A stretch of DNA of 64,000 nucleotides. Source: Pristiophorus japonicus (lineage: Eukaryota). Location of the stretch: assembly GCF_044704955.1 (NCBI RefSeq), contig NC_091984.1, forward strand, positions 177,816,001 through 177,880,000, read 5' to 3'. The position numbers and the translations under genes are program-made. Below, one piece after another: positions 1-64,000 of this stretch. The notes under the pieces are model-generated. The model worked only from the letters and a program-made list of their open reading frames with translations, made no database searches and was not told the origin of the DNA. Numbering within the stretch: position 1 is the first letter of the stretch; every line of letters starts with the position of its first letter.

Positions 1-480
1 GCACTCAACTCGTTCTGGACTCACTCCCTCACCCACATTGGTGTCCAACGCAGCCACAGTGGTACGGAAGCCCTCAGCTCCACATCCTTCTATTTGTGGG
101 GGTGGGGTGGTCAGAGAACACAGGGTTATGACACCCCACGCTACTCTTTGTCCTCTCCCTGGGTGTGATGCATATTCTTGCCCTACAAAGGCAAGAGAGA
201 AAGGTTAGACTTACGAGCAAGGAAAGTAGAGCATGGAGAGTGTCTTAGCTTCCAGGCTCTGGTAAGGTAATTGAATTCCTTGTAGCTCTGTTCCACTTTT
301 CTGGGCACTATGGTTGTGGCACTCAGTACCTTTGTCACCTCCATGCACGCCAAACTTTCAATTGCATGTAAGGACTGGGATTTCTGGGGTCTAAGGAGTG
401 TTCTCGCCCAGGAGGGACTGCAGGTCTCGGCCAGTAAAAGTGAAAGCCCTTTCTCTGGTAGGTTTCTCCTGTGATTCAGT
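1..480 (-). mobile_element. Degenerate Harbinger-type Myb/SANT-like gene remnant
   Basis: Minus-strand translation gives ERAFTFTGRDLQSLL near 440 and a KEFNYLTRA-like piece near 280, resembling the SANT motif seen more clearly at 47695-47907. Boundaries approximate. Confidence 0.4.
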
Positions 481-1389
481 CATCTGTGAGAATGGGACAG
501 TTCGGGAAAATTAGGAGCAATTTAAGTTAATTAATTTCAAATCTTTATGACAGAGCTATGTGCTAATTATGTTGTACTCTCCAGCCTGGTCTGAAGAAAA
601 ATATTCTTGTTCCCCCACTATTGTAGTATTCTAACCTGGCACCGTGAGACTCGTTGCTTTAGTTCCAATTACATTAAAACCAAGCTCGACAATTACACGT
701 ATTCATGTTAATCTAATGAGATTGGCATGACATTTGAACGTAATTTGACATCGACAGAATGGGCGAATATTTGGGTCTAACTTCCAGGTTGAATCTACGA
801 AGGATATTGCAGGCAATTTTCATCAATATATACATGTCAGATATGGAAGGATCCTCGTCCCCCTTTTACTGTGTTCACAAGGCTCACTCCGTTCGCTCAG
901 AGTTACCTCAACCGAGTAGCCGCGATTAACAAAATGACCGTAATAAGAGAAGTTGCTGGGTCGATTGGATCGCAATGGGCATCACATCGCAGCCAATCCC
1001 TCAAAACACTGGCATTGGCACTTCAGAATGAAATGCTGGATGATGACCAAGAGCCACAAGCTTGGAACCTAACCGTGGTCCTGCCTCTGTGCTAACTCAA
1101 AGCAGCCAACCCAACGCATGTATGGAGTGATTCTGGGATCTTGCTGCTCACTGTCTGTCGTGTCTGAGCCATCAATGCAGCCTCCATACATTTGCGTACC
1201 TGGCAATTCATCACTGAAGATGACAAACAGGATTGGGTGGAACATGATTCCTTCTTCATGTGCTTCACTACTGGTGTTGCGATTAATACTGACAAGTCAA
1301 TCGAATATTTATTGTTTGACAAAATTCCCGAACGGCCAACGCTTTTCATGGGTAGCATCACTCCATTGTATTAAGATTGTCCAAAATTA

Positions 1390-2750
1390 CATAGGAACAT
1401 AGGAACAGGAGTTGTTTGTCGGCCACTCGAGCCTGTTTTGTCATTCAATGAGATAATGGTTCATCTGTGTCTGAGGTCCATATAACCTGCCATTGCCCCA
1501 TATCCTTTAATAACTTTGGTTAACAAAAATCTATCAATCTCCGAATTAAAATTAATAATTGACCTACTATCAATTGTCGTTTGCGGAAGAAAACACCAAA
1601 CGTCTGCCACTCTTTCCATGTGAAGTGTTTCCTAACTTCACTCCTAAAGGGCATGGCTTTAATTTTTAGACTATGCCCCCAAGTCCTAGACCCACCAAGC
1701 AGTGGAAATAGTTTTTCTCTATCTACCCTATCAGTGCCTCTTAATAGCTTGAAAACTTCGATCAAATCACCCATTAACCTTCTAAATGCCAAGGAATACA
1801 ACCTTAGTTTGTTTAATCTCTCCTCTTAAATTAACCATTGCGGTTCAGGTATAATTCTGGTAAATCGAGGCCAATATATCCTTCTTTTCGTGTGTGGCTT
1901 AGAAGTGCTCACAGTAACCAGGGTTTATATAGCTGTAGCATAACTTCTACCCCATTGTATTCTATTCCTCTAAATATAAAGGCCAGAATTCCATTAGCCT
2001 TTTGATTATGAAATCTTAATGATCTATGTACATGGACTCCAAAGTCTCTTTGTAACTCCACTGTTTCTAGATTTACACCATTTGGAAAGTACCCTGTTCA
2101 ATCCTGTTTGGGTCCAAGGTGGATAACATCACATTTGCCTACATTGAAATCCATTTGCCATAGATTTTCCTAGTCACTTAATCTATTAATATATAACTGT
2201 AATATTATACTTCCATCTAAACTGCCTATCTTTGTGGGCAGATACATGCAAACTTGAACATGTGGCTTTCTATGTTATTACCTAAGTGGTTAATAAATAC
2301 TGTGAATATTTGAAGCCCCAACACAGATCCTTGCGGAATAGCAATCGCCCCATCCTGCTAATTAGAGTACCTGCCCATTATCCATACTCTCTGTCTCCTG
2401 CCGCTCAGCCAATTTCCTAACCAGGCCAATAAATTGCATTTAATTCCACGAGCTTCCCCTTTAGCTAATAGTCTCATGTGATGGACTTTATGATATGCTT
2501 TCTGGAAATCCATATAAATATCAAGAGATGTTGCCCTGTCCACTACTTTAGTCACCTCTTCAAAAAATGGAATAATGTTCCTTCTGCGTGACCTACCCTT
2601 TACAAATCAATCCTGACTCTCTCTAGTCTGCTGAAAATGTTCAAGGTGTTAAGACACTCGGTCCTTAATTATAGACGGTAATAATTTCGAGATAACATAA
2701 GTTAGGCTAATTGGTCTTTAATCTGTCGTTTCCCATTCTCATATGTCTTA
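1390..2750 (-). mobile_element. 5'-truncated CR1 LINE (RT and 3' end)
   Basis: ORFs 2358-2555 (IYMDFQKAY..V.H..LL.K) and 1520-1801 (RRLMGDLIEVFK..SRTWGHSLK); tail repeat ACATAGGA at ~1390. Confidence 0.85.
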
Positions 2751-2917
2751 AATACATGTATTTCCTTTTATCTGAAGCCATTGTTCACACTGTCAAAGGT
2801 AATTGCACTGATACCAGATTGAAGGGCAGCTGGATGGATACATGAAAGCCCGATATCCTCAACAGTGTGATCGCCCACCATGACAACCCACGCAATCCAT
2901 GCAACTCATACGAGTTG

Positions 2918-3735
2918 TTGTGAGCAACTTGAGAAAGAACTCCAGAAAGGAGAGCCACGGGATCCCGTTGATACTTTAGCAACATTCAGAGGCCCTAACG
3001 CAAATGTGGCCTGTACCGCAGCTAGTTACTAATTAAAGTTAAAAAATGGTTTCATGAAATCAAAATATAACATTAACCGTCCCATCAAGAGCGAAGGGAT
3101 GAGAAAAAAATCAGACCGGAGAGGACAGAGAGATGTGTGTCTGGGAGGAGTGCGAGGGAAGCAGAGACGAGAGACACATACACGATAGTGAGAAGGGATG
3201 AAGAAAAGGAGAGGGCTCTGGGAACAAACCAACGGATATATTAGGGAAAGAGCGCGCAATGTAGCAGAATGAAAAGGAAGACTTGCACTTACATACCACC
3301 TATTCAGATATTGTGAGCATACTGGAGAAAGAACTTCAGAAAGAACAGCCACTGAATCCCGTTGAAACTTTTGCAACATTCAGAGACCCCAACGCAAAGG
3401 TGGCCGACACCACAGCTAATTACTAATTAAAGTTAAAAGAAAAGAATGATTTCATGAAATCAAAATGTAAGTATAGTACCCTCCAACTCTAACATATGCC
3501 GTGCCCATCATGGGTGAAGTGAAACAAAAAACATGACACCGAAGAGGACCGAGAGATGTGCGTGTGGGAGGAGTGCGAGTGAAGCAGAGACGAGATAGAC
3601 ACATACAGGGTAGTGAGATGGGATGAAGAAATGGAAAGGCTGTGGGGACCAAACAACGGAGGTATCGGGGAAAGAGAGCGCGCAGTGGTGGAGAAAGAAA
3701 ATAAAGACTTGCATTTGCAAAGCACCTGTTCAGGT
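2918..3735. repeat. Diverged direct tandem duplication of a ~400-bp unit (2918-3310 and 3311-3735)
   Basis: Both copies read TTGTGAGCA..GAGAAAGAACT..GCAACATTCAGAG..TTACTAATTAAAGTTAAAA..GGGAGGAGTGCGAG.GAAGCAGAGACGAGA..AAGACTTGCA. Confidence 0.8.
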
Positions 3736-4050
3736 TGTCCGGACATTTGTGTAAGTTTAGTCGCTGCTTTATGACACCTGGGCACAGCAGAATCCCGTGA
3801 ATAGCAATGAGATGAATATCCAGCTAATTCGTTTTATGATGTTTTTGAAGGAATAACATCTGAAAAGCTTTCTGATCTCTGTTAAAAAATGCTATAAGAT
3901 TTTGAAGTTTAGGTGAACAGGCAGGCTGACCTTATTTAATCTCTGATAATTCAGCAGTCCCTCACTACTACACTGAAACATTAGTCTAGATTAAGTGATC
4001 AAGTCCTGGAATAGGGCTTGAAACCCACAAAGTTCTAAGGTAGCAGCAGA
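3705..4050 (-). mobile_element. tRNA-derived SINE (shark DeuSINE-like), degenerate
   Basis: Reverse B-box-like GGGCTTGAAACCCAC at ~4015 and a body resembling recalled elasmobranch SINE consensus. Confidence 0.45.
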
Positions 4051-4546
4051 GCGATCAAGGAGCAGAGAGGAATATAGATAGAAACATATAGCTAGAGGCT
4101 GGGAGGCAGAGAAGTAAGAGGGACAAATGGAAGAGTCACAAAAATCGGAGCAGCAGAGGACTCGCCGTGTGTCAGGCTACTGGGGATCGATTAACAGCCA
4201 TGGAAAGTGATAATGTGATCCTTTGGTGCAAACAGAATCAATAGTAACTTTGGAGGGAATTCGATTGAAAGGGAAAACATTGCAGTGTGTGGGTAAAGAG
4301 GCTGGGGGACGAGTAAATGGAAAACTCCTTCAAAGAGCCTGCACAGGCACGAGGGGCTGAATGGCCTCTTTCTGTGCTCCCTGTTTTTATGACTCCATTC
4401 CCATTTACCAGCTAAATTAATTCTAAGTATTTATAGAGTGTGCCATGCGAGAGTACTAATTCTTGCACCAAAATAAATATTTCCTGCCTTGTATTTTCTG
4501 ACAGTCGAACAGAATTTGAGATAATCTTTGCATCTCAGAGGCGCTA

Positions 4547-4576
4547 ATTGGCTGATATGAAAAGACTAATTTGCAT
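4547..4576 (+). promoter_or_regulatory. Ig light-chain promoter of cluster 1: reverse CCAAT box plus octamer/decamer
   Basis: ATTGG at 4547-4551 and TAATTTGCAT at 4567-4576 (octamer ATTTGCAT 4569-4576, light-chain orientation), about 130 bp upstream of the leader ATG. Same 22-bp spacing in cluster 2. Confidence 0.8.
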
Positions 4577-4703
4577 TCTTACACATAACTCGGTACCGCC
4601 TTCTTGGTGAGAAGTTTGGTAAAAAAAACAGCTCGAGATTCAGATAGTTAACCGATCTTGTCAAATATCTGTCAGGATTGGGAGCCTCATTGAACGCTTC
4701 ACA

Positions 4704-4752
4704 ATGTCTGATTAGGTCCATGTTGTCAATGTGCTCATACTGTGCCTGACAT
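4704..4752 (+). pseudogene. Cluster 1 leader exon
   Basis: ATG TCT GAT TAG GTC... = MSD*VHVVNVLILCLT, followed by GTGAGT at 4753. TAG at 4713-4715. Confidence 0.85.
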
Positions 4753-4897
4753 GTGAGTATTTTCAAACGTTTAATTACTGTAAAGGCGCATTTGTTAAGA
4801 ATATTTGGGTGATGTTTCCAGTGAGTTAATGCTCACTACGTTTCAATATTTAATCAGAGTACACCTGAAATGCTATTTTTAAGACCGTTTCTTTCAG

Positions 4898-5237
4898 ATT
4901 CAAACGCGCAGGTTACATTAAATCAACCGCTTTCGACATCAACTTCTCTCGGAGGAACCGTCCAAATAAGTAGCACCTTGTCTAGCGCCAACTTAGGAAG
5001 CAGCAACATATATTGGAACCAGCAGAAATTTGGAAATGCTCCTCGTTTTATCACTCTGCTGGAAATAGCACGAACAGAGCCTCGGGTGTTCCAGATCGGT
5101 TTTCTGGCTGGACAACAGGCAACACGGCAACTTTAAGTATCAGTAAAGTTGAAGCGGAGGAGCCGCGGATTATTACTGTGTTAAGTGGCACAGCGACCGG
5201 TACATCTTCGGTAAAGGGACCAAGCTGAATGTTAGCA
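4898..5237 (+). pseudogene. Cluster 1 germline-joined VJ exon
   Basis: Acceptor TTTCAG at 4892-4897. QVTLNQP..VQISS(C>S)..IYWNQQK..PRF / YHSAGNSTNRASGVPDRFSG.. / AADYYCVKWHSDRYIFGKGTKLNVS, donor GTGAGT at 5238. V runs directly into J with no RSS pair. Two frameshifts. Confidence 0.93.
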
Positions 5238-6104
5238 GTGAGTAAAAACATTTCTGCTACATAATTCAATGTGTTGCAGGCTAAGAGCAAAATACTGCAA
5301 ATGTGGCATTTTATTTTGAAGCAATTTCAATTTGCTTTCAACAACTAAACCGTGCTATCAATTTATATGGTACAATGCTAGCCCGCTACCCAGGGTAGAA
5401 CTGAGTCTTCCAATTTCAGAAGGTGTTCAGATTAATGAGTTCGGGGCGAGTTTTGTTTTGCGCGGAGCTACTTTATCTCAGCTACAATACAGAGTGTATC
5501 ATAGCCTAGTTTGCTGATGATACAAAGATGGGAGGAAAATCAATGTGTGAGGAGGACACAAAAAAATCTGCAAAAGGACATAGACAGGCTAAGTGAGTGG
5601 GGAAAAGATTGGCAGATGGAGTATAATGTTGGAAAGTGTGAGGTCATTCACTTTGGCAGAAAAAAAATCAAAGAACAAGTTATTACCTAAATAAAGAAAA
5701 ATTGCAAAGTGCCGCAGTAACACGGGACCTGGGGGCACTTGCGCATGGAACACAAAAGGATAGTATGCAGGTATAGCAAGTGATCAGGAAGGCCAATGGA
5801 ATATTGCCCTTTATTGCAAAGGGGATTGAATATAAAAGCAGGGCAGTCTTGCTACAGTTATACAGGGTATTGGTGAGGCCTCACGTGGAATACTGCATGC
5901 AGTTTTTGTTTCCATATTTACAAATGGATAGACTTGCTTTGGAGGCAGTTCAGAGAAGGTTCACTAGGTTGATTCCGGAGATGAGGGGGATATTTATGAG
6001 GAAAGGTTGAGGAGGTTGTGCCTCTACTCATTGGAATTCAGAAGAATGAGAGGTGATCTTATCAAAACCTGTAGCATTGTTGTTGCTTATCTAAGGGTTA
6101 AGTC

Positions 6105-7038
6105 ATGGCAGGACAGCTCGGTCACGTGTTATGCTCCTCCTGTACCATGTGGGAACTCAGGGACGACACCAGTGTTCCTGACGACTACATGTGCGGGAAG
6201 TGTATCCGCCTCCAGCTCCTGACGGACTGCGTTGCGGAGTTGGAGCTGAGGGTGGATTCACTCTGGAGCATCCACGATGCAGAGAATGACGTGAGTAGCA
6301 CGTGTAGCGAGTTGGTCGTACCGCAGGGAAAGGGTCCACAGCCAGATAGGGAATGGCAGACCAGCAGGAAGAGCAGTGCAAGGAAGGTAGTGCAGGGGTC
6401 CCCTGTGGTCATCCCCCTGCAAAACAGATACACTGCATTGGGTACTGTTGGGGGGGATGACTCATCAGGGGAGGGCAGCAGCAGCCAAGTTCATGGCACC
6501 GTGGCTGGCTCTGTTGTACAGGAGGGCAAGAAAAAGAGTGGGAGAGCGATAGTGATAGGGGATTCAATTCAGGCGTTTCTGCGGCCGCAACCGAGACTCC
6601 AGGATGGTATGTTGCCTCCTTGGTGCAAGGGTCAAGGATGTCTTGGAGCGGGTGCAGGGCATTCTAAAAAGGGAGGGAGAACAGCCAGTTGTCGTGGTGC
6701 ACATTGGTACCAACGACATAGGTAAAAAAAGGGATGAGGTCCTACGAAACGAATTTAAGGAGCTAGGAGCTAAATTAAAAAGTAGGACCTCAAAAGTAGT
6801 AATCTCGGGATTGCTACCAGTGCCATGTTCGAGTCAGAGTAGGAATCGTAGGATAGCGCAGATGAATACGTGGCTTGAGCAGTGGTGCAGCAGGGAGGGA
6901 TTCAAATTCCTGGGGCATTGGAACCGGTTCTGGGGGAGTTGGGACCAGTACAAACAGGACGGTCTGCACCTGGGCAGGACTGGAACCAATGTCCTAGGGG
7001 GAGTGTTTGCTACTGCTGTTGGGGAGGAGTTAAACTGA
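6105..7038 (+). pseudogene. CR1 ORF1 (zinc finger/leucine zipper plus SGNH esterase), frameshifted near 6570
   Basis: CSSC..CGKC plus heptad leucines, then GDS, HIGTND and DGLHL motifs in ORFs 6105-6725 and 6604-7038. Confidence 0.88.
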
Positions 7039-10019
7039 TATGGCAGGGGGATGGGAACCAATGCAAGGAGACAGAGGGAAACAAAAAGGAGACAAAAGCA
7101 AAAGACAGAAAGGAGATGAGGAAAAGTGGAGGGCAGAGAAACCCAAGGCAAAGAACAAAAAGGGCCACTGTACAGCAAAATTCTAAAAGGACAAAGGGTG
7201 TTAAGAAAACAATCCTGAAGTCTTTGTGTCTTAATGCAAGGAGTATCCGTAATAAGGTGGATGAATTAGCTATGCAAATAGATGTTAACAAATATGATGT
7301 GATTGGGATTACAGAGACGTGGCTCCAGGATGATCAGGGCTGGGAACTCAACATCCAGGGATATTCAACATTCAGGAAGGATAGAATAAAAGGAAAAGGA
7401 GGTGGGGTAGCATTGCTGGTTAAGGAGGAGATTAATGTAATAGTTAGGAAGGACATTAGCTTGGATGATGTGGAATCTATATGGGTAGAGCTGCAGAACA
7501 CCAAAGGGCAAAAAACGTTAGTGGAAGTTGTGTACAGACCTCCAAACAGTAGTAATGATGTTGGGGAGGGCATCAAACATGAAATTAGGGGTGCATGCAA
7601 TAAAGGTGCAGCAGTTATAATGGGTGACTTTAATATGCACATAGATTGGGCTAACCAAACTGGAAGCAATACGGTGGAGGAGAATTTCCTGGAGTGCATA
7701 AGGGATGGTTTTCTAGACCAATATGTCGAGGAACCAACGAGGGGGGAGGCCATCTTAGACTGGGTGTTGTGTAATGAGAGGGGATTAATTAGCAATCTCT
7801 TTGTGCGAGGCCCCTTGGGGAAGAGTGACCATAATATGGTGGAACCTGCATTAGGATGGAGAATAAAACACTTAATTCAGAGACCATGGTCCAGAACTTA
7901 AAGAAGGCTAACTTTGAAGGTATGAGGCGTGAATTGGCTAGGATAGATTGGCGAATGATACTTAAGGGGTTGACTGTGGATGGGCAATGGCAGACATTTA
8001 GAGACCACATGGATGAAGTACAACAATTGTACATTCCTGTCTGGCGTAAAAAATAAAAAAGGGAAGTGGCGCAACCATGGCTATCAAGGGAAATCAGGGA
8101 TAGTATTAAAGCCAAGGAAGTGACATACAAATTGGCCAAAAATAGCGGTGAACCCGGGGACTGGGAGAAATTTAGAACTCAGCAGAGGAGGACAAAGGGT
8201 TTGATTAGGCAGGGAAAATGGAGTACGAGAAGAAGCTTGCAGGGAACATTAAGACGGATTGCAAACATGTCTATAGATATATAAAGAGAAAAAGGTTAGT
8301 AAAGACAAACGTAGGTCCCCTGCAGTCAGAATTAGGGGAAGCCATAACGGGGAACAAAGAAATGGCGGACCAATTGAACAAGTACTTTTGTTCAGTATTC
8401 ACTAAGGAGGACACTAACAACCTTCCGGATATAAAAGGGGTCAGAGGGTCTAGTAAGGAGGAGGAACTGAGGGAAATCCTTATTAGTCGGGAAATTGTGT
8501 TGAGGAAATTGATGGGATTGAAGGCCGATAAATCCCCAGGGCCTGATGGACTGCATCCCAGAGTACTTAAGGAGGTGGCCTTGGAAATAGCGGATGCATT
8601 GACAGTCATTTTCCAACATTCCATTGACTCTGGATCAGTTCCTATCGAGTGGAGGGTAGCCAATGTAACCCCACTTTTTAAAAAAGAAGGGAGAGAGAAA
8701 ACAGGGAATTATAGACCAGTCAGCCTGACATCGGTAGTGGGTAAAATGATGGAATCAATTATTAAGGATGTCATAGCAGCGCATTTGGAAAGAGGTGACA
8801 TGATAGGTCCAAGTCAGCATGGATTTGTGAAAGGGAAATCATGCTTTACAAATCTTCTGGAATTTTTTGAGGATGTTTCCAGTAGAGTGGACAAGGGAGA
8901 ACCAGTTGATGTGGTATATTTGGACTTTCAGAAGGCTTTCGACAAGGTCCCACACAAGAGATTAATGTGCAAAATTAAAGCACATGGGATTGGGGGTAGT
9001 GTGCTGACATGGATTGAGAACTGGTTGTCAGACAGGAAGCAAAGACTAGGAGTAAATGGGGATTTTTCAGAATGGCAGGCAGTGACTAGTGGGGTACCAC
9101 AAGGTTCTGTGCTGGGGCCCCAGCTGTTTACACTGTACATTAATGATTTAGACGAGGGGATTAAATGTAGTATCTCCAAATTTGCGGATGACACTAAGTT
9201 GGGTGGCAGTGTGAGCTGTGAGGAGGATGCTATGAGGCTGCAGAGCGACTTGGATAGGTTAGGTGAGTGGACAAATGAATGGCAGATGAAGTATAATGTG
9301 GATAAATGTGAGGTTATCCACTTTGGTGGTAAAAACAGAGAGACAGACTATTATCTGAATGGTGACAGATTAGGAAAAGGGGAGGTGCAATGAGACCTGG
9401 ATGTCATGGTACATCAGTCATTGAAGGTTGGCATGCAGGTACAGCAGGCGGTTAAGAAAGCAAATGTCATGTTGGCCTTCATCGCGAGGGGATTTGAGTA
9501 CAGGGGCAGGGAGGTGTTGCTACAGTTGTACAGGGCCTTGGTGAGGCCACACCTGGAGTATTGTGTACAGTTTTGGTCTCCTAACCTGAGGAAGGACATT
9601 CTTGCTATTGAGGGAGTGCAGCGAAGGTTCACCAGACTGATTCCCGGGATGGCGGGACTGACCTATCAAGAAAGACTGGATCAACTGGGCTTGTATTCAC
9701 TGGAGTTCAGAAAAATGAGAGTGGACCTCATAGAAACGTTTAAAATTCTGATGGGTTTAGACAGGTTAGATGCAGGAAGAATGTTCCCAATGTTGTGGAA
9801 GTCCAGAACCAGGGGACACAGTCGAAGGATAAGGGGTAAACCATTTAGGACCGAGATGAGGAGAAACGTCTTCCCCCAGAGAGTGGTGAACCTGTGGAAT
9901 TCTCTCGCACAGAAAGTTGTTGAGGCCAATTCATTAAATATATTCAAAAAGGAGTTCGATGAAGTCCTTACTACCAGGGGTTCAAGGGGTATGGCGAGAA
10001 AGCAGGAATGGGGTACTGA
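7039..10019 (+). pseudogene. CR1 ORF2 (APE endonuclease plus reverse transcriptase), disrupted
   Basis: LNARS, ITETWL, YRPP, GDFN, SDH; DFQKAFD, GVPQGSVLGP, FADD. Split into ORFs 6882-7901, 7856-8056, 8066-8284, 8218-9393 and 9406-10065. Confidence 0.92.
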
Positions 10020-11244
10020 AGTTGCATGTTCAGCCATGAACTCATTGAATGGCGGTGCAGGCTAGAAGGGCCGAATGGCCTACTTCTGCACCTATTTTTC
10101 TATGTGTCTATGTTTCTATGAAACGTGTAAGATTATGAGGGGGCTTGACAAGGTGGATGCAGAGAGGATGTATCCACTGATAGGGGAGACTAGAGCTAGG
10201 GACATAATCTTAAAATGAGGGGCTGCCCATATAAAACTGAGATGAGGAGGAATTTCTTCTCTCAGAGGGTTGTAAATCTGTGGAATTCGATGCCTCAAAA
10301 AGCTGTGGATGCCGGGACATTGAATAAATTTAAGACAGAGGTAGACAGTTTCTTAACAAGGGAGTAAGGGGTTTTGGGGAGCTGGCAGGAAAGTGGAACT
10401 TAATCTATGGTTGGAGCAGCTATTATCGTATAAAATGGCGGAGCAGGCTCGAGGGGCTGCATTGCCTACTCCTGCTCCTATTTTTTATGTTCTTATGTTC
10501 TTATGTACAATGGCAAGTCGCTTCAGAATCTTTGTGTCATAATGCGGGGAAGCCAGTAAGGACCTCTAATCCTATCGCAATCGAGTGACCTCGCTGGAAA
10601 ACACACAGTGTGGATTTCCGTTCGTTACTGGAGCGAGCTTAGTAGTTGTGTATTCCGTCCCCAAGAAATACCTTGCCGAAACGCACCGCGTATTGGCACA
10701 AATGAATGATAACCACTTGCCGCAGATACCTGAGAGGATGGGCGTCGAGGGATATTGCACCGCATCAATTCGCTCTTCAGGACGCCCAATAGATGGTCAA
10801 AATTAGTGGTAAATCTAGCCTCCAATGCGCTACGTTCTCAGCTCCCTATTAGTGTTTTGCCTTGAACTATTGTTGCACTGAATATAACGGCTCTAAAGTA
10901 CAACTAATGTTCAGTCGGTATGCTGATTTAAACTGAACGCAAGTAATGAATGGCACTGCAACGGACAAAGCGAAGCACTCATTTATTGCGCATTGACAAT
11001 TGCGGTGCGCCCTCAGACATAAGGCAGAAAAACTGAACTGCGTTCAGCAATCTCTGCTGAAGTGTATGCGGGTTTATACTTAGAATGGCGTATCATTTAT
11101 TCCCTCATCTGTTCTGCAATATCCGATGGGAAAACTTAACGTGATCAGCTGTTAAATTATTTTTATTTTGCTTGAACTATTCACAGTGTTAGATTAATGT
11201 CTTGTGCCTGGCACATGCGTGCTAAAGACCAAAGGCTCCTTTGC

Positions 11245-11700
11245 TGTTTTTTTATTCTGTCAGGGGATGTGGGCATTGCTGGCAAGGCCAACATTTATTG
11301 CCCATCCTTAATGGCACTTCGGAAAGTGGTGATGAGCCGCCTTCTTGAAACGATGCAGTCGAAAAGGTGAAGGTGCTTCCGTAGCGGTTTTGTGGGCAGT
11401 TAAGATTCAGCCACATTGCTGCGGGTCTAGAGTCACGTCTTGGCTACACCAGGTAAGGGCGGCAGATTTCCTACTCTAAAGGGCATTAGTGAACCAGATA
11501 GCGCAGATAGGTTCACTAATCTGCTAGCAATCTGCTAGTTTCATTGTACCCGTTACCAATATTAACGTTTCATTCCAGATTTATTTAATCAACTGAATTG
11601 AAATTCCCCAGCCGCGTAGGTGCGATTTGAACTCATGTCGCTGGATCATTAGCCACAGGATAACTGGTCCAGTTACATAACCATTATGCTATCGTACCCG
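11245..11700 (-). mobile_element. tRNA-derived SINE
   Basis: Reverse B-box-like GCGATTTGAACTC near 11625 and T-rich end near 11247. A related copy lies in + orientation at ~34170-34420. Confidence 0.55.
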
Positions 11701-12550
11701 GTGAGGTTTTTCAATGGCTGTTGAAATCTGAGCTGAGTTATTTCTATGCAGGATCCAGTAATCAGAGAAGGCAGATTGCGACTCAAAGAAGCGATTGCGC
11801 TATTTAATAGTGTTGAGCATATATATGCCAAATCAGGTACAGAATGCAAATAAAGCGAGGGCAAGAACGATTGGAGAGAGAGAAGGTAAAAGGGACAGAA
11901 ACAAAATGTTAAAAAATTACTTGTAAATCTCCAAGTATAATTAAAATCGGAAGAAATGAGACGCCATCACTAGTAAACGTTAATTGTCAGTGCCAGAGAG
12001 ATTGTTTGACAGTAATTAAGACTTACAGTGCTGTTAAGGGAATCCTTATATCGGAATGGACAAGCCCTAACTTTTCCATAGCAGTTTACTTTCTATCTAT
12101 GAGTTCAGTACAACAATTTCACGCAGTACAATGTATCATGAATGGGGAGGGAGAGAGCGGGATGCGGTTTTTGGGAAGTTTTTGAAGGAGCGTCGCATCT
12201 TGAACAACAACTTGCTTTCCGCAAATTCCGCATGTGCGCTCACAAGAAGTTGCTGTCCGATGTTCGCGGACATAACGATGACTCTGATTAGCCTCACAAT
12301 TATATCTACAGCAAAATCTGGGCCATAATGTATTCACTTTTTATGCTGGAACCAAACTCGCACATTATCTTTTAGCGCCAACCCTTGTTTAGGCATAAAT
12401 GTAATCTTAAATATTCTATAGAAGCAGTGTGAGCGCGCATTGTGTAGGCATTGACTTAGCACGATAGTGTGAGACGGCTGATTGTGAGTCGGCAGGGAGT
12501 TTACATGGATTTTACTTGGACTGACGCAAAATGTCTTTATGTAAAAACAG

Positions 12551-12873
12551 ATCCGCGGGCACTCTCGGTGACCGTCCTTCCGCCTTCATCGGATCAAATC
12601 GCAGCGAAGAACAGGGCGATCCTGGTATGGTTGGTGAACGGCTTTAACCTGGGCGCTGCGGAGAATGAGTGTACTGTAGATGGCAGTGTGAGAGGGAATG
12701 GTGTTGAGACCAGTAGGATGCAGCAGGAGACCGACAACACATCCAGTGTGAGCAGTTATCTGACTCTGCCAGCCTCAGAGTGTAACTCGCACGTGCTTTA
12801 CTCCTGTGTGGTTAAACACGAGACTCAGGCAAACCCGCTTCAAACAAGCATCGCCAGATCCAGCTGTGTCTGA
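12551..12873 (+). pseudogene. Cluster 1 lambda constant exon
   Basis: Acceptor ACAG at 12547-12550. PRALSVTVLPPSSDQIAAKN..GVETSRMQQETDNT.SVSSYLTL..YSCVVKHE..SIARSSCV*. Frame is open, but the first Cys is Trp and the core Trp is Cys. Confidence 0.93.
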
Positions 12874-13148
12874 TTCGGAAACTGTACTTGACCGAGCTGA
12901 GAATGTGTCATGTGACAAAATGGGTAGAAATTTATTGTATTTCGAACGTTAAAAAAAACGGTTGGAACTTTTTCTTTCAAGACTTGTTAATTTTAAATGC
13001 TTTTCGATCGAAAGGTTGCCATGTTAACTGAAACCTCAATGTTAATTAATCTAGGTTATTGGACAGAATAACGTTAATTAAAAGATAAGAACACGAGTAT
13101 TACATTCAAAATAATTTGCTTACTCATAACCTGTTCTGAAATCGCTTT

Positions 13149-13154
13149 AATAAA
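13149..13154 (+). terminator. Poly(A) signal of cluster 1
   Basis: AATAAA in a 3' UTR that aligns with that of cluster 2 (AATAAA at 52969). Confidence 0.7.
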
Positions 13155-13543
13155 ATTATTGAATCAATCTCAAATGCAATACGGTTTTTACTGTCTTTTA
13201 TTTCTGCTGCAAAATAATTCAATTCTATGATGCAAGGTTTTCGGTGTTATTAAAGCTCGTGTAAGAAAGAGTGCGTGACGTTATCTGAAAACAAAGTAGC
13301 GTGTGACTGATGTGCCGATACTGCGCTGTACATTGCATGTGCGAGCACACATGTGAATTCGTGACTGGCTGTGGCAGGTTCAATGTGTTCAGCTTTATTT
13401 CTCAATGCATAGCGGGTGAAATTGGTCTTAGGTGAAAGAACAAGGTGGGCGATGGCAAATTAGTTGCTCGTTTTACACTGTATCCCGATTTGCTTCTCCA
13501 TTGAATTCTAGAAGAACAATTTCACCGAAAAGTTTAACTTAAT

Positions 13544-14214
13544 GGGGTAGATTTCCAACTTGTTGCCCGCAGTAAAATGGTGAATCAGCCGCAGGTTTTG
13601 GAGTCTCCTGATTTTCATTTCGACTGGTATGAATGTGATATATAGCGCTTATCACGTAACATAGGCGTCACAGGGAAGGTAAGCAAAGAAATATTGAGGT
13701 AGAAAGTAGTCCGGGGCTGTGTTTGGGCCGCCTAAGGCCTCATCGACATCTTCGAAGAGCAATGCCATGCCTATCGCACATCCACAGACAGGTCATCCCA
13801 CGAGAGAAATCAACTCCATAGGTTCCCAGAGCGGCTGCGATTAGGCAACAAGGATGGGAGCCACAAACCGACATGACTGCAGAGTCAGGGGAAGGAATAC
13901 TGCTCATCCTGGCTCCAAACAAAATATATTTATCTTTAAACTTACCTTCAGTTGGCCGACGCAGTGACTGCTGACGCATCCTGAGCGGAGCACGCCTGAC
14001 ACTTGCCTTGCTCATCAAGCAAAAAGTTTTTACTGCTGTCCGTCAATACGACATCTATTAATATATTTAAGCTCCTTTTAAAAATGGTGCTAAAACATCA
14101 GCAGTGCGACCTACGCCTGAGCAGATAGGGCGTAGTCTGTCACTGCTAAATTCGTCTGTTTTTCATCCATTTTACGGGCGACAAATGGGAGCAACGAATA
14201 CCAATTTCTACCCC
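13544..14214. mobile_element. Non-autonomous DNA transposon (MITE, probably Harbinger-type)
   Basis: Terminal inverted repeats GGGGTAGA...TCTACCCC, non-coding interior. Confidence 0.5.
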
Positions 14215-14439
14215 ACTAGGAGGGATGACCACAAGCTTGGTCAGAGATGGGGTCTAAGGAAGGTCTTAAAAAGGAGAGGCACGTAGAGAGATTTAGGGAG
14301 TGAATTCTAGACCACAGAGCCAAGATTGCTGTAGCCGCGGCTCCCATTTGTGGTGCAAATTGAATGGGGAATGGGGGAAGAGGCTCTGCTGGAGACAGGC
14401 AGTGTGCTCGAACGGTGCCGGGCACGAGGAGGTTACAGA

Positions 14440-14765
14440 AATCTGGGGACCTTTGTTCATGCAACAAAAAAGTTAGTATGCAGGAAGTGCAAGTAATTAG
14501 TAAGGCAAATTGAATGTTAACCTTTATTACAAGGGGTATAGAGTAAACAAGTAGGGAAGTCCTGCTACAATTACAGGGCGTTGGTGAGACCACACTTGGA
14601 GTACTGCGAACAGTTTTGGTCTCCTTATGTAAAGAGGAATGAACTTGCATTGGAAGCAATTCAAAGAAGAATCCTGAGATGAAGGTGTTGTGAAATGAAG
14701 AAAGGTTGAGCAGGTTGGGCGTATACTCATAGGAGTTTAGAAGAATGAGAAGTGACGTTATTGAA
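14440..14765 (+). mobile_element. CR1 RT C-terminal fragment
   Basis: Degenerate LVRPHLEYC and GAGTTTAGAAGAATGAGA segments. Confidence 0.7.
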
Positions 14766-15244
14766 GAGTATATCTCTCTGCCCACGCCTCTCTCTATCTC
14801 TTCCCCTCCCCCTGCCCAGCCTCTCTCGCTATCGGGCCCAAGGACTGAAGCTATCGGATCCCCGGCAGCCGCTCTCGGGCCCAGGACCACCGGCAGCTCA
14901 CGAGCCCACGCCCGAGGGAGCGATTCGGGACAGAGCGAGGGAGCAAGTCGGCGAGGGATCGAGTCGGCGAGTGAGTGAGTCGAGGCCTAGCAAGGGAGCG
15001 AGTCCTGGAGGGGTGGAGGGAGCAAGTCAGTGAGGGAATCAGCGGAGTCTCGAGCCTCAGGTCATGCGGCACCACGTGGAGGGAATGATTCGAGGCACCG
15101 GAGGGGCGGCCGGAGCTTGACAGCGAGCGTGGATTGTCGCCTGTCGGTCAAAAAAGTGCAATACGTGCAGGGGGGCGGGGGTGGGTGTGTGGTGGGGATG
15201 GACGCCTCTCTGTCAAAGAAAAGTGCAATACAAATAATTAATTT

Positions 15245-16010
15245 GTTCAGATAATGGCGCCAAGTGGCAGCAGGCAGACGATGAAGTGATGGGGAACATA
15301 AACAGATCCTTGCCGGAATCCAGAAGTAATAGTGTGGGTGGGAAGAGAATCCATTGCTGGAGAGGTTTTGGCTAAGATGGGGTAGGTAACAGTGGAACCA
15401 AGGAACGATAGGGCATTGGAAGAAGATGGTGCATTCAACCATGTCAAAGACTGCGGAGGGGTCGTAAAGGACGTGGCTGAATTCTGAACCATGGTCACAG
15501 TCAGAGAGTATGTCATTTGTTTCTTTGATTAGGGCTATTATGGTGGTGTGGCAGTGGTGGAAATCTAATTGCAGAGTTTCAAACATCGTGTTGTGGAAAA
15601 AATGTGCATGGCTTTGGGAGGTAATAACACGCTTAATGACGTTGAAGTGGAAAAAGAAGTTGGAGATGGTGTGGCAGTTTAAAAGGACAGAGGGGTCAAG
15701 AGTGTTTTTTGAGGACAGGAGAGATGATAGCAGTTTTCAAAGGAAGAAGTCAATGCTTGAACAGAGGTAACTGTTTACAATGTTAGCAGGCATGGGGAAC
15801 AAAAAGGGAAGCACGGTGGTCAGCAGTTTAGTGAGAACGTATCAAGTAACAGCATGTAGGTCCTCTGGACCAGATAAGCTTGGAGAGGGAATAGAAGAAA
15901 AAGTAGAGAACATTACAGGTTCAGGCATAGGACAGAGAGGAAGGGGGAAGCAAAGAGGCAACAGAGTGGATAAATCCCAGTGACAAGGAACTCCATGAGC
16001 ATCTCATTCT
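15245..16010 (-). mobile_element. L2 LINE RT fragment
   Basis: ORF 15062-15586 includes TIIALIKETNDIL..DPSAVFDMVE (the DLSAAFDTV motif). Paralogous copy at 56265-56660. Confidence 0.7.
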
Positions 16011-17760
16011 AGCCAAAGGCAAGTAAGTACGGATTTATGAAAGGGAAATCGTGTTTAACAAATCTGTTAGAATTTTTTGAGGTTGTAACTAGCAGGGTAG
16101 ATAAGGATGTAGTTTATTTGTATATTTAAAAAAGCATTAGATCAGGTGCCACATTAGGATTAACGGGATTCGGGGTAATATTTTAGCATGGATAAAGTAT
16201 TTATTAATGGAGAGAAAGTAAACTGGTCATTTTCGGATTGGCAGGCTGTAACTAGTATGGGACCGCATGAATCAATGCTTGGGCCTCAGCTATTTGCAAT
16301 CGATATCAATGGCTTAAATGAGCGGACTGGGTCTAATATATTCACGTTTGCTGACGATACAATGCTGGGCGGTAAGCAAGTTGTGAGGAGGACATAAGAA
16401 CATAAGAAATATTAGCAGGAGTAGGCAACCTGGCCCTCGAGCCTGTTCCTCCATTTAATAAGATCATGGCTGATCTGATCATGGACTCAGCTCCATTTAC
16501 ATAAGAACAAAAAAACATAAGAACATAAGAAATAGGTACAGGAGTAGGACATACGGCCCCTCGACGCTGCTCCGCCATTCAATAAGATCATGGCTGATCT
16601 AATCATGGACTCAGCTCCACTTCCCCGTCCGCTCCCCATAATCCCTTATCCCCTTATTGTTTACGAAACTGCCTATTTCTGTTTTAAATGTATTCAATGT
16701 CCCAGCTTCCATAGCTCTCTGACACAGCGAATTTCAGATTTATAACCCTCTGAGAGAAGAAATTTCTCCTCATCTCTGTTTTAAATGGGCGGCCCCTTAT
16801 TCTAATATCGTGCCCTCTGGTTCTATTCTTCCCCATCAGTGGAAACATCCTCTCTGCATCCACCTTGTCAAGCCCCCTCGTAATCTTATACGTTTCGATA
16901 AGATCATCTCTCATTCTTCTGAATTCCAATGAGTAAATGGCCAATCTCCCTGCTTCCCTGCCCGCTCCCCATAATCCTTTATTCCCTTATCGATGAAAAA
17001 TCTGTCTATCTCCGCCTTAAATATATTCAATGACCCAGCCTCCGCAGCTCTCTTGGGCAGAGAATGCCATAGATTTACAACCCTCTGAGAGAAGAAAATT
17101 CTCCTAATCTTAGAACGCAAAGAGGCTGCAAAGGGATATAGACAGTTTAACTGAGTGGGCAAGAACATGGCAGATGGATTATAATGTGGAGAATTGTGAA
17201 GTTATCCAGTTTGGTCAGAAGCATTGAAAAGTAGTGTACAGTTTTAGTCTCCTTACCTAAGGAAGGATACCTGCCATGGATGAAGTACAACATAGGCTCA
17301 CTAGACTAATTCCTGTGATGGGGGCATTGTCCTATGAGGAGAGTAGACCAGACCTATATTCCCTAGAGTTTAGAAGAATGAGAGGTAATCTCATTGAAAC
17401 GCATACAATTCTTAAGGGGCTTGACAGGGTAGATGCTTTGAAGATATTTCCCCTGGCTGAGGATTCTAGAACCAGGGTCACAGTCTCAGAATAAATGGTT
17501 GACATTTTATGATGCAGCTGTGGAGAAATGTTTTCACTTAAACGGTTCTGAATTTTTGGAATTCTGTACCCAGAGGGCTGTAGATGTCCAGTTGTTGAGT
17601 ATATTCAAGACAGAGATCGATAGATTTTTGGATACTTAGGGAAGCAACGGATATCAGGATAGTGTGGGAAGTTAGAGTTGAGGTAGAAAATCAGTCATGA
17701 ACAGCGGAATAGTTTCGAAGGACCGAATGATCTACACCTCCTTTTATTTCTTATGTTCCG
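16010..17760 (+). mobile_element. CR1 fragment with inverted CR1 3'-end pieces inserted (~16394-17110)
   Basis: RT motifs GPQLF..FADD on the + strand, CR1 3' ends with (CATAAGAA)n on the - strand. Paralog at ~56670-57780 lacks the inverted inserts. Confidence 0.75.
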
Positions 17761-17890
17761 AAATAAAGGAATATATTTATTTAAACAAACTTACAGAATA
17801 CTTTCCACAACATGCACCTTATCTTGGCTTAGTTCCGTGCATAGGTATATGCAACATATATGATCGTTCCTTCATTTCATCCTGGATATT

Positions 17891-18444
17891 TGTTTTGGAT
17901 CAATAATAATAGGCCCAGGTTCGGGATCTGGATGAATGTTAAATAAGGGACAAGACAAATGAAGTAAAGAATAAAACATCGTTTACTGAGAGAAAAGAAA
18001 CATTAATAATACAGTTTACAAAGAAATGAGAAGTATGATAAGATGCAACAACGCTCACGGCCTTCCGCCCGTCGGGAACTCCACAAGCGATGGCTGGTCT
18101 GGAGCATTGGGGGTCCCGGCACCGCTCGCGAATCACGGTCCAAGGTGAAGTTCAAAGAGCTACGGGACAGTGCAGTACCTTTATACAATCAAATAAACAT
18201 ACTATTGAACAAAACATGGGTGCATGTGGCTTATGGCCAACTCCTAATCTGTAAGGCCCCAGGTGCTTGTCCACAAAGCATGAGACCTCGAGCCACGGAC
18301 CGTCTCCAAACTAGCTGGTGTGCATCTCAAGGTTGCATTTCCTCTCTCTCTCTAGCAACAACATTCACGAGGCATGAAGCAGAGACACAATGTAAATGAC
18401 TAAATATCATAATTAACCCTATATTATTAACCCTATACAATACA
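17891..18444 (-). repeat. 3' LTR (554 bp)
   Basis: About 93% identical to 25263-25813 by manual count. Minus-strand TATAAA near 18183 and AGTAAA at 17982-17987. Confidence 0.95.
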
Positions 18445-18454
18445 ATCCACCCTT
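18445..18454 (-). other. Polypurine tract
   Basis: Minus strand AAGGGTGGAT directly precedes the TG of the 3' LTR. Confidence 0.75.
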
Positions 18455-18468
18455 GATATTTAGACATT

Positions 18469-20432
18469 CTATGTAATATAATCAATTTGAAGGTGTAATG
18501 CATCAGTTACACGTTGAGTATATGCAAGCAACGCCCGCAATCTACACCAAAGAATACATACAAACAGTAACGCGACAAGTAAAACAACAATAGGATGTAT
18601 TAACAGCTTCAAAGCAGCGGATGTTTTTAGGGACCATCCGTAAAAAATGTCCCACCAATGGTGTACCGTAAGGTCAGTGACTGTTGTTGCAAATCTGACC
18701 AAGGTGCCTTCACTGTAACTCATAGCAACTTGCAGAGTATGAAGCATACACCCTCAATTTGCTCAATTCATCAGTGACCTTTTGATTATCTTTTAGAAAT
18801 TCAGCTAAATGAGTTAGGTCTGCAGTGGGAGGAAGGTTAGTAATGCCTAGGACGGTGCGATGGTGCACAACATTTTTCCATCGTCCTAATTGATATGACC
18901 TTTTAGAATGAAGGTCATATATGGTATACACATATTTAAAACAAGCATTTAGAGGAGGATCTTGACGGGCGCCGTCAAGATAAATGGGATAGACACTAGT
19001 AATACAAACATGATTCTGTCCAATTTCATGTAAAATTGTATCATTGTATGGTACAAGTGTCCAAATACATGGTCCCGCTGTATGCTGTAGGGAGCATGGT
19101 TCAAACACAGGTGTGTGCAAAGGACACATGATACCGAAGGACCATATTTGACAATTTTGAGCTTAGTGAGTTCTATTGCTAGTATCAATCCATCCACCTT
19201 GAACTCGGGTACCCACAGATTTTGGCCATACAGATGGGGAAGCACTATAAACTGGCACCAAGTGTTGGTTTTTGTGATATTGACTATTCTCATAATAAAG
19301 TTACACCGCTGGTCATCACAATGTGTATGTTGCATATCAGGTTTTACCCCTAGATTTCTATTGCCGAAGTGGAATATTTTGCTCCAACTATTTGCATACC
19401 CTGACAGGGCAATACGTTCTAACTTGGCCCTTAATAGCTGCCGGGTTATTTCTTCAAACATGCATTGTGTGTGATGACCTAATTCTTCTTGTCACCCGGT
19501 AGCACTCCCTATCTCTTGAATAGTTTTAACTATGTGTTCCCATCACATTATGTCCAACAGCCAACTAGAAAACATCTGTTCTATGAGACCTCTGTCCCAT
19601 GCATTTCGCAATCGAATTGCATCTCCAGTGAGTCTCCCTACCTTTTGTATTTTGTTTTGTAAGGTCTCGATATCCATAGAGTTTAATGGTCCAATCCCCG
19701 TTCCTACTCCTCCTAATATTGTGGCTAATATATTACGCCTTTGTCTTACTAACATTTTCAGATTTGCTTTAATTGTTGCTATATTACAAGTGTCAGACGG
19801 CCTGTCCGCATACCGGACTTGTAGTGTGAGACTCAATATGGGTGGGGATGTAACCACAGGTGTACATGTAGCGTGTAGTCGTTGCAAATGATCCATGGGG
19901 CTCTTAGAATGCTTAACTACAGGCATTGACCAAAAGTGGCCTATAATTCCCCTACCAGTGATTTCAGAGGCATTTTTACATCCATACCATAGAGACGCAT
20001 TTAACTTAATTTCGCCTGACATAGTGTCATTGCTTGATGTAACGCTGCGGGCCCAACTCCTTAACCACGTGGCGTTGTGCAATAACGACAGATTGGGGTG
20101 CATATTGGAAGTCATTGTCATATCTTTTTGCCACTTGATTGATAACGTGATGCTGGCCCCTGTGCTTACTGTTAATAGCACCTGTCCTGGGCCTCCCCAG
20201 TACCCGAATGCATCACAAGTGAGCTCCAGTATCCTATAGTGCAGGCTTGCCTGGTAGGACAGGTAAAATTGTCTTGTGTACGATCAGTGTTAACTAACCG
20301 CCATCCTATACGGCCATCCCATGCTGTGCTTGAGGATGGAAGTAGCACAGTCAAAGATAACGAGACACAGAGACTGGCCAGCACGAGTTGGTAAGTCACC
20401 ATTTTGGGCAGAATTCCTTTGGGACGAAACAT
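18469..20432 (-). pseudogene. env: ERV env (about 650 codons, frameshifted)
   Basis: Signal peptide LVLASLCVSLSLTVLL. Furin site RQRR (19746-19735), then fusion peptide NILATILGGVGTGIG. HHWWDIFYGWS, TM helix LLIHPIVVLLVALLFVCILW and a short tail. Confidence 0.88.
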
Positions 20433-20445
20433 AAGTATGTTAATT

Positions 20446-23400
20446 TCAGCCTCGTTTAGTCAATTTACCCTTGTCAACACAGAGAGGAATATCTTGACCA
20501 GTCAGGAGCACCCAATAATGTTTCCTTCTCCTTTCGCGAAGAATTCCCCTGCTTGAAAGATTTTCAGGGGGTACTGCACCCACACTTTTCCTTCTTCCCA
20601 AACTGTGTCCTGAGTCTGATTTTCTTTTTCAATAGTAGGGACACTAACTTTGCCTAACATGTGGCTTATGGGAGTTCCCCCCGCAATGGTCGGTGATTCA
20701 GATTGTGCACTGCGTGTGGCAAGACCTTTAACTACCCTTGCAATATGTTAGTGGGAGTTAATATTTTAATCTGTTGCTTAAGTAATCCATTCATGCGTTC
20801 TATTAACCCTGCAACTTGTGGATAGTAAGATATGTGAAACATCCAATAGATCCCGTTGTCTATCGCCCACTGTTGCACTGTTTGACCTGTGAAGTGCGAC
20901 CCATTATCGGACTGTACTTCTGCTGGCTCACCGTAGTATGTGATTAAATTCTCTAGTCCTTTAATCGTACTTTGTTGATTCGCTTTAGTCACTGGATAAG
21001 CTATCAAAAGCCCAGAATAGGTATCAACAACAGTGAGCAAATATTGGAACCGTTGTTGCAATGGTAAAGATCCTACATAATCAACTTGCCATATTTGTGC
21101 TAGTTGAGTCTCTCTCTTAATATGGGCACCGGTTTTCCATTGTCGGGGAAAATGCTTCCCCTTTTGACAAATTTCACAGGTGTTTATGACCTGTTTAACA
21201 CCGTCCGTAGTCAAATGTAACCACCTATTTCGTGCCCATTGTATCGTACCCTGAATGCCCAAATGTCCAGATTTATGGTGGGGCCACTTGCCTATGCCAT
21301 ATTTTTCCTCTTCTGCCTTTTTTACAGCCCGCACCCAGGCTATATTATCAACGGTGTTATTATATTCAGAGGTCTTCGAAGTGTTTTTCCTGTGAGCGTC
21401 CACATGATATACAGTTATTTTCATCTTCTGGGCTTTGGACCATATTTGTTCCCATAGGTGCTTTCCCCACAAGTCTTTCCCAGTTATTTTCCAGTTATGT
21501 TCATGCTAGTTTCGCATCCAGCTCGCCATGCCATTGGCTACTGCCCATGAGTCAGTATATATGTGTACTTGTTGCTGTTCCTCTTCTAACGCAAGGACTA
21601 CAGCTGCTAGTTCTTCTAGCTGGCTGGAGCCTCTCACACCTTCATCATGCACAATTGTCTAGGTTTTTGGATTGAAGGTAACGGCTCCCCATTGCCGAAG
21701 GCCGTTTCGCCAGACCACTGAGCCATCTGTGAACCAGGCATGGCTACGCTCTTCAGGTGTTAACTGTTCAAAAGACACGCCCCACAAGATTGGTGACTCC
21801 TGCGTTAAACTGACAGATGACTGTGCAAGTTCACTCTCAGCTGTTTGTGGGTATTCAGCCACATGCTCATGTCGTCGGGTGATTCCTTCTTTTCCTTTAC
21901 TTGCTCTGTCTGCGATATACCATTTTCAGCGCACTATGGAGCTCTGCTGCGCTCACTCTGTGTGTCTCATTTTCTGAGAGAACCCAGGATAATATGGGTA
22001 GGTCTGGCCTTAAACTGACTTTGTCGTCCCCTGTCTGTCCTTCTGTTTCTGTTAGGGCCGAATAACATGCTAATAATTGTTTCTCAAATGGAGTGTAACG
22101 AGTAGCAGATTCTGTCAATTTTCTAGACCAGAACCCTAACGATATATGAATGCCATGTTGAACCTGCCACAAACTCCATACTGCAGTATCATTGGTAACG
22201 GATACTTGTAGCTCAAAAGGCTGTCCAGGCACTCGCGGGGCTTGGGGTAAAGCTTGAGCTACGGCTTTTTTGGCTGCATTAAAAGCCACCTGTTGTTCCT
22301 TTCCCCACTCGAAGTGGGCCTTTTTATGTGTTACGGCATACAGTGGTTCTAATAACATCGTGAGGTGAGGTATGTGTCTCCTCCAGTAACCTAATAGTCC
22401 CACGAACCGTTGTGTCTTAGTTTTATTCGTGGGGGTGGCCATTTCTTGAATTTTATTCTTCACAGGCTCGGGTATGATGCACTCCCCAGAGACCATTGGA
22501 TCCCAAGAAACTGGACATTCTGGCTAGGGCCTTGTACCTTCTTCGAATTTATCTCCCAGCCCCTGTCTCGCATGTGTTGGACTAAAATAACTAGGGCTTC
22601 TGACACCACTGCCTCGGTAGGACCCTGATTAGTGCATCATCGATGTAATGTGCCAGTGAGACGTTAGGAGCCAAAGTGCACATGTCCAGGTCCCGGGCCA
22701 CCAAACCATGGCATAGGGTAGGGCTATGTAGGTAACCATGAGGTAGGCGTTTAAACATGTATTGCCTTCCTTCCCAAGTGAATGCAAACTGGTCCTGGGA
22801 TTCTTCCTCTATTGGAATGGAGAAAAAGGCATTTGCCAGGTCGCTTACTGCAAACCATTCCGCACCTTCTTCAGACAGCCGCTCTGTTATAGTTAATACA
22901 TCTGGGACAGCGGTTGCCAGGGGAGGGCCAAATTTGTTCAGTTGTCGGTAGTCCACAGTCATCCTCCAACATTTGTCGGGTTTCTGCACAGGCCAGACAG
23001 GGCTATTGTAGGGGGACACCACATGTCTAATGATACCCGCTTCCAAGAGCTCTTGTATGGTTTCCCCTATTTCTTTGTGTCCTCCAGGTATTCGGTACTG
23101 TTTCATAGTCAGTATACGCGATGGCCGTGGTATTACCACTGGTTCCCACTTTGCTTCCGCTACAATCACAGTGATCGCCCGTATCCAGAATGAGAATCGC
23201 CTGAATGAGGTGCTGTGTGTGGTTCCCTTTAAAAGGTCCATCCCAATAATATGTTCCTTTACTGCCTATATTAAGACCATTACCCAGTGTGGAGGCCCAT
23301 TTCCCAACGCCATTCTGATATTTGTTCGGACAGCGGGCGTTTCTGCCCCTCCAAACCCATTAATCATCATACGGGTCCCCGTGTGTTTCTTAGGATTTCC

Positions 23401-23563
23401 ATGGAAAATAGTAACTTCTGCTCCTGTGTCTAGTAAAGCCACATCTCTTTGTATGTTCCCCTCCCCGCCAATGTATCATAATCGGAATGTGTGGCCTCAG
23501 ATCTCGAGGAGCTTGGGTTGATCTGGTTCTAACGGGGGATACTCCCGGATCCCAGCCACAACC
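20446..23563 (-). pseudogene. pol: ERV pro-pol (protease, RT, RNase H, integrase), disrupted, no dUTPase seen
   Basis: DLRPH..IHW, ALLDTGAE; WRMTVDYR, DLANAFF, YIDD; WFTDGS; HHKSGH..CEIC, WQVD..SDNG..IERMNG. Confidence 0.93.
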
Positions 23564-25233
23564 CTAGTCGAGGGGATTACGAGCTTTCCACAGCTCTTCT
23601 ACGTTGGGGTATAGGTTAGCGGGAGATGGTTTCTCCACAACCGCTGACTTTTCGCTATCCGACTTAGTCTCCTTTCACCCTTCTCTGTTCCCGGGACGCA
23701 GTGTTGCTTCCACATAGAATACATCGCTCCTGTTGGGATTCCATCAATTTTTCCCTTGGGGACCCCTGCCTTTAGTAAAGCCGTGAACATGTCCAGTCGC
23801 ATAAATCTTTTTTTTGTCTTTCCTGACCCTATATCTTTCCCAGAGGTAGAACCTTGACACTGGTTCCGATCCCCCTCTACATTAGCCATTCTTGACTCTC
23901 GCACACTATCTTCTGCATCCTCTAACTGTCCTAACAATAGGCAAGTGTGCCCCACTCGCTGCCCTTGGGCTGGTCCCAATAATGCGAGTAGCGCACCCCT
24001 CATCATAGGAGGGCCACTCTTCATCAGCCTGCTCCGCATTCCTGCCGTAAAGAGCTCCGGATATGGCCCCTCATATTGTTGGTGACATGTTCCTCCCTGT
24101 GTTGCCATGTTGCGCAACTGTATCGCACCCTCTGCCATAGTATTCCAAGGTTTTACCTCCCCTTCCCAATCAATGGCAGAGGGATATTTTTCCCGGACCC
24201 GGATAGTAACCATGTCCCATAGCGAACCTGTGCCCTGGACATTCCGTAGCACTGTTTTGATATGGTGGTCCGTAGTCATAGTCCCCATTTTTGTTAATTC
24301 TTCGGGGTTAAGTATTATGCCTGATGCTCCCTGGTCCCAAATCCGGGTTAGCCATTCTGACAATGATTTCCCGGGTTTTTGACGAAATCGAGACCCTATT
24401 TCTTGTAACTCACTAGTGGTGAAGTCACGCACCCCTCAAGTGGTTACCGGCTGTTCCCCATCTTGCTGTTTCATTTTATTTGTCATAAGGGGTCTAGCTT
24501 CCGTGCCCGGAGTGTATGGATGAGGGTCTTTAATTTCCTCCCGTTCCCCCACCTCTCCATCTGTCCATTCATAGTCTGAGTCAAAGGAGTACCAGATATT
24601 TTTGGTGCACCACCCACAATTTTTTCCAGCTTGTATACATTCCCCTCATGATTCTGCATTGGCTTTTAAACACTCACTGGGGTCTGATTGAGCAATTGCA
24701 AACCACATGCAGCAGTAAATCAGTGCCATACAAAGGATATATTTCAAATTCATCTGTAATTTGTATCGCCTGGCTTTCTTTTTATTTTGTACTGTCGCCA
24801 GATGGCATATTAAAGCTTCTGATTGTTCACTGAACTTATCCGCCCGTCCTTGTGCAGTGCGGACCACTTCAGTCAGGGTCGCGTTTTGAATTTCCAAAAC
24901 CTTAACAGCTGTTTTTAACTGTAGGTTTTCTGCCTCACTTTCCTTAAATTGTTTACACATCGCCCTTAAGGCTATCAACAAAACCCATCCCATTTGTGAG
25001 GGACGATTTTTCTCCTGTGGGAAGCTCGCTTCCTCCAGGAGAGAGAGTACCGCGTGGAGTACGGCTCTATCTTTGTTCTGTTCCAATAACGGCGTATCCC
25101 CATGTTGCGCAGGTCCAAACCGGGCTAGCACCTTGACAAGAGAGCCAAAACTCTCATCCCTCGTGCCCCACCCTGGTATTCTATACTTCTCTCCCGCAGG
25201 AGGAGACTGCTTCTTGTCTTTTCTCTTAAACAT
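23564..25233 (-). pseudogene. gag: ERV gag (ERV-L/Fv1-type), two premature stops and a late frameshift, carrying a host insert
   Basis: Starts MFKRKDKK. CA-like FTTSELQEIGSRFRQKPGKSLSEWLTRIWDQG, then LLKAGVPKGKIDG. No Cys-His knuckle. Ends ..NPLD TAG at 23566-23564. Confidence 0.9.
24598..24753 (-). pseudogene. itgb1: Captured, intronless 5' fragment of integrin beta-1 (signal peptide plus start of PSI domain) inside gag
   Basis: [51 protein letters not shown] versus recalled human ITGB1 [51 protein letters not shown]. The only lesion is Cys>TGA at 24648-24646. Confidence 0.93.
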
Positions 25234-25241
25234 TTTACCAG

Positions 25242-25259
25242 ATCCTGTTCGTGACGCCA
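25242..25259 (-). other. Primer binding site, tRNA-Ser
   Basis: The plus strand reads ATCCTGTTCGTGACGCCA, matching the recalled 3' 18 nt of a vertebrate tRNA-Ser(CGA). It lies 3 nt from the 5' LTR. Confidence 0.85.
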
Positions 25260-25262
25260 AAA

Positions 25263-25813
25263 TGTTTTGGATCAATAATATAGTCCCAGGTTCGGGATCT
25301 GGATGAAAGTTAAATAAGAGACAAGACAAATTAAGTAAAGAATAAAACACCGTTTACTGAGAGAAAAGAAACATTAATAATAAGTTTACGAAGAAAAGAG
25401 AAGTATGATAAGATGCAACAACACTCACGGTCTTCTGCCCGTCGGGAACTCCACAAGCGATGGCTGGTCTGGAGCATTGGGGGTCCTGGCACCGCTCGCG
25501 AATCACAGTCCAAGGTGAAGTTCAAAGAGCTACGGAACAGTGCTGTACCTTTATACTATCAGATAATCATACTATTGAACAAAACATGGGTGCATGTGGC
25601 TTATGACCCACTCCTAATCTGAAAGGCCCCAGGTGCTTGTTCACAAAGCATGAGACCTCGAGCCGCGGACCGTCTCATAACAAGCTGGTGTGCGTCTCAA
25701 GTCTGCTTTCCCTCTCTCTCTCTAGCAACAAGGTCCACGAGGATGAAGCAGAGTCACACTGTAAATGACTAAATATCATAATTAACCCTATATTATTAAC
25801 CCTATACAACACA
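25263..25813 (-). repeat. 5' LTR (551 bp)
   Basis: Pairs with 17891-18444 and is followed by the PBS on the minus strand. TATAAA at 25555-25550, AGTAAA at 25358-25353. Confidence 0.95.
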
Positions 25814-25859
25814 ATATTGGAGACTTTTTGGTATTCTTTTATCGCTAATTGAAAAGCAT

Positions 25860-26450
25860 CACAAATCATAACAAACAGTGGCCGAATAACTGGTGAAACG
25901 TAAGGTGAATAAATCACAGGAGCTGGATAAACAGTGTACGATAATTCTTAAGGAAATGACGGAGGAAATTGCAGTAACCTTGGCACAAATCTTCCAGAAA
26001 TCACAGAATACTGTGGACTGAAGAATGGTAGAGGTGTTTACAAAAGCTAGCATAAGTGACCCATTGTGTTTGACGTGCATTCTGGGCTAAGTTATGGATA
26101 CCTTTATTAAAGATAAGTTCATGGAACATTTTGTAGAAACAAAGTAATTAAACATTGTCAATATGCTTGCCTGAAGAAGAGGTTGTGCCTATCAAACTTC
26201 CTGGTTTTGTTCGTAGGTGTGCGAAAGGCGTTTCATGGGGCTGAGGTGTTCTTGGATTTCATACATTTCTTCCAAAAAGCAAGCACTGAAAATGTAGCAT
26301 GCAGGAATTAGCGGAAATATTTTACTGCGGAAACCTTATAGTTAGATCATCAGCCCTGGAGAATGTAACCAGTGGCATCCCATAACGGATAGAGACTCCA
26401 AAACTGAACAAGATAATATCGGAAGGATTTGAATATGCTTGTGAATTGAG
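25860..26450 (+). mobile_element. Old CR1 RT fragment
   Basis: Degenerate KVNKS.G.D....ILKE..EEIA..L..IFQKS motif. Paralog at 57990-58148. Confidence 0.55.
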
Positions 26451-26913
26451 AAAGCAGGTGTCAGATAAAAAATTATCTACAGAAATCTATAGTGTCACAT
26501 ATGGGGACAAATGCTTAAGAAATGAACTATTACTCCGTGACTCCTGTGTTGTTAACTTGCCAGCGAGCTCCATTGCTTTTCGACTTTCTCTTTGGCTTTC
26601 CGTTGCCATCCTTTTCCCTTTCTCCCAATCTCGTCTATTCCGCTAATACTGGATGCATTTTAGCCCTGAATACAAGTTCAATCTGCAAGTTTAAAATTAC
26701 CTCGGCCCACCGCACATGCCCAGATCATGCTTGCTCCTTGGTTCCAACAGTGAGCACTGAATCTTTGCTTAAATTAGGCTTTCAAATTGCAAGACTACTT
26801 CGCTGGACTGCTTTGTAAGATTCAGCTGCGGAGTCTCTTATCTTCTATTCAGTTACTTAAGTTTTAAAGGAATGTTTTTCGCCTACAGCTCATCCCCAGA
26901 ACTGCTGTTACCT

Positions 26914-28735
26914 CATCATCATAGGAAGTCCCTCCGGATCGATGAAGACTTGCTTCCACTCAACATGAGTTCTTTGGTGGCTGTACAGTCCAATACGAAA
27001 ACCACAGCCTCTGTCACATGTAGAACAGATCGTCATTGAGGGAAGGGGTGGGTAGGACTGCTTTGCCGCACGTTCTTTCTGTTGCCTGCACTTGATTTCT
27101 GCATGCTCTCGATGACGAGACTTGAGTTGCTCAGCACCCTCCCAGATGCACTTACTCCACTTAGGACAGTCTTTGGCCAGGGACTCCCAAGTGTCAGTGG
27201 GGATGTTACACTTTTCAGAGAAGCTTTGAGGGTGTCCTTGTATTGGTTCCGCTGCCCACCTTTGGCTCGTTTGCCATGAAGGAGTTACGAGTAGAGTGCT
27301 TGCTTTGGGAGTCTCGTGTCTGGCATGTAAACTATGTGGCCTGCCGAGTGGAGCTGATAAAATGTGGGCAGTGCTTCAAGATTAGGGATGTTGGCCTAGC
27401 CGAGGACGCTAACGTTGGTGTGCCTGTCCTCCCAGGGGATTTGTAGGATCTTGCGGAGACATCATTGTTGGTATGTCTCTAGCGACTTGAGGTGTCTGCT
27501 GTACATGGTCCATCTTTCTGAGCCATACAGGTCAGCGGATATTACTACAGTCCTGTAGACCATGAGCTTGGTGGCAGTTTTGAGGGCCTGGTCTTCAAAC
27601 ACTCTTTTCCTCAGCCAGTCGAAGGCTGCACTGGCGCACTGGAGGCGGTGTTAGATCGCACCTTCAATGCTTGCTCTTGTTGATAGCAGGCTGCAGAGCT
27701 GTGGCAAGTGGTCCACGTTTTCCAGGGCCCCGCCATGGATCTTGATGACTGGGGGGCAGTGCTGTGCGGCAACGACAGGCTGGTCTTACTGATATTTGTC
27801 GTAAGCCCCATGCTTTCGTACGTCTCAGTAAATATGTCGACTACGTCCGGGAGTTCAGCCTCTGTATGTGTGCAGACGCAGGTGTCGTCCGCTTACTGTA
27901 GGTCAACGACAGAGGTTGGGTTGGTCTTGGACCTGGCCTGGAGATGGCGAAAGTTGAACAGGTTCCCACTGGTTCTGTAGTTTATTTCCACTCCAGTGGG
28001 AAGCTTGCCGACTGTGAGATGGAGCATGGCAGTGAGGAAGATTGAGAAGAGGGTTGGGGCGATGACACAGCTCTGCTTGACCCCAGTCCGGACATGTATT
28101 GGGTCTGTGATGGATCCGTTAGTAAGGATCACAGCCTGCATATCGTTGTGGAGCAGGTGGAGGATGGTGATGAACATTTGGGGGCATCCGAAACAGAGGA
28201 TACGCCATAGACCCTCGTGGTTGATAGTGTCAAAGGCCTTTGTAAGGTCGAAGAAGGCCGTGTATAAGGTCTGGCGCTGTTCCCTACATTTTTCCTACAG
28301 GTTTCACGCTGCAAAAATCATGTCCGTTGTGCCCCATAGGGGACGAAATCCACTCTGTGGCTCCGGGAGGAGCTATTCGGCCACAGGGAGAAGACAGTTG
28401 AGGTGGACTCTAGAGATGACTTTCTCAGTGGCTGATAGCAGGGAGATTCCTCTGTAGTTGCCGCAGTTGGTCTGGTCCCCTTTTTTAAAAATTGTCATGA
28501 TGACTGCATCTCTGAGATCTCCCGGCATGCTGTCCTTCCGCCAGATGCGGGAGATGAGGTCCTGTATTCGTGCCAACAGTGCCTCTCCACCATACTTCTG
28601 TGCCTCAGCAGGGATTGCATCTGCACGTGTAGACTTTTTGTTTTTAAGCTGTCTTATGGCTTTTTCTACCTCGTGCAGTGTTGGCATCTTACTGAGGTGG
28701 TGGTGGGTAGCATGCTGCGGGATGGAGTCGCAGAG
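26914..28735 (-). mobile_element. 5'-truncated RTE-clade LINE
   Basis: EVEKAIRQLKN, NYRGISLLS and GVKQSCVIAPTLF motifs, (ATG)n tail, TACCT flanks at 26909-26913 and 28736-28740. Absent from the paralogous site near 60160. Confidence 0.88.
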
Positions 28736-29399
28736 TACCTACTGAGCTTATGACTACCCTACTGGCTTTATTGGTTTATCAGTGTAATTTTACGACATTG
28801 TGGATCCTGGCCTGAAATGTACTCCCCTGGACCAAGTCCATTGTTCTGCTGCCGTTGGATCTTATAGTGATCTCCAACTTTGTCTCCATTGTTCTGCCTT
28901 GCTATCGATTCTGCACCCCTCCTTGCTCTTCATTCCTACGGAAATACAGCCAGTCATGCATCCTCGGATACTCATCAGAGCCATCAAATAGCTTCTGGAC
29001 CCACTTGCCCTCTACATTTGTCTCTGAACATGGATACCAGTTCGAAGATGCTTCAAGCTGACTCCACTCTATCTAACTCAACTTTGTTCCACCGCCAGAA
29101 CACTGACTTTAACTTTGGACTCCCTCTTAATGTCTCCTCCCCATTTCCGTTTATTACTGGGACATATCTATTCTAATCTTGCTACTTAACCGCCTCTGCC
29201 GAACTTGAGTTTCCCTGTATCCATTCGTTTGCACGTTTGGCTGCCACTTGGCCTATTCATTTGTATTTCCTCTTTTTTCTTTGTATTTACTGCTCCCAGA
29301 CGCCATTCTTTTGCCGCCATGCCTCCTATCAGTTCACCCCTCTCAGGTAGACGGCAACGCCACCACCACCCCCTCCCCAACTCCATACCCCAATCTATC

Positions 29400-31795
29400 A
29401 GCACTCATTGAGTGCTTCTTACTCTTCTGCCGCCATCGTAGGCTTGACACCCTCATTGGTAAGGCTACAGCTTACGTCTATGACTCCATTGGCATCCCCA
29501 CATAGCCCATCGTGGCATTTTTCGATGTCAACTGATGTGTAGCAGTATGAACTTCCCCACCCTACTCTCCTTTCAACCTTCCCGCCCAGCTCGCCCGCTG
29601 GGGTCTAATCTTACCAATCTCCTATCCACCACACTCACTCATCCCAGCGCTGCCCCTGTGGACTCTGACAACGAATCAGCTCTCACCGCCCCTTTATGCT
29701 TCTCCTTCTAGAATTCTCATTCACTTGTGACCAATGTCCTTGCCATCGGTGAGTTTATTCTAGATGAATGCATCGACATCATGATCTTGACAGAAACATG
29801 GCTGACAGGTGAGAATGCCTTACCATTTAATGATGGCACATTCCTGACTATGCCTTTCCCCACTGTCTCTGTCCAGACAACCGCAGTAGCAGTGTGGCTC
29901 TTAACACTAAACTGCACGTGGGTCTGTCCCACTACTCTTCTGGCACCTTTTGATCCAACAAGCATCTCACCGTGTTCAAAACCTCGAGGCTCTCATTTAA
30001 CTTGATTGTTATCTATCACCAAATTTCTCACCAAGATATCTTCACACCCTTCCTCTCTCATCCTCTAAACCAATTGACTTCTCAGCCTCATTGATTTCAA
30101 CATCCATCTCAACCCTCTCAACTTTACCAAGTCACTTGGCTTCTCTGTTCCCATTGTGTCAATCACAGGCCATGCAATCTCTGATCACTTTCTTGAATCC
30201 CTTTTCACTCACATCCCCTTCCATTTCCCCTTTGCAATGTCACTTTATTCCGTGCCCTCCTGAAAAAAAACGCTCACACAATTCATTTATAATGGCACTT
30301 TCGAATTCTTAACTATCTAGCTATTGGCTGTCCATTCACCATTATATTTCTGCAGTTATTGATCTGCTCTGCCATGCTATCCTCTGTCAAAACTATTCAC
30401 TATCCTAGGATCATCCTGGAATTAAAAGATAATATCTGGCATCACTTCTCCACTACACAATGTTGCACCCGCTCCGCTGCATGCTTCATCCTCATCACCA
30501 GTATGTGTGAGGAGTTCATGCCTTTCTTTATCGTTAAGATTGAGACCATTCATTCAGCTCTCGCTTCTGCTTCCCTATCTTTCCCTAGGCAGAAAAGGCA
30601 AACATCCGCTAAGGTTCCCTGCTGCCCTGCCTTGAACTCACTCCTTTCGCTTGTTCCTCATCTGTCTTAACTGATGCCCTCTCTGAACCCATCTTGTCCA
30701 TGAGACGCACCTCCTGCTCCCTTGACCCAATTCCTATTGACCACTCAAGTTCCCTTCGTGGTCCCTCAGGTTGCTGATATTGTTAACGGTTCGCTCTCTT
30801 CAGGAATTATGCCCCTCCCCTTCAAAACTGTCATAACCAACCTCCTGCTCAAAAAGCCTAACTGTAACCACTCTGTCCTTACAAACTAACGTACCATCTC
30901 CAAACTGCCTTTCCTCTCCAAAGCCATTGAACATATTTTTGCCTCCCAAATCCGTGACCATCTTACATGCAACTCCATGTTTGAACATACGTTCAGGTTT
31001 CGGCCCCTCCCTGGGCACTGAAACGGCCCTCAGAAACGACAAATGAAATCTTGTGTGAATGTGGCATTTTATACTTCCTCATCTTTCTCGACTTGCCTGC
31101 AGACTTTAACATGGCTGAACACGTTATCCTCCTCCAATGTCTCTTTTCCATCATCCAACTTGGTGGGATTCCACCCTTGCATCAGCTCATCTGTTGCTGA
31201 ATCCCTCATCCATATCTTTGTTACATCTGGACTTGTCTATTCTAATGCTATGTTGGCCTGCCTCCCAAATTTGACCCTCTACAAACTTGAACACATCTAA
31301 AACTATGCTTCCCTTATCATTACTCGCACCACATTCTGTTCAGCTATCAGTCCTTTGCTTCCTGAACAACATTTGTTCACGTTCCGGCAAAACCTCAATT
31401 TTAAAAATCTCATCATGTTTTCAAATCCCTCCTCCCTTGCCTATCCTTAGCTCTCTAACGTTCTTCAGCCCTAAAATCCTCCGATATATCTGCGCTTCTC
31501 CAATTCTGGCCTATTGCTCATTCCTAATTTTAACCGCTACATCATTGATGTTAGTGCCTTCAGCTGCCTGGACCCTATGCTCTGGAATTCCTTCTATAAG
31601 CCTCTCTGGCTCTCTACCTCTCTCTATTTCGTTAAGATACTCCTTAAAACCAAGCTCCTTGACCAAGCTTTTGGTCATATGTCCAAGCATTTTCTTTTGT
31701 GGCTTGGTGTCAATTTTTATAACATCCCTGAGAAGCGTCTTGGGACGTTTTTCTAAGTCAAGGGCGCTTTATAAATGAATGTTATTGTTGTCTAT
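29400..31795 (+). mobile_element. Degenerate L2 LINE (endonuclease, RT, 3' end)
   Basis: ILTETWL in ORF 29727-30005, ISKLPFLSK region near 30900, L2-type 3' end. Paralog at ~60700-62070. Confidence 0.7.
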
Positions 31796-32844
31796 GTTGT
31801 TGGAACAAAAATAAATTGCTGAGTAATGAAGGAGATCATGAGGTCTTAACGGACTTTAAACTGGAGCTATCACAACAATCCTCGGTGGCAGTGAGTAAAG
31901 TAAATCTGACATTGGGGCGCATTAATAGGTCAATATTGAGCTGAAATAGTAAGGTAACCCTCTCACTTTATAACTCGTTGGTCCAGCAGTACTTAGAATA
32001 TGGTATACAGTCCTGTTCATCAGAGTACTGCAGCTATTGAAAGGATAAAGTAGAACAACCAATATGATTGAAGCGATGCAGCAATGGATTGTGAGGAGCA
32101 GTTATGTAAATTGGGCATTTTCTCGCTGGAAATGATGCAAATGAGATAGAGTAGTTTCCGAAATAATATTTTGAGATACAGTATAGCAGCAATTTGAGAC
32201 GTGACATGTGGTATATTTAGGACGCTGGGGGGAACATGTGCTTTGGGAGGTATAATTTACAAAGGTCTCCACCATTCGTGCTTTCCTCGCATCACATCCC
32301 TTTCTGTTATAAACAAATTGTAGAGATTGATTGGTCTAATTAGTCAACCGTTCCATCATCGTTGATGATGCGACTTCCCGGATGGCAATAGGTAACTCGA
32401 TGGACCATGTTTTCTCTCCCGTCCAGAAACCCCTAAGCTCCTGATAATAGATTAATAAAAAACATTGATTAGAACAGGTATGGGGGAAGTATTCAAAAAG
32501 GAAACGATAAAAGAGGAATGAGCAACAACAAAAAAAAAACACAGATTCCAAAACGGAAAGCAGTGGAACACAGTAACTTGCAGGGCATGTATTCGATGTC
32601 TGACACCAAAAAGAAAAAAAAAGATTAATGATAGATGCGTTGGGACAAGAACACAAACAGACGTTAAAGGAAGAGAGTGAACATTAGGAACTAACGTGAG
32701 CTGTCCAACACAAAACAAAAACACAGAGACACTCAGGACTGACAAGGGAAAAAGAGAAGGATCAACTGATTTAAAATAAAAACGGGGAGCGCAGAAGGCG
32801 AAAAGTGCAAACAGTGATGATATGTTACTGTATATCCTGTTTCA

Positions 32845-34100
32845 GCAACAGCAACAGTAATTTGTATTGAAACGTTCCAGGGCGCTTCATCGACGTGTTA
32901 TCCAACAAAACATTGACACCGATCACATAAAGAGATATTATGGCAGGTGAAAGAGGTAGGTTTTAAGGACCGTCCTGAACGAGAAGCCAGAGAAAGAGAG
33001 GGGAGAGGTTTAAGGAGTGAATTCCAGAACTGCAGAACTTTAGTAGCTGGAGGCATGGCTGCCAGTGGTAGGGAAATCGAGATTCGAAATGCACGAAAGA
33101 CCAGAATTTGTGGAGAGTAGATATCTCGGAGGGTTCAGATCTGGAGGAGGTTACAGAGATAAAGAACGGCTAAACCATGAATTTTCAAATCGAACCTTTG
33201 CCAGTATAAGTCAGCGAGCACAGAGGTGAGGTGTGAACAGGACTTGGTACGAGATAGGATACGGGCAGCAGAGTTTTGGAAAACACAAATTTATGGAGTG
33301 ATTTAAATTGTGGCCGGCCAAGAGATCATTGAAATAGTCAAGACTAGAGGTAACAAGGGCATGGCTGAGTGTTCCAACAGAAGATGAGCTGAGCGAGGGG
33401 TGGAGATAGGCAATCATTTCAAAGGCTGCAGGCAGGTGAAGAACTATGAGGAAGGAAAGTTTAATATGGTCACAATCACGTAGGATCTCATATGTGTCTT
33501 TGATAATGGCCGTTTCAGGCAACCTTGGTAACCTGATTGTAGGGATATAAGCTTGAAGTTATGGATAAGATTGGCACTAATTTAGGGGGAAAAACAAGCT
33601 CAAACACTTTAGAGAGGAAAGGGAGTTTGGAGATGGGGTGGTAGTTTGCATAAATAGAGGGGTCATCTGTGGATTTTTTGATGAGAGGGGTGATGACGCC
33701 AAATATATTTTGGAGCAGCACAGTACCGCAAAAGAGGGAACTGTACACAATAATAGCGAACAAGGGAAGTTCGGTGATCAGCAGTTTGGTGGAAGTACGG
33801 TCTAAGGAGCAGGAAGTTGGCCTCGGGGATAATATGAACCCGGAGAGGGCATATGGGGAGATCAGAGAGAAGTGCGAGGAAAATGCGAGTTCCGTACTAG
33901 ATCAGATGGCGGGGAATGTTAGGGGAAGTTTGGATTTGGGGGCTGGGGGAAGGATGGGAAGAGGCAGAGGCAGCTGAACGAATGCTCTCAATCTTAGTGA
34001 GAAATAAGTCCATGAGCACCTCGCACCTGTTGGAGGTGAGAATGGAGGAGGCAGGGGAGAGAGGTTTAAGAAGTCACTTGGTAGTGGAGATGAGATGCCG
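32845..34100 (-). mobile_element. Degenerate L2 LINE
   Basis: NYHPISKLPFLSKVFE (33515-33763) and ALVTSSLDYFN (33211-33522). Paralog at 63205-64000. Confidence 0.75.
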
Positions 34101-34169
34101 GGGCTTTAAGTGGAGGCCAGACGCCAAAATGCCTGGTGGGAAAGTAATAAACATCAGAGCTGAGTGAAA

Positions 34170-34420
34170 GATTGGACATGAGAAATTTTACTGGATTCAT
34201 ATCCAGAGAATAGGAGTTGAAATTCCATGTTACCAGTTTCAGAATTTGAATTCAGTTTTTAAAATCTGTAAACAAAAAGCAATAAACGTGGCCATGATGC
34301 CATTGGATTGTTGTAAAAACCCAACTGCTCCACTAATGTCTCTTAACGAAGGAAACATACTGTCCTTATCGCTTCTGGCATATATGCGAATCCAGTCCCA
34401 AATAGTAAGATTTTCTTTTT
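34170..34420 (+). mobile_element. SINE, same family as 11245-11700
   Basis: Reverse complement aligns with the 11460-11630 segment. Confidence 0.45.
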
Positions 34421-36571
34421 CTTGTTGTGCATGAAAGGTAAGAGACTGACTCTAGAATGGTTAAAAAAAAAACTTCAGTGTATTTTTATTGACAGTAAAA
34501 CACAACCGATTTCCAGATAAAGATGCCACTCGACGCTATTCGGGAAGTACAGGTCAGAAGCAATTGTGGTCAAATTCTACTTCTCGGAAATAGAAGAGGT
34601 TTATTAATTGTCGATGACTTCCTATTTAAAAGCTGCTTGTGATCTCCTGCAAATTACTGTAATTCTCTTTTCATATATACTTTGCCCTTTATTTGTTATT
34701 GGGCAGAATAATTTGTAGTTTTTTCTCACACACCAGTCGAAACCTGATTTATCTTTCCGCTTGTTTATCTCTCATTGTCAGCAGAATGAGTCCGTATCCT
34801 TGGCAACTGACAGTCCTTCTCAAGGCAGCTTGCAGCAATTACAAATCGCGCACGATGCTGATTTCGGTCCCATTCCCATAATCCTTTGCCCCTTTGCTGT
34901 TTCGCTGCAACTCAGTAGATTATCGATTCGAAATGAAACTACCTGAAATGTTGTTTCGATTGTACTGGCTGGATCTGAGTTATCCTTTATTTTCTGTTCC
35001 AAACCTTAACCAGGTCATGGGGGGTTTAATTGGGCCCTGTAGCGCCCATTTCATCAGCGATACCAGGCCTCCTGAAAGTCGAAAATGGCATCCACGATGC
35101 GCGCAGATACTTCCGTCGGGAATTGCGCCTGATGGCATATTTGCAATAGAGTTTGAGTGGACGCAGCTGAGGACGTCCGGAAGCATGCTGAGGAGGCAGG
35201 TCATGATGTTAATCAGTGTGCAATGTTGATTTAATGCTAGTGTTGCAGTGTTAGTGCTCCAAGCTGCAGCATACGCCATTTCTTAATTTTGAAGAGCTGA
35301 ACACGAGGTTAAACAGTGTAAAGGAATCCCCACCAGCTCTATTTGAAAGCGACCATGAACTAATTATAGGTTAGTTGCTTTATTATTCCTTCTGGCTGTT
35401 TGTACAAAACAAGATATGTTTTGGGAGCTTTCAGTAGTCTAAAGGGAGTGGTCAGTCTGGCGCTGAAGTACTTTTTGGTGACTTAAAGGCTTGTGCTGAA
35501 AGGAGCTGCTTGCAGTCGTGGGTGGCCTCGTGACTGGGAGAATGAAGATAGGACATGCAGAGCTAGAAGGGGCAAGAGGAGGATGGAGAGAAGGGTTCTC
35601 AGCAGGAGGCCATATCCGTAGAGGGTGTTTAGTGAGCAATTCTCTTACCTGAACTTTAGCGACGACAAATGGTTGAAACATCCCCACTTCACGTGACTGA
35701 CTATGCCAACTGCTGCAGCCATAACTCTAACCTCAGAGGAGGACTGTACTGGCTGTATTTGGCGATAAAGGTGACTCAGTGGCGTTGAAATTCATGGGAA
35801 TGGCTCCTTCCAGACTGCTGCTGGAGCTATAAGCAATATCTCGCAGAGTGCAGTACACTGCTGCTATAATGGTGGTCACTGAGGCTCTCTATACAAAGAG
35901 CGACAGATTCGTCTCATTTCTTTTTTGCCAGTGACAAGCTGACGGACTGAACACGATGGTTTTCTCTGATGGAAGGCTTCCTGTACAACAGCCAGAAGGA
36001 ATAACACAGCAACTCACCTGTAATTAGTTCAAGCTCCCTTTTAAATAGAGCTGGTGCAATCTGTCATTGCTGTGCGTGCACCTCATGTCAACTCTGTCAT
36101 TTTGATGAACCGAAGTGAATTCCACTCTCTCAATGTAAGTCTGGTTTCTGACCACAGGCAGCACATCATCCACGTCAATGCCAGGTATCCAGGCAGTAGT
36201 CACGATTCATTCATTCTCTCGCAGTCCTCTGTGAGAGCTGTATTTTGAACCACCATGGCAAATCAATGGGTGCTGAATGGGCGACAAGCATTATGCACAC
36301 ATAACATGCTCATGACTGCAATCCAGAACCCATGTACACGTGCACAGCAGGCATACAATGAGAGGTATGCTGCCACAAGGAATATTACAGAGCACACAAT
36401 CGGCTTCCTCAAGCATTTGTTCCGCTCCCTGGACTGCTCTTGATGAGCCCTATAGTATTCAGCTCAGCAGCTCTCAACTTTTGTGGTGGTGTGCTGTATG
36501 CTCCACAAACTTGCCCTTATGAGTGAGCAGTAATTGCAACCACCTGTCAGCCGAGAAGTCGATGTGCAGGA

Positions 36572-39500
36572 GAGCAGCCCTGAGAGCGTGAGAAGCCGGA
36601 GCTCAAAGTAGTTAACTGGGAGCAGCATGAGCGGAACTGTGAGGGGACAAAAATTAATCAAGTGTGACGGCACCGGAAACCAGGTAGGTGATTGGTTAGT
36701 GAGTATTTCTCTCTCTTTTGTTTCTAAACTTGGACAGTGATTTAAAGTAAGAGCCTGGATTACAGATTAAAACTATATAGAGATAATTGAAATTTCAAAA
36801 CTTGAAAACCTAATTAATTAAATAAAATACATTTGAGATGGCAGGACAGGAGATGTTTTGCAGCTGCAACTGCAGCATTTGGGCGCTGCGGGAAATCAAT
36901 GTGATCCACGGCGACTACATCTACAGTAAGTGTTGGCGACTCGAGCAACTTTGGCTCCAGGTTGATGAGCTGGAGTCCGAGCTTCAGACACAGCGAAAGT
37001 TCAGGGATGGGGAGAATTAATTGGACGTTGTGGTCCAGGAGGCAGTCACACCCCTTAAGTTAAATAATTCAAATGTGGTCGTGGTCAGGGACAGGAAGGT
37101 GTGACTACAAATGAAGGAGGTATGGGGATCCAGAATGTAGCATTGGAGAAACCTCAGCCCTTGCACTTGTCCAACAGGTACGAGGTTGTTACATCCTCTG
37201 TGGAGGAGAGCAGGGATTGCAGGGAGGATGAGCAAGCTGACCAGAGCACTGTGGCAGAGGGGGCCATTCAATTTGGTGGAGTAAACATAAATGTTGTAGT
37301 TGAAGGGGCAGTATAGTTAGGGGGATAGATACTGTTCTCTGCAGCCGAGAGTGTGAGTCCCGAAGGTTGTGTTACCTGCCCGGTACCAGGGTTAAGCAAA
37401 TCTCCTCTGAGCTGGAGAGGAACTTGGAGTGGGAGGGGAAAGATCCAGTAGTTGTGGTTCATGTAGGTACCAATGACATAGGTAGGACAAAGAATGAGGT
37501 TCTGCTGAGGGAATATGAGCAGCTAGGGGCTAAGTTAAAAAGTAGAACCACAAATGTAATACTGTCTGGATTACTACCTGAGCCATGAGCAAATTTACAT
37601 CGGGTAAATAAGGTCAGAGAGATGGCCACGTGGCTCAGAGATTGTTGTGGGAGAAATGGCACAGGCACCAGTACTGGGATAAGAGCGAGCTGTTCCATTG
37701 GGACAGGCTTCCCTTGAATCATGCTGGGACCAATGTCCTGGCGAATCGAATGATTAGTGCTGTAGATAGGGCTATACATTAAATGAGGGGGGGGGGGGTG
37801 GCTGGGAGGAATCAGGTGTGTGGAAATTTAAAAAGTCAAAGAGAAAGGAGAAAGCAATAGTGCAGGGATGCGATAGGGGTAATGATAACCAGAGTGTGAC
37901 AGGAAATTACAGTATAAACATAAGAGTGCATGAGAAAGTGGGGTCAGAGTAGCAAAAAATGAACAAAAGACAGAATTAAAATCTCCTTATCTGAATGCAT
38001 GCAGCATTCATAACAAGATGGATGAGATAACGGCAAAAATAGAAATAAAATTTAGAGATGTGGTTGCAAGGTGACCAAGGCAGGGAACTAAATATTCAGG
38101 GATTATTTTTCATTTTGGAAGGATGGGCAGAAAAGAAAAGGAGGGGAGTTAGCTCTGATAATAAAGGATGAGATCAGTGCAATAGTGAGAAAAGATATTG
38201 GCTCAGAAAATCAAAATGGAGAATCAGTTTGGGCGGAGATAAGAAATAATAAGGGAAATAAGTTACTGGTGGAAGTAGTTTACAGCCCCGCCCCCCCACT
38301 AAGAGTAGCTACACTGTACGACAGATTAAAAATCAAGAGATACTGGAAGCTTGGCAATAATCATGGGCGATTTTATTCTTGATATTGATTATACACATCA
38401 AATTGGCCAAGGTAGCCTTGAGGAAGAGTTCATATTCGGGATGGTTTCTTAGAACAAAACATTGTGAAACCAACCAGGGAGCAGACTATTTTAAATCTGA
38501 TAATGAGACTGGATTCATTAATGATCTCATAATAACGAATTCTCCTGGGAAGAATGATCACAACATGGAAGAATTTAAAATTCAGTTTGAGGGTGAGCAG
38601 CCCGGGTCTCAAACTAATGTCCTGAACTTAAATAAAACCAAACGCATGAAGACAGAATTGGCTAAAATGGACTGGGGAATAGATTAAAGGGTAAGACAGC
38701 AGAGAAGTAGTGGCAGATATTTAAAGAGATATTTTGTAACTCTCAGCAAAAATAGATTTCAGTGAGAAAGAAAGATTCTAAGAGAAGAATGAACCATCCG
38801 TGGCTAACTAAGGAAGTAAAGGATGGTGTGAAATTGAAAACAAATGTGTACAATGTTGCAAAGATTAGTGAAAGGCCAGAGGATTGGGATTTTTTTAGAA
38901 ACCAGCAAAGGACGATTAAAAAATCAATAAGGAGAGAGAAGATAGATTATGAGAGCAAACTAGCAAGAATTAATAAAACCGACAGGAAAAGCTTCTACAG
39001 GTATATAAGAAGAAAGCGAATAGCTAAATTGAAGGTTGGTCCCTTAGAGGATGAGACTGGTGAATTAAGAACGGGAAGCAAGGAAATGACAGAGACATTG
39101 AGCAAATATTTTGTATCGATCTTCACGGTAGAAGACATTTAACGCATTCCAATAATTGATAATCAAGGAGCTATTGGGAGGGGGGAACTTAAACAATCAC
39201 TGTCACTAGAGAAAAGTACAAGGCAAACTGCTGGGACGAAACATGGACAGGTCCTCTGGACCTGACGGCCTGCATCCTTGGGTCTTAAAAGAAGTTGCTG
39301 CAGAGACAATGGATTCCGTGGATTCTGGAGAGGTCCCAGCGGATTGGAAAACCGCAAATGCAACTCCCGTGTTAAAGAAAGGAAAGAGACTTAAAGGAGG
39401 AAACTATAGACTAGTTAGTCTAACATCTGTCATTGGGAAAATGCGGAGTCCATCGTTAAGGAAGTAGTAGCATGACATTTAGAACACATAATACAGTCAA

Positions 39501-41731
39501 GCAGAGTTAGCATGGTTTTATGAACGGGAAATCATGTTTGACAAATTTGCCGAAGTTCTTTGAGGATATAACGAGCAGGGTGGATAAAGGGGAACAATTA
39601 CCTGTCGTGTATTTGGATTTGCAGAAGGCATTCGATAAGGTGCCACATAAAAGATTACTGCACAAGATAACAGCTCAAAGATTTGGGGGTAATATATTAG
39701 CGTGGATAGAGGTTTGGCTAACTAACAGAAAACAGAGTGTTGGGATAAATGGGTCATTTTAAGGTTGGCAAACTGCAGATGACACAAAGATTAGTGGGAA
39801 AGTGCGTTGTGTAGAGGACACAGAGAGGCTGCAAAGAGATTTAGATAGGTTAAGCGAATGGGCTAAGATTTGGCAGATGGAATACAATGTCGGAAAATGT
39901 GATGTCATTCACCTTGGAAAAAAAACAGTAAAAGGGAATATTATTTGAATGGGGGGAAATTACAACATGCTGCGGTACAGAGGGACCTGGGGGTCCTTGT
40001 GCATGAATCCCAAAAATTAGTTTGCAGGTGCAGCAGGTAATCAGGAAGGCGAATGTAATGTTGGCCTTTATTGCGAGAGGGATGGAGTACAAAAGCAGGG
40101 AGGTCCTGCTGCAACTGTATAGGGTATTGGTGAGGCCGCACCTGGAGTACTGCGTGCAGTTTTGGTTACCTTTCTTAATGAATGATATACTAGCTTTGGA
40201 GGGGATACAGAGTCGATTCACTAGGCTGATTCCGGAGATAAGGGGGTTACCTTATGATGATAGATTGAGTAGACTGGGTCTTTATTCGTTGGAGTTCAGA
40301 AGGATGAGGGGTGATCTTACAGAAACATTTAAAATAATGAAAGGGATAGACAAGATAGAGACAGAGAGGTTGTTTCCACTGGTTGGGGAGACTAGAACTA
40401 GGGGGCACAGCCTCAAAATACGGGGGAGCCAATTTAAAACCGAGTTGAGAAGGAATTTCTTCTCCCAAAGGGTTGTGAATCTGTGGAATTCTCTGCCCAA
40501 GGAAGCAGTTGAGGCTAGCTCATTGAATGTATTCAAATCACAGATAGATAGATTTTTAACCAATAAAGGAATTAAGGGTTACGGGGAGCGGGCGGGTAAG
40601 TGGAGCTGAGTCCACGGCCAGATCAGCCATGATCTTGTTGAATGGCGGAGCAGGCTTGGGGGTTAGATGGCCCACTCCTGTTCCTAATTCTTATGTTCTT
40701 ATGTTCTTATGTAACTAGTGGGGTGCCACAGGGATCAGTGCTGGTGCCTTAACTATTTAAAATCTATATTAATGACTTGCATGAAGCGACCGAGTGTAAT
40801 TTAGCCCAATTTGCTGATGATACAAAGATAGGTGGGAAAGCAAGTTGTGAGGTAGACGTAAATAATCTGTAGAGGGATATAGATAGGCTAAGCATTTGGG
40901 CAAAAATTTGGCAAATGGAGCATGGGAAAATATGAGGTTATCTTGGTATGAAAAATAAAGAAACACATTATTATTTAAATGGAGAGAGATTACAAAATGC
41001 TGTGGCACAGAGAGATCTGCGGGTCCTTGTACATTAAACACAAAATGTTGCCATGCAGGTAGAGCAATTAATTAGGAAGGCACATGGAATTTTTACCTTT
41101 ATTACAAGGAGGATGGACTAAAAAAGTAGGGAAGTCTTGCTACAACTGTAAAGGCGTTGATGACGGCACACGTGGAATACTGCGTACACTTTAGGTCTTC
41201 TTGTTTAAGGAGGGATTTACTTGCATTGGAGACAGTTCAAAGAAGTTTCACGAGGTTGATTCCTGAGATGAGGGGTTTGTCTTATGAAGAAAAATTGATC
41301 AGGCTGGGCCTATACCAACTGGAGTTTAGAGGAATGAGAGGTGATCTTATTGAAATATAAAAGATACTGAGGGTGCTTGACAGGGTTGATGCAGAGAGAA
41401 TGTTTCCCCTCGTGGGGGAATCTAAAACTAGGGGGCATAGTTAAAGAATACGGTTCGCACATTTAAAATAGAGATGAGAAGAATTTCTTCTGTTAAGTGT
41501 CGTGAATCTTTGGAATTCTCTACCCCAGAGAACTGTGGAAGCTGGGTCTTTGAATATATTTAAGGTGGAGGTAAACAGATTTTTGAAATATAAGGGTGTC
41601 AAGGTTTATATGGAGCGGGCAGGGAAGTGAAGCTGAGGCCAAGATCGTATCAGTCATGATCATACTGCGTGGCGGAGCAGCCACAAGTAACCAAATGGCC
41701 TACTCCTACTCTTTTTTCTTATGTTCTTATG
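36572..41731 (+). mobile_element. Full-length but decayed CR1 LINE with 5' UTR
   Basis: ORF1 MAGQEMFCSCNCSIW..C plus VHVGTND, endonuclease from ~37970, RT (LDLQKAFDKVPH), (TTCTTATG)n tail. Confidence 0.88.
39776..40711 (+). mobile_element. Younger 5'-truncated CR1 nested in the CR1 above
   Basis: The host sequence GGCAAACTG|TAACTAGTGGGG is split. Clean ORF 40022-40609 and its own tail. Confidence 0.88.
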
Positions 41732-43825
41732 TAGGAGCACGCCGAGAAGGAGGAGCATGAAGTGGACGAGGAGGAGCTGGAGGAACTGGAAGAGGAAGAA
41801 AAGCAAGAGGTGGAACATGAAAAGGAAGTGAGGCTGCAATGTAGACAGCCTGTGACTGCACGAGCTCTGCATGATCAAATAATTAATGAACGATACCAGC
41901 AACCTCAAACACAACTCTCGATTCGCCACACTCCTTGCCTTTCCTGTTACTGATCACACCACCCGCTTTCCCAATAAAGCATAAATAAAGGCCAATACAA
42001 AATACACATTCCCGTACTAATGTCTAATTAAATCATGACATATTGCATACCAAAATATAATAATCACTCTTGTGTACTCCCTTAGTGCCCCTTTCATGTA
42101 TCTTTCATTTTCCTATTGGTTCTGCAAAGTCTTTCCACAATGGATATAGCATGGCTGGTGGAGAGCTGCTGACTTTCACTTGAGAAGACTACTGATGGCA
42201 TTGGAGCACAACCTCGAGCAGCTCTCAGACTAGAAGGGCCGGCGTCAGACTCTGCCATCTCTGTCTGGGCTGCAGGAATTTGGGCTTGCTGGCTGACATT
42301 TAACAGCAACGACACTGGTGGAGTGGCAGTGGAAGGAGAACGAATGCTTTCGTCCTGTGAATCGTACATCATGAGCAACAGTCAATCTTCCGTGGTGGAG
42401 CCTCAGCAATCCTACTAATCTGTTGGAGAAACATTTGCTGGAATGCTGTGACTCCCTAAAAGCCCCTTTGAACACAATCCATATTCATGATGGCAGCACT
42501 GTGAGTTTGATTGGTAGCAAATTGAAGTTGCACGACATCATTCTGATCTTGCATGGCAGCAAACTGACATTGTATGACAGCACAAAGCCCTGTGTCAAGT
42601 TGGTGCTGGACGCCTACATTGTCCTTGACATTGAATGCATGCTTTCCGGCAGGGTTCCTGTGCACCAAGTATTTGTATGTTTATAATCTTCAGCCTTCTT
42701 CTGTAGCCTGACACATCGAAGTCCTCATCTGACTTGTCTGCAGCAAAATGAGTTCATGATCTCGGCTTCTGGTGAGCTGGCACCTACCCTGGCTCCTGCG
42801 CACTTGTGCCTGGCATCTCACATATTTTTAATCTATCCTATCCTCTGAACTCCATGCAGTGCCAGTAAGTGAGCTGGTGATTGTGACTGTAAGATTGAGT
42901 AACAGTGTCTTCTTCCTCTTCCTTCAGTGTCTGGGCAGGTTCCAGCTCTTGAATATTTGAAATGAAAAATGGACAGGTTTTGGGTTATGTTAATGGGATA
43001 GGAGAAAGTAAGGAATGCATGCTTACACCCTCTGCAGCTTCTGATTCATAATTGATTGAGGTATGTGAGAGAAGATGAAATAAAGACAATTAGGTATGCA
43101 GTTACTGTCATCATCAATTGCTTCAGCCCCGCCCGTGGTCAAACATCAGTGATGCCCCATCCCATGAAGGCCAGCACTTTCTCCACCTTGGGGGAAAACT
43201 TGCAAGCTCACTTGTCACCCTCCATTTAATTTCTATTGTCTCCTCTTAAGCGCCACCTTCTCCTTCAAGAAAGAGTGAAGTTTTTCAGTGAGTATCGTGG
43301 AATCGGCTTGGCTGATGTGGCAGTCATGGTTTAATGCCTGCCAGTGTGTGCGAGCTTTGAAATGTGGGTATGATGGTTGCAACAGTGCTAAGTGTGTGAG
43401 GGTCATGTAAAGCATATGAATGTAGGGAAGAGTCCTGATTGATAGATATTGTTGGTAGATGGGAGTAACTAGGCTATATGGCACAGGAACAGACCAATCG
43501 TCCCAAACAATCCATGCCGAAATCAGTGTGGGAACGTAATGAATTGAGCAAAGGATGAGGCCAATGCTACAGTTGGTAGAATGTGCCAATTAGAAGGTGA
43601 ATTCACTGACCTTGACAACTGCCATTCCTTCGTTTCCCTTTCTCATCTTTCTTAAATAAATATATTTCCTTTAATCTAAAGCCATTTTTCACACTGTCAA
43701 TGGCAATCGCCCTGATACAACATTGAAGGGCAGGTGGGATCATGACAATCCACACAATCAATGCAACTCATGCGAGTTGTTGTGAGCATACGAGAAAAAG
43801 AACTTCAGAAACGACAGCCACTGTC

Positions 43826-44636
43826 AATTTATTTCTGAGAAGTGTGAGGTAATTCATTTTGGAAGGGTTAACAAGGCAAGGGAGTAAGCAATAAATGGTA
43901 CCACACTGAGGAGTATAGAGGAACAAAAGGATCTCGGAGTGTATGTCCACAGATCCTTGAAGGTGGCAGGCCAGGTAGACAAGGTGTTTAAGAAGGCATA
44001 TGGAATGATTGCCTTTGTTAGCCGAGGCATAGCATACAAGAGCAGCGAGGTTATGCTTCAATTATGTAAAACACTAGTTAGGCCACAGCTAGACTACTGT
44101 GTGCAGTTCTGGTCAGCACATTATAGGAAATATGTGATTGCACTAGAGATGGTACAGAGGAGATTTACGAAGATGTTGCCTGGACTGGATAATTTTAGCC
44201 ATGGGGAAAGATTGGATAGGCTGGGGTTGTTTTCTTTGGAACAGAGGAGGCTCAGCCGAGACCTTATTGAGGTGTATACAATTATTAGGGGGTCTCGATA
44301 GAGTGGATAGGAATGACCTAGTTCCCTCAGCAGAGGGGTCAACAACCAGGGGGCATTGATTTAAGGTAATAGGTAGGAGGTTTAGAGGTAATTTGAGGGG
44401 ATATTTTTTCACACGGAGGATAGTGGGGGTCTGGAAATCATTGGTTCAAACGGTGGTAGAGGCAGAAACCCTCACCACATTAAAACGTACTTGGATATGC
44501 ACTTGAAGTTTCCTAACCTCCAAGGCTTCGGACCAGGAGCTGGAAAGTGGGATTAGGCTGGATAGCTCTTTGTCGGCCAACGGGGACACGAGGGGGGTCG
44601 AATGGTCTCCATCCATGCTGTAACATTCTATGATTC
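43826..44636 (+). mobile_element. 5'-truncated CR1
   Basis: ORF 43939-44301 LVRPQLDYCVQFWS; ends in TTCTATGATTC. Confidence 0.85.
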
Positions 44637-45639
44637 GGTGATGCACACCTCATCTTGTTAGCATCACATCCCTATCAGAAGTCATTCACTCTTCTAGTCT
44701 AAGTGCAATTTGATTAAAGTTACAACTCATACTACTGCCAAAGAAAATCATAATACATTATACAGAAAGCTACAGTAAAAATCTAAGCTCCCCCCAAATA
44801 CAACCATATTATCAAGAAATCATCCCCTTAACTTAAAAGATTCCCGCAGCACTCATTTTACCGTTTCCATCTGATAGATCATTCTGAGTCAGTACTCCTT
44901 CTCTCTAGCACTCAATTATACCAATATATGTCCTTTTCTACTGACAAATATTAAGGTGTTTAACTCTATTTTGATATTTTCAGTCATTTGTTCTGAAGAA
45001 TTCTGCACTTTTCTTCATCACGTTTTACTTTCTGAAAGAGCAGAGTTTGATGCAACAAAGCATGGAACGCAGAACAGTAGACTTGACTGTTCAAGATGGC
45101 ATTCTGCGCAGCGTGATAGTTCAAAAGATTGTCTTGCAGATTTTTTAGAAGGCTAACTACCACGTCACTTTCGAAGATTTAAGGTTTGAGGTGAAATATA
45201 AAGACAGCTGCCTAGCTATGCTTTGAAAATCAGTGGGAAACTGTCGGCAACATCTTACGCTGCAGCATCAGCATGTTGGAAACATTGCACTAAGAGAAAG
45301 GGAAAAGTACCACTAGCTGGTCTTTGCCATCGAGAATGGCATCAGCAGCCATTAAAAAGTGAAAGCATGAGACAGACCAGAGGCATACTAAAACGAAGCT
45401 ACGAAAGATTTCAACTAAAAATTAGCCCCTCAGTCTCCGAAATCCGAATAATTTGGCCATGCTGAGTTTCGATTTGTAGGACTGACCATCACCGCAACCT
45501 CTTGGCCCCAATACTGAAATAAGAGTCACCACAAAGCAAATATTTTGATGCAACTTTATACATCAATCTATCCAATATTACATCAAGAAATCAACTAATT
45601 AATCTTGTGCATTCCCTAAGTAACTGTCTGATGTGCGCA

Positions 45640-48378
45640 TTTGCCTATCCCAGTTCTCCCACGCACTGGTTGCAGCATGGCTAGTGGAAGGCTTCTGAAT
45701 TTCAGTAGGGGAGACTGCAGATGGCCTTGCAGGACGAACTCGAGCTACTTTGGGCCTAGAAGGTCCGGCTTAGAAATGCACCACCTCGGTGTGGGTTGAA
45801 GCAGTCTGGGGTGGTTAAGAAAGCAAATGGCATATTGGCCTTCATAGCGAGGGGATTTGAGTACAGGGGCAGGGAGGTGTTACTACAGTTGTACAGGGCC
45901 TTGGTGAGGCCACACCTGGAGTATTGTGTACAGTTTTGGTCTCCTAACTTGAGGAAGGATATTCTTGCTATTGAGGGAGTGCAGCGAAGGTTCACCAGAC
46001 TGATTCCCGGGATGGCGGGACTGACATATCAAGAAAGACTGGATCAACTGGGCTTGTATTCACTGGAGTTCAGAAGAATGAGAGGGAATCTCATAGAAAC
46101 GTTTAAAATTCTGACGGGTTTAGATGCAGGAAGAATGTTCCCAATGTTGGGCAAGTCCAGAACCAGGGGTCACAGTCTAAGGATAAGGGGTAAGCCATTT
46201 AGGACCGAGATGAGGAGAAACTTCTTCACCCAGAGAGTGGTGAACCTGTGGAATTCTCTACCACAGAAAGTTGTTGAGGCCAATTTACTAAATATATTCA
46301 AAAATTAGTTAGATGTAGTCCTTACTACTCGGAGGAATCAGGGGGTATGGCGAGAAATCAGGAATAGGATACTGAATTCGCATGTTCAGCCATGAACTCA
46401 TTGAATGGCGGTGCAGGCTCGAAGGGCCGAATGGCCTACTCCTACAGCTATTTTCTATCTTTCTATGTTTCTATGTGGCTGGCTGAGGACAGCAGATTCG
46501 GCCTCCATGTATAACATTGCCACAACGCTGGGACAGCGCCTCAGAAATGCTAGTTATCTGATGGAGTAGTGATTGCTGGACTGCTGAGACACCCTGCAAC
46601 CCAGTTGCAACATTGGTCAACCCAGCCACGGTGGCAGCAGTCTTTGCTTGCCAGGCAGCAAGCTGAGCTTGCATTATTTCAATCGGAGCTTCCATTGCAG
46701 CACTCAGACGTTGTGTGGCTTCCGCTTGTGCTGCAATGGAAGCTGAGACTTCCGCCATCAGACACTGCCTGATGGTTGGGTGCACGTGTGTGTTAATGGA
46801 TATGCTTACCCCTTCCATGCTGGAAAAATTTGACTCCAAGCTCTGCCCAAAGCCCTGTGCAAGTCTGGAGCTGGACTCCTCCATGCTTCTTGACATTTTA
46901 TTCAGGCTTTCTCGCAGGTCTGCGAATGCACCACATATTTCATTCAGCATACCCAGGAATATTGTTCTGTAGGCCGCCCCATCGAAGTGTTCATCTGCGT
47001 CCTGTGCAATAGAACTCGTGTGTGACCTCGCCCTCCGTGGAGCTGGTACACATACTATCCTTTCCCCCTGCTCTGGCTGTAGCCCACTCATGCCCGATGT
47101 TTCACCAAATGCCGATCACATCTAACGTATCTTCTAAACTATGCAGAGTGTCACTATCTGAGAGGTGGCTGAGAATGTGAAATCGAGTGACGGTGTTTCT
47201 TCTGCTTCACTCTCCTCTCGTTCTACTTGTTGAGCCATTGGCTGGGCAGGATGGATTTCTTGGCTGTCTAAAATGAGAATGACACAAGGGTAATTTGTAG
47301 TGAGGGGAGAGGGAAGGGTGGACAAGGAGTACATGCTTACACCATGTACAGATTATAAATCAGATTAGATTGTGGGATGAATGGCAAATAGAATGTAATA
47401 AAAAACATAACGTACCACCATGTTGTATTCTTTCAGCTTTCCCGCTGGCCACAGGCTCAGCCATGCCCCTGCCAAGAATGTCCATCACTGTCTTTTCCAT
47501 GGGGGTGATGTGCCTCGCTGGATAAGTTGTGCTGGTGCCAGATTAGCGTAATATTTTCCTGCAGGAGAATGGGATGTATGTCAGTGTGTGTGTGCTGTCA
47601 TGTTGTTGGGTGATGTTCCCATCATGGTTGACAATAGCTGACAACGTTTCCAAGCTGTGGGATGTAGGTGTGCGGCTCCCAGCAGTGGTAAATGTTATGC
47701 CTGAGCTGAAGCTAAGAATGTGAGGTGTGAGTCGTGTTTGGTGGAGATTGTTGGTACGTAAGTGATGGGGTGTGGTGTATTGTGTGAGGCTAGTCGGATA
47801 AGGCATTTGAAGATAAATTCACTGACCTTGACCACTCGAGTGAGGTCACTAAACTTCTTCTTGCACTGAGTCCAGGTCTTCAGGGCATCAATGGTGACAC
47901 TTATCACTGTGGCTATCTACTCTCACAGCAATCTAGTCTGTTGCCTGAAGAGTTTGCTGGCGCCCTGTGTAAAGAGGACCAGTCTCCTGGAATTTAGCTT
48001 CTGACTAACGGCTCCAGTGGTGCTTTGGATAATCTACCTGTACGCTCTCTCCCTAGATGTGCCATCATTATAACTTTCATCTCCACTGTCTTCCCAGCCA
48101 CTTCAGTTACCTGTTGCAGGGAGAAGGCACCTCCGTTTAAGTGGTGCAGATTGCTTTAAGTAGTACAGGCTAACTTTAATTGGAACTAACCTCTTGGGCT
48201 CCCTGCTAGAGTTCGGTCATTGAGCTGTGCGTTCAGTGCTGAGCTCAAATCTACACTCATGCTAATGAGCTGGCGGCTTGAAGTTTGCCTACTGCCTGCA
48301 GTCCTCCGAATGGGCGCGGGTTCATCGCGCATCTCAACACTCGCACAGGTTTTCGGGCCTTTTCGAATTTCAAGGCCA
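45640..48378 (-). mobile_element. Harbinger Myb/SANT-gene half
   Basis: KTWTQCKKKFSDLTR (47695-47907), coiled-coil ORF 46471-47091, similarity to 42200-42300. Possible terminus AATTTCAAGGCC. Confidence 0.65.
45811..46474 (+). mobile_element. Young 5'-truncated CR1, same subfamily as 6069-10120
   Basis: Closely similar to 9448-10120; (TTTCTATG) tail. Confidence 0.9.
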
Positions 48379-49304
48379 TGATCCACACCCGCCCCAACCT
48401 CTACCCTCCACCACCGCATTCTACTTTACTGCGTTTTATCCTTACCGCCCATGCGCCGCGCCAGTGGAGATTGGCTAGAAGTACATATTAAATATAGATA
48501 AATCATATGAAATATAAATACATAATATATAAAAAAACTTAACACTACATGCAAGTAATATAATTCCACATATGCATTTAACATGTGCAGGATTGAAACA
48601 TCAGACACAAGACGCCGCTACAATGCTCCGACTCACTGGACGTAATCTTGACTGTAAAAGATGGTGTAAAGCGCGCGATATCGGCTCAGCGACCCATTAA
48701 ACACGTTTCCCGAGTGTTTGGCCATTAAAATCAAATGCAACAGGAAAATTAAAACCATCTTTTCAAGTTCGTATGCTGTTCGAATCCTTTTGACGAAAGG
48801 TTGTAGCGCATTCCAATACCGCAGGCATATCAGACATACCTGCCAAAAATATACACACAAGATAGTCAGAATCGTCTCCCAAAGCAACTTGCTCTGAAAT
48901 AATTTTATCCGCCTGGTGCTTTCAGAGATCTCTAATACACAATTTCTCATATTAGCATCTGAGTCTATGGTCACGAAATGAATTTCTGAGGTACACGTTT
49001 CAGGTGGAATATTTATTTTCATTCTCCCTTGGTATGTAAAGTGGTCACGGATATTATAATATAAGCTTTGAAAGTGTTTTGATAAATATCAGGAATATGG
49101 GACTGGATAGAAAAAAATGCAGTTAATAGAAAAATTCTAGCTGTGGGTCAAATTGGATAGCAAACGGTATGAGGTAAATTATTCCTATTTCTCTTGTTCA
49201 GAATAAGCCAAATTATGAAGAATCAACAAAACACGAACACCATTCCTTACCTTCCCGCTAGTTTGCTATTAATTTGACAAGTAGTAAGAATGTGGCAGCT
49301 TCTG

Positions 49305-49334
49305 ATTGGCCTCAATGTGCAGCCCGATTTTCAT
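49305..49334 (+). promoter_or_regulatory. Cluster 2 promoter: reverse CCAAT box plus mutated octamer
   Basis: ATTGG at 49305-49309 and ATTTTCAT (one mismatch) at 49327-49334. Same spacing as cluster 1. Confidence 0.65.
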
Positions 49335-49453
49335 AAATTAGTAGCACATCGCAACACCTCTTCACATGTTGATAAGAAGACTTCGAGAGGAACTTTGGAA
49401 TCTATTTCTTCTGGAAACTGTCGCCGTGTCTGAGCTCCATTTAATTCTTTACA

Positions 49454-49502
49454 ATGTCTTATTGAATCCGTATCGTCAGTGCGTTGGTGTTTTGCGCAGT
49501 TT
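49454..49502 (+). pseudogene. Cluster 2 leader exon
   Basis: MSY*IRIVSALVFCAV, followed by GTGAGT at 49503. TGA at 49463-49465. Confidence 0.85.
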
Positions 49503-49597
49503 GTGAGTATTTTGCTTTCACTTGCCGATTAGATATTAGCTTGAAGACTATGCTCTCACTGACCTGCCACTTTTCTGTGATTGATCCATATTTTCAG

Positions 49598-49941
49598 ATT
49601 TAAACCCGCAAGTTAAGGTAAACCGGCCGCTTTCGATGTCAACTTCTCCGGGAAACGATGTCCAATAAGTTGTACCAGGTCTGGTGGCAGTTTAGGAAGC
49701 AATCGTGTCTACAGGTACCAGCGGATTCCTGGGAATACGCCCCGGCTTCTAGTCTCCTATTATTCAGGAAGCAGCATTTACAGAGGACCGGGTATTTCAG
49801 CACGTTTCTCCGGCTCCGTATCAGGCACTACGGGAACGTTTACAATGTCTAATATACAATCGGAGGACGCTGCGGTCTATTACTGTGCTATGCGGTCGAA
49901 CGGTGTAATCTTCGGTAAATGAAGGAGATTGAGTGTTGGCA
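49598..49941 (+). pseudogene. Cluster 2 germline-joined VJ exon
   Basis: TTTTCAG acceptor. QVKVNRPLSMSTSPGNDVQ / ISCTRSGGSLGSNRVYR(W>R)YQ..PRLLVSYYSGSSIYRGPGISARFSGS..EDAAVYYCAMRSNGVIFGK*RRLSVG, donor GTAAGC at 49942. Not shown correctly in the ORF track. Confidence 0.92.
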
Positions 49942-52331
49942 GTAAGCAAAATCCCTTCATTTGTACAGTTCTATGTTTTGTTTACCTTAGAGCAAAATAA
50001 TTAAGTTGTGTAATGTATTATTTGGCTCAATTCAATTGTTTTAAAAAGTGACCTTTTCGAAATGACTTGATTTTTACTGAGTCTCCTTTGGCACCTCAGT
50101 TGGAAGTAACACTAGCTAAATGAGCGAATGACCGTCCAACTTCAGAAGATTTTCACCTGTTCTTACTACAAGTTGCATCTTCACTTGGTGCTGAATTAAT
50201 TTAAATCAAAGCAGGATAAGAATTGGACTCCATATCGCCAGGTTAGGCAACAGGAAAGATGAATCAAGTGTATCGCTCTTGATTGAGTCCCAGTGATTCT
50301 GTTGGAAGTTGCGTTGACTGCATCTCAGGTGAGAGAGTCAAGCCACGATATGATGTCCGGTCGCAAACCTTGCTAACAGTCATTGTGACTGGTGCCGCGG
50401 CAACCACAGTCCAGTGAACGCCACCGCTTTTTGGAGAAGAATACAAATTGAAAGGAAACAAATTCTACAACATATCTTAAATTCTGCCACCAATGCAATA
50501 CCCTATAATCTCCCTATCCACAATTCGACTTAAACTAATTAATGTGGCCCTAGACTGCCTTTGTGATGATTCGATACGCCTGATATTAACCCTAATAAGA
50601 CTTAAAATGCTATAACCATTTATGAGATTTGATTTTATATTCCTGAAATGGTAATTTGTTGTCAGCAGCGACTGTACAGGAATCAGTAGAGAGCTATCCT
50701 CTCGCAAGGTATTAGCTACGTTAATAACGCGTTCATTTCGAGTGCTCTTACATTTTCCCTAAAATGGCCAGCAAAGTAATGCTCCCTGCAACGTTTACGA
50801 CGTGACTGATACATGGAGGTTGGAGGCAATTCCTTTTCACTAATTAAAATTAAGGACCGACCGGACGCATTTCGGTTCCGGCTATCTCAGAGCGATCCTT
50901 CCCCACGTTAAACTATACCGTGCGAAATCCTGATAGGATCGACTTCTCTCTTCATGGTTGTTTTGTTGATATTTAAAATAAGAGACTAACCAATTCAGTT
51001 TAAACTGTTTAATGCCTTTGTTAACATAGGTAAGAATTTCACAGGATTATTTCAGCGCATTGATATATTAATATCTCAGAGACAAATTTTAATCTGAATG
51101 CCGTTTTAAAACAAATGTGGGCAGGGAACAAAATATAGAGCCTTTAGAATATTAAAGACCTAATTTCTTGTAACTGAATAGCGCCATGATCATTACTCTG
51201 AGCTTTTTAACCGTTCATATATTTGCTTGCCTATTTAACTCCACAGTTCCTGATCATTATTTGGTGATCTGTAGTTTTCCCGAACGCTGTCTGCTTAATG
51301 TGAACTTTGCAATTTATTTGTAATTTTTTAAATCACGATGCTTATGGGATACGATGTGAGATAATAAAAGGCGGTCACACTCTCATTGTATAGAATGTGG
51401 ATATTCTATAGTGAAGTAAGTTGTGGAATGATTCACGGGGTCAGCGCAACCTAAACATATAAACATGTAAAGACCTATAAGTAAAACTAAAGTGCGTATT
51501 TAATATGAGTTCAGCATCAACCCGTATTAAAACAGTTGAAAATCTGCTTGAGGTATTACAAAAGAAAGAGTAGATGTTTCTGTCCAAATAACGAAAGGAG
51601 CAAGATTTGCTGTTCCACTACAGAAACCTGAACTGAGTTAGTTGTTATAATGCACAATTTAATATTTCGAAAAAGTGGATAACGTTGAACTTTTCAAATC
51701 TCATAAAAAAACGTGTCTAATGTCGGCGTCACGCGATTACTGCTCGCCAGTGACTAAGGCGGTTAGATTTTAAAGCGCCAAGATGTTTGATCTGTACTAC
51801 GTTGCCTGCACACATAGAACATTGATGTTCTTATATTCATAAAATACATAAGTGATAGGTCGGTCTTGCCTCTTGATGACTTAACAGCTGAACCATGTGA
51901 ACGTATCACAATAAGATATAAGAGGGTCAGTGGAGTCTTGACACTGCAATAGTGTGAAACGGGTGATAAAGAATCGGCAGCACGTTTTACAGATCTCTGG
52001 CTTTTATATAAGTTGAATTCAATAAAAATAAAAAGGCAGATACATGGAAAATGAGCTGGCGATTCACTACCATCCATTTTACACCATCATACAAAGTCAA
52101 GATTTATCCCAGTATCTTTAAACCACATTATTCACCGAAGCATTTCAGCTGAAAAATACTTAACGTGCCCATAGTATGAATGTAATTTTCTGCAATATGT
52201 ATATTGCAAAGGGGTCTAGTTATTGTATTGAATGGATTGATACAATACAAAAAAATGATTTTCAACTAATATTATTCTTCAGGCTAAGCAATTCCCCAAC
52301 AATACTAAACCGTGATCGTTTTTTTAAATAA

Positions 52332-52654
52332 ATCCCCGGGCTCCCTCCGTGTCCGTCCTTTCGCCTTCATCGGATCAAATCGCAGCAAAGAACACGACGA
52401 TCCTGGAGTGTTTGGTAAACGGCTTTATCCCGGGCGCTGTGGAGATTGAGTGGACTGCAGATGGCAGTGTGAGAGGGAATGGTGTTGAGACCAGTCAGCT
52501 CCAGCAGGAGACGGACAACACCTTCAGTGTGAGCAGTTATCTGACTCTGCCAGCCTCAGAGTGGAAATCACACGAGCGATACTCCTGTGTGGTTAAACAC
52601 GAGACTCAGGCAAGTCCGCTTCAAAAAAAGCATCGCCAGATCCAGTTGTATCTG
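52332..52654 (+). pseudogene. Cluster 2 lambda constant exon
   Basis: PRAPSVSVLSPSSDQIAAKN..LECLVNGF..IEW..YSCVVKHE. Acceptor AG is AA at 52330-52331. An extra A in the run at ~52623 removes the terminal Cys, and the ORF runs on to 52759. Confidence 0.92.
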
Positions 52655-52968
52655 TTTCGGAAACTGAGCTTGACCGAACTGAGACAGTTCCCTTATCTCC
52701 ATTCATTTCCTTCATGTGACAAAAAAAGGTTAGAAATTTATTGTACTTCGAAGGTTTAAGAAAAATAACCATTGTGATTGGAACTTCATTGTTTAAAACG
52801 TGTTAATTTTAAATACTCTTCGATCGAAAGCTTTTTGTTGATAATTGAAACCTCAATGTTAATTAATCCAGCTTATATGCATCCAATAACGTTAATTTAA
52901 AGGCAACAATATGATTATTGCATCCTAAGGAATTTGCTTACTGCTCATTTATTCATATACAGCTGTTG

Positions 52969-52974
52969 AATAAA
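52969..52974 (+). terminator. Poly(A) signal of cluster 2
   Basis: AATAAA at the position homologous to 13149. Confidence 0.7.
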
Positions 52975-53059
52975 ATGATTGATTCAATCTCCAATGGAAT
53001 ACGGTTTTTCGTTTATTTTATTTTCGATCAAAATAAGAAATATCAATAATGTGTCGGCT

Positions 53060-56000
53060 CTTTACAATAGCTATCCATTTAGTCCCACTGACCTGTTCTT
53101 CCTCGTCGCCCGGTCAATTTCCCCCTTGAACTATTTTTCCATTACACTTTTGCAAGTTATTATTGAAGCTGCTTCCAGCACCCTGCTAGGTGTTGCATTC
53201 TACATCATAACAAATCGCTGCGTTATCTGTTTCCTCATGTCGCCTCTGGTTCTTTTGGAAATTATCTTAAATCAGTGTAATCTTGTTACCGACCCTGCTG
53301 CCACGGGAAACAAGTTTACTGTATCAAAACTTTCATGATTTTGAACATCTCTAACTAATCTCCCCTTAAACTTATCTGATCGATGGAGAACAACCCCGAT
53401 GTCTCTCGTCTATCTGCTAAATCAAAATATTTCAACTCTGGTATCATCCTGACAAATCTCTTCTGCGCCCTCTCTAAGGCCTTGCCATCTCTCCTAAAAT
53501 TTGCTAACCAGAATTAGATACAATACTCCAACTGGGGCCTAACCATTGTTCTTTAATGGTTTAGCATGAAGTCGTTGCTTTTCAACTTTCTAGATCTATT
53601 CATAAAGCCAAGGTTCCTGTATGCCTTTTTCTAACAATAATCACAATCTGTCCTTCCATCTTCAAAGACTTATAGCCCTACAGCCCCAGGTCTCTCTTTC
53701 CGGCTTCCCCTTTGAAATGATACCATTTAGTTAATATTGCCCCCCGAAGTCTGTTTCCATTCTCCTCACGGTTTACTACATTTCCGAATTTCGCTTCAGC
53801 TGCAAACTTTGAAATTATGACCTGTATGCGCAACTCCTGTAATTATATATGAAGACGAGCAGTGGTCCCAACATCATCATCATCATAGGCAGTCCCTCGG
53901 AATCGAAGAAGACTTGTTGCCACTCTTAAAATGAGTCCTTAAGTGCCTGAACTGACCAATACGAGAACGACATTCCCTGTCACAGGTGGGACAGATAGTT
54001 GGTGAGGGTAAGGGAGGGTGGGACAGGTTTACCCCATGCACTTTCCACTGCCTGTGCTTGATTTCTGCATGCTCTCGGTGATGAGACTCGAGGTGCTCAG
54101 CGCCCTCCCGGATGCACTTCTTCCACATAGGGCGTGCTTTGGCCAGGGACTCCCAGGTGCCAGTGGGAATGTTGCACTTTATCAGGAAGGCTTTGAGGGT
54201 GTACTTGTAACGTTTCCTCTGCGCATCATTGGCTTATTTGCCATGAAGGAGTTCCGAGTAGAGCACTTGCTTTGGGAGTCTCGTGTCTGGTATGCGGACA
54301 ATCTGGCCTGCCCAGTGGAGCTGATCACGTGTGCTCAGTGTTTCAATGCTAGGGATGTTGGCCTGGTCGAGGACACTAATGTTGGTGAGTCTGTCCTCCC
54401 AGGCGATTTGTAGGATCTTGCGGAGACATCATTGGTGGTATTTCTCCAGCGACTTGAGGTGTCTACTGTACATGGTCCATATCTCTGAGCCATACAGGAG
54501 GACAGATATTACTTCAGTCCTGTAGACTATGAGCTTGGAGGCAGATTTAAATGCCTGGTCTTCGAACACCCCTTTCCTCAGGCGGCCGAAGGCTGCACTG
54601 GCACACTGGAGGCGGTGTTAAATCTCGTTATCAATGTCTACTCTGGTTGATAAGAGGCTCCTGAGGTATGGGAAATGGGTAACGTTGTCCAGGGCAGCGC
54701 CCTGGATATTGATGATTGGGTGGCAGTGCTGTGCCGCGAGGACAGGCTGGTGGGGCCCCTTTGTTTTACGGATGTTTAGCATAAGGCCCATGCTTTTGTA
54801 TGCCTCAGTAAATAGCTCGACTACGTTTTGAAGTTCAGCCTCAGTATGTGCGCAGACGCAAGCATTGTCTGCTTACTGAAAGTCAATGATAGAGGTTGGA
54901 GTGGTCTTGGACCTGGTCTGGAGATGGCGAAGGTTGATCAGGTTACCACTAGCTCTGTTGTTTAGTTCCACTCCAGCGGGGAGCTTATTGACTGTGAGGT
55001 GGGGCATAGCAGCGAGGAAGACTGAGAAGAGGGTTGGGCGATGACGCAGCCTTATTTAACCCTGGTCTAGATGTGGATTAGGTCTGTAATGGATCAGTTG
55101 GTAAGGATCATGGCCTGCATGTTGTTGTTGAGCAGGTAGAGGATGTTGACGAACTTTTGGGGGCATCCAAAATGGAGGAGGATGCTCCATAGACCCTCTT
55201 GCTTGGCAGTGTCAAAGGTCTTTGTAAGGTCGAAGAAGGCCATGTATAAGGACTGGCGCTGCTACCTGCATTTTTCCTGCAGCTGTTGCACTGCAAAAAT
55301 CATATCCGTTGTACCCTGTAGGAGACGAAATCCACACTGTGACTCCGGGAGGACCTCCTCGGCTACAGGGAGAATACGGTTGAGGAGGACTCTCGTGACG
55401 ACTTTCCCAGTGGCTGGTAGCAGGGAGATTCCTCTCTAGTTGCCGCAGTCAGAATTGTCCCCCTTTTTAAAGATGGGCATGATCGCTGCATCTCTGATAT
55501 CTCCCGGCATGCTCTCCTCCCCCAGATGAGAGAGATGAGGTCATGTATTCGTGCCAACAGTATCTTTCCACCACACTTCAGTGCCTCAGCAGGGATTCCA
55601 TCCGCTCCCGTAGCCTTGTTGTTCCAACAATGAGTCCTGGGAACACCACATTGCACTTCCCTCCTTTGTAGAAAATACGCCGTTCAGGACTACACTCTGC
55701 CTTCTGTCCCTTGGCCAATCCACGGAGACACTGCTCCTTTAATCCCATGGCTATAATTTTTCTTACAAAGCTATTATGTGGCACTTTATAAGTCGCCTTT
55801 TGAAAATCCATATACACAACATCAGCCACCTTGCCCTCATCAACCTTCCCCGTTACTTCATGAACAAGTTCAATCTAATTAGTCGAGCACGGTTAATCGT
55901 TAACAAATCTGTACTTGCTCTCATTTATTAATCCATATTTTTCTATGTTCCAATATATTTTGTCATGGTTTATTGTCTCGAAAAGTTGTTTGCTGGGTTG

Positions 56001-56260
56001 ATTCCTTCACCTTTTTTAAATAGGTGTATAATATTTGCAATGTACTAGTGCTCTGGCACCGCTTCTATATCTAAGGAGGATTGGAAGATTGCCACCAGAG
56101 CCTCCACTATTTCCAATCTTACTTCCCTCAGCAAATCAGGGTGCATCCCATCTGTACCGGGTTACTTTTCTACTTTAAGCGCTGCCAACCTTTTAAGTAC
56201 CCCTTCTTTATTTATGTTTTATCCTATACAATTTCTCTACTACTTCTACCTTTACTGTTA
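53060..56260 (-). mobile_element. Degenerate CR1 split by an RTE
   Basis: ADVVYMDFQKATYKVPH (55578-55829); 3' part at 53060-53870. Confidence 0.7.
53874..55623 (-). mobile_element. 5'-truncated RTE-clade LINE
   Basis: Same family as 26914-28735. (ATG)n tail, CCAACA flanks at 53868-53873 and 55624-55629. Confidence 0.88.
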
Positions 56261-56264
56261 TCGC

Positions 56265-59200
56265 TTTGGGAGGCAATAACACACTCAATGATTTTGAAGT
56301 GGAACCGGAGGTTGGAGACGGTATGGTAGTTTACAAGGGAAGCGAGGCCAAGTGTTTTTTTTTTGAGGACAGAAGTGATGATAGCAGTTTTCAAACGAAG
56401 AGGTCCATGCTTGAGCAGAGGGAGCTATTTACAATGTTAGCTGGCATGGGGGCTAAGAAAGGACGCGGGGTGGTCAGCAGTTTAGTGAGAACGTGTCAAG
56501 AACAACATGTAGTTCCCTGGACAAAATTAGCTTTAAGGGGGGAATATGAAAAAAACTAGAAAAAGTTAGAGTTTCGGGCATAGGGCAGCGAGGAAGGGGA
56601 AGCACAGATGCAACTGATTGGTAGTCTAAATCATCGTGACAGAGAAATTCGTGAACTCCTCACACTGGCCAAAGGCAAGTAAGCACCGATTTATGAAAGG
56701 GAAATCGTGTTTAGCAAATCTGTTAGAATTATTTGAGTTTGTAACTAGGCAGTTAGATAAGGATGTAGTTTATTTTGATATTCAAAAAGCATTTGCTATG
56801 GTGCCACACAATATTATAGAAAATTAGTGTTCATGGAATTCGGTATAATATATCAGCATGATGATTGGTTATGGGACATAAAGTAGGAATAAACAGATAA
56901 TGTTCGTTTTGGCAGGCTGTAACTAGTGGGGCATCGCAAGGATCAGTGCTTGGGCTTCAGCTACTTACAATCTATATCAATGACTTAGATGAGCCAATGG
57001 AGTATAATGTATCCAAGTATGCTGACGATACAAAGCTAGGTGGGAAAGTAAGTTGTGAGGAGAATGCAAAAAGGCTGCACAGGAATATAAACAGGTTAAG
57101 TGAGTTGGCAAGAACATGGCAGATGGATTACTATGGGGAGATTTCTGAAGTTATCCACTTTGATAGGAAAAATAGAAAAGCAGAGTATTTTTTAAATGGT
57201 GAGAGATTGGGCAACGTTGGCACTCAGGGACCTGGGTGTTCTTGTTAAATGAATGACAGAAAGTTATCATACAGATACAGCAAGCAATTAGGAAAGCAAA
57301 TGGCATGTTAGCTTTAATTGCAAAAAGATTGGCTATAAGAGTAACGAAGTTTACTCAAAGGTTATAGGATACCACATCTGGACTACTGTGCACAGATTTT
57401 GTCTCCTTACCTAAGGGAGCCTTAGGGAGATTGCAACGAAAGCTCACTAGACTGATTCCTGGCTGGGGAGTCTTGAAGTAGGGGCTCACATTCTTAGAAT
57501 AATAATTCGGCCATTGATGATTGAGCTGAGGAGAAATCTCTTCTCTCAAAGAGGTATGAATCTTTGGAATTCTGAACCCCAGAGGGATATGGCTGATCAG
57601 CCGTTGAATATATTCATGACAGGGACGATTGCATTTTGGATATTAAGGGAAGGAAGGTATATTGCAATGTTGCGGGAAGTTAGAGTTGAGGTAGAAGATC
57701 AGCCATGATCTTATTGAATGACGTAATAGATTCAAAGGGCCGAATGACCTACTCCTGCTACTATTTCTTATGTTCTTCAATAAAGGAATATGTTTATTTA
57801 AACTAAATCACAGAATCCTGCCCAAATTATCAGTGTATTTTCAGGGAATAGACGCCATCCCAAGTCGCATCATGACCTCTACTTTGACTCATACTCGTGC
57901 ATAGGTATGTGCAACATGTATGATTGCTCCTTCTGTTGATCCCAGATAGTGGAGACTTTTTGATATTCTTTTCTCGCTAAATGAAAAACATCCCAAATCA
58001 GAAAAAGTGTTGACTGCACGGTTGTCCAAACGTAAGGTGAATAAATCCCTGGTGCTGGACAAGCTGTACACGATCATTCTTAAGAATATAAGGGAGTAAA
58101 TTGCAGGAACTTTGGCACAAATATTCCAGAAATCGCTGAATACTGGAGAGGTAATGGGACTGAAAACCAATAAATCCAGAGAAACTGATAGCCTACATGC
58201 TAGTGTTTTGCAAGAGGTAGCTATAGAGATAGTGGATGCATTGGTTGTCATATTCCAAGATTCCACAGATTCTAGAATGGTTTCCGTATATTGGAAGGTA
58301 GAAAATGTAACTCCACTATTTAAGAAAGCAGAAAGAGAGAAAATGGGGAACTACAAACATCAGGAGTAGGGAAAATGCTAGAATCTATTATTAAGGGTGT
58401 GGTAACATGGCACATTGAAAAGAATAATAACATTGCTTAGAGTCAACACTGATTTATGGAAGGGAAATCATGTTCGACAAATCTGTTAAGAGTTTTTTGA
58501 GGTTGTTAGTACCAGAATAGATAGAAACCAGTAGATGTGGTGTATTTGGATTTTCAGAAGGCATTCGGTAAGGTGCCACATAAGCGGTTATAAAACAACA
58601 TTGGAACTCATGGTATTGGATGTAATATACTAGCATGGATTGAGCATTGGGTAATGGACAGAATACAGAGAACAGGAATAACGGATCATTTTCCAGTTGG
58701 CAGGCTAGTGGGGTACCGCAAGGACCGGTGCTTGTGCCTCAGCTATTCACAATATATGTCAATGATTTGGATGAGGGGACCAAATGTAATATATCCACTG
58801 TTGCTGATGATACAAAGGTAAGTGGGAATTTAAGTTGTGAGGAGGATGCAAAGAGGCTTTGAGGAGATATAGACAGGCTATGTGAGTGGACAAGGAGATG
58901 CCAAATGGAATATAAGGTAGAGAAATGTGAAGTTATCAACTTTGGTAGGAAAAATAGAAAAGCAGAGTATTTTTTAAATGGTGAGACATTGGGAAATGTT
59001 GGTAATCAGAGGGATCTGGATGTCCTTGTACACGAATCGCTAAATGTAAACATGCAGGTACAGCAAACAATAAGGAAAGCAGATGGTATATTGGTCTTTA
59101 TTATAAGAGGATTTGTGTATGAGAGTAAAGATGTCGACTGCAAGTAATGTAGGGCCCTGGTGATACCACTCCTGGATTATTGCGTGTACTTTTGTTCTCC

Positions 59201-62200
59201 TTACCTAAGGAAGGATTTACTTACCATAGAGGGAATGCAACGAAGGATCACCAGCCTGATTCCTGGGATGGTGCAATTGGCCTATGATGAGAGATTGAGT
59301 AGACTAGGCCTATAGTCTCTAGAGTTTTGAAGAATGATGGGTGATCTCATTGAAACTTACAACATTTTTACAGAGCTTAACAGCGTAGGTGCAGGGAAGG
59401 ATGTTTCCCCTGACTGGGGAGGCTAGAACCAAAAGTTTACAGTCTCAGAATAGAGGGTCCACCATTTAGGACTGAGATGAGGAGAAATTTCTTCCCTCCA
59501 AGAGTTGTGAATCATAGGAATTATCTATCCTAGCGGCCTTTGGAAACTCAGATGTTGAGTATATTCAAGACAGAGATCGATATATTTTTGGATATTAATG
59601 GAATCAAGCGATAGCGGGATAGTGTAGGCAAGTGGAGTTGAGGCAGAAGATCAGCGATTATCTCATTGAATGGCGCAGCAGGCTCGAGGGGCCAAATGGC
59701 CTACTCCTGCACTTATTTCTTATGTTCTCATGAAAATGGATGTAGCGAAATGGAAAGTGCCACATAGGGTGACATATTTCTTACGAAAGCACTATTATCC
59801 CATGTCTCCTGGGTTGTTAGCTTGCTAGCGAGATCCATTGCTGTGCAACTGTCTCCGAGACAATCCTTTGCCATCCTTTATCCTTTGTCCCAAGCTTGTC
59901 TCTTTCACTGTTTAAGTTCCCTATGCTTTAATAGTGGCTGCATTTTATTCCTGACAACAAGTTCAAGCTGCAAGTTTAAAGTTACCTGGGCCCACCACAC
60001 ATCAGAGAGCACTGAATCTTTGCTCAAATTAGGCTTTACCTTTCGAAGAATACGCTACTTCACTGGACAATGATGGACTGTTTTTTAAGACTCAGCTGCT
60101 GTGACTCTGATCTTCTATTCAATTATATTAATTTTAGGATAATTTATCTAGTGTACAGGTCCTCCCGACTACTGTTGGTCCTATTGGTATATCAGCTTTA
60201 TTTTGCTGCAGTGTGGATCCTGTCAAGAAATTCACTCTGGAAGCAAGTGCATTGTTCTGCTATCCTTGGATCTTATAGTGACCCCCAACTTCCGCTCCAT
60301 TTTTCTTCTCTGCGATCGGTTTTGCACACTCCCTGGCTCTTCATTTCCATGGGAATACATCCATCCATGCGTCCTCCGATACTCTACCCATCAAATAGCT
60401 TGTGGACTCATTCGCCCTCTACATCTGTCCTAAAACTGGACATCAGTTCAACGAAGTTTCAAGCTTACTCCACCCTATCTACCTGATCTTTATTCCACAA
60501 CGGGACTCATATTTTAACGTTGGAGTCCCTCTTACTTCTCCTCCATAATTATGTTTAATATTGGGACATATCTCTACTAATCTTGCTATTTAACCGCGTT
60601 TACGTGATTTCAGTTTCCCTGTGTGCATGTTTTGGCTGCCACACCATTATTTCAATTCTATTTCCCCGGTTTTTTATTTTTCTTTACGCCTTCTAGTCGC
60701 CATTTTTCTGTCTCCGTGCCTCCTTTCATTTCTCTCCTTGCAGGTACTCTGCAACGCCCCTCCCCCCTCAAATCCATACTCCACTCCTTCAGCAACCATT
60801 GACCTTCCCACTCTCCTACCGCCATCCCAGGCTTGACTCACTCTTAGATAATGCTACAGCTTGCGTCTGTGACTCTCTTGACATCCACCGAAAAGCCTAT
60901 CGTGGGGCTACCGTCCTTGTCTCCTAATGAGTAGCATAACCAACGTCCCCATCCTACTCTCTCACCAACCTTCCCGCCCAGCACGTCCACTGGGAGTCAA
61001 TCTTGCCAATCTCCTATTCACCACGCTCACCCCTCCCAGCGTTGCTCCCGTCGACTCTGACAATGAAACATTTCTGCATCTCCCTCCAGAATGTCGTTCA
61101 CTTGTGACCATATACTTGCCACCTGTAAGTTTAATCTGGATGATTGCATCAACATCATGGCTTAGACAGAAACTTGGCTGACAGGTGAGAAGCCGTTCCC
61201 ACTTAATGAAGGCTCCAAATTAACAACCCATTTCAACCTGTGTTTCCTCTCCAAAGTAATTGAACATGATTTTGCCTCCAAAAATATGCCCAGCTAACAT
61301 GCAACTCCATGTTTGAACCTCCATTCATGTTTCTGCCATGCTGCAGTCCTGAAGCGGCCCTCACAAATGACACAATTGACGTCCTACGTGGCTGTGACAG
61401 TATTCAATAATCCCACCTCATCTTTCTCAATATGTCTGCAGCATTTAACAGAGCTGACCACCCCATCCACCTCAAACACATCTCCGTCGGGTGTGTGCGA
61501 TTCCACCCTTGCATCAACTCATCTGTTGCTGAACCCATCACCCATGTTACTTCTATATTTAACTATTCTAATGTTCTTTAGCCTATTTCCCAACTTCGAT
61601 ACTCCATAAACTTGAAACACCTAAAATCTGCTGCCCTTAGCCCAAGTTGCACCACGTTCTGTTCCACCATCTGATCTTTGATTCTTGAACTACATTGACA
61701 CCCGGTCCACCAAAACCTTGATTTTAAAATCCCTCCTGGGCTTGCTCCTCGATATCTGTGCAAATCAGCCAGCCCTACAGTACTCCTATTCTAGCCTCTT
61801 GGGCATTCCCAATTTTTACTGCTCCATCATTGGTGGCAGTGCCTTCAGCTGCTTGGGCCCTAGGCTCCGCAATTCCCTCCCTAAGCGTCTCGGCGTCCCT
61901 CCCTCTCTTTCTTCCTTTATGTTGCTCCTTTAAACCAAGCTTGTGGTCCAAGCTTTTGGTCCCCTGTCCTAACTTCTTCTTTCGTGGCTCGGTGTCAAAT
62001 TTTGTATGATAACACTCCTGTGAAGCGTCTTGTGTCATTTTACCTCGTTAAATGCAAGTTGTTATTTTTGTTGGTAGAACAAAAGTAAAGTGCATTGATA
62101 ATGAAAGAGATCATGGATTCTTAATTGACTATAAATTGAAGCTATCGCAACAATCCTCGGTGGCAGTGAGTAAAGTATATCTGACGTTGGGCTGCTTTAA

Positions 62201-64000
62201 GAGTTGACTATTGAGCTGAAATTTTAAGTTATCCTGCCATTTTATTAATCGGTCGCACAACAGCACTTAAATACTGTGTACAGTTCTGCTTACCACAGAA
62301 CTAAAATGATATTGCAGCTTTGAAAAAATAAAAGTGAGAGCAACCATTATGATTGATGCGATGGGGCAATGGAGTATGTGGAGCAGTTATATAAATTGGG
62401 CATGTTCTCACTGGAAAGGATGCAAATGAGATAGATTTATTTCCGAAAATAGTATTTTGAGATATAGTATAGGAGCAATTTGAGACGTGGCATGTGGTAC
62501 GTCTAGCTTGCTTGGGGGGAACAAATCTTTGGATATATAGTTTGCAAAGATCTCCACCATTGGGGATTTGCTCGCATCATGTCCCTGTCTGTTATTTACT
62601 AATGGATATAGTCCGATTGCTCTAATTAGTCAACACTTCCGTTGTAATTGACGATGCGACTACCAGAATGGTAGAAGGTGAACTAGATGGAGCGTGTACG
62701 TTATCATCCGGCAAACCCTATGTTCCTTAAAATAAATTAATAAATAAATTGTGATTAGAACATGTAATGGGAAAATATTCAAAAAGGAAAAAATAAAAAA
62801 AAGGACGGAGCAACAAAAAAAAACAGATTCTAAAACGGAACGCAGTGGATCGCGATAACCAGCAGCGCATCTCTTCAATGTCTGATGCCAAAAAGAAAAA
62901 AACATGATTAACGATGGAAACGTTGGGAACAAGAACACGAATGGACATGAAAGAAAGTGTGTGAAAAATTAGGAACTAATGTGAAATATAGAACGCAAAA
63001 GAAAAACCCAGAGAGACTAACGACTGTCACAGGGAAAAGAGAAGGATCGACAGATTAAAAATCAAAAAACGGAGAGCAGAAGATTGCATTTTCAAAGGAC
63101 ACGCTGTAATTGTGGAAAGGAAAGCACACGGTCCAAAAAAAATTGAAGAAACGGATCTCAGGAAGTGCAAACAGTGGATGGTATGTTACGTTATATCCTG
63201 TTTCAACAACAACAGTAAATTGTATTTATATAGCACGGTTACCGCATTAAAACGTACCAGGGCGCTTCACAGGAGCATTATCAATTAAAAGTTTGACACC
63301 AAGTCACAGAAAGAGATATTAGGGCAGATGACAGAGGTAGGTTTCAAGGAGTGTCTTGAAGGAGAAGCCGGAGGTAGAGAGGCGGAGTGGTTGAAGGAGT
63401 GAATTCCAGAACTTAGAGCCTTGGTAGCTGGAGGCATTGCTGCCAGTGGTAAGCAATGGAAACTGGGGATGCACAAAAGGCCAGAATTTGAGAGATCTCG
63501 GAGTGCTGTAGAGCTGGACGAGGTTACAGAGATAAGGAGGGGAAAAAACATGCAAATGTTTGAGTGCACGGATAAGAACTTTCAACTCGAGCTTTTGCCA
63601 ATATAATTCAGCGACCACAGGGGTGAGGGATGAACATGACTTGGTACGAGATAGGATACGGCAGCAGAGTTTTGGACGAGTCCAAGTTTATGGAGAGTGC
63701 AGGATGGGTGGCCGGCCAAGAAAACATTGAAATAGTCAAGACTAAAGTTAAAATGGACGAGAATGAGGGTTCCAGCAGGAGATGAGCTGAAACAGGGGCG
63801 GAGATGGGCAATCATGACATATCTCCAGACAGGTTGAGAAAGATAAGGAGGACAAGTTTACCACAGTCATAGTCACATAGGATGTCATTTGTGACTTTGA
63901 TTATGGCCGTTTCAGGCAGGATTGTTAAACTGATTGTAAGGATACAAACAGGAAGTTGTAGGAATAATTGGCACGGATTTGGGATTCAAAGATTCTGTAG
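56265..64000 (+). repeat. Paralogous copy of the flank downstream of cluster 1 (~15610-17890 plus 25819-33600), without the ERV or the RTE
   Basis: Collinear order L2(-), CR1(+), empty ERV site, L2(+), old CR1, purine-rich unique block, L2(-), with shared element junctions. Roughly 75-80% identity by eye. Confidence 0.85.
58148..59733 (+). mobile_element. 5'-truncated CR1 specific to the second unit
   Basis: MGLKTNKS..LQEVAIEIVDAL, GVPQGPVL..ADD and a 3' tail. Not present at 26015-26470. Confidence 0.8.

Follow-up and report, generated by a model that had tools for sequence, protein, structure and literature searches.

An exon-exact, in-frame piece of spliced integrin beta-1 inside gag of a high-copy endogenous retrovirus family in a shark

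Acutely transforming gag-onc retroviruses carry host coding sequence fused to gag. Two such cases, v-src and v-sis, are treated in a review (PMC13297096). A second route is LTR-mediated retroposition, in which host mRNA replaces part of an open reading frame of the element and microsimilarity is present at 25 of 29 fly junctions (PMC5131818); the same text mentions that human FAM8A1 was captured by an ERV. In crocodilians, CrocERV29 carries KIT-ligand in 9 copies and CrocERV31 carries nectin3 in 6 copies, both under purifying selection (PMC4299795). Mouse circRFWD2 pseudogenes are flanked by LTRs and number 33+9 copies, and the report states that their mechanism is not known (PMC4897178). Most known captures are laboratory or tumour isolates or consist of a few old copies. 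The family described here keeps the donor gene, the parent virus and hundreds of descendants in one genome, so that direct tests can be made of which template was used, how the junctions formed and what became of the fragment.

The window, the whole stretch of 64,000 nucleotides of Pristiophorus japonicus that was analysed, contains a minus-strand provirus of 7,923 bp (17891-25813), in which the order is PBS, gag, pro-pol and env-like region (Table 1). We take its primer-binding site to be of the tRNA-Ser type. The broken region behind pol is presumably env, by its position and by a motif; it had no match in a Pfam search, and its motif was found at 266 loci of the genome with two or fewer mismatches, compared with 6 for a control. 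The gag of the window copy has in-frame stops at 24646-24648 and 24433-24435, of which the former is private to this copy (1 of 30 copies compared). The two LTRs differ at 36 of 551 sites, which would correspond to an age of ~35 to 85 million years at rates from 1e-9 (assumed) to 3.9e-10 (a crocodilian rate quoted in PMC4299795).

Table 1 Features of the provirus in the window and of the donor exons in the host genome.
Feature	Position	Strand	Remarks
Target-site duplication, 5' copy	25814..25818	-	5 bp, identical on both sides of the provirus
5' LTR	25263..25813	-	551 nt, TG...CA; 515 of 551 aligned nt the same as in the 3' LTR
Primer-binding site	25242..25259	-	18-mer opening TGG, 3 nt past the LTR
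gag, N-terminal 160 codons	24754..25233	-	ATG 9 nt past the PBS; ~93% identity to insert-less sisters
Captured itgb1 exon 2	24684..24753	-	70 nt; start codon and signal peptide; begins exactly at the host acceptor
Captured itgb1 exon 3	24598..24683	-	86 nt; PSI domain, first half only; last base exactly at the host donor
gag, spacer and capsid-like part	23599..24597	-	Frame unchanged; stop at 24433-24435
pro-pol, split over several frames	20502..23475	-	Pfam RVT_1 3e-14, RT_RNaseH_2 1.6e-11, rve 4.7e-20
Presumed env-like region, broken	18469..20283	-	From ORF translations; basic cleavage-like site, then hydrophobic peptide
3' LTR	17891..18444	-	554 nt; purine tract directly before
Target-site duplication, 3' copy	17886..17890	-	Matches the 5' copy
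Host gene A, exon 2	C5:250040921-250040852	-	70 nt
Host gene A, exon 3	C5:250035448-250035363	-	86 nt; 5,403 nt from exon 2

The RT was closest to foamy-virus Pol in PDB (E 2e-24), and the bit scores, which rank similarity only, were 89 for foamy Pol, 79 for MLV, 64 for a HERV-K-type entry and <50 for HIV. The capsid-like frame had an Fv1 cluster as its top match in the ESM Atlas (0.93, a lead without an E-value), followed by retrotransposon gag clusters; neither Pfam nor PDB gave a match for this part of gag. Because the RT is nearest to foamy-virus Pol and the capsid-like frame is nearest to the Fv1 cluster, the provirus fits, by sequence likeness, a class III-like (spuma-like) virus, in line with the class III assignment of a preliminary description made from the letters of the window. 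Elsewhere in the window, many copies of dispersed repeats, 60-93% alike, were seen at 5554-10357, 39584-46328 and 56890-59592, which we take to be LINE-like, and two more repeat pairs lie at 27212-28495 and 54179-55477 and at 12545-12844 and 52326-52625.

Inside gag, 52 codons on the minus strand (24753-24598) are placed in the gag frame between ...RYKLQ and IWYSFDS.... They are, to the base, two exons of itgb1 joined together, exon 2 with 70 nt and exon 3 with 86 nt, 156 nt in all, and intron 2, which measures 5,403 nt in the host gene A, is gone. With X at the stop, the translated insert matched residues 1-50 of integrin beta-1 in PDB (E 3.8e-11), and other integrins far more weakly (beta-8, E 0.0017; beta-2, E 0.05). 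Against the Pfam family PSI_integrin it reached E 6.6e-5 over positions 2-24 of 47, a score under the curated cut-off because only half of the domain lies in the insert. In the host genome the window insert matched exons 2 and 3 of itgb1, with 63 of 70 nt the same in exon 2 and 83 of 89 nt in exon 3 (3 flanking nt counted). The frame, the PDB match, the absent intron and this genome match bear out what the preliminary description had claimed, namely an in-frame itgb1 piece without intron in gag.

Two itgb1-like genes are present in the genome, both on contig C5. Over 30 copies, the exon 2 part of the insert has a mean identity of 96.9% to gene A versus 71.4% to paralogue B, and paralogue B was ruled out as the donor on exon 2 (71% versus 97%), exon 3 being non-discriminating. 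In gene A, 51,525 nt separate the captured pair from the end of exon 1 upstream and 11,112 nt from the start of exon 4 downstream, and bases of exon 1 or exon 4 were found in the insert at none of the 30 loci. As for the two genes themselves, they are arranged head to head (A at C5:250.01-250.09 Mb, minus strand; B at 250.27-250.32 Mb, plus strand), and their exon 3 is 98.8% identical, compared with only 74% for exon 2; the likeness of exon 3 suggests, from the sequences, gene conversion. In gene B, residues are altered at positions that we take to be the beta-I domain's metal-binding motifs. Among shark proteins, four 'integrin beta-1-like' entries of 626-699 aa are without the cytoplasmic and tail Pfam domains of the 797-aa forms, and these short proteins may represent a paralogue that, like gene B, is truncated or secreted.

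Insert-less sister copies define the viral stretch that was replaced as 69 nt, or 23 gag codons; the earlier claim that host sequence replaced gag codons holds, and only its number, about 20, has to be corrected. No poly(A) or target-site duplication, which together would have indicated later retroposition, was present at the insert edges of the window copy or of the 30 loci. There is very little doubt that a single event swapped 69 nt of gag for the spliced exons 2 and 3 of gene A in frame, and that the chimera, multiplying in the germline next to a parent form without insert, came to account for about half of the family. In this sense the locus is the germline fossil of transduction of a cellular gene that had been proposed, with spliced itgb1 sequence captured and fixed in the germline.

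To describe the family, the insert was searched against the genome, giving 288 candidates, and the 40 of these that were scored had 92-100% identity over nearly the whole length. The same two gag junctions were seen in 30 of 30 insert-bearing loci examined. An exact 25-nt pattern over the 3' junction occurred at 79 loci on 22 contigs, and the same gag motif with another preceding base at 149 loci; when 20 of those 149 were sampled, 18 had the 69-nt gag stretch in place, one had a deletion over the 5' junction, one had an unrelated flank, and none had the insert. The pattern for the 5' junction occurred at 252 loci, and the 100 of these that were listed comprised 52 insert-bearing and 47 insert-less copies and one assigned to neither. 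The insert is carried by about half of the gag copies of the family. Insert-bearing loci number at least 79 and probably, by an estimate that allows for decay, 200-290. The preliminary description of one provirus with an itgb1 fragment is correct for the window copy; the fragment is a trait of the family, not a single case.

The gathering and alignment of family copies that had been called for was carried out on 30 insert-bearing loci, chosen by likeness to the window copy, and 20 others. Identity was 92-93% both within and between the insert-bearing and insert-less forms. A tree of the gag flanks, calculated from 47 of the 50 loci (two were dropped for rearranged flanks and one for length), was star-like, with terminal branches of ~3.5% and no well supported branch. 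The insert labels were clustered on this tree (6 changes versus 14.1 when shuffled), yet they formed no supported clade, and it is from the identical junctions, not from the tree, that we infer a single origin of the insert-bearing form. The copies diverge from the host exon by 3%, similar to the terminal branches (3.5%), suggesting that the capture took place just before or early in the burst. Separately, three matches of the env motif on contig C20 (82619962, 82695954 and 82772002) are spaced by 76 kb, which suggests a tandem segmental duplication that includes a family copy.

Junction-bridging contigs were also found in other samples. In run X5 the 5' junction is bridged by record 13 and the 3' junction by records 10 and 11, and run X7 has a contig over the 3' junction that extends 31 letters into the insert. 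Both runs contain host itgb1 with exons 1-4 joined and are therefore probably RNA, although their contigs show neither strand nor level. Run X6, which has another species label, gave two contigs only, one of them the insert-less form. Record 19 of run X7 (641 nt, depth 99), which covers 24429-24628 of the window, passes over the 3' junction and exits the provirus at 24429 into unrelated sequence; it is either a deleted copy or a chimeric transcript. Protein searches returned only ordinary shark and ray ITGB1 (7 matches among 43 candidates of 299-952 aa) and no match among 24 shorter candidates, with no chimeric protein among the entries returned, a result of little weight because the same database gave no gag of this ERV family either.

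The two junctions differ in what they share with the host. At the 5' junction the replaced viral stretch agrees with five of the first six nt of exon 2, as 0.4% of random position pairs would, three of the four nt upstream also agree with the true end of exon 1, and an AG upstream is shared with the ends of both exon 1 and intron 1; the crossover lies within a 4-nt window that takes in the exon boundary. At the 3' junction the host sequence goes as far as the donor site of exon 3. Here the viral side matches none of the first three nt of exon 4 and differs from intron 3 at the first nt already, and it agrees with the first 2 nt of exon 2. A crossover 2 nt inside exon 4 followed by deletion was considered and rejected, as the searches contained no intermediate. 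Ends that coincide with exons in the absence of viral splice sites do not agree with the usual model of capture from linear mRNA, and suggest that circular RNA or splicing intermediates served as templates.

Our preferred reading, to which as a whole chain we give a probability of roughly 0.45, combines two template switches, a back-spliced circle of exons 2-3 and a passenger moved in trans. The capture would have occurred during minus-strand reverse transcription, and the host template would most likely have been the circle, in which the start of exon 2 comes after the end of exon 3, so that nascent DNA leaving the viral RNA could meet the 2-nt match. RNase H would open the circle behind the enzyme and the template would be exhausted after one lap (154-156 nt), which could explain why the insert is exactly one unit long; the enzyme would then return to the viral RNA at the 5-of-6 match. 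The resulting Gag, minus a conserved motif and plus a hydrophobic signal peptide, would probably be a passenger, and the chimeric RNA, with LTRs, PBS and often pol and env, may have been moved in trans by the proteins of the insert-less form.

The circle is favoured because it is the only template that offers a match at the viral 3' side, and both ends of the insert lie on host splice sites (70+86=156 nt). The LTR-flanked circRFWD2 pseudogenes of mouse are a precedent (PMC4897178). Against it, the match goes on for only 2 nt beyond the presumed back-splice joint, which chance would give once in 16 cases, and the entry point must still land on that junction (~3% of positions). The introns flanking exons 2-3 (51.5 and 11.1 kb) contain 13 inverted repeat matches versus 15 direct ones, and since the direct matches are as many as the inverted, we regard these repeats as background. 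A backward joint of exon 3 to exon 2 was not seen in the assembled contigs searched, whose library type is not on record, and the human circITGB1 described in PMC9242654 covers other exons. With a little more reserve, the family may be read as a datable germline fossil of a retrovirus that reverse-transcribed a circular RNA of its host and went round it exactly once; the parent virus, the donor gene and both switch points would be preserved, and the product would have been amplified to some 200-290 loci. If so, it would supply the mechanism missing for circRNA-derived pseudogenes, and exon-exact, one-lap inserts would be predicted in other ERV families.

A template switch on linear RNA is the first alternative, and we consider it rather improbable. 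In this case either a mature itgb1 mRNA happened to break just where exon 3 ends, or a splicing intermediate of exons 1-3, whose 3' end is free once the first step at intron 3 is done, allowed an end-to-end jump, and the enzyme returned at the exon 2 microhomology. Linear mRNA far exceeds circles in abundance, and a linear template offers even better homology at the 5' side (4 nt perfect and 8 of 10 at the end of exon 1; 10 of 12 at the end of intron 1). Switching on linear RNA is also the standard mechanism in LTR-mediated retroposition, where 4 of 29 fly junctions had no microsimilarity (PMC5131818). However, a linear mRNA needs two splice-site coincidences (~1e-4 by rough estimate, before the lack of homology is counted), and it gives no reason why the viral 3' side should agree over 2 nt with the beginning of exon 2. 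Splicing intermediates with a free 5' exon are transient and nuclear, which disfavours the second version.

It is unlikely, for other reasons, that splicing itself made one or both junctions. A provirus in intron 3 could have trapped exon 3 on a cryptic gag acceptor, after which one switch brought back the 5' leader; alternatively or in addition, a provirus in intron 1 could have spliced a gag donor into exon 2. Exon-exact ends would then need no coincidence, and the viral 5' context, CAG, is a good exon end. Variants with GT at the 5' end of the replaced stretch (2 of 47 insert-less copies) and with the G of AG before the 3' junction (3 of 100) do exist among the matches listed, but the usual state of the family at these ends is AT...AC and the GT and AG variants occur at the rate expected from ~3.5% random decay; canonical viral splice sites were rejected as the family state. 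The genome pattern search contained no copy with the 69-nt gag stretch cleanly cut out, and none with extra exon 4 bases at the 3' junction. No family remnant was found in introns 1-3 of gene A (51.5 kb, 5,403 nt and 11.1 kb; 200 nt N); a somatic insertion, or one that has since been lost, would however not be visible there. The pyrimidine share upstream of the 3' junction is 0.45, and because the acceptors of host introns 2 and 3 are likewise pyrimidine-poor (0.55 and 0.50 by our measure), this argument against a viral acceptor is weakened. The replaced 69 nt were also considered as a minor-class intron, and rejected: AT...AC would be chance, and hybrid introns would be needed. What we take to be the U12 donor and branch motifs are absent from this stretch.

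That the chimeric frame was useful, as a membrane-anchored or secreted Gag like glyco-Gag or as a dominant-negative Gag, and so drove the rise to half of the family, seems to us quite unlikely. The replacement keeps the reading frame, 24 of 30 inserts have no gaps or stops, the three differences from gene A that are common to 29-30 of 30 copies are all synonymous, and the junction-bridging contigs come from two runs that contain spliced host itgb1. On the other hand, these fixed synonymous differences may be changes in the host gene, and shared non-CpG variants are 1 synonymous to 6 non-synonymous in the insert and 10 to 34 in all of gag, with a neutral expectation of 19-27% synonymous for the insert. 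Purifying selection was seen neither on the insert nor on gag, in a comparison of low power because the tree is star-like and the copies were picked by likeness. Half a PSI domain would be unlikely to fold. In a crude count, 0 of 30 copies were open from the gag start to 74 codons beyond the insert.

Large capsid deletions have spread along with the insert: of 29 copies, 4 share a deletion of 84 nt, 6 one of 332 nt and 2 one of 371 nt, each at different loci, and linkage at p<0.01 was seen for 28 of 946 variant pairs. These recurring deletions and linked variants show that there were several rounds of spread in which gag-defective forms were moved in trans. Full-length elements exist in both forms, since the env motif lies downstream at no fewer than 8 of 52 loci with the insert and 13 of 47 without it (p=0.15), which a useful frame would also allow. 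The likeliest account is that the chimera is a passenger complemented by its insert-less parent. Finally, an assembly artefact or chimera, or a later L1/LINE insertion into one resident provirus, can be dismissed with hardly any reservation, because the junctions are identical at all 30 loci and exactly matched at the 79 on 22 contigs, contigs from two other samples bridge them, and the event is a replacement at many loci, not an insertion, with neither poly(A) nor duplication.

These results mean that a capture that damages gag is able to reach half of a family. They also mean that more than 100 itgb1-like sequences have been left in the genome, possibly transcribed and able to mislead both annotation and the mapping of reads.

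Compared with known systems, the shark capture works like LTR-mediated retroposition: the family shows an intronless piece, replacement within an ORF, LTRs with a target-site duplication, and secondary mobilisation. In that process, as in the shark, a partial intronless host mRNA takes the place of part of an element ORF, both LTRs are kept, microsimilarity is present at a junction, and the chimeras spread secondarily and are often in frame (PMC5131818). There, however, breakpoints fall anywhere, whereas both lie on splice sites in the shark family and the 3' one is without homology to linear RNA; and about one in two of its several hundred gag copies is chimeric.

The CrocERVs are likewise non-mammalian germline ERVs that amplify captured host mRNA while insert-less relatives coexist, and one of the genes they captured is a cell-adhesion gene (PMC4299795). 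They differ in that whole ORFs lie between pol and env or replace env, compared with a 52-codon fragment inside gag, and in their 9 and 6 copies under purifying selection, compared with the shark's at least 79 copies and no selection seen. The circRFWD2 pseudogenes resemble the shark insert in being multi-copy, without poly(A), made of exons from exon 2 on and flanked by LTR elements (PMC4897178). High-confidence circRNA pseudogenes keep a long reversed exon junction; the shark insert, which is confined to the exons of the putative circle at 30 of 30 loci, has at most 2 nt of it, shared with the virus, and would rank as low-confidence. In contrast to circRFWD2, its parent element and both switch points are known.

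With gag-onc viruses the shark family shares the in-frame fusion of host sequence to gag and, probably, dependence on a helper. Unlike them, it has no signalling domain, gag resumes past the insert, some of its copies retain pol and env, and there is no sign of selection and no evidence of disease. The insert holds no growth-promoting domain, only a signal peptide and PSI positions 2-24 of 47; the chimera is not a gag-onc analogue in function, and the likeness drawn in the preliminary description is not supported on this point, nor by any purifying selection seen. That description also knew of no precedent. In the literature searched, from which subscription journals are mostly absent, neither capture of an integrin nor any ERV capture in cartilaginous fish was found. 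For the kind of event the description goes too far, since reports of genes captured by ERVs, class III-like ones of reptiles among them, have been published (PMC4299795, PMC5131818). ERV gene capture as such is thus known, and what the shark family adds is a capture that is exon-exact, internal to gag, in frame and of high copy number.

Follow-up and report, generated by a model that had tools for sequence, protein, structure and literature searches.

A decayed, ERV-L-like provirus with stops and frameshifts occupies positions 17891..25813 on the minus strand of the window analysed here, a 64,000-nt stretch of Pristiophorus japonicus DNA (contig NC_091984.1, positions 177,816,001 to 177,880,000). 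Both LTRs are present on the minus strand, the 5' LTR at 25263..25813 and the 3' LTR at 17891..18444. The pair is 93.0% identical over 556 nt, and the element is flanked by a 5-bp ATATT direct repeat at 17886-17890 and 25814-25818 (target site duplication, TSD). All internal features lie on the same strand. The 5' part of gag (24754..25233, 160 codons) has TTACAG as its last letters, shows the same sequence in copies of the family that lack the insert described below, and has homologs named Fv1-like by their source. The 3' part (23599..24597) restarts at ATCTGG with the frame unchanged and has one stop near 24436. Internal to gag, between these two parts, lies a captured piece of the host gene itgb1, made up of the complete exon 2 (24684..24753, 70 nt, with the ATG and signal peptide) and the complete exon 3 (24598..24683, 86 nt, start of the PSI domain). 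Pieces of pol follow in several frames at 20732..23265, with Pfam matches to reverse transcriptase (22591-23265), RNase H (21897-22523) and integrase (20732-21505). A further region at 18660..20283, which has no Pfam match and is deleted in many other copies, we take to be env-like from its position and from a furin-site and fusion-peptide pattern.

A 5-bp TSD is a trait of class III elements. Five homologs were found for the Gag of an insert-free copy, one of them Fv1-like by its source's name (E 6.6e-68), and Fv1 is related to ERV-L gag according to the available text of PMC3948346. As judged from Gag homology and the 5-bp TSD, the provirus is a class III, ERV-L-like element. In a whale-shark protein that its source names after SDCCAG8, the first ~280 residues are a Gag related to this provirus family; a mis-joined gene model is likely here, the other explanation being a real fusion.

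The provirus lies antisense between two immunoglobulin C1-set exons (12460-12873 and 52328-52759, plus strand; Pfam E 2.3e-13 and 2.1e-25), which are 88% alike over 300 nt; their region presumably resembles a light-chain cluster. The window also holds many decayed LINE copies (5500-10500, 14400-17600, 39500-46400 and 56900-59800), which we assume to be of the CR1/L2 type, as well as another repeated element, found at 27200-28500 and 54180-55480.

Captured exons and the donor gene

Read on the minus strand, the 5' junction of the insert is TTACAG/ATG at 24754/24753 and the 3' junction is ACCAAAAAT/ATCTGG at 24598/24597. The insert (24598-24753, minus strand) has 156 nt, or 52 codons, continues the gag frame and carries neither a TSD nor poly(A). 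Residues 1-50 of integrin beta-1 match its peptide at E 3.8e-11; beta-8, the subunit ranked next, does so at E 0.0017. Pfam PSI_integrin matches the captured exon 3 at E 6.6e-05, which is below the curated cut-off, and the copy in the window has a TGA at insert codon 36.

Integrin beta genes were located by a Pfam search of the genome, and the insert was then mapped to two exons on contig C5, in itgb1 on the minus strand (G000:C5 ~250.01-250.04 Mb). Exon 2 (70 nt) is preceded by a polypyrimidine tract and CAG, begins with the ATG start and ends CAATCAG/GTAACG; exon 3 (86 nt) ends AAAAAT/GTAAGT; exon 4 starts GCATTC, unlike gag. The two exons add up to the length of the insert (70+86=156 nt), in which introns are absent and exons 2 and 3 are joined across a 5,403-nt intron (GT..AG). 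The exon 2-3 splice joint is present in contigs of three of four sequencing runs, all from other organisms. These results confirm that the insert is exactly two complete spliced itgb1 exons, as the original prediction had proposed. Its reading of the junction letters (TTACAG/ATG and AAAAAT/ATCTGG, both on the minus strand), of the lack of TSD and poly(A), and of TTACAG as part of gag, where it is present in insert-free copies, was likewise borne out. Taking the itgb1 mRNA to be ~3.7 kb with ~15 junctions, we estimate the chance of both ends falling on exact exon ends to be of the order of 1e-5.

A second itgb1-like gene (paralog B) lies head to head with the first (paralog A), ~230 kb off (C5 250,016,000-250,320,000). 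Exon 2 of 32 ERV copies is on average 96.9% identical to paralog A and 71.7% identical to paralog B, so paralog A is the donor. In exon 3 the paralogs differ at one base of 86, at which 31 of the 32 ERV copies are B-like; this is most simply explained by a later change in paralog A. Exon 2 of the two paralogs is only 74% alike, as against the single difference in exon 3, which suggests gene conversion or strong constraint. In paralog B, the I-like domain piece further downstream is apparently shortened and diverged.

The candidate first exon or exons of itgb1 lie in a CpG island ~52 kb upstream of exon 2 (L058 6900-6400, minus strand) with GC boxes and several donor-like sites, at which the candidate exon ends are GGT or AAG, not CAG. 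Two other GC-rich spots considered as exon 1 were rejected as simple repeats.

Replacement of gag sequence and spread of the insert

Junction patterns allowing up to 3 mismatches matched at least 281 insert-type and at least 263 insert-free copies genome-wide (reversed controls, 1 and 0), and these counts are lower bounds. The insert has the same junctions in all 30 of the best genome matches, with a length of 156 nt in 27 and 155 nt in 3. Insert-free copies have 69 nt between identical flanks (exactly 69 in 36 of 43). The event was therefore a replacement of 69 nt of gag and not a pure insertion, with a net gain of 87 nt and the frame kept. The 23 residues lost carry the motif KV-x-AL...W[DN]P-x-x-W, which is kept in three of the five homologs, including lizard and whale-shark proteins.

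LTR mismatch is similar in the two types (5.3% in insert copies, n=13; 5.0% in insert-free copies, n=5; p=0.63; pairs measurable in 18 of 29 copies), which indicates that they spread together. Flank alleles linked to the insert form mosaic haplotypes among 96 copies (53 insert and 43 insert-free), a pattern expected from co-packaging of, and recombination between, the two genome types. A deletion of the env region (equivalent to ~18660-20267, with ends within 20 nt) is found in 12 of 20 insert and 1 of 9 insert-free copies, and its presence in both types points to intracellular spread and recombination. The flank tree, built from 57 of 81 typed copies with short-flank copies left out, is star-like, with 4 of 54 inner branches well supported, and names no sister of the insert lineage.

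Synonymous/nonsynonymous ratios of shared and singleton changes were compared after masking of CpG sites, because CpG decay confounds them. They do not differ in the insert (shared 2/9 vs singleton 13/49, p=1) or in the gag flanks (19/50 vs 149/389, p=1), and insert-free gag likewise gave no selection signal (17/58 vs 157/457); either the test is perhaps too weak or non-autonomy extends to the entire family. We picture the captured piece as a passenger without selection signal, its signal peptide and Cys residues being freely eroded. The A of the captured ATG has changed to C in a sublineage of at least 47 insert copies, and 12 of 14 such copies examined also lack the 3' junction through a 60-nt in-frame loss that is present in other copies too. 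Both major structural changes are in frame (+87, and -60 in a sublineage), which could reflect selection on the Gag frame. A secreted Gag starting from the captured ATG is conceivable, with no support here. No chimeric protein of 112-359 residues is on record among 75 candidates. We found no report of this retrovirus with itgb1 exons in the main texts of the open-access literature searched; tables of ERV host domains such as those of PMC12287698 could list it.

Junction sequences

The original prediction placed GT, a cryptic donor, right after TTACAG in intact gag. Instead, a single degenerate pattern matched AT in 165 insert-free copies and GT in 6; a lack of GT there is an outcome that the prediction itself had named as contrary to it. 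GT nonetheless exceeds the 0.7% A-to-G background (6/171, p=0.0015), Val stands at the 5' junction position in the whale-shark Gag homolog, and the insert-type upstream haplotype is complete, at all 12 sites, in one GT copy (1/6 GT vs 0/37 AT copies, p=0.14). At the 3' junction, an AAT(A) microhomology within native residues G-N-I-W had been proposed. None of 43 insert-free copies has AAT before ATCTGG and 35 have GAC, so the native residues are G-D-I-W. AG precedes ATCTGG in three of the 43, all three obtained by a pattern selecting AG, and 40 have no AG acceptor. A family member, as a provirus or a solo LTR, had also been expected in or upstream of itgb1 intron 1. A BLAST comparison of the entire provirus with C5:250,006,001-250,276,000 and 250,290,001-250,320,000 (~300 kb, with the 14 kb between left out) matched only the exons, a 200-N run in intron 1 excepted; an unfixed provirus at itgb1 would leave no trace. 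Of the proposed combination of splicing and template switching, the exon-exact insert is therefore supported; the AAT microhomology is not, nor is the GT donor in most insert-free copies, nor the nearby provirus in the regions scanned.

At the 5' site, native gag and the intron 1/exon 2 boundary match at 10 of 12 positions with a perfect run of 5 nt; in a local null, 10/12 was attained by 11 of the 173,712 site pairs. Five of the six bases that open exon 2 match gag whatever the template. At the 3' site, the perfect run is 0 against exon 3/intron 3, 0 against exon 3/exon 4 and 2 nt against the joint of an exon 3-to-exon 2 circle; only 2 nt (AT) beyond exon 3 match the exon 2 start. Compared with the gag 5' junction, the circle joint has a perfect run of 0 on the CAG side and matches at 7/12 overall. 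Introns 1 and 3 share 6 inverted repeat matches and 5 same-strand ones. The exon 3-to-exon 2 back-splice joint was not among the joints listed, 15 of 221, from contigs of other organisms. Flank sequences of intron 1, intron 3 and exon 4 had no matches in the ERV loci examined, and folding of the native region of four copies gave no shared stem linking both junctions. Genome-wide, there were 0 matches for copies precisely missing the native segment, and 0 for other sequences captured at the same gag site with a pattern that detects only some alternatives.

Over 11 nt the gag 5' junction (24762-24752) has the same letters as the host's intron 2/exon 3 acceptor (L052 9457-9447), a site unused in the insert. 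An exon-3-only intermediate, considered from this 11/11 match, was not found among the three of its 4 matches that were examined, two being host genes and one unrelated. The AT...AC ends of the replaced 69-nt segment resemble those of an AT-AC intron, but the segment lacks a pyrimidine tract, and the resemblance is probably due to chance.

Discussion

We consider it probable that the insert arose by two template switches of reverse transcriptase (RT) onto an exon-bounded RNA, either a circle or a splicing intermediate ending at exon 3, followed by passive spread and recombination without a selection signal. The insert would stem from a single capture event during reverse transcription. RT would leave the viral genome at the gag ATCTGG site, land on the final base of exon 3 in an itgb1 RNA packaged alongside, copy spliced exon 3 and then exon 2, and go back to the viral RNA 69 nt upstream via the microhomology at the exon 2 start. 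RT jumps onto the free end of a template need no homology, or can use very little. Such a switch requires no splice donor, which agrees with the AT majority at the 5' site. The template would be a processing product and not ordinary mRNA, since exon-bounded templates explain both exact ends with at most one coincidence, whereas ordinary mRNA needs two. The recombinant, lacking the conserved Gag motif, would have travelled as a passenger that relied on help in trans and exchanged sequence with insert-free genomes.

Two such templates are considered from the junction letters. It is possible that RT went round an exon 2-3 circular RNA exactly once, moving in and out at the back-splice joint. It would have entered at the AT just beyond the joint and left at its entry point because RNase H degrades the template behind it. 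A circle copied once would explain the unit length and the AT, but it offers no account of the CAG that stands ahead of the 5' junction. Inverted intron repeats favour back-splicing; with same-strand repeats nearly as frequent as inverted ones in introns 1 and 3, they argue for it weakly. The insert is confined to the exons of the putative circle without flanks and contains no back-splice joint. By the junction letters, the circle, which the original prediction had listed as an alternative, fits no worse than the main proposal of that prediction. In our rough judgement, it is about equally likely that the template was a splicing intermediate that had kept intron 1 and whose free 3' end lay at exon 3. 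The retained intron would explain the CAG but would leave the 2-nt AT at the 3' end unexplained; 2 nt match by chance in 1 of 16 cases. Retroviruses enrich RNA processing intermediates, which the available text of PMC4997597 shows for non-coding RNAs only.

We regard as rather unlikely the explanation in which splicing joined gag, from its CAG/GT, to exon 2, the viral RNA coming from a GT-type provirus upstream of that exon or acting by trans-splicing, with RT later switching from a helper genome to the chimeric RNA where exon 3 ends. The CAG before the junction suits a donor, and the GT copies speak for this explanation, as they exceed the background and include the copy with all 12 insert-type upstream alleles. 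The two of these alleles that lie nearest occur in 4/6 GT vs 10/37 AT copies (p=0.077), and G is found in 1 of ~281 insert copies vs 6/171 (p=0.013), the denominators being unlike. The Val of the whale-shark homolog points the same way. Five captures by Drosophila BLASTOPIA also return at one fixed element site near an exon-exon junction, as described in the available text of PMC5131818. The parent genome could thus have been of GT type, the GT allele being a real minority. However, AT is the allele in 165/171 copies. The GT copies are scattered on the poorly resolved flank tree (4 changes for 4 rows) and have no excess of shared rare alleles (11 vs a mean of 8.6, with 28% of 60 random sets as high). 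The match of gag positions +2, +4, +5 and +6 to the exon start would be coincidence, and the lack of AAT microhomology leaves the exact 3' end unexplained. In addition, no family sequence lies near itgb1 in the scanned C5 regions, and the partial pattern found no other captured sequence at the gag site.

It is improbable that RT simply switched templates twice on mature linear itgb1 mRNA, both exon-exact ends being coincidental. This is the common published route, and junctions without microsimilarity exist in it (4 of 29 in the available data of PMC5131818). The match of five of six bases at the exon 2 start is indeed open to any template. Nevertheless, this route requires two independent exon-end coincidences, which we estimated at the order of 1e-5, and there is zero microhomology at the 3' end; the putative exon 1 donors of the CpG island do not end in the CAG that precedes the 5' junction. 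It is very doubtful, finally, that splicing made both junctions, whether by trans-splicing, by two flanking proviruses or by trimming of a larger captured piece of pre-mRNA. Both exact ends would then need no RT coincidence, rare GT (6) and AG (3) variants exist, and the native segment ends AT...AC. Against this, the two rare alleles would be needed together, and the letters before ATCTGG are purine-rich and form no pyrimidine tract. The genome yielded no copy with the native segment precisely removed, and the intron 1, intron 3 and exon 4 flanks are absent from all ERV loci examined.

Oncogene transduction by acute transforming retroviruses produces in-frame Gag-host fusions in defective genomes that need a helper, and the present element is like it in its Gag-host fusion in frame and its putatively helper-dependent defective genome. 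It is unlike it in that most parents lack GT, no provirus was found at the host locus in the scanned regions, and there is no sign of a selected host product. Readthrough, splicing and then non-homologous recombination is the route given for these viruses in the available text of PMC4997597.

LTR-mediated retroposition is recognised by microsimilarity together with a captured piece standing in place of part of an internal ORF (Tan et al. 2016, PMC5131818). As in the cases described in the available text of that paper, the host piece here is spliced and lies in an internal ORF, microsimilarity is found at one junction, the insert has no poly(A) or TSD, and amplification was secondary and non-autonomous. 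In those cases, however, the ends fall anywhere, with one near an exon junction in BLASTOPIA, and copies number 1-5 (Bs1) or few, whereas here both ends are exact exon ends and copies number in the hundreds; the 3' junction here also has no identical run to linear RNA. With most of its features present, the capture works like LTR-mediated retroposition. Host mRNA sequence in several copies of an ERV lineage is also known from CrocERV29 (KIT-ligand) and CrocERV31 (nectin3) of crocodilians (PMC4299795) and from host domains in bird ERVs (PMC12287698). Those captures, as far as the available texts describe them, are whole or nearly whole ORFs at pol or env, under purifying selection and in 6-9 copies; the present one is a 52-codon in-frame swap within gag with no selection signal.

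The mouse circRFWD2 pseudogenes, whose mechanism was termed mysterious (Dong et al. 2016, PMC4897178), are likewise confined to circle-forming exons from exon 2 on, lack poly(A) and are associated with LTRs. High-confidence circRNA pseudogenes, as defined in the available text of that paper, contain the back-splice joint; the present insert extends at most 2 nt past it and would fall into the 'low-confidence' class. It differs from the mouse cases in its unit length and in having a known insert-free parent. The sole mention of ITGB1 in PMC8300399 is in a pathway table that lists circRNA host genes and gives no exons.

The capture of host genes by LTR elements is already known, and its junctions usually lie anywhere; here, both ends are exact splice boundaries. 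The genome retains all three parties, namely the donor gene, ~260 insert-free parents and ~280 recombinants, which allows the junctions to be read base by base. Together with the exact ends, they argue for an RNA-processing product as the template. If the circle is the true template, the insert with its preserved insert-free parent would give the missing mechanism for LTR-associated circRNA pseudogenes, and the open question of such retrocopies would become directly testable. The signature to search for would be ERV inserts equal to whole internal exons. Unit-length, exon-exact ERV inserts would then be a hidden fossil class of ancient circRNAs, missed by pipelines that rely on the back-splice joint. 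A 52-codon host piece in half of the family without detectable selection is also a caution against reading captured host domains as adaptive.
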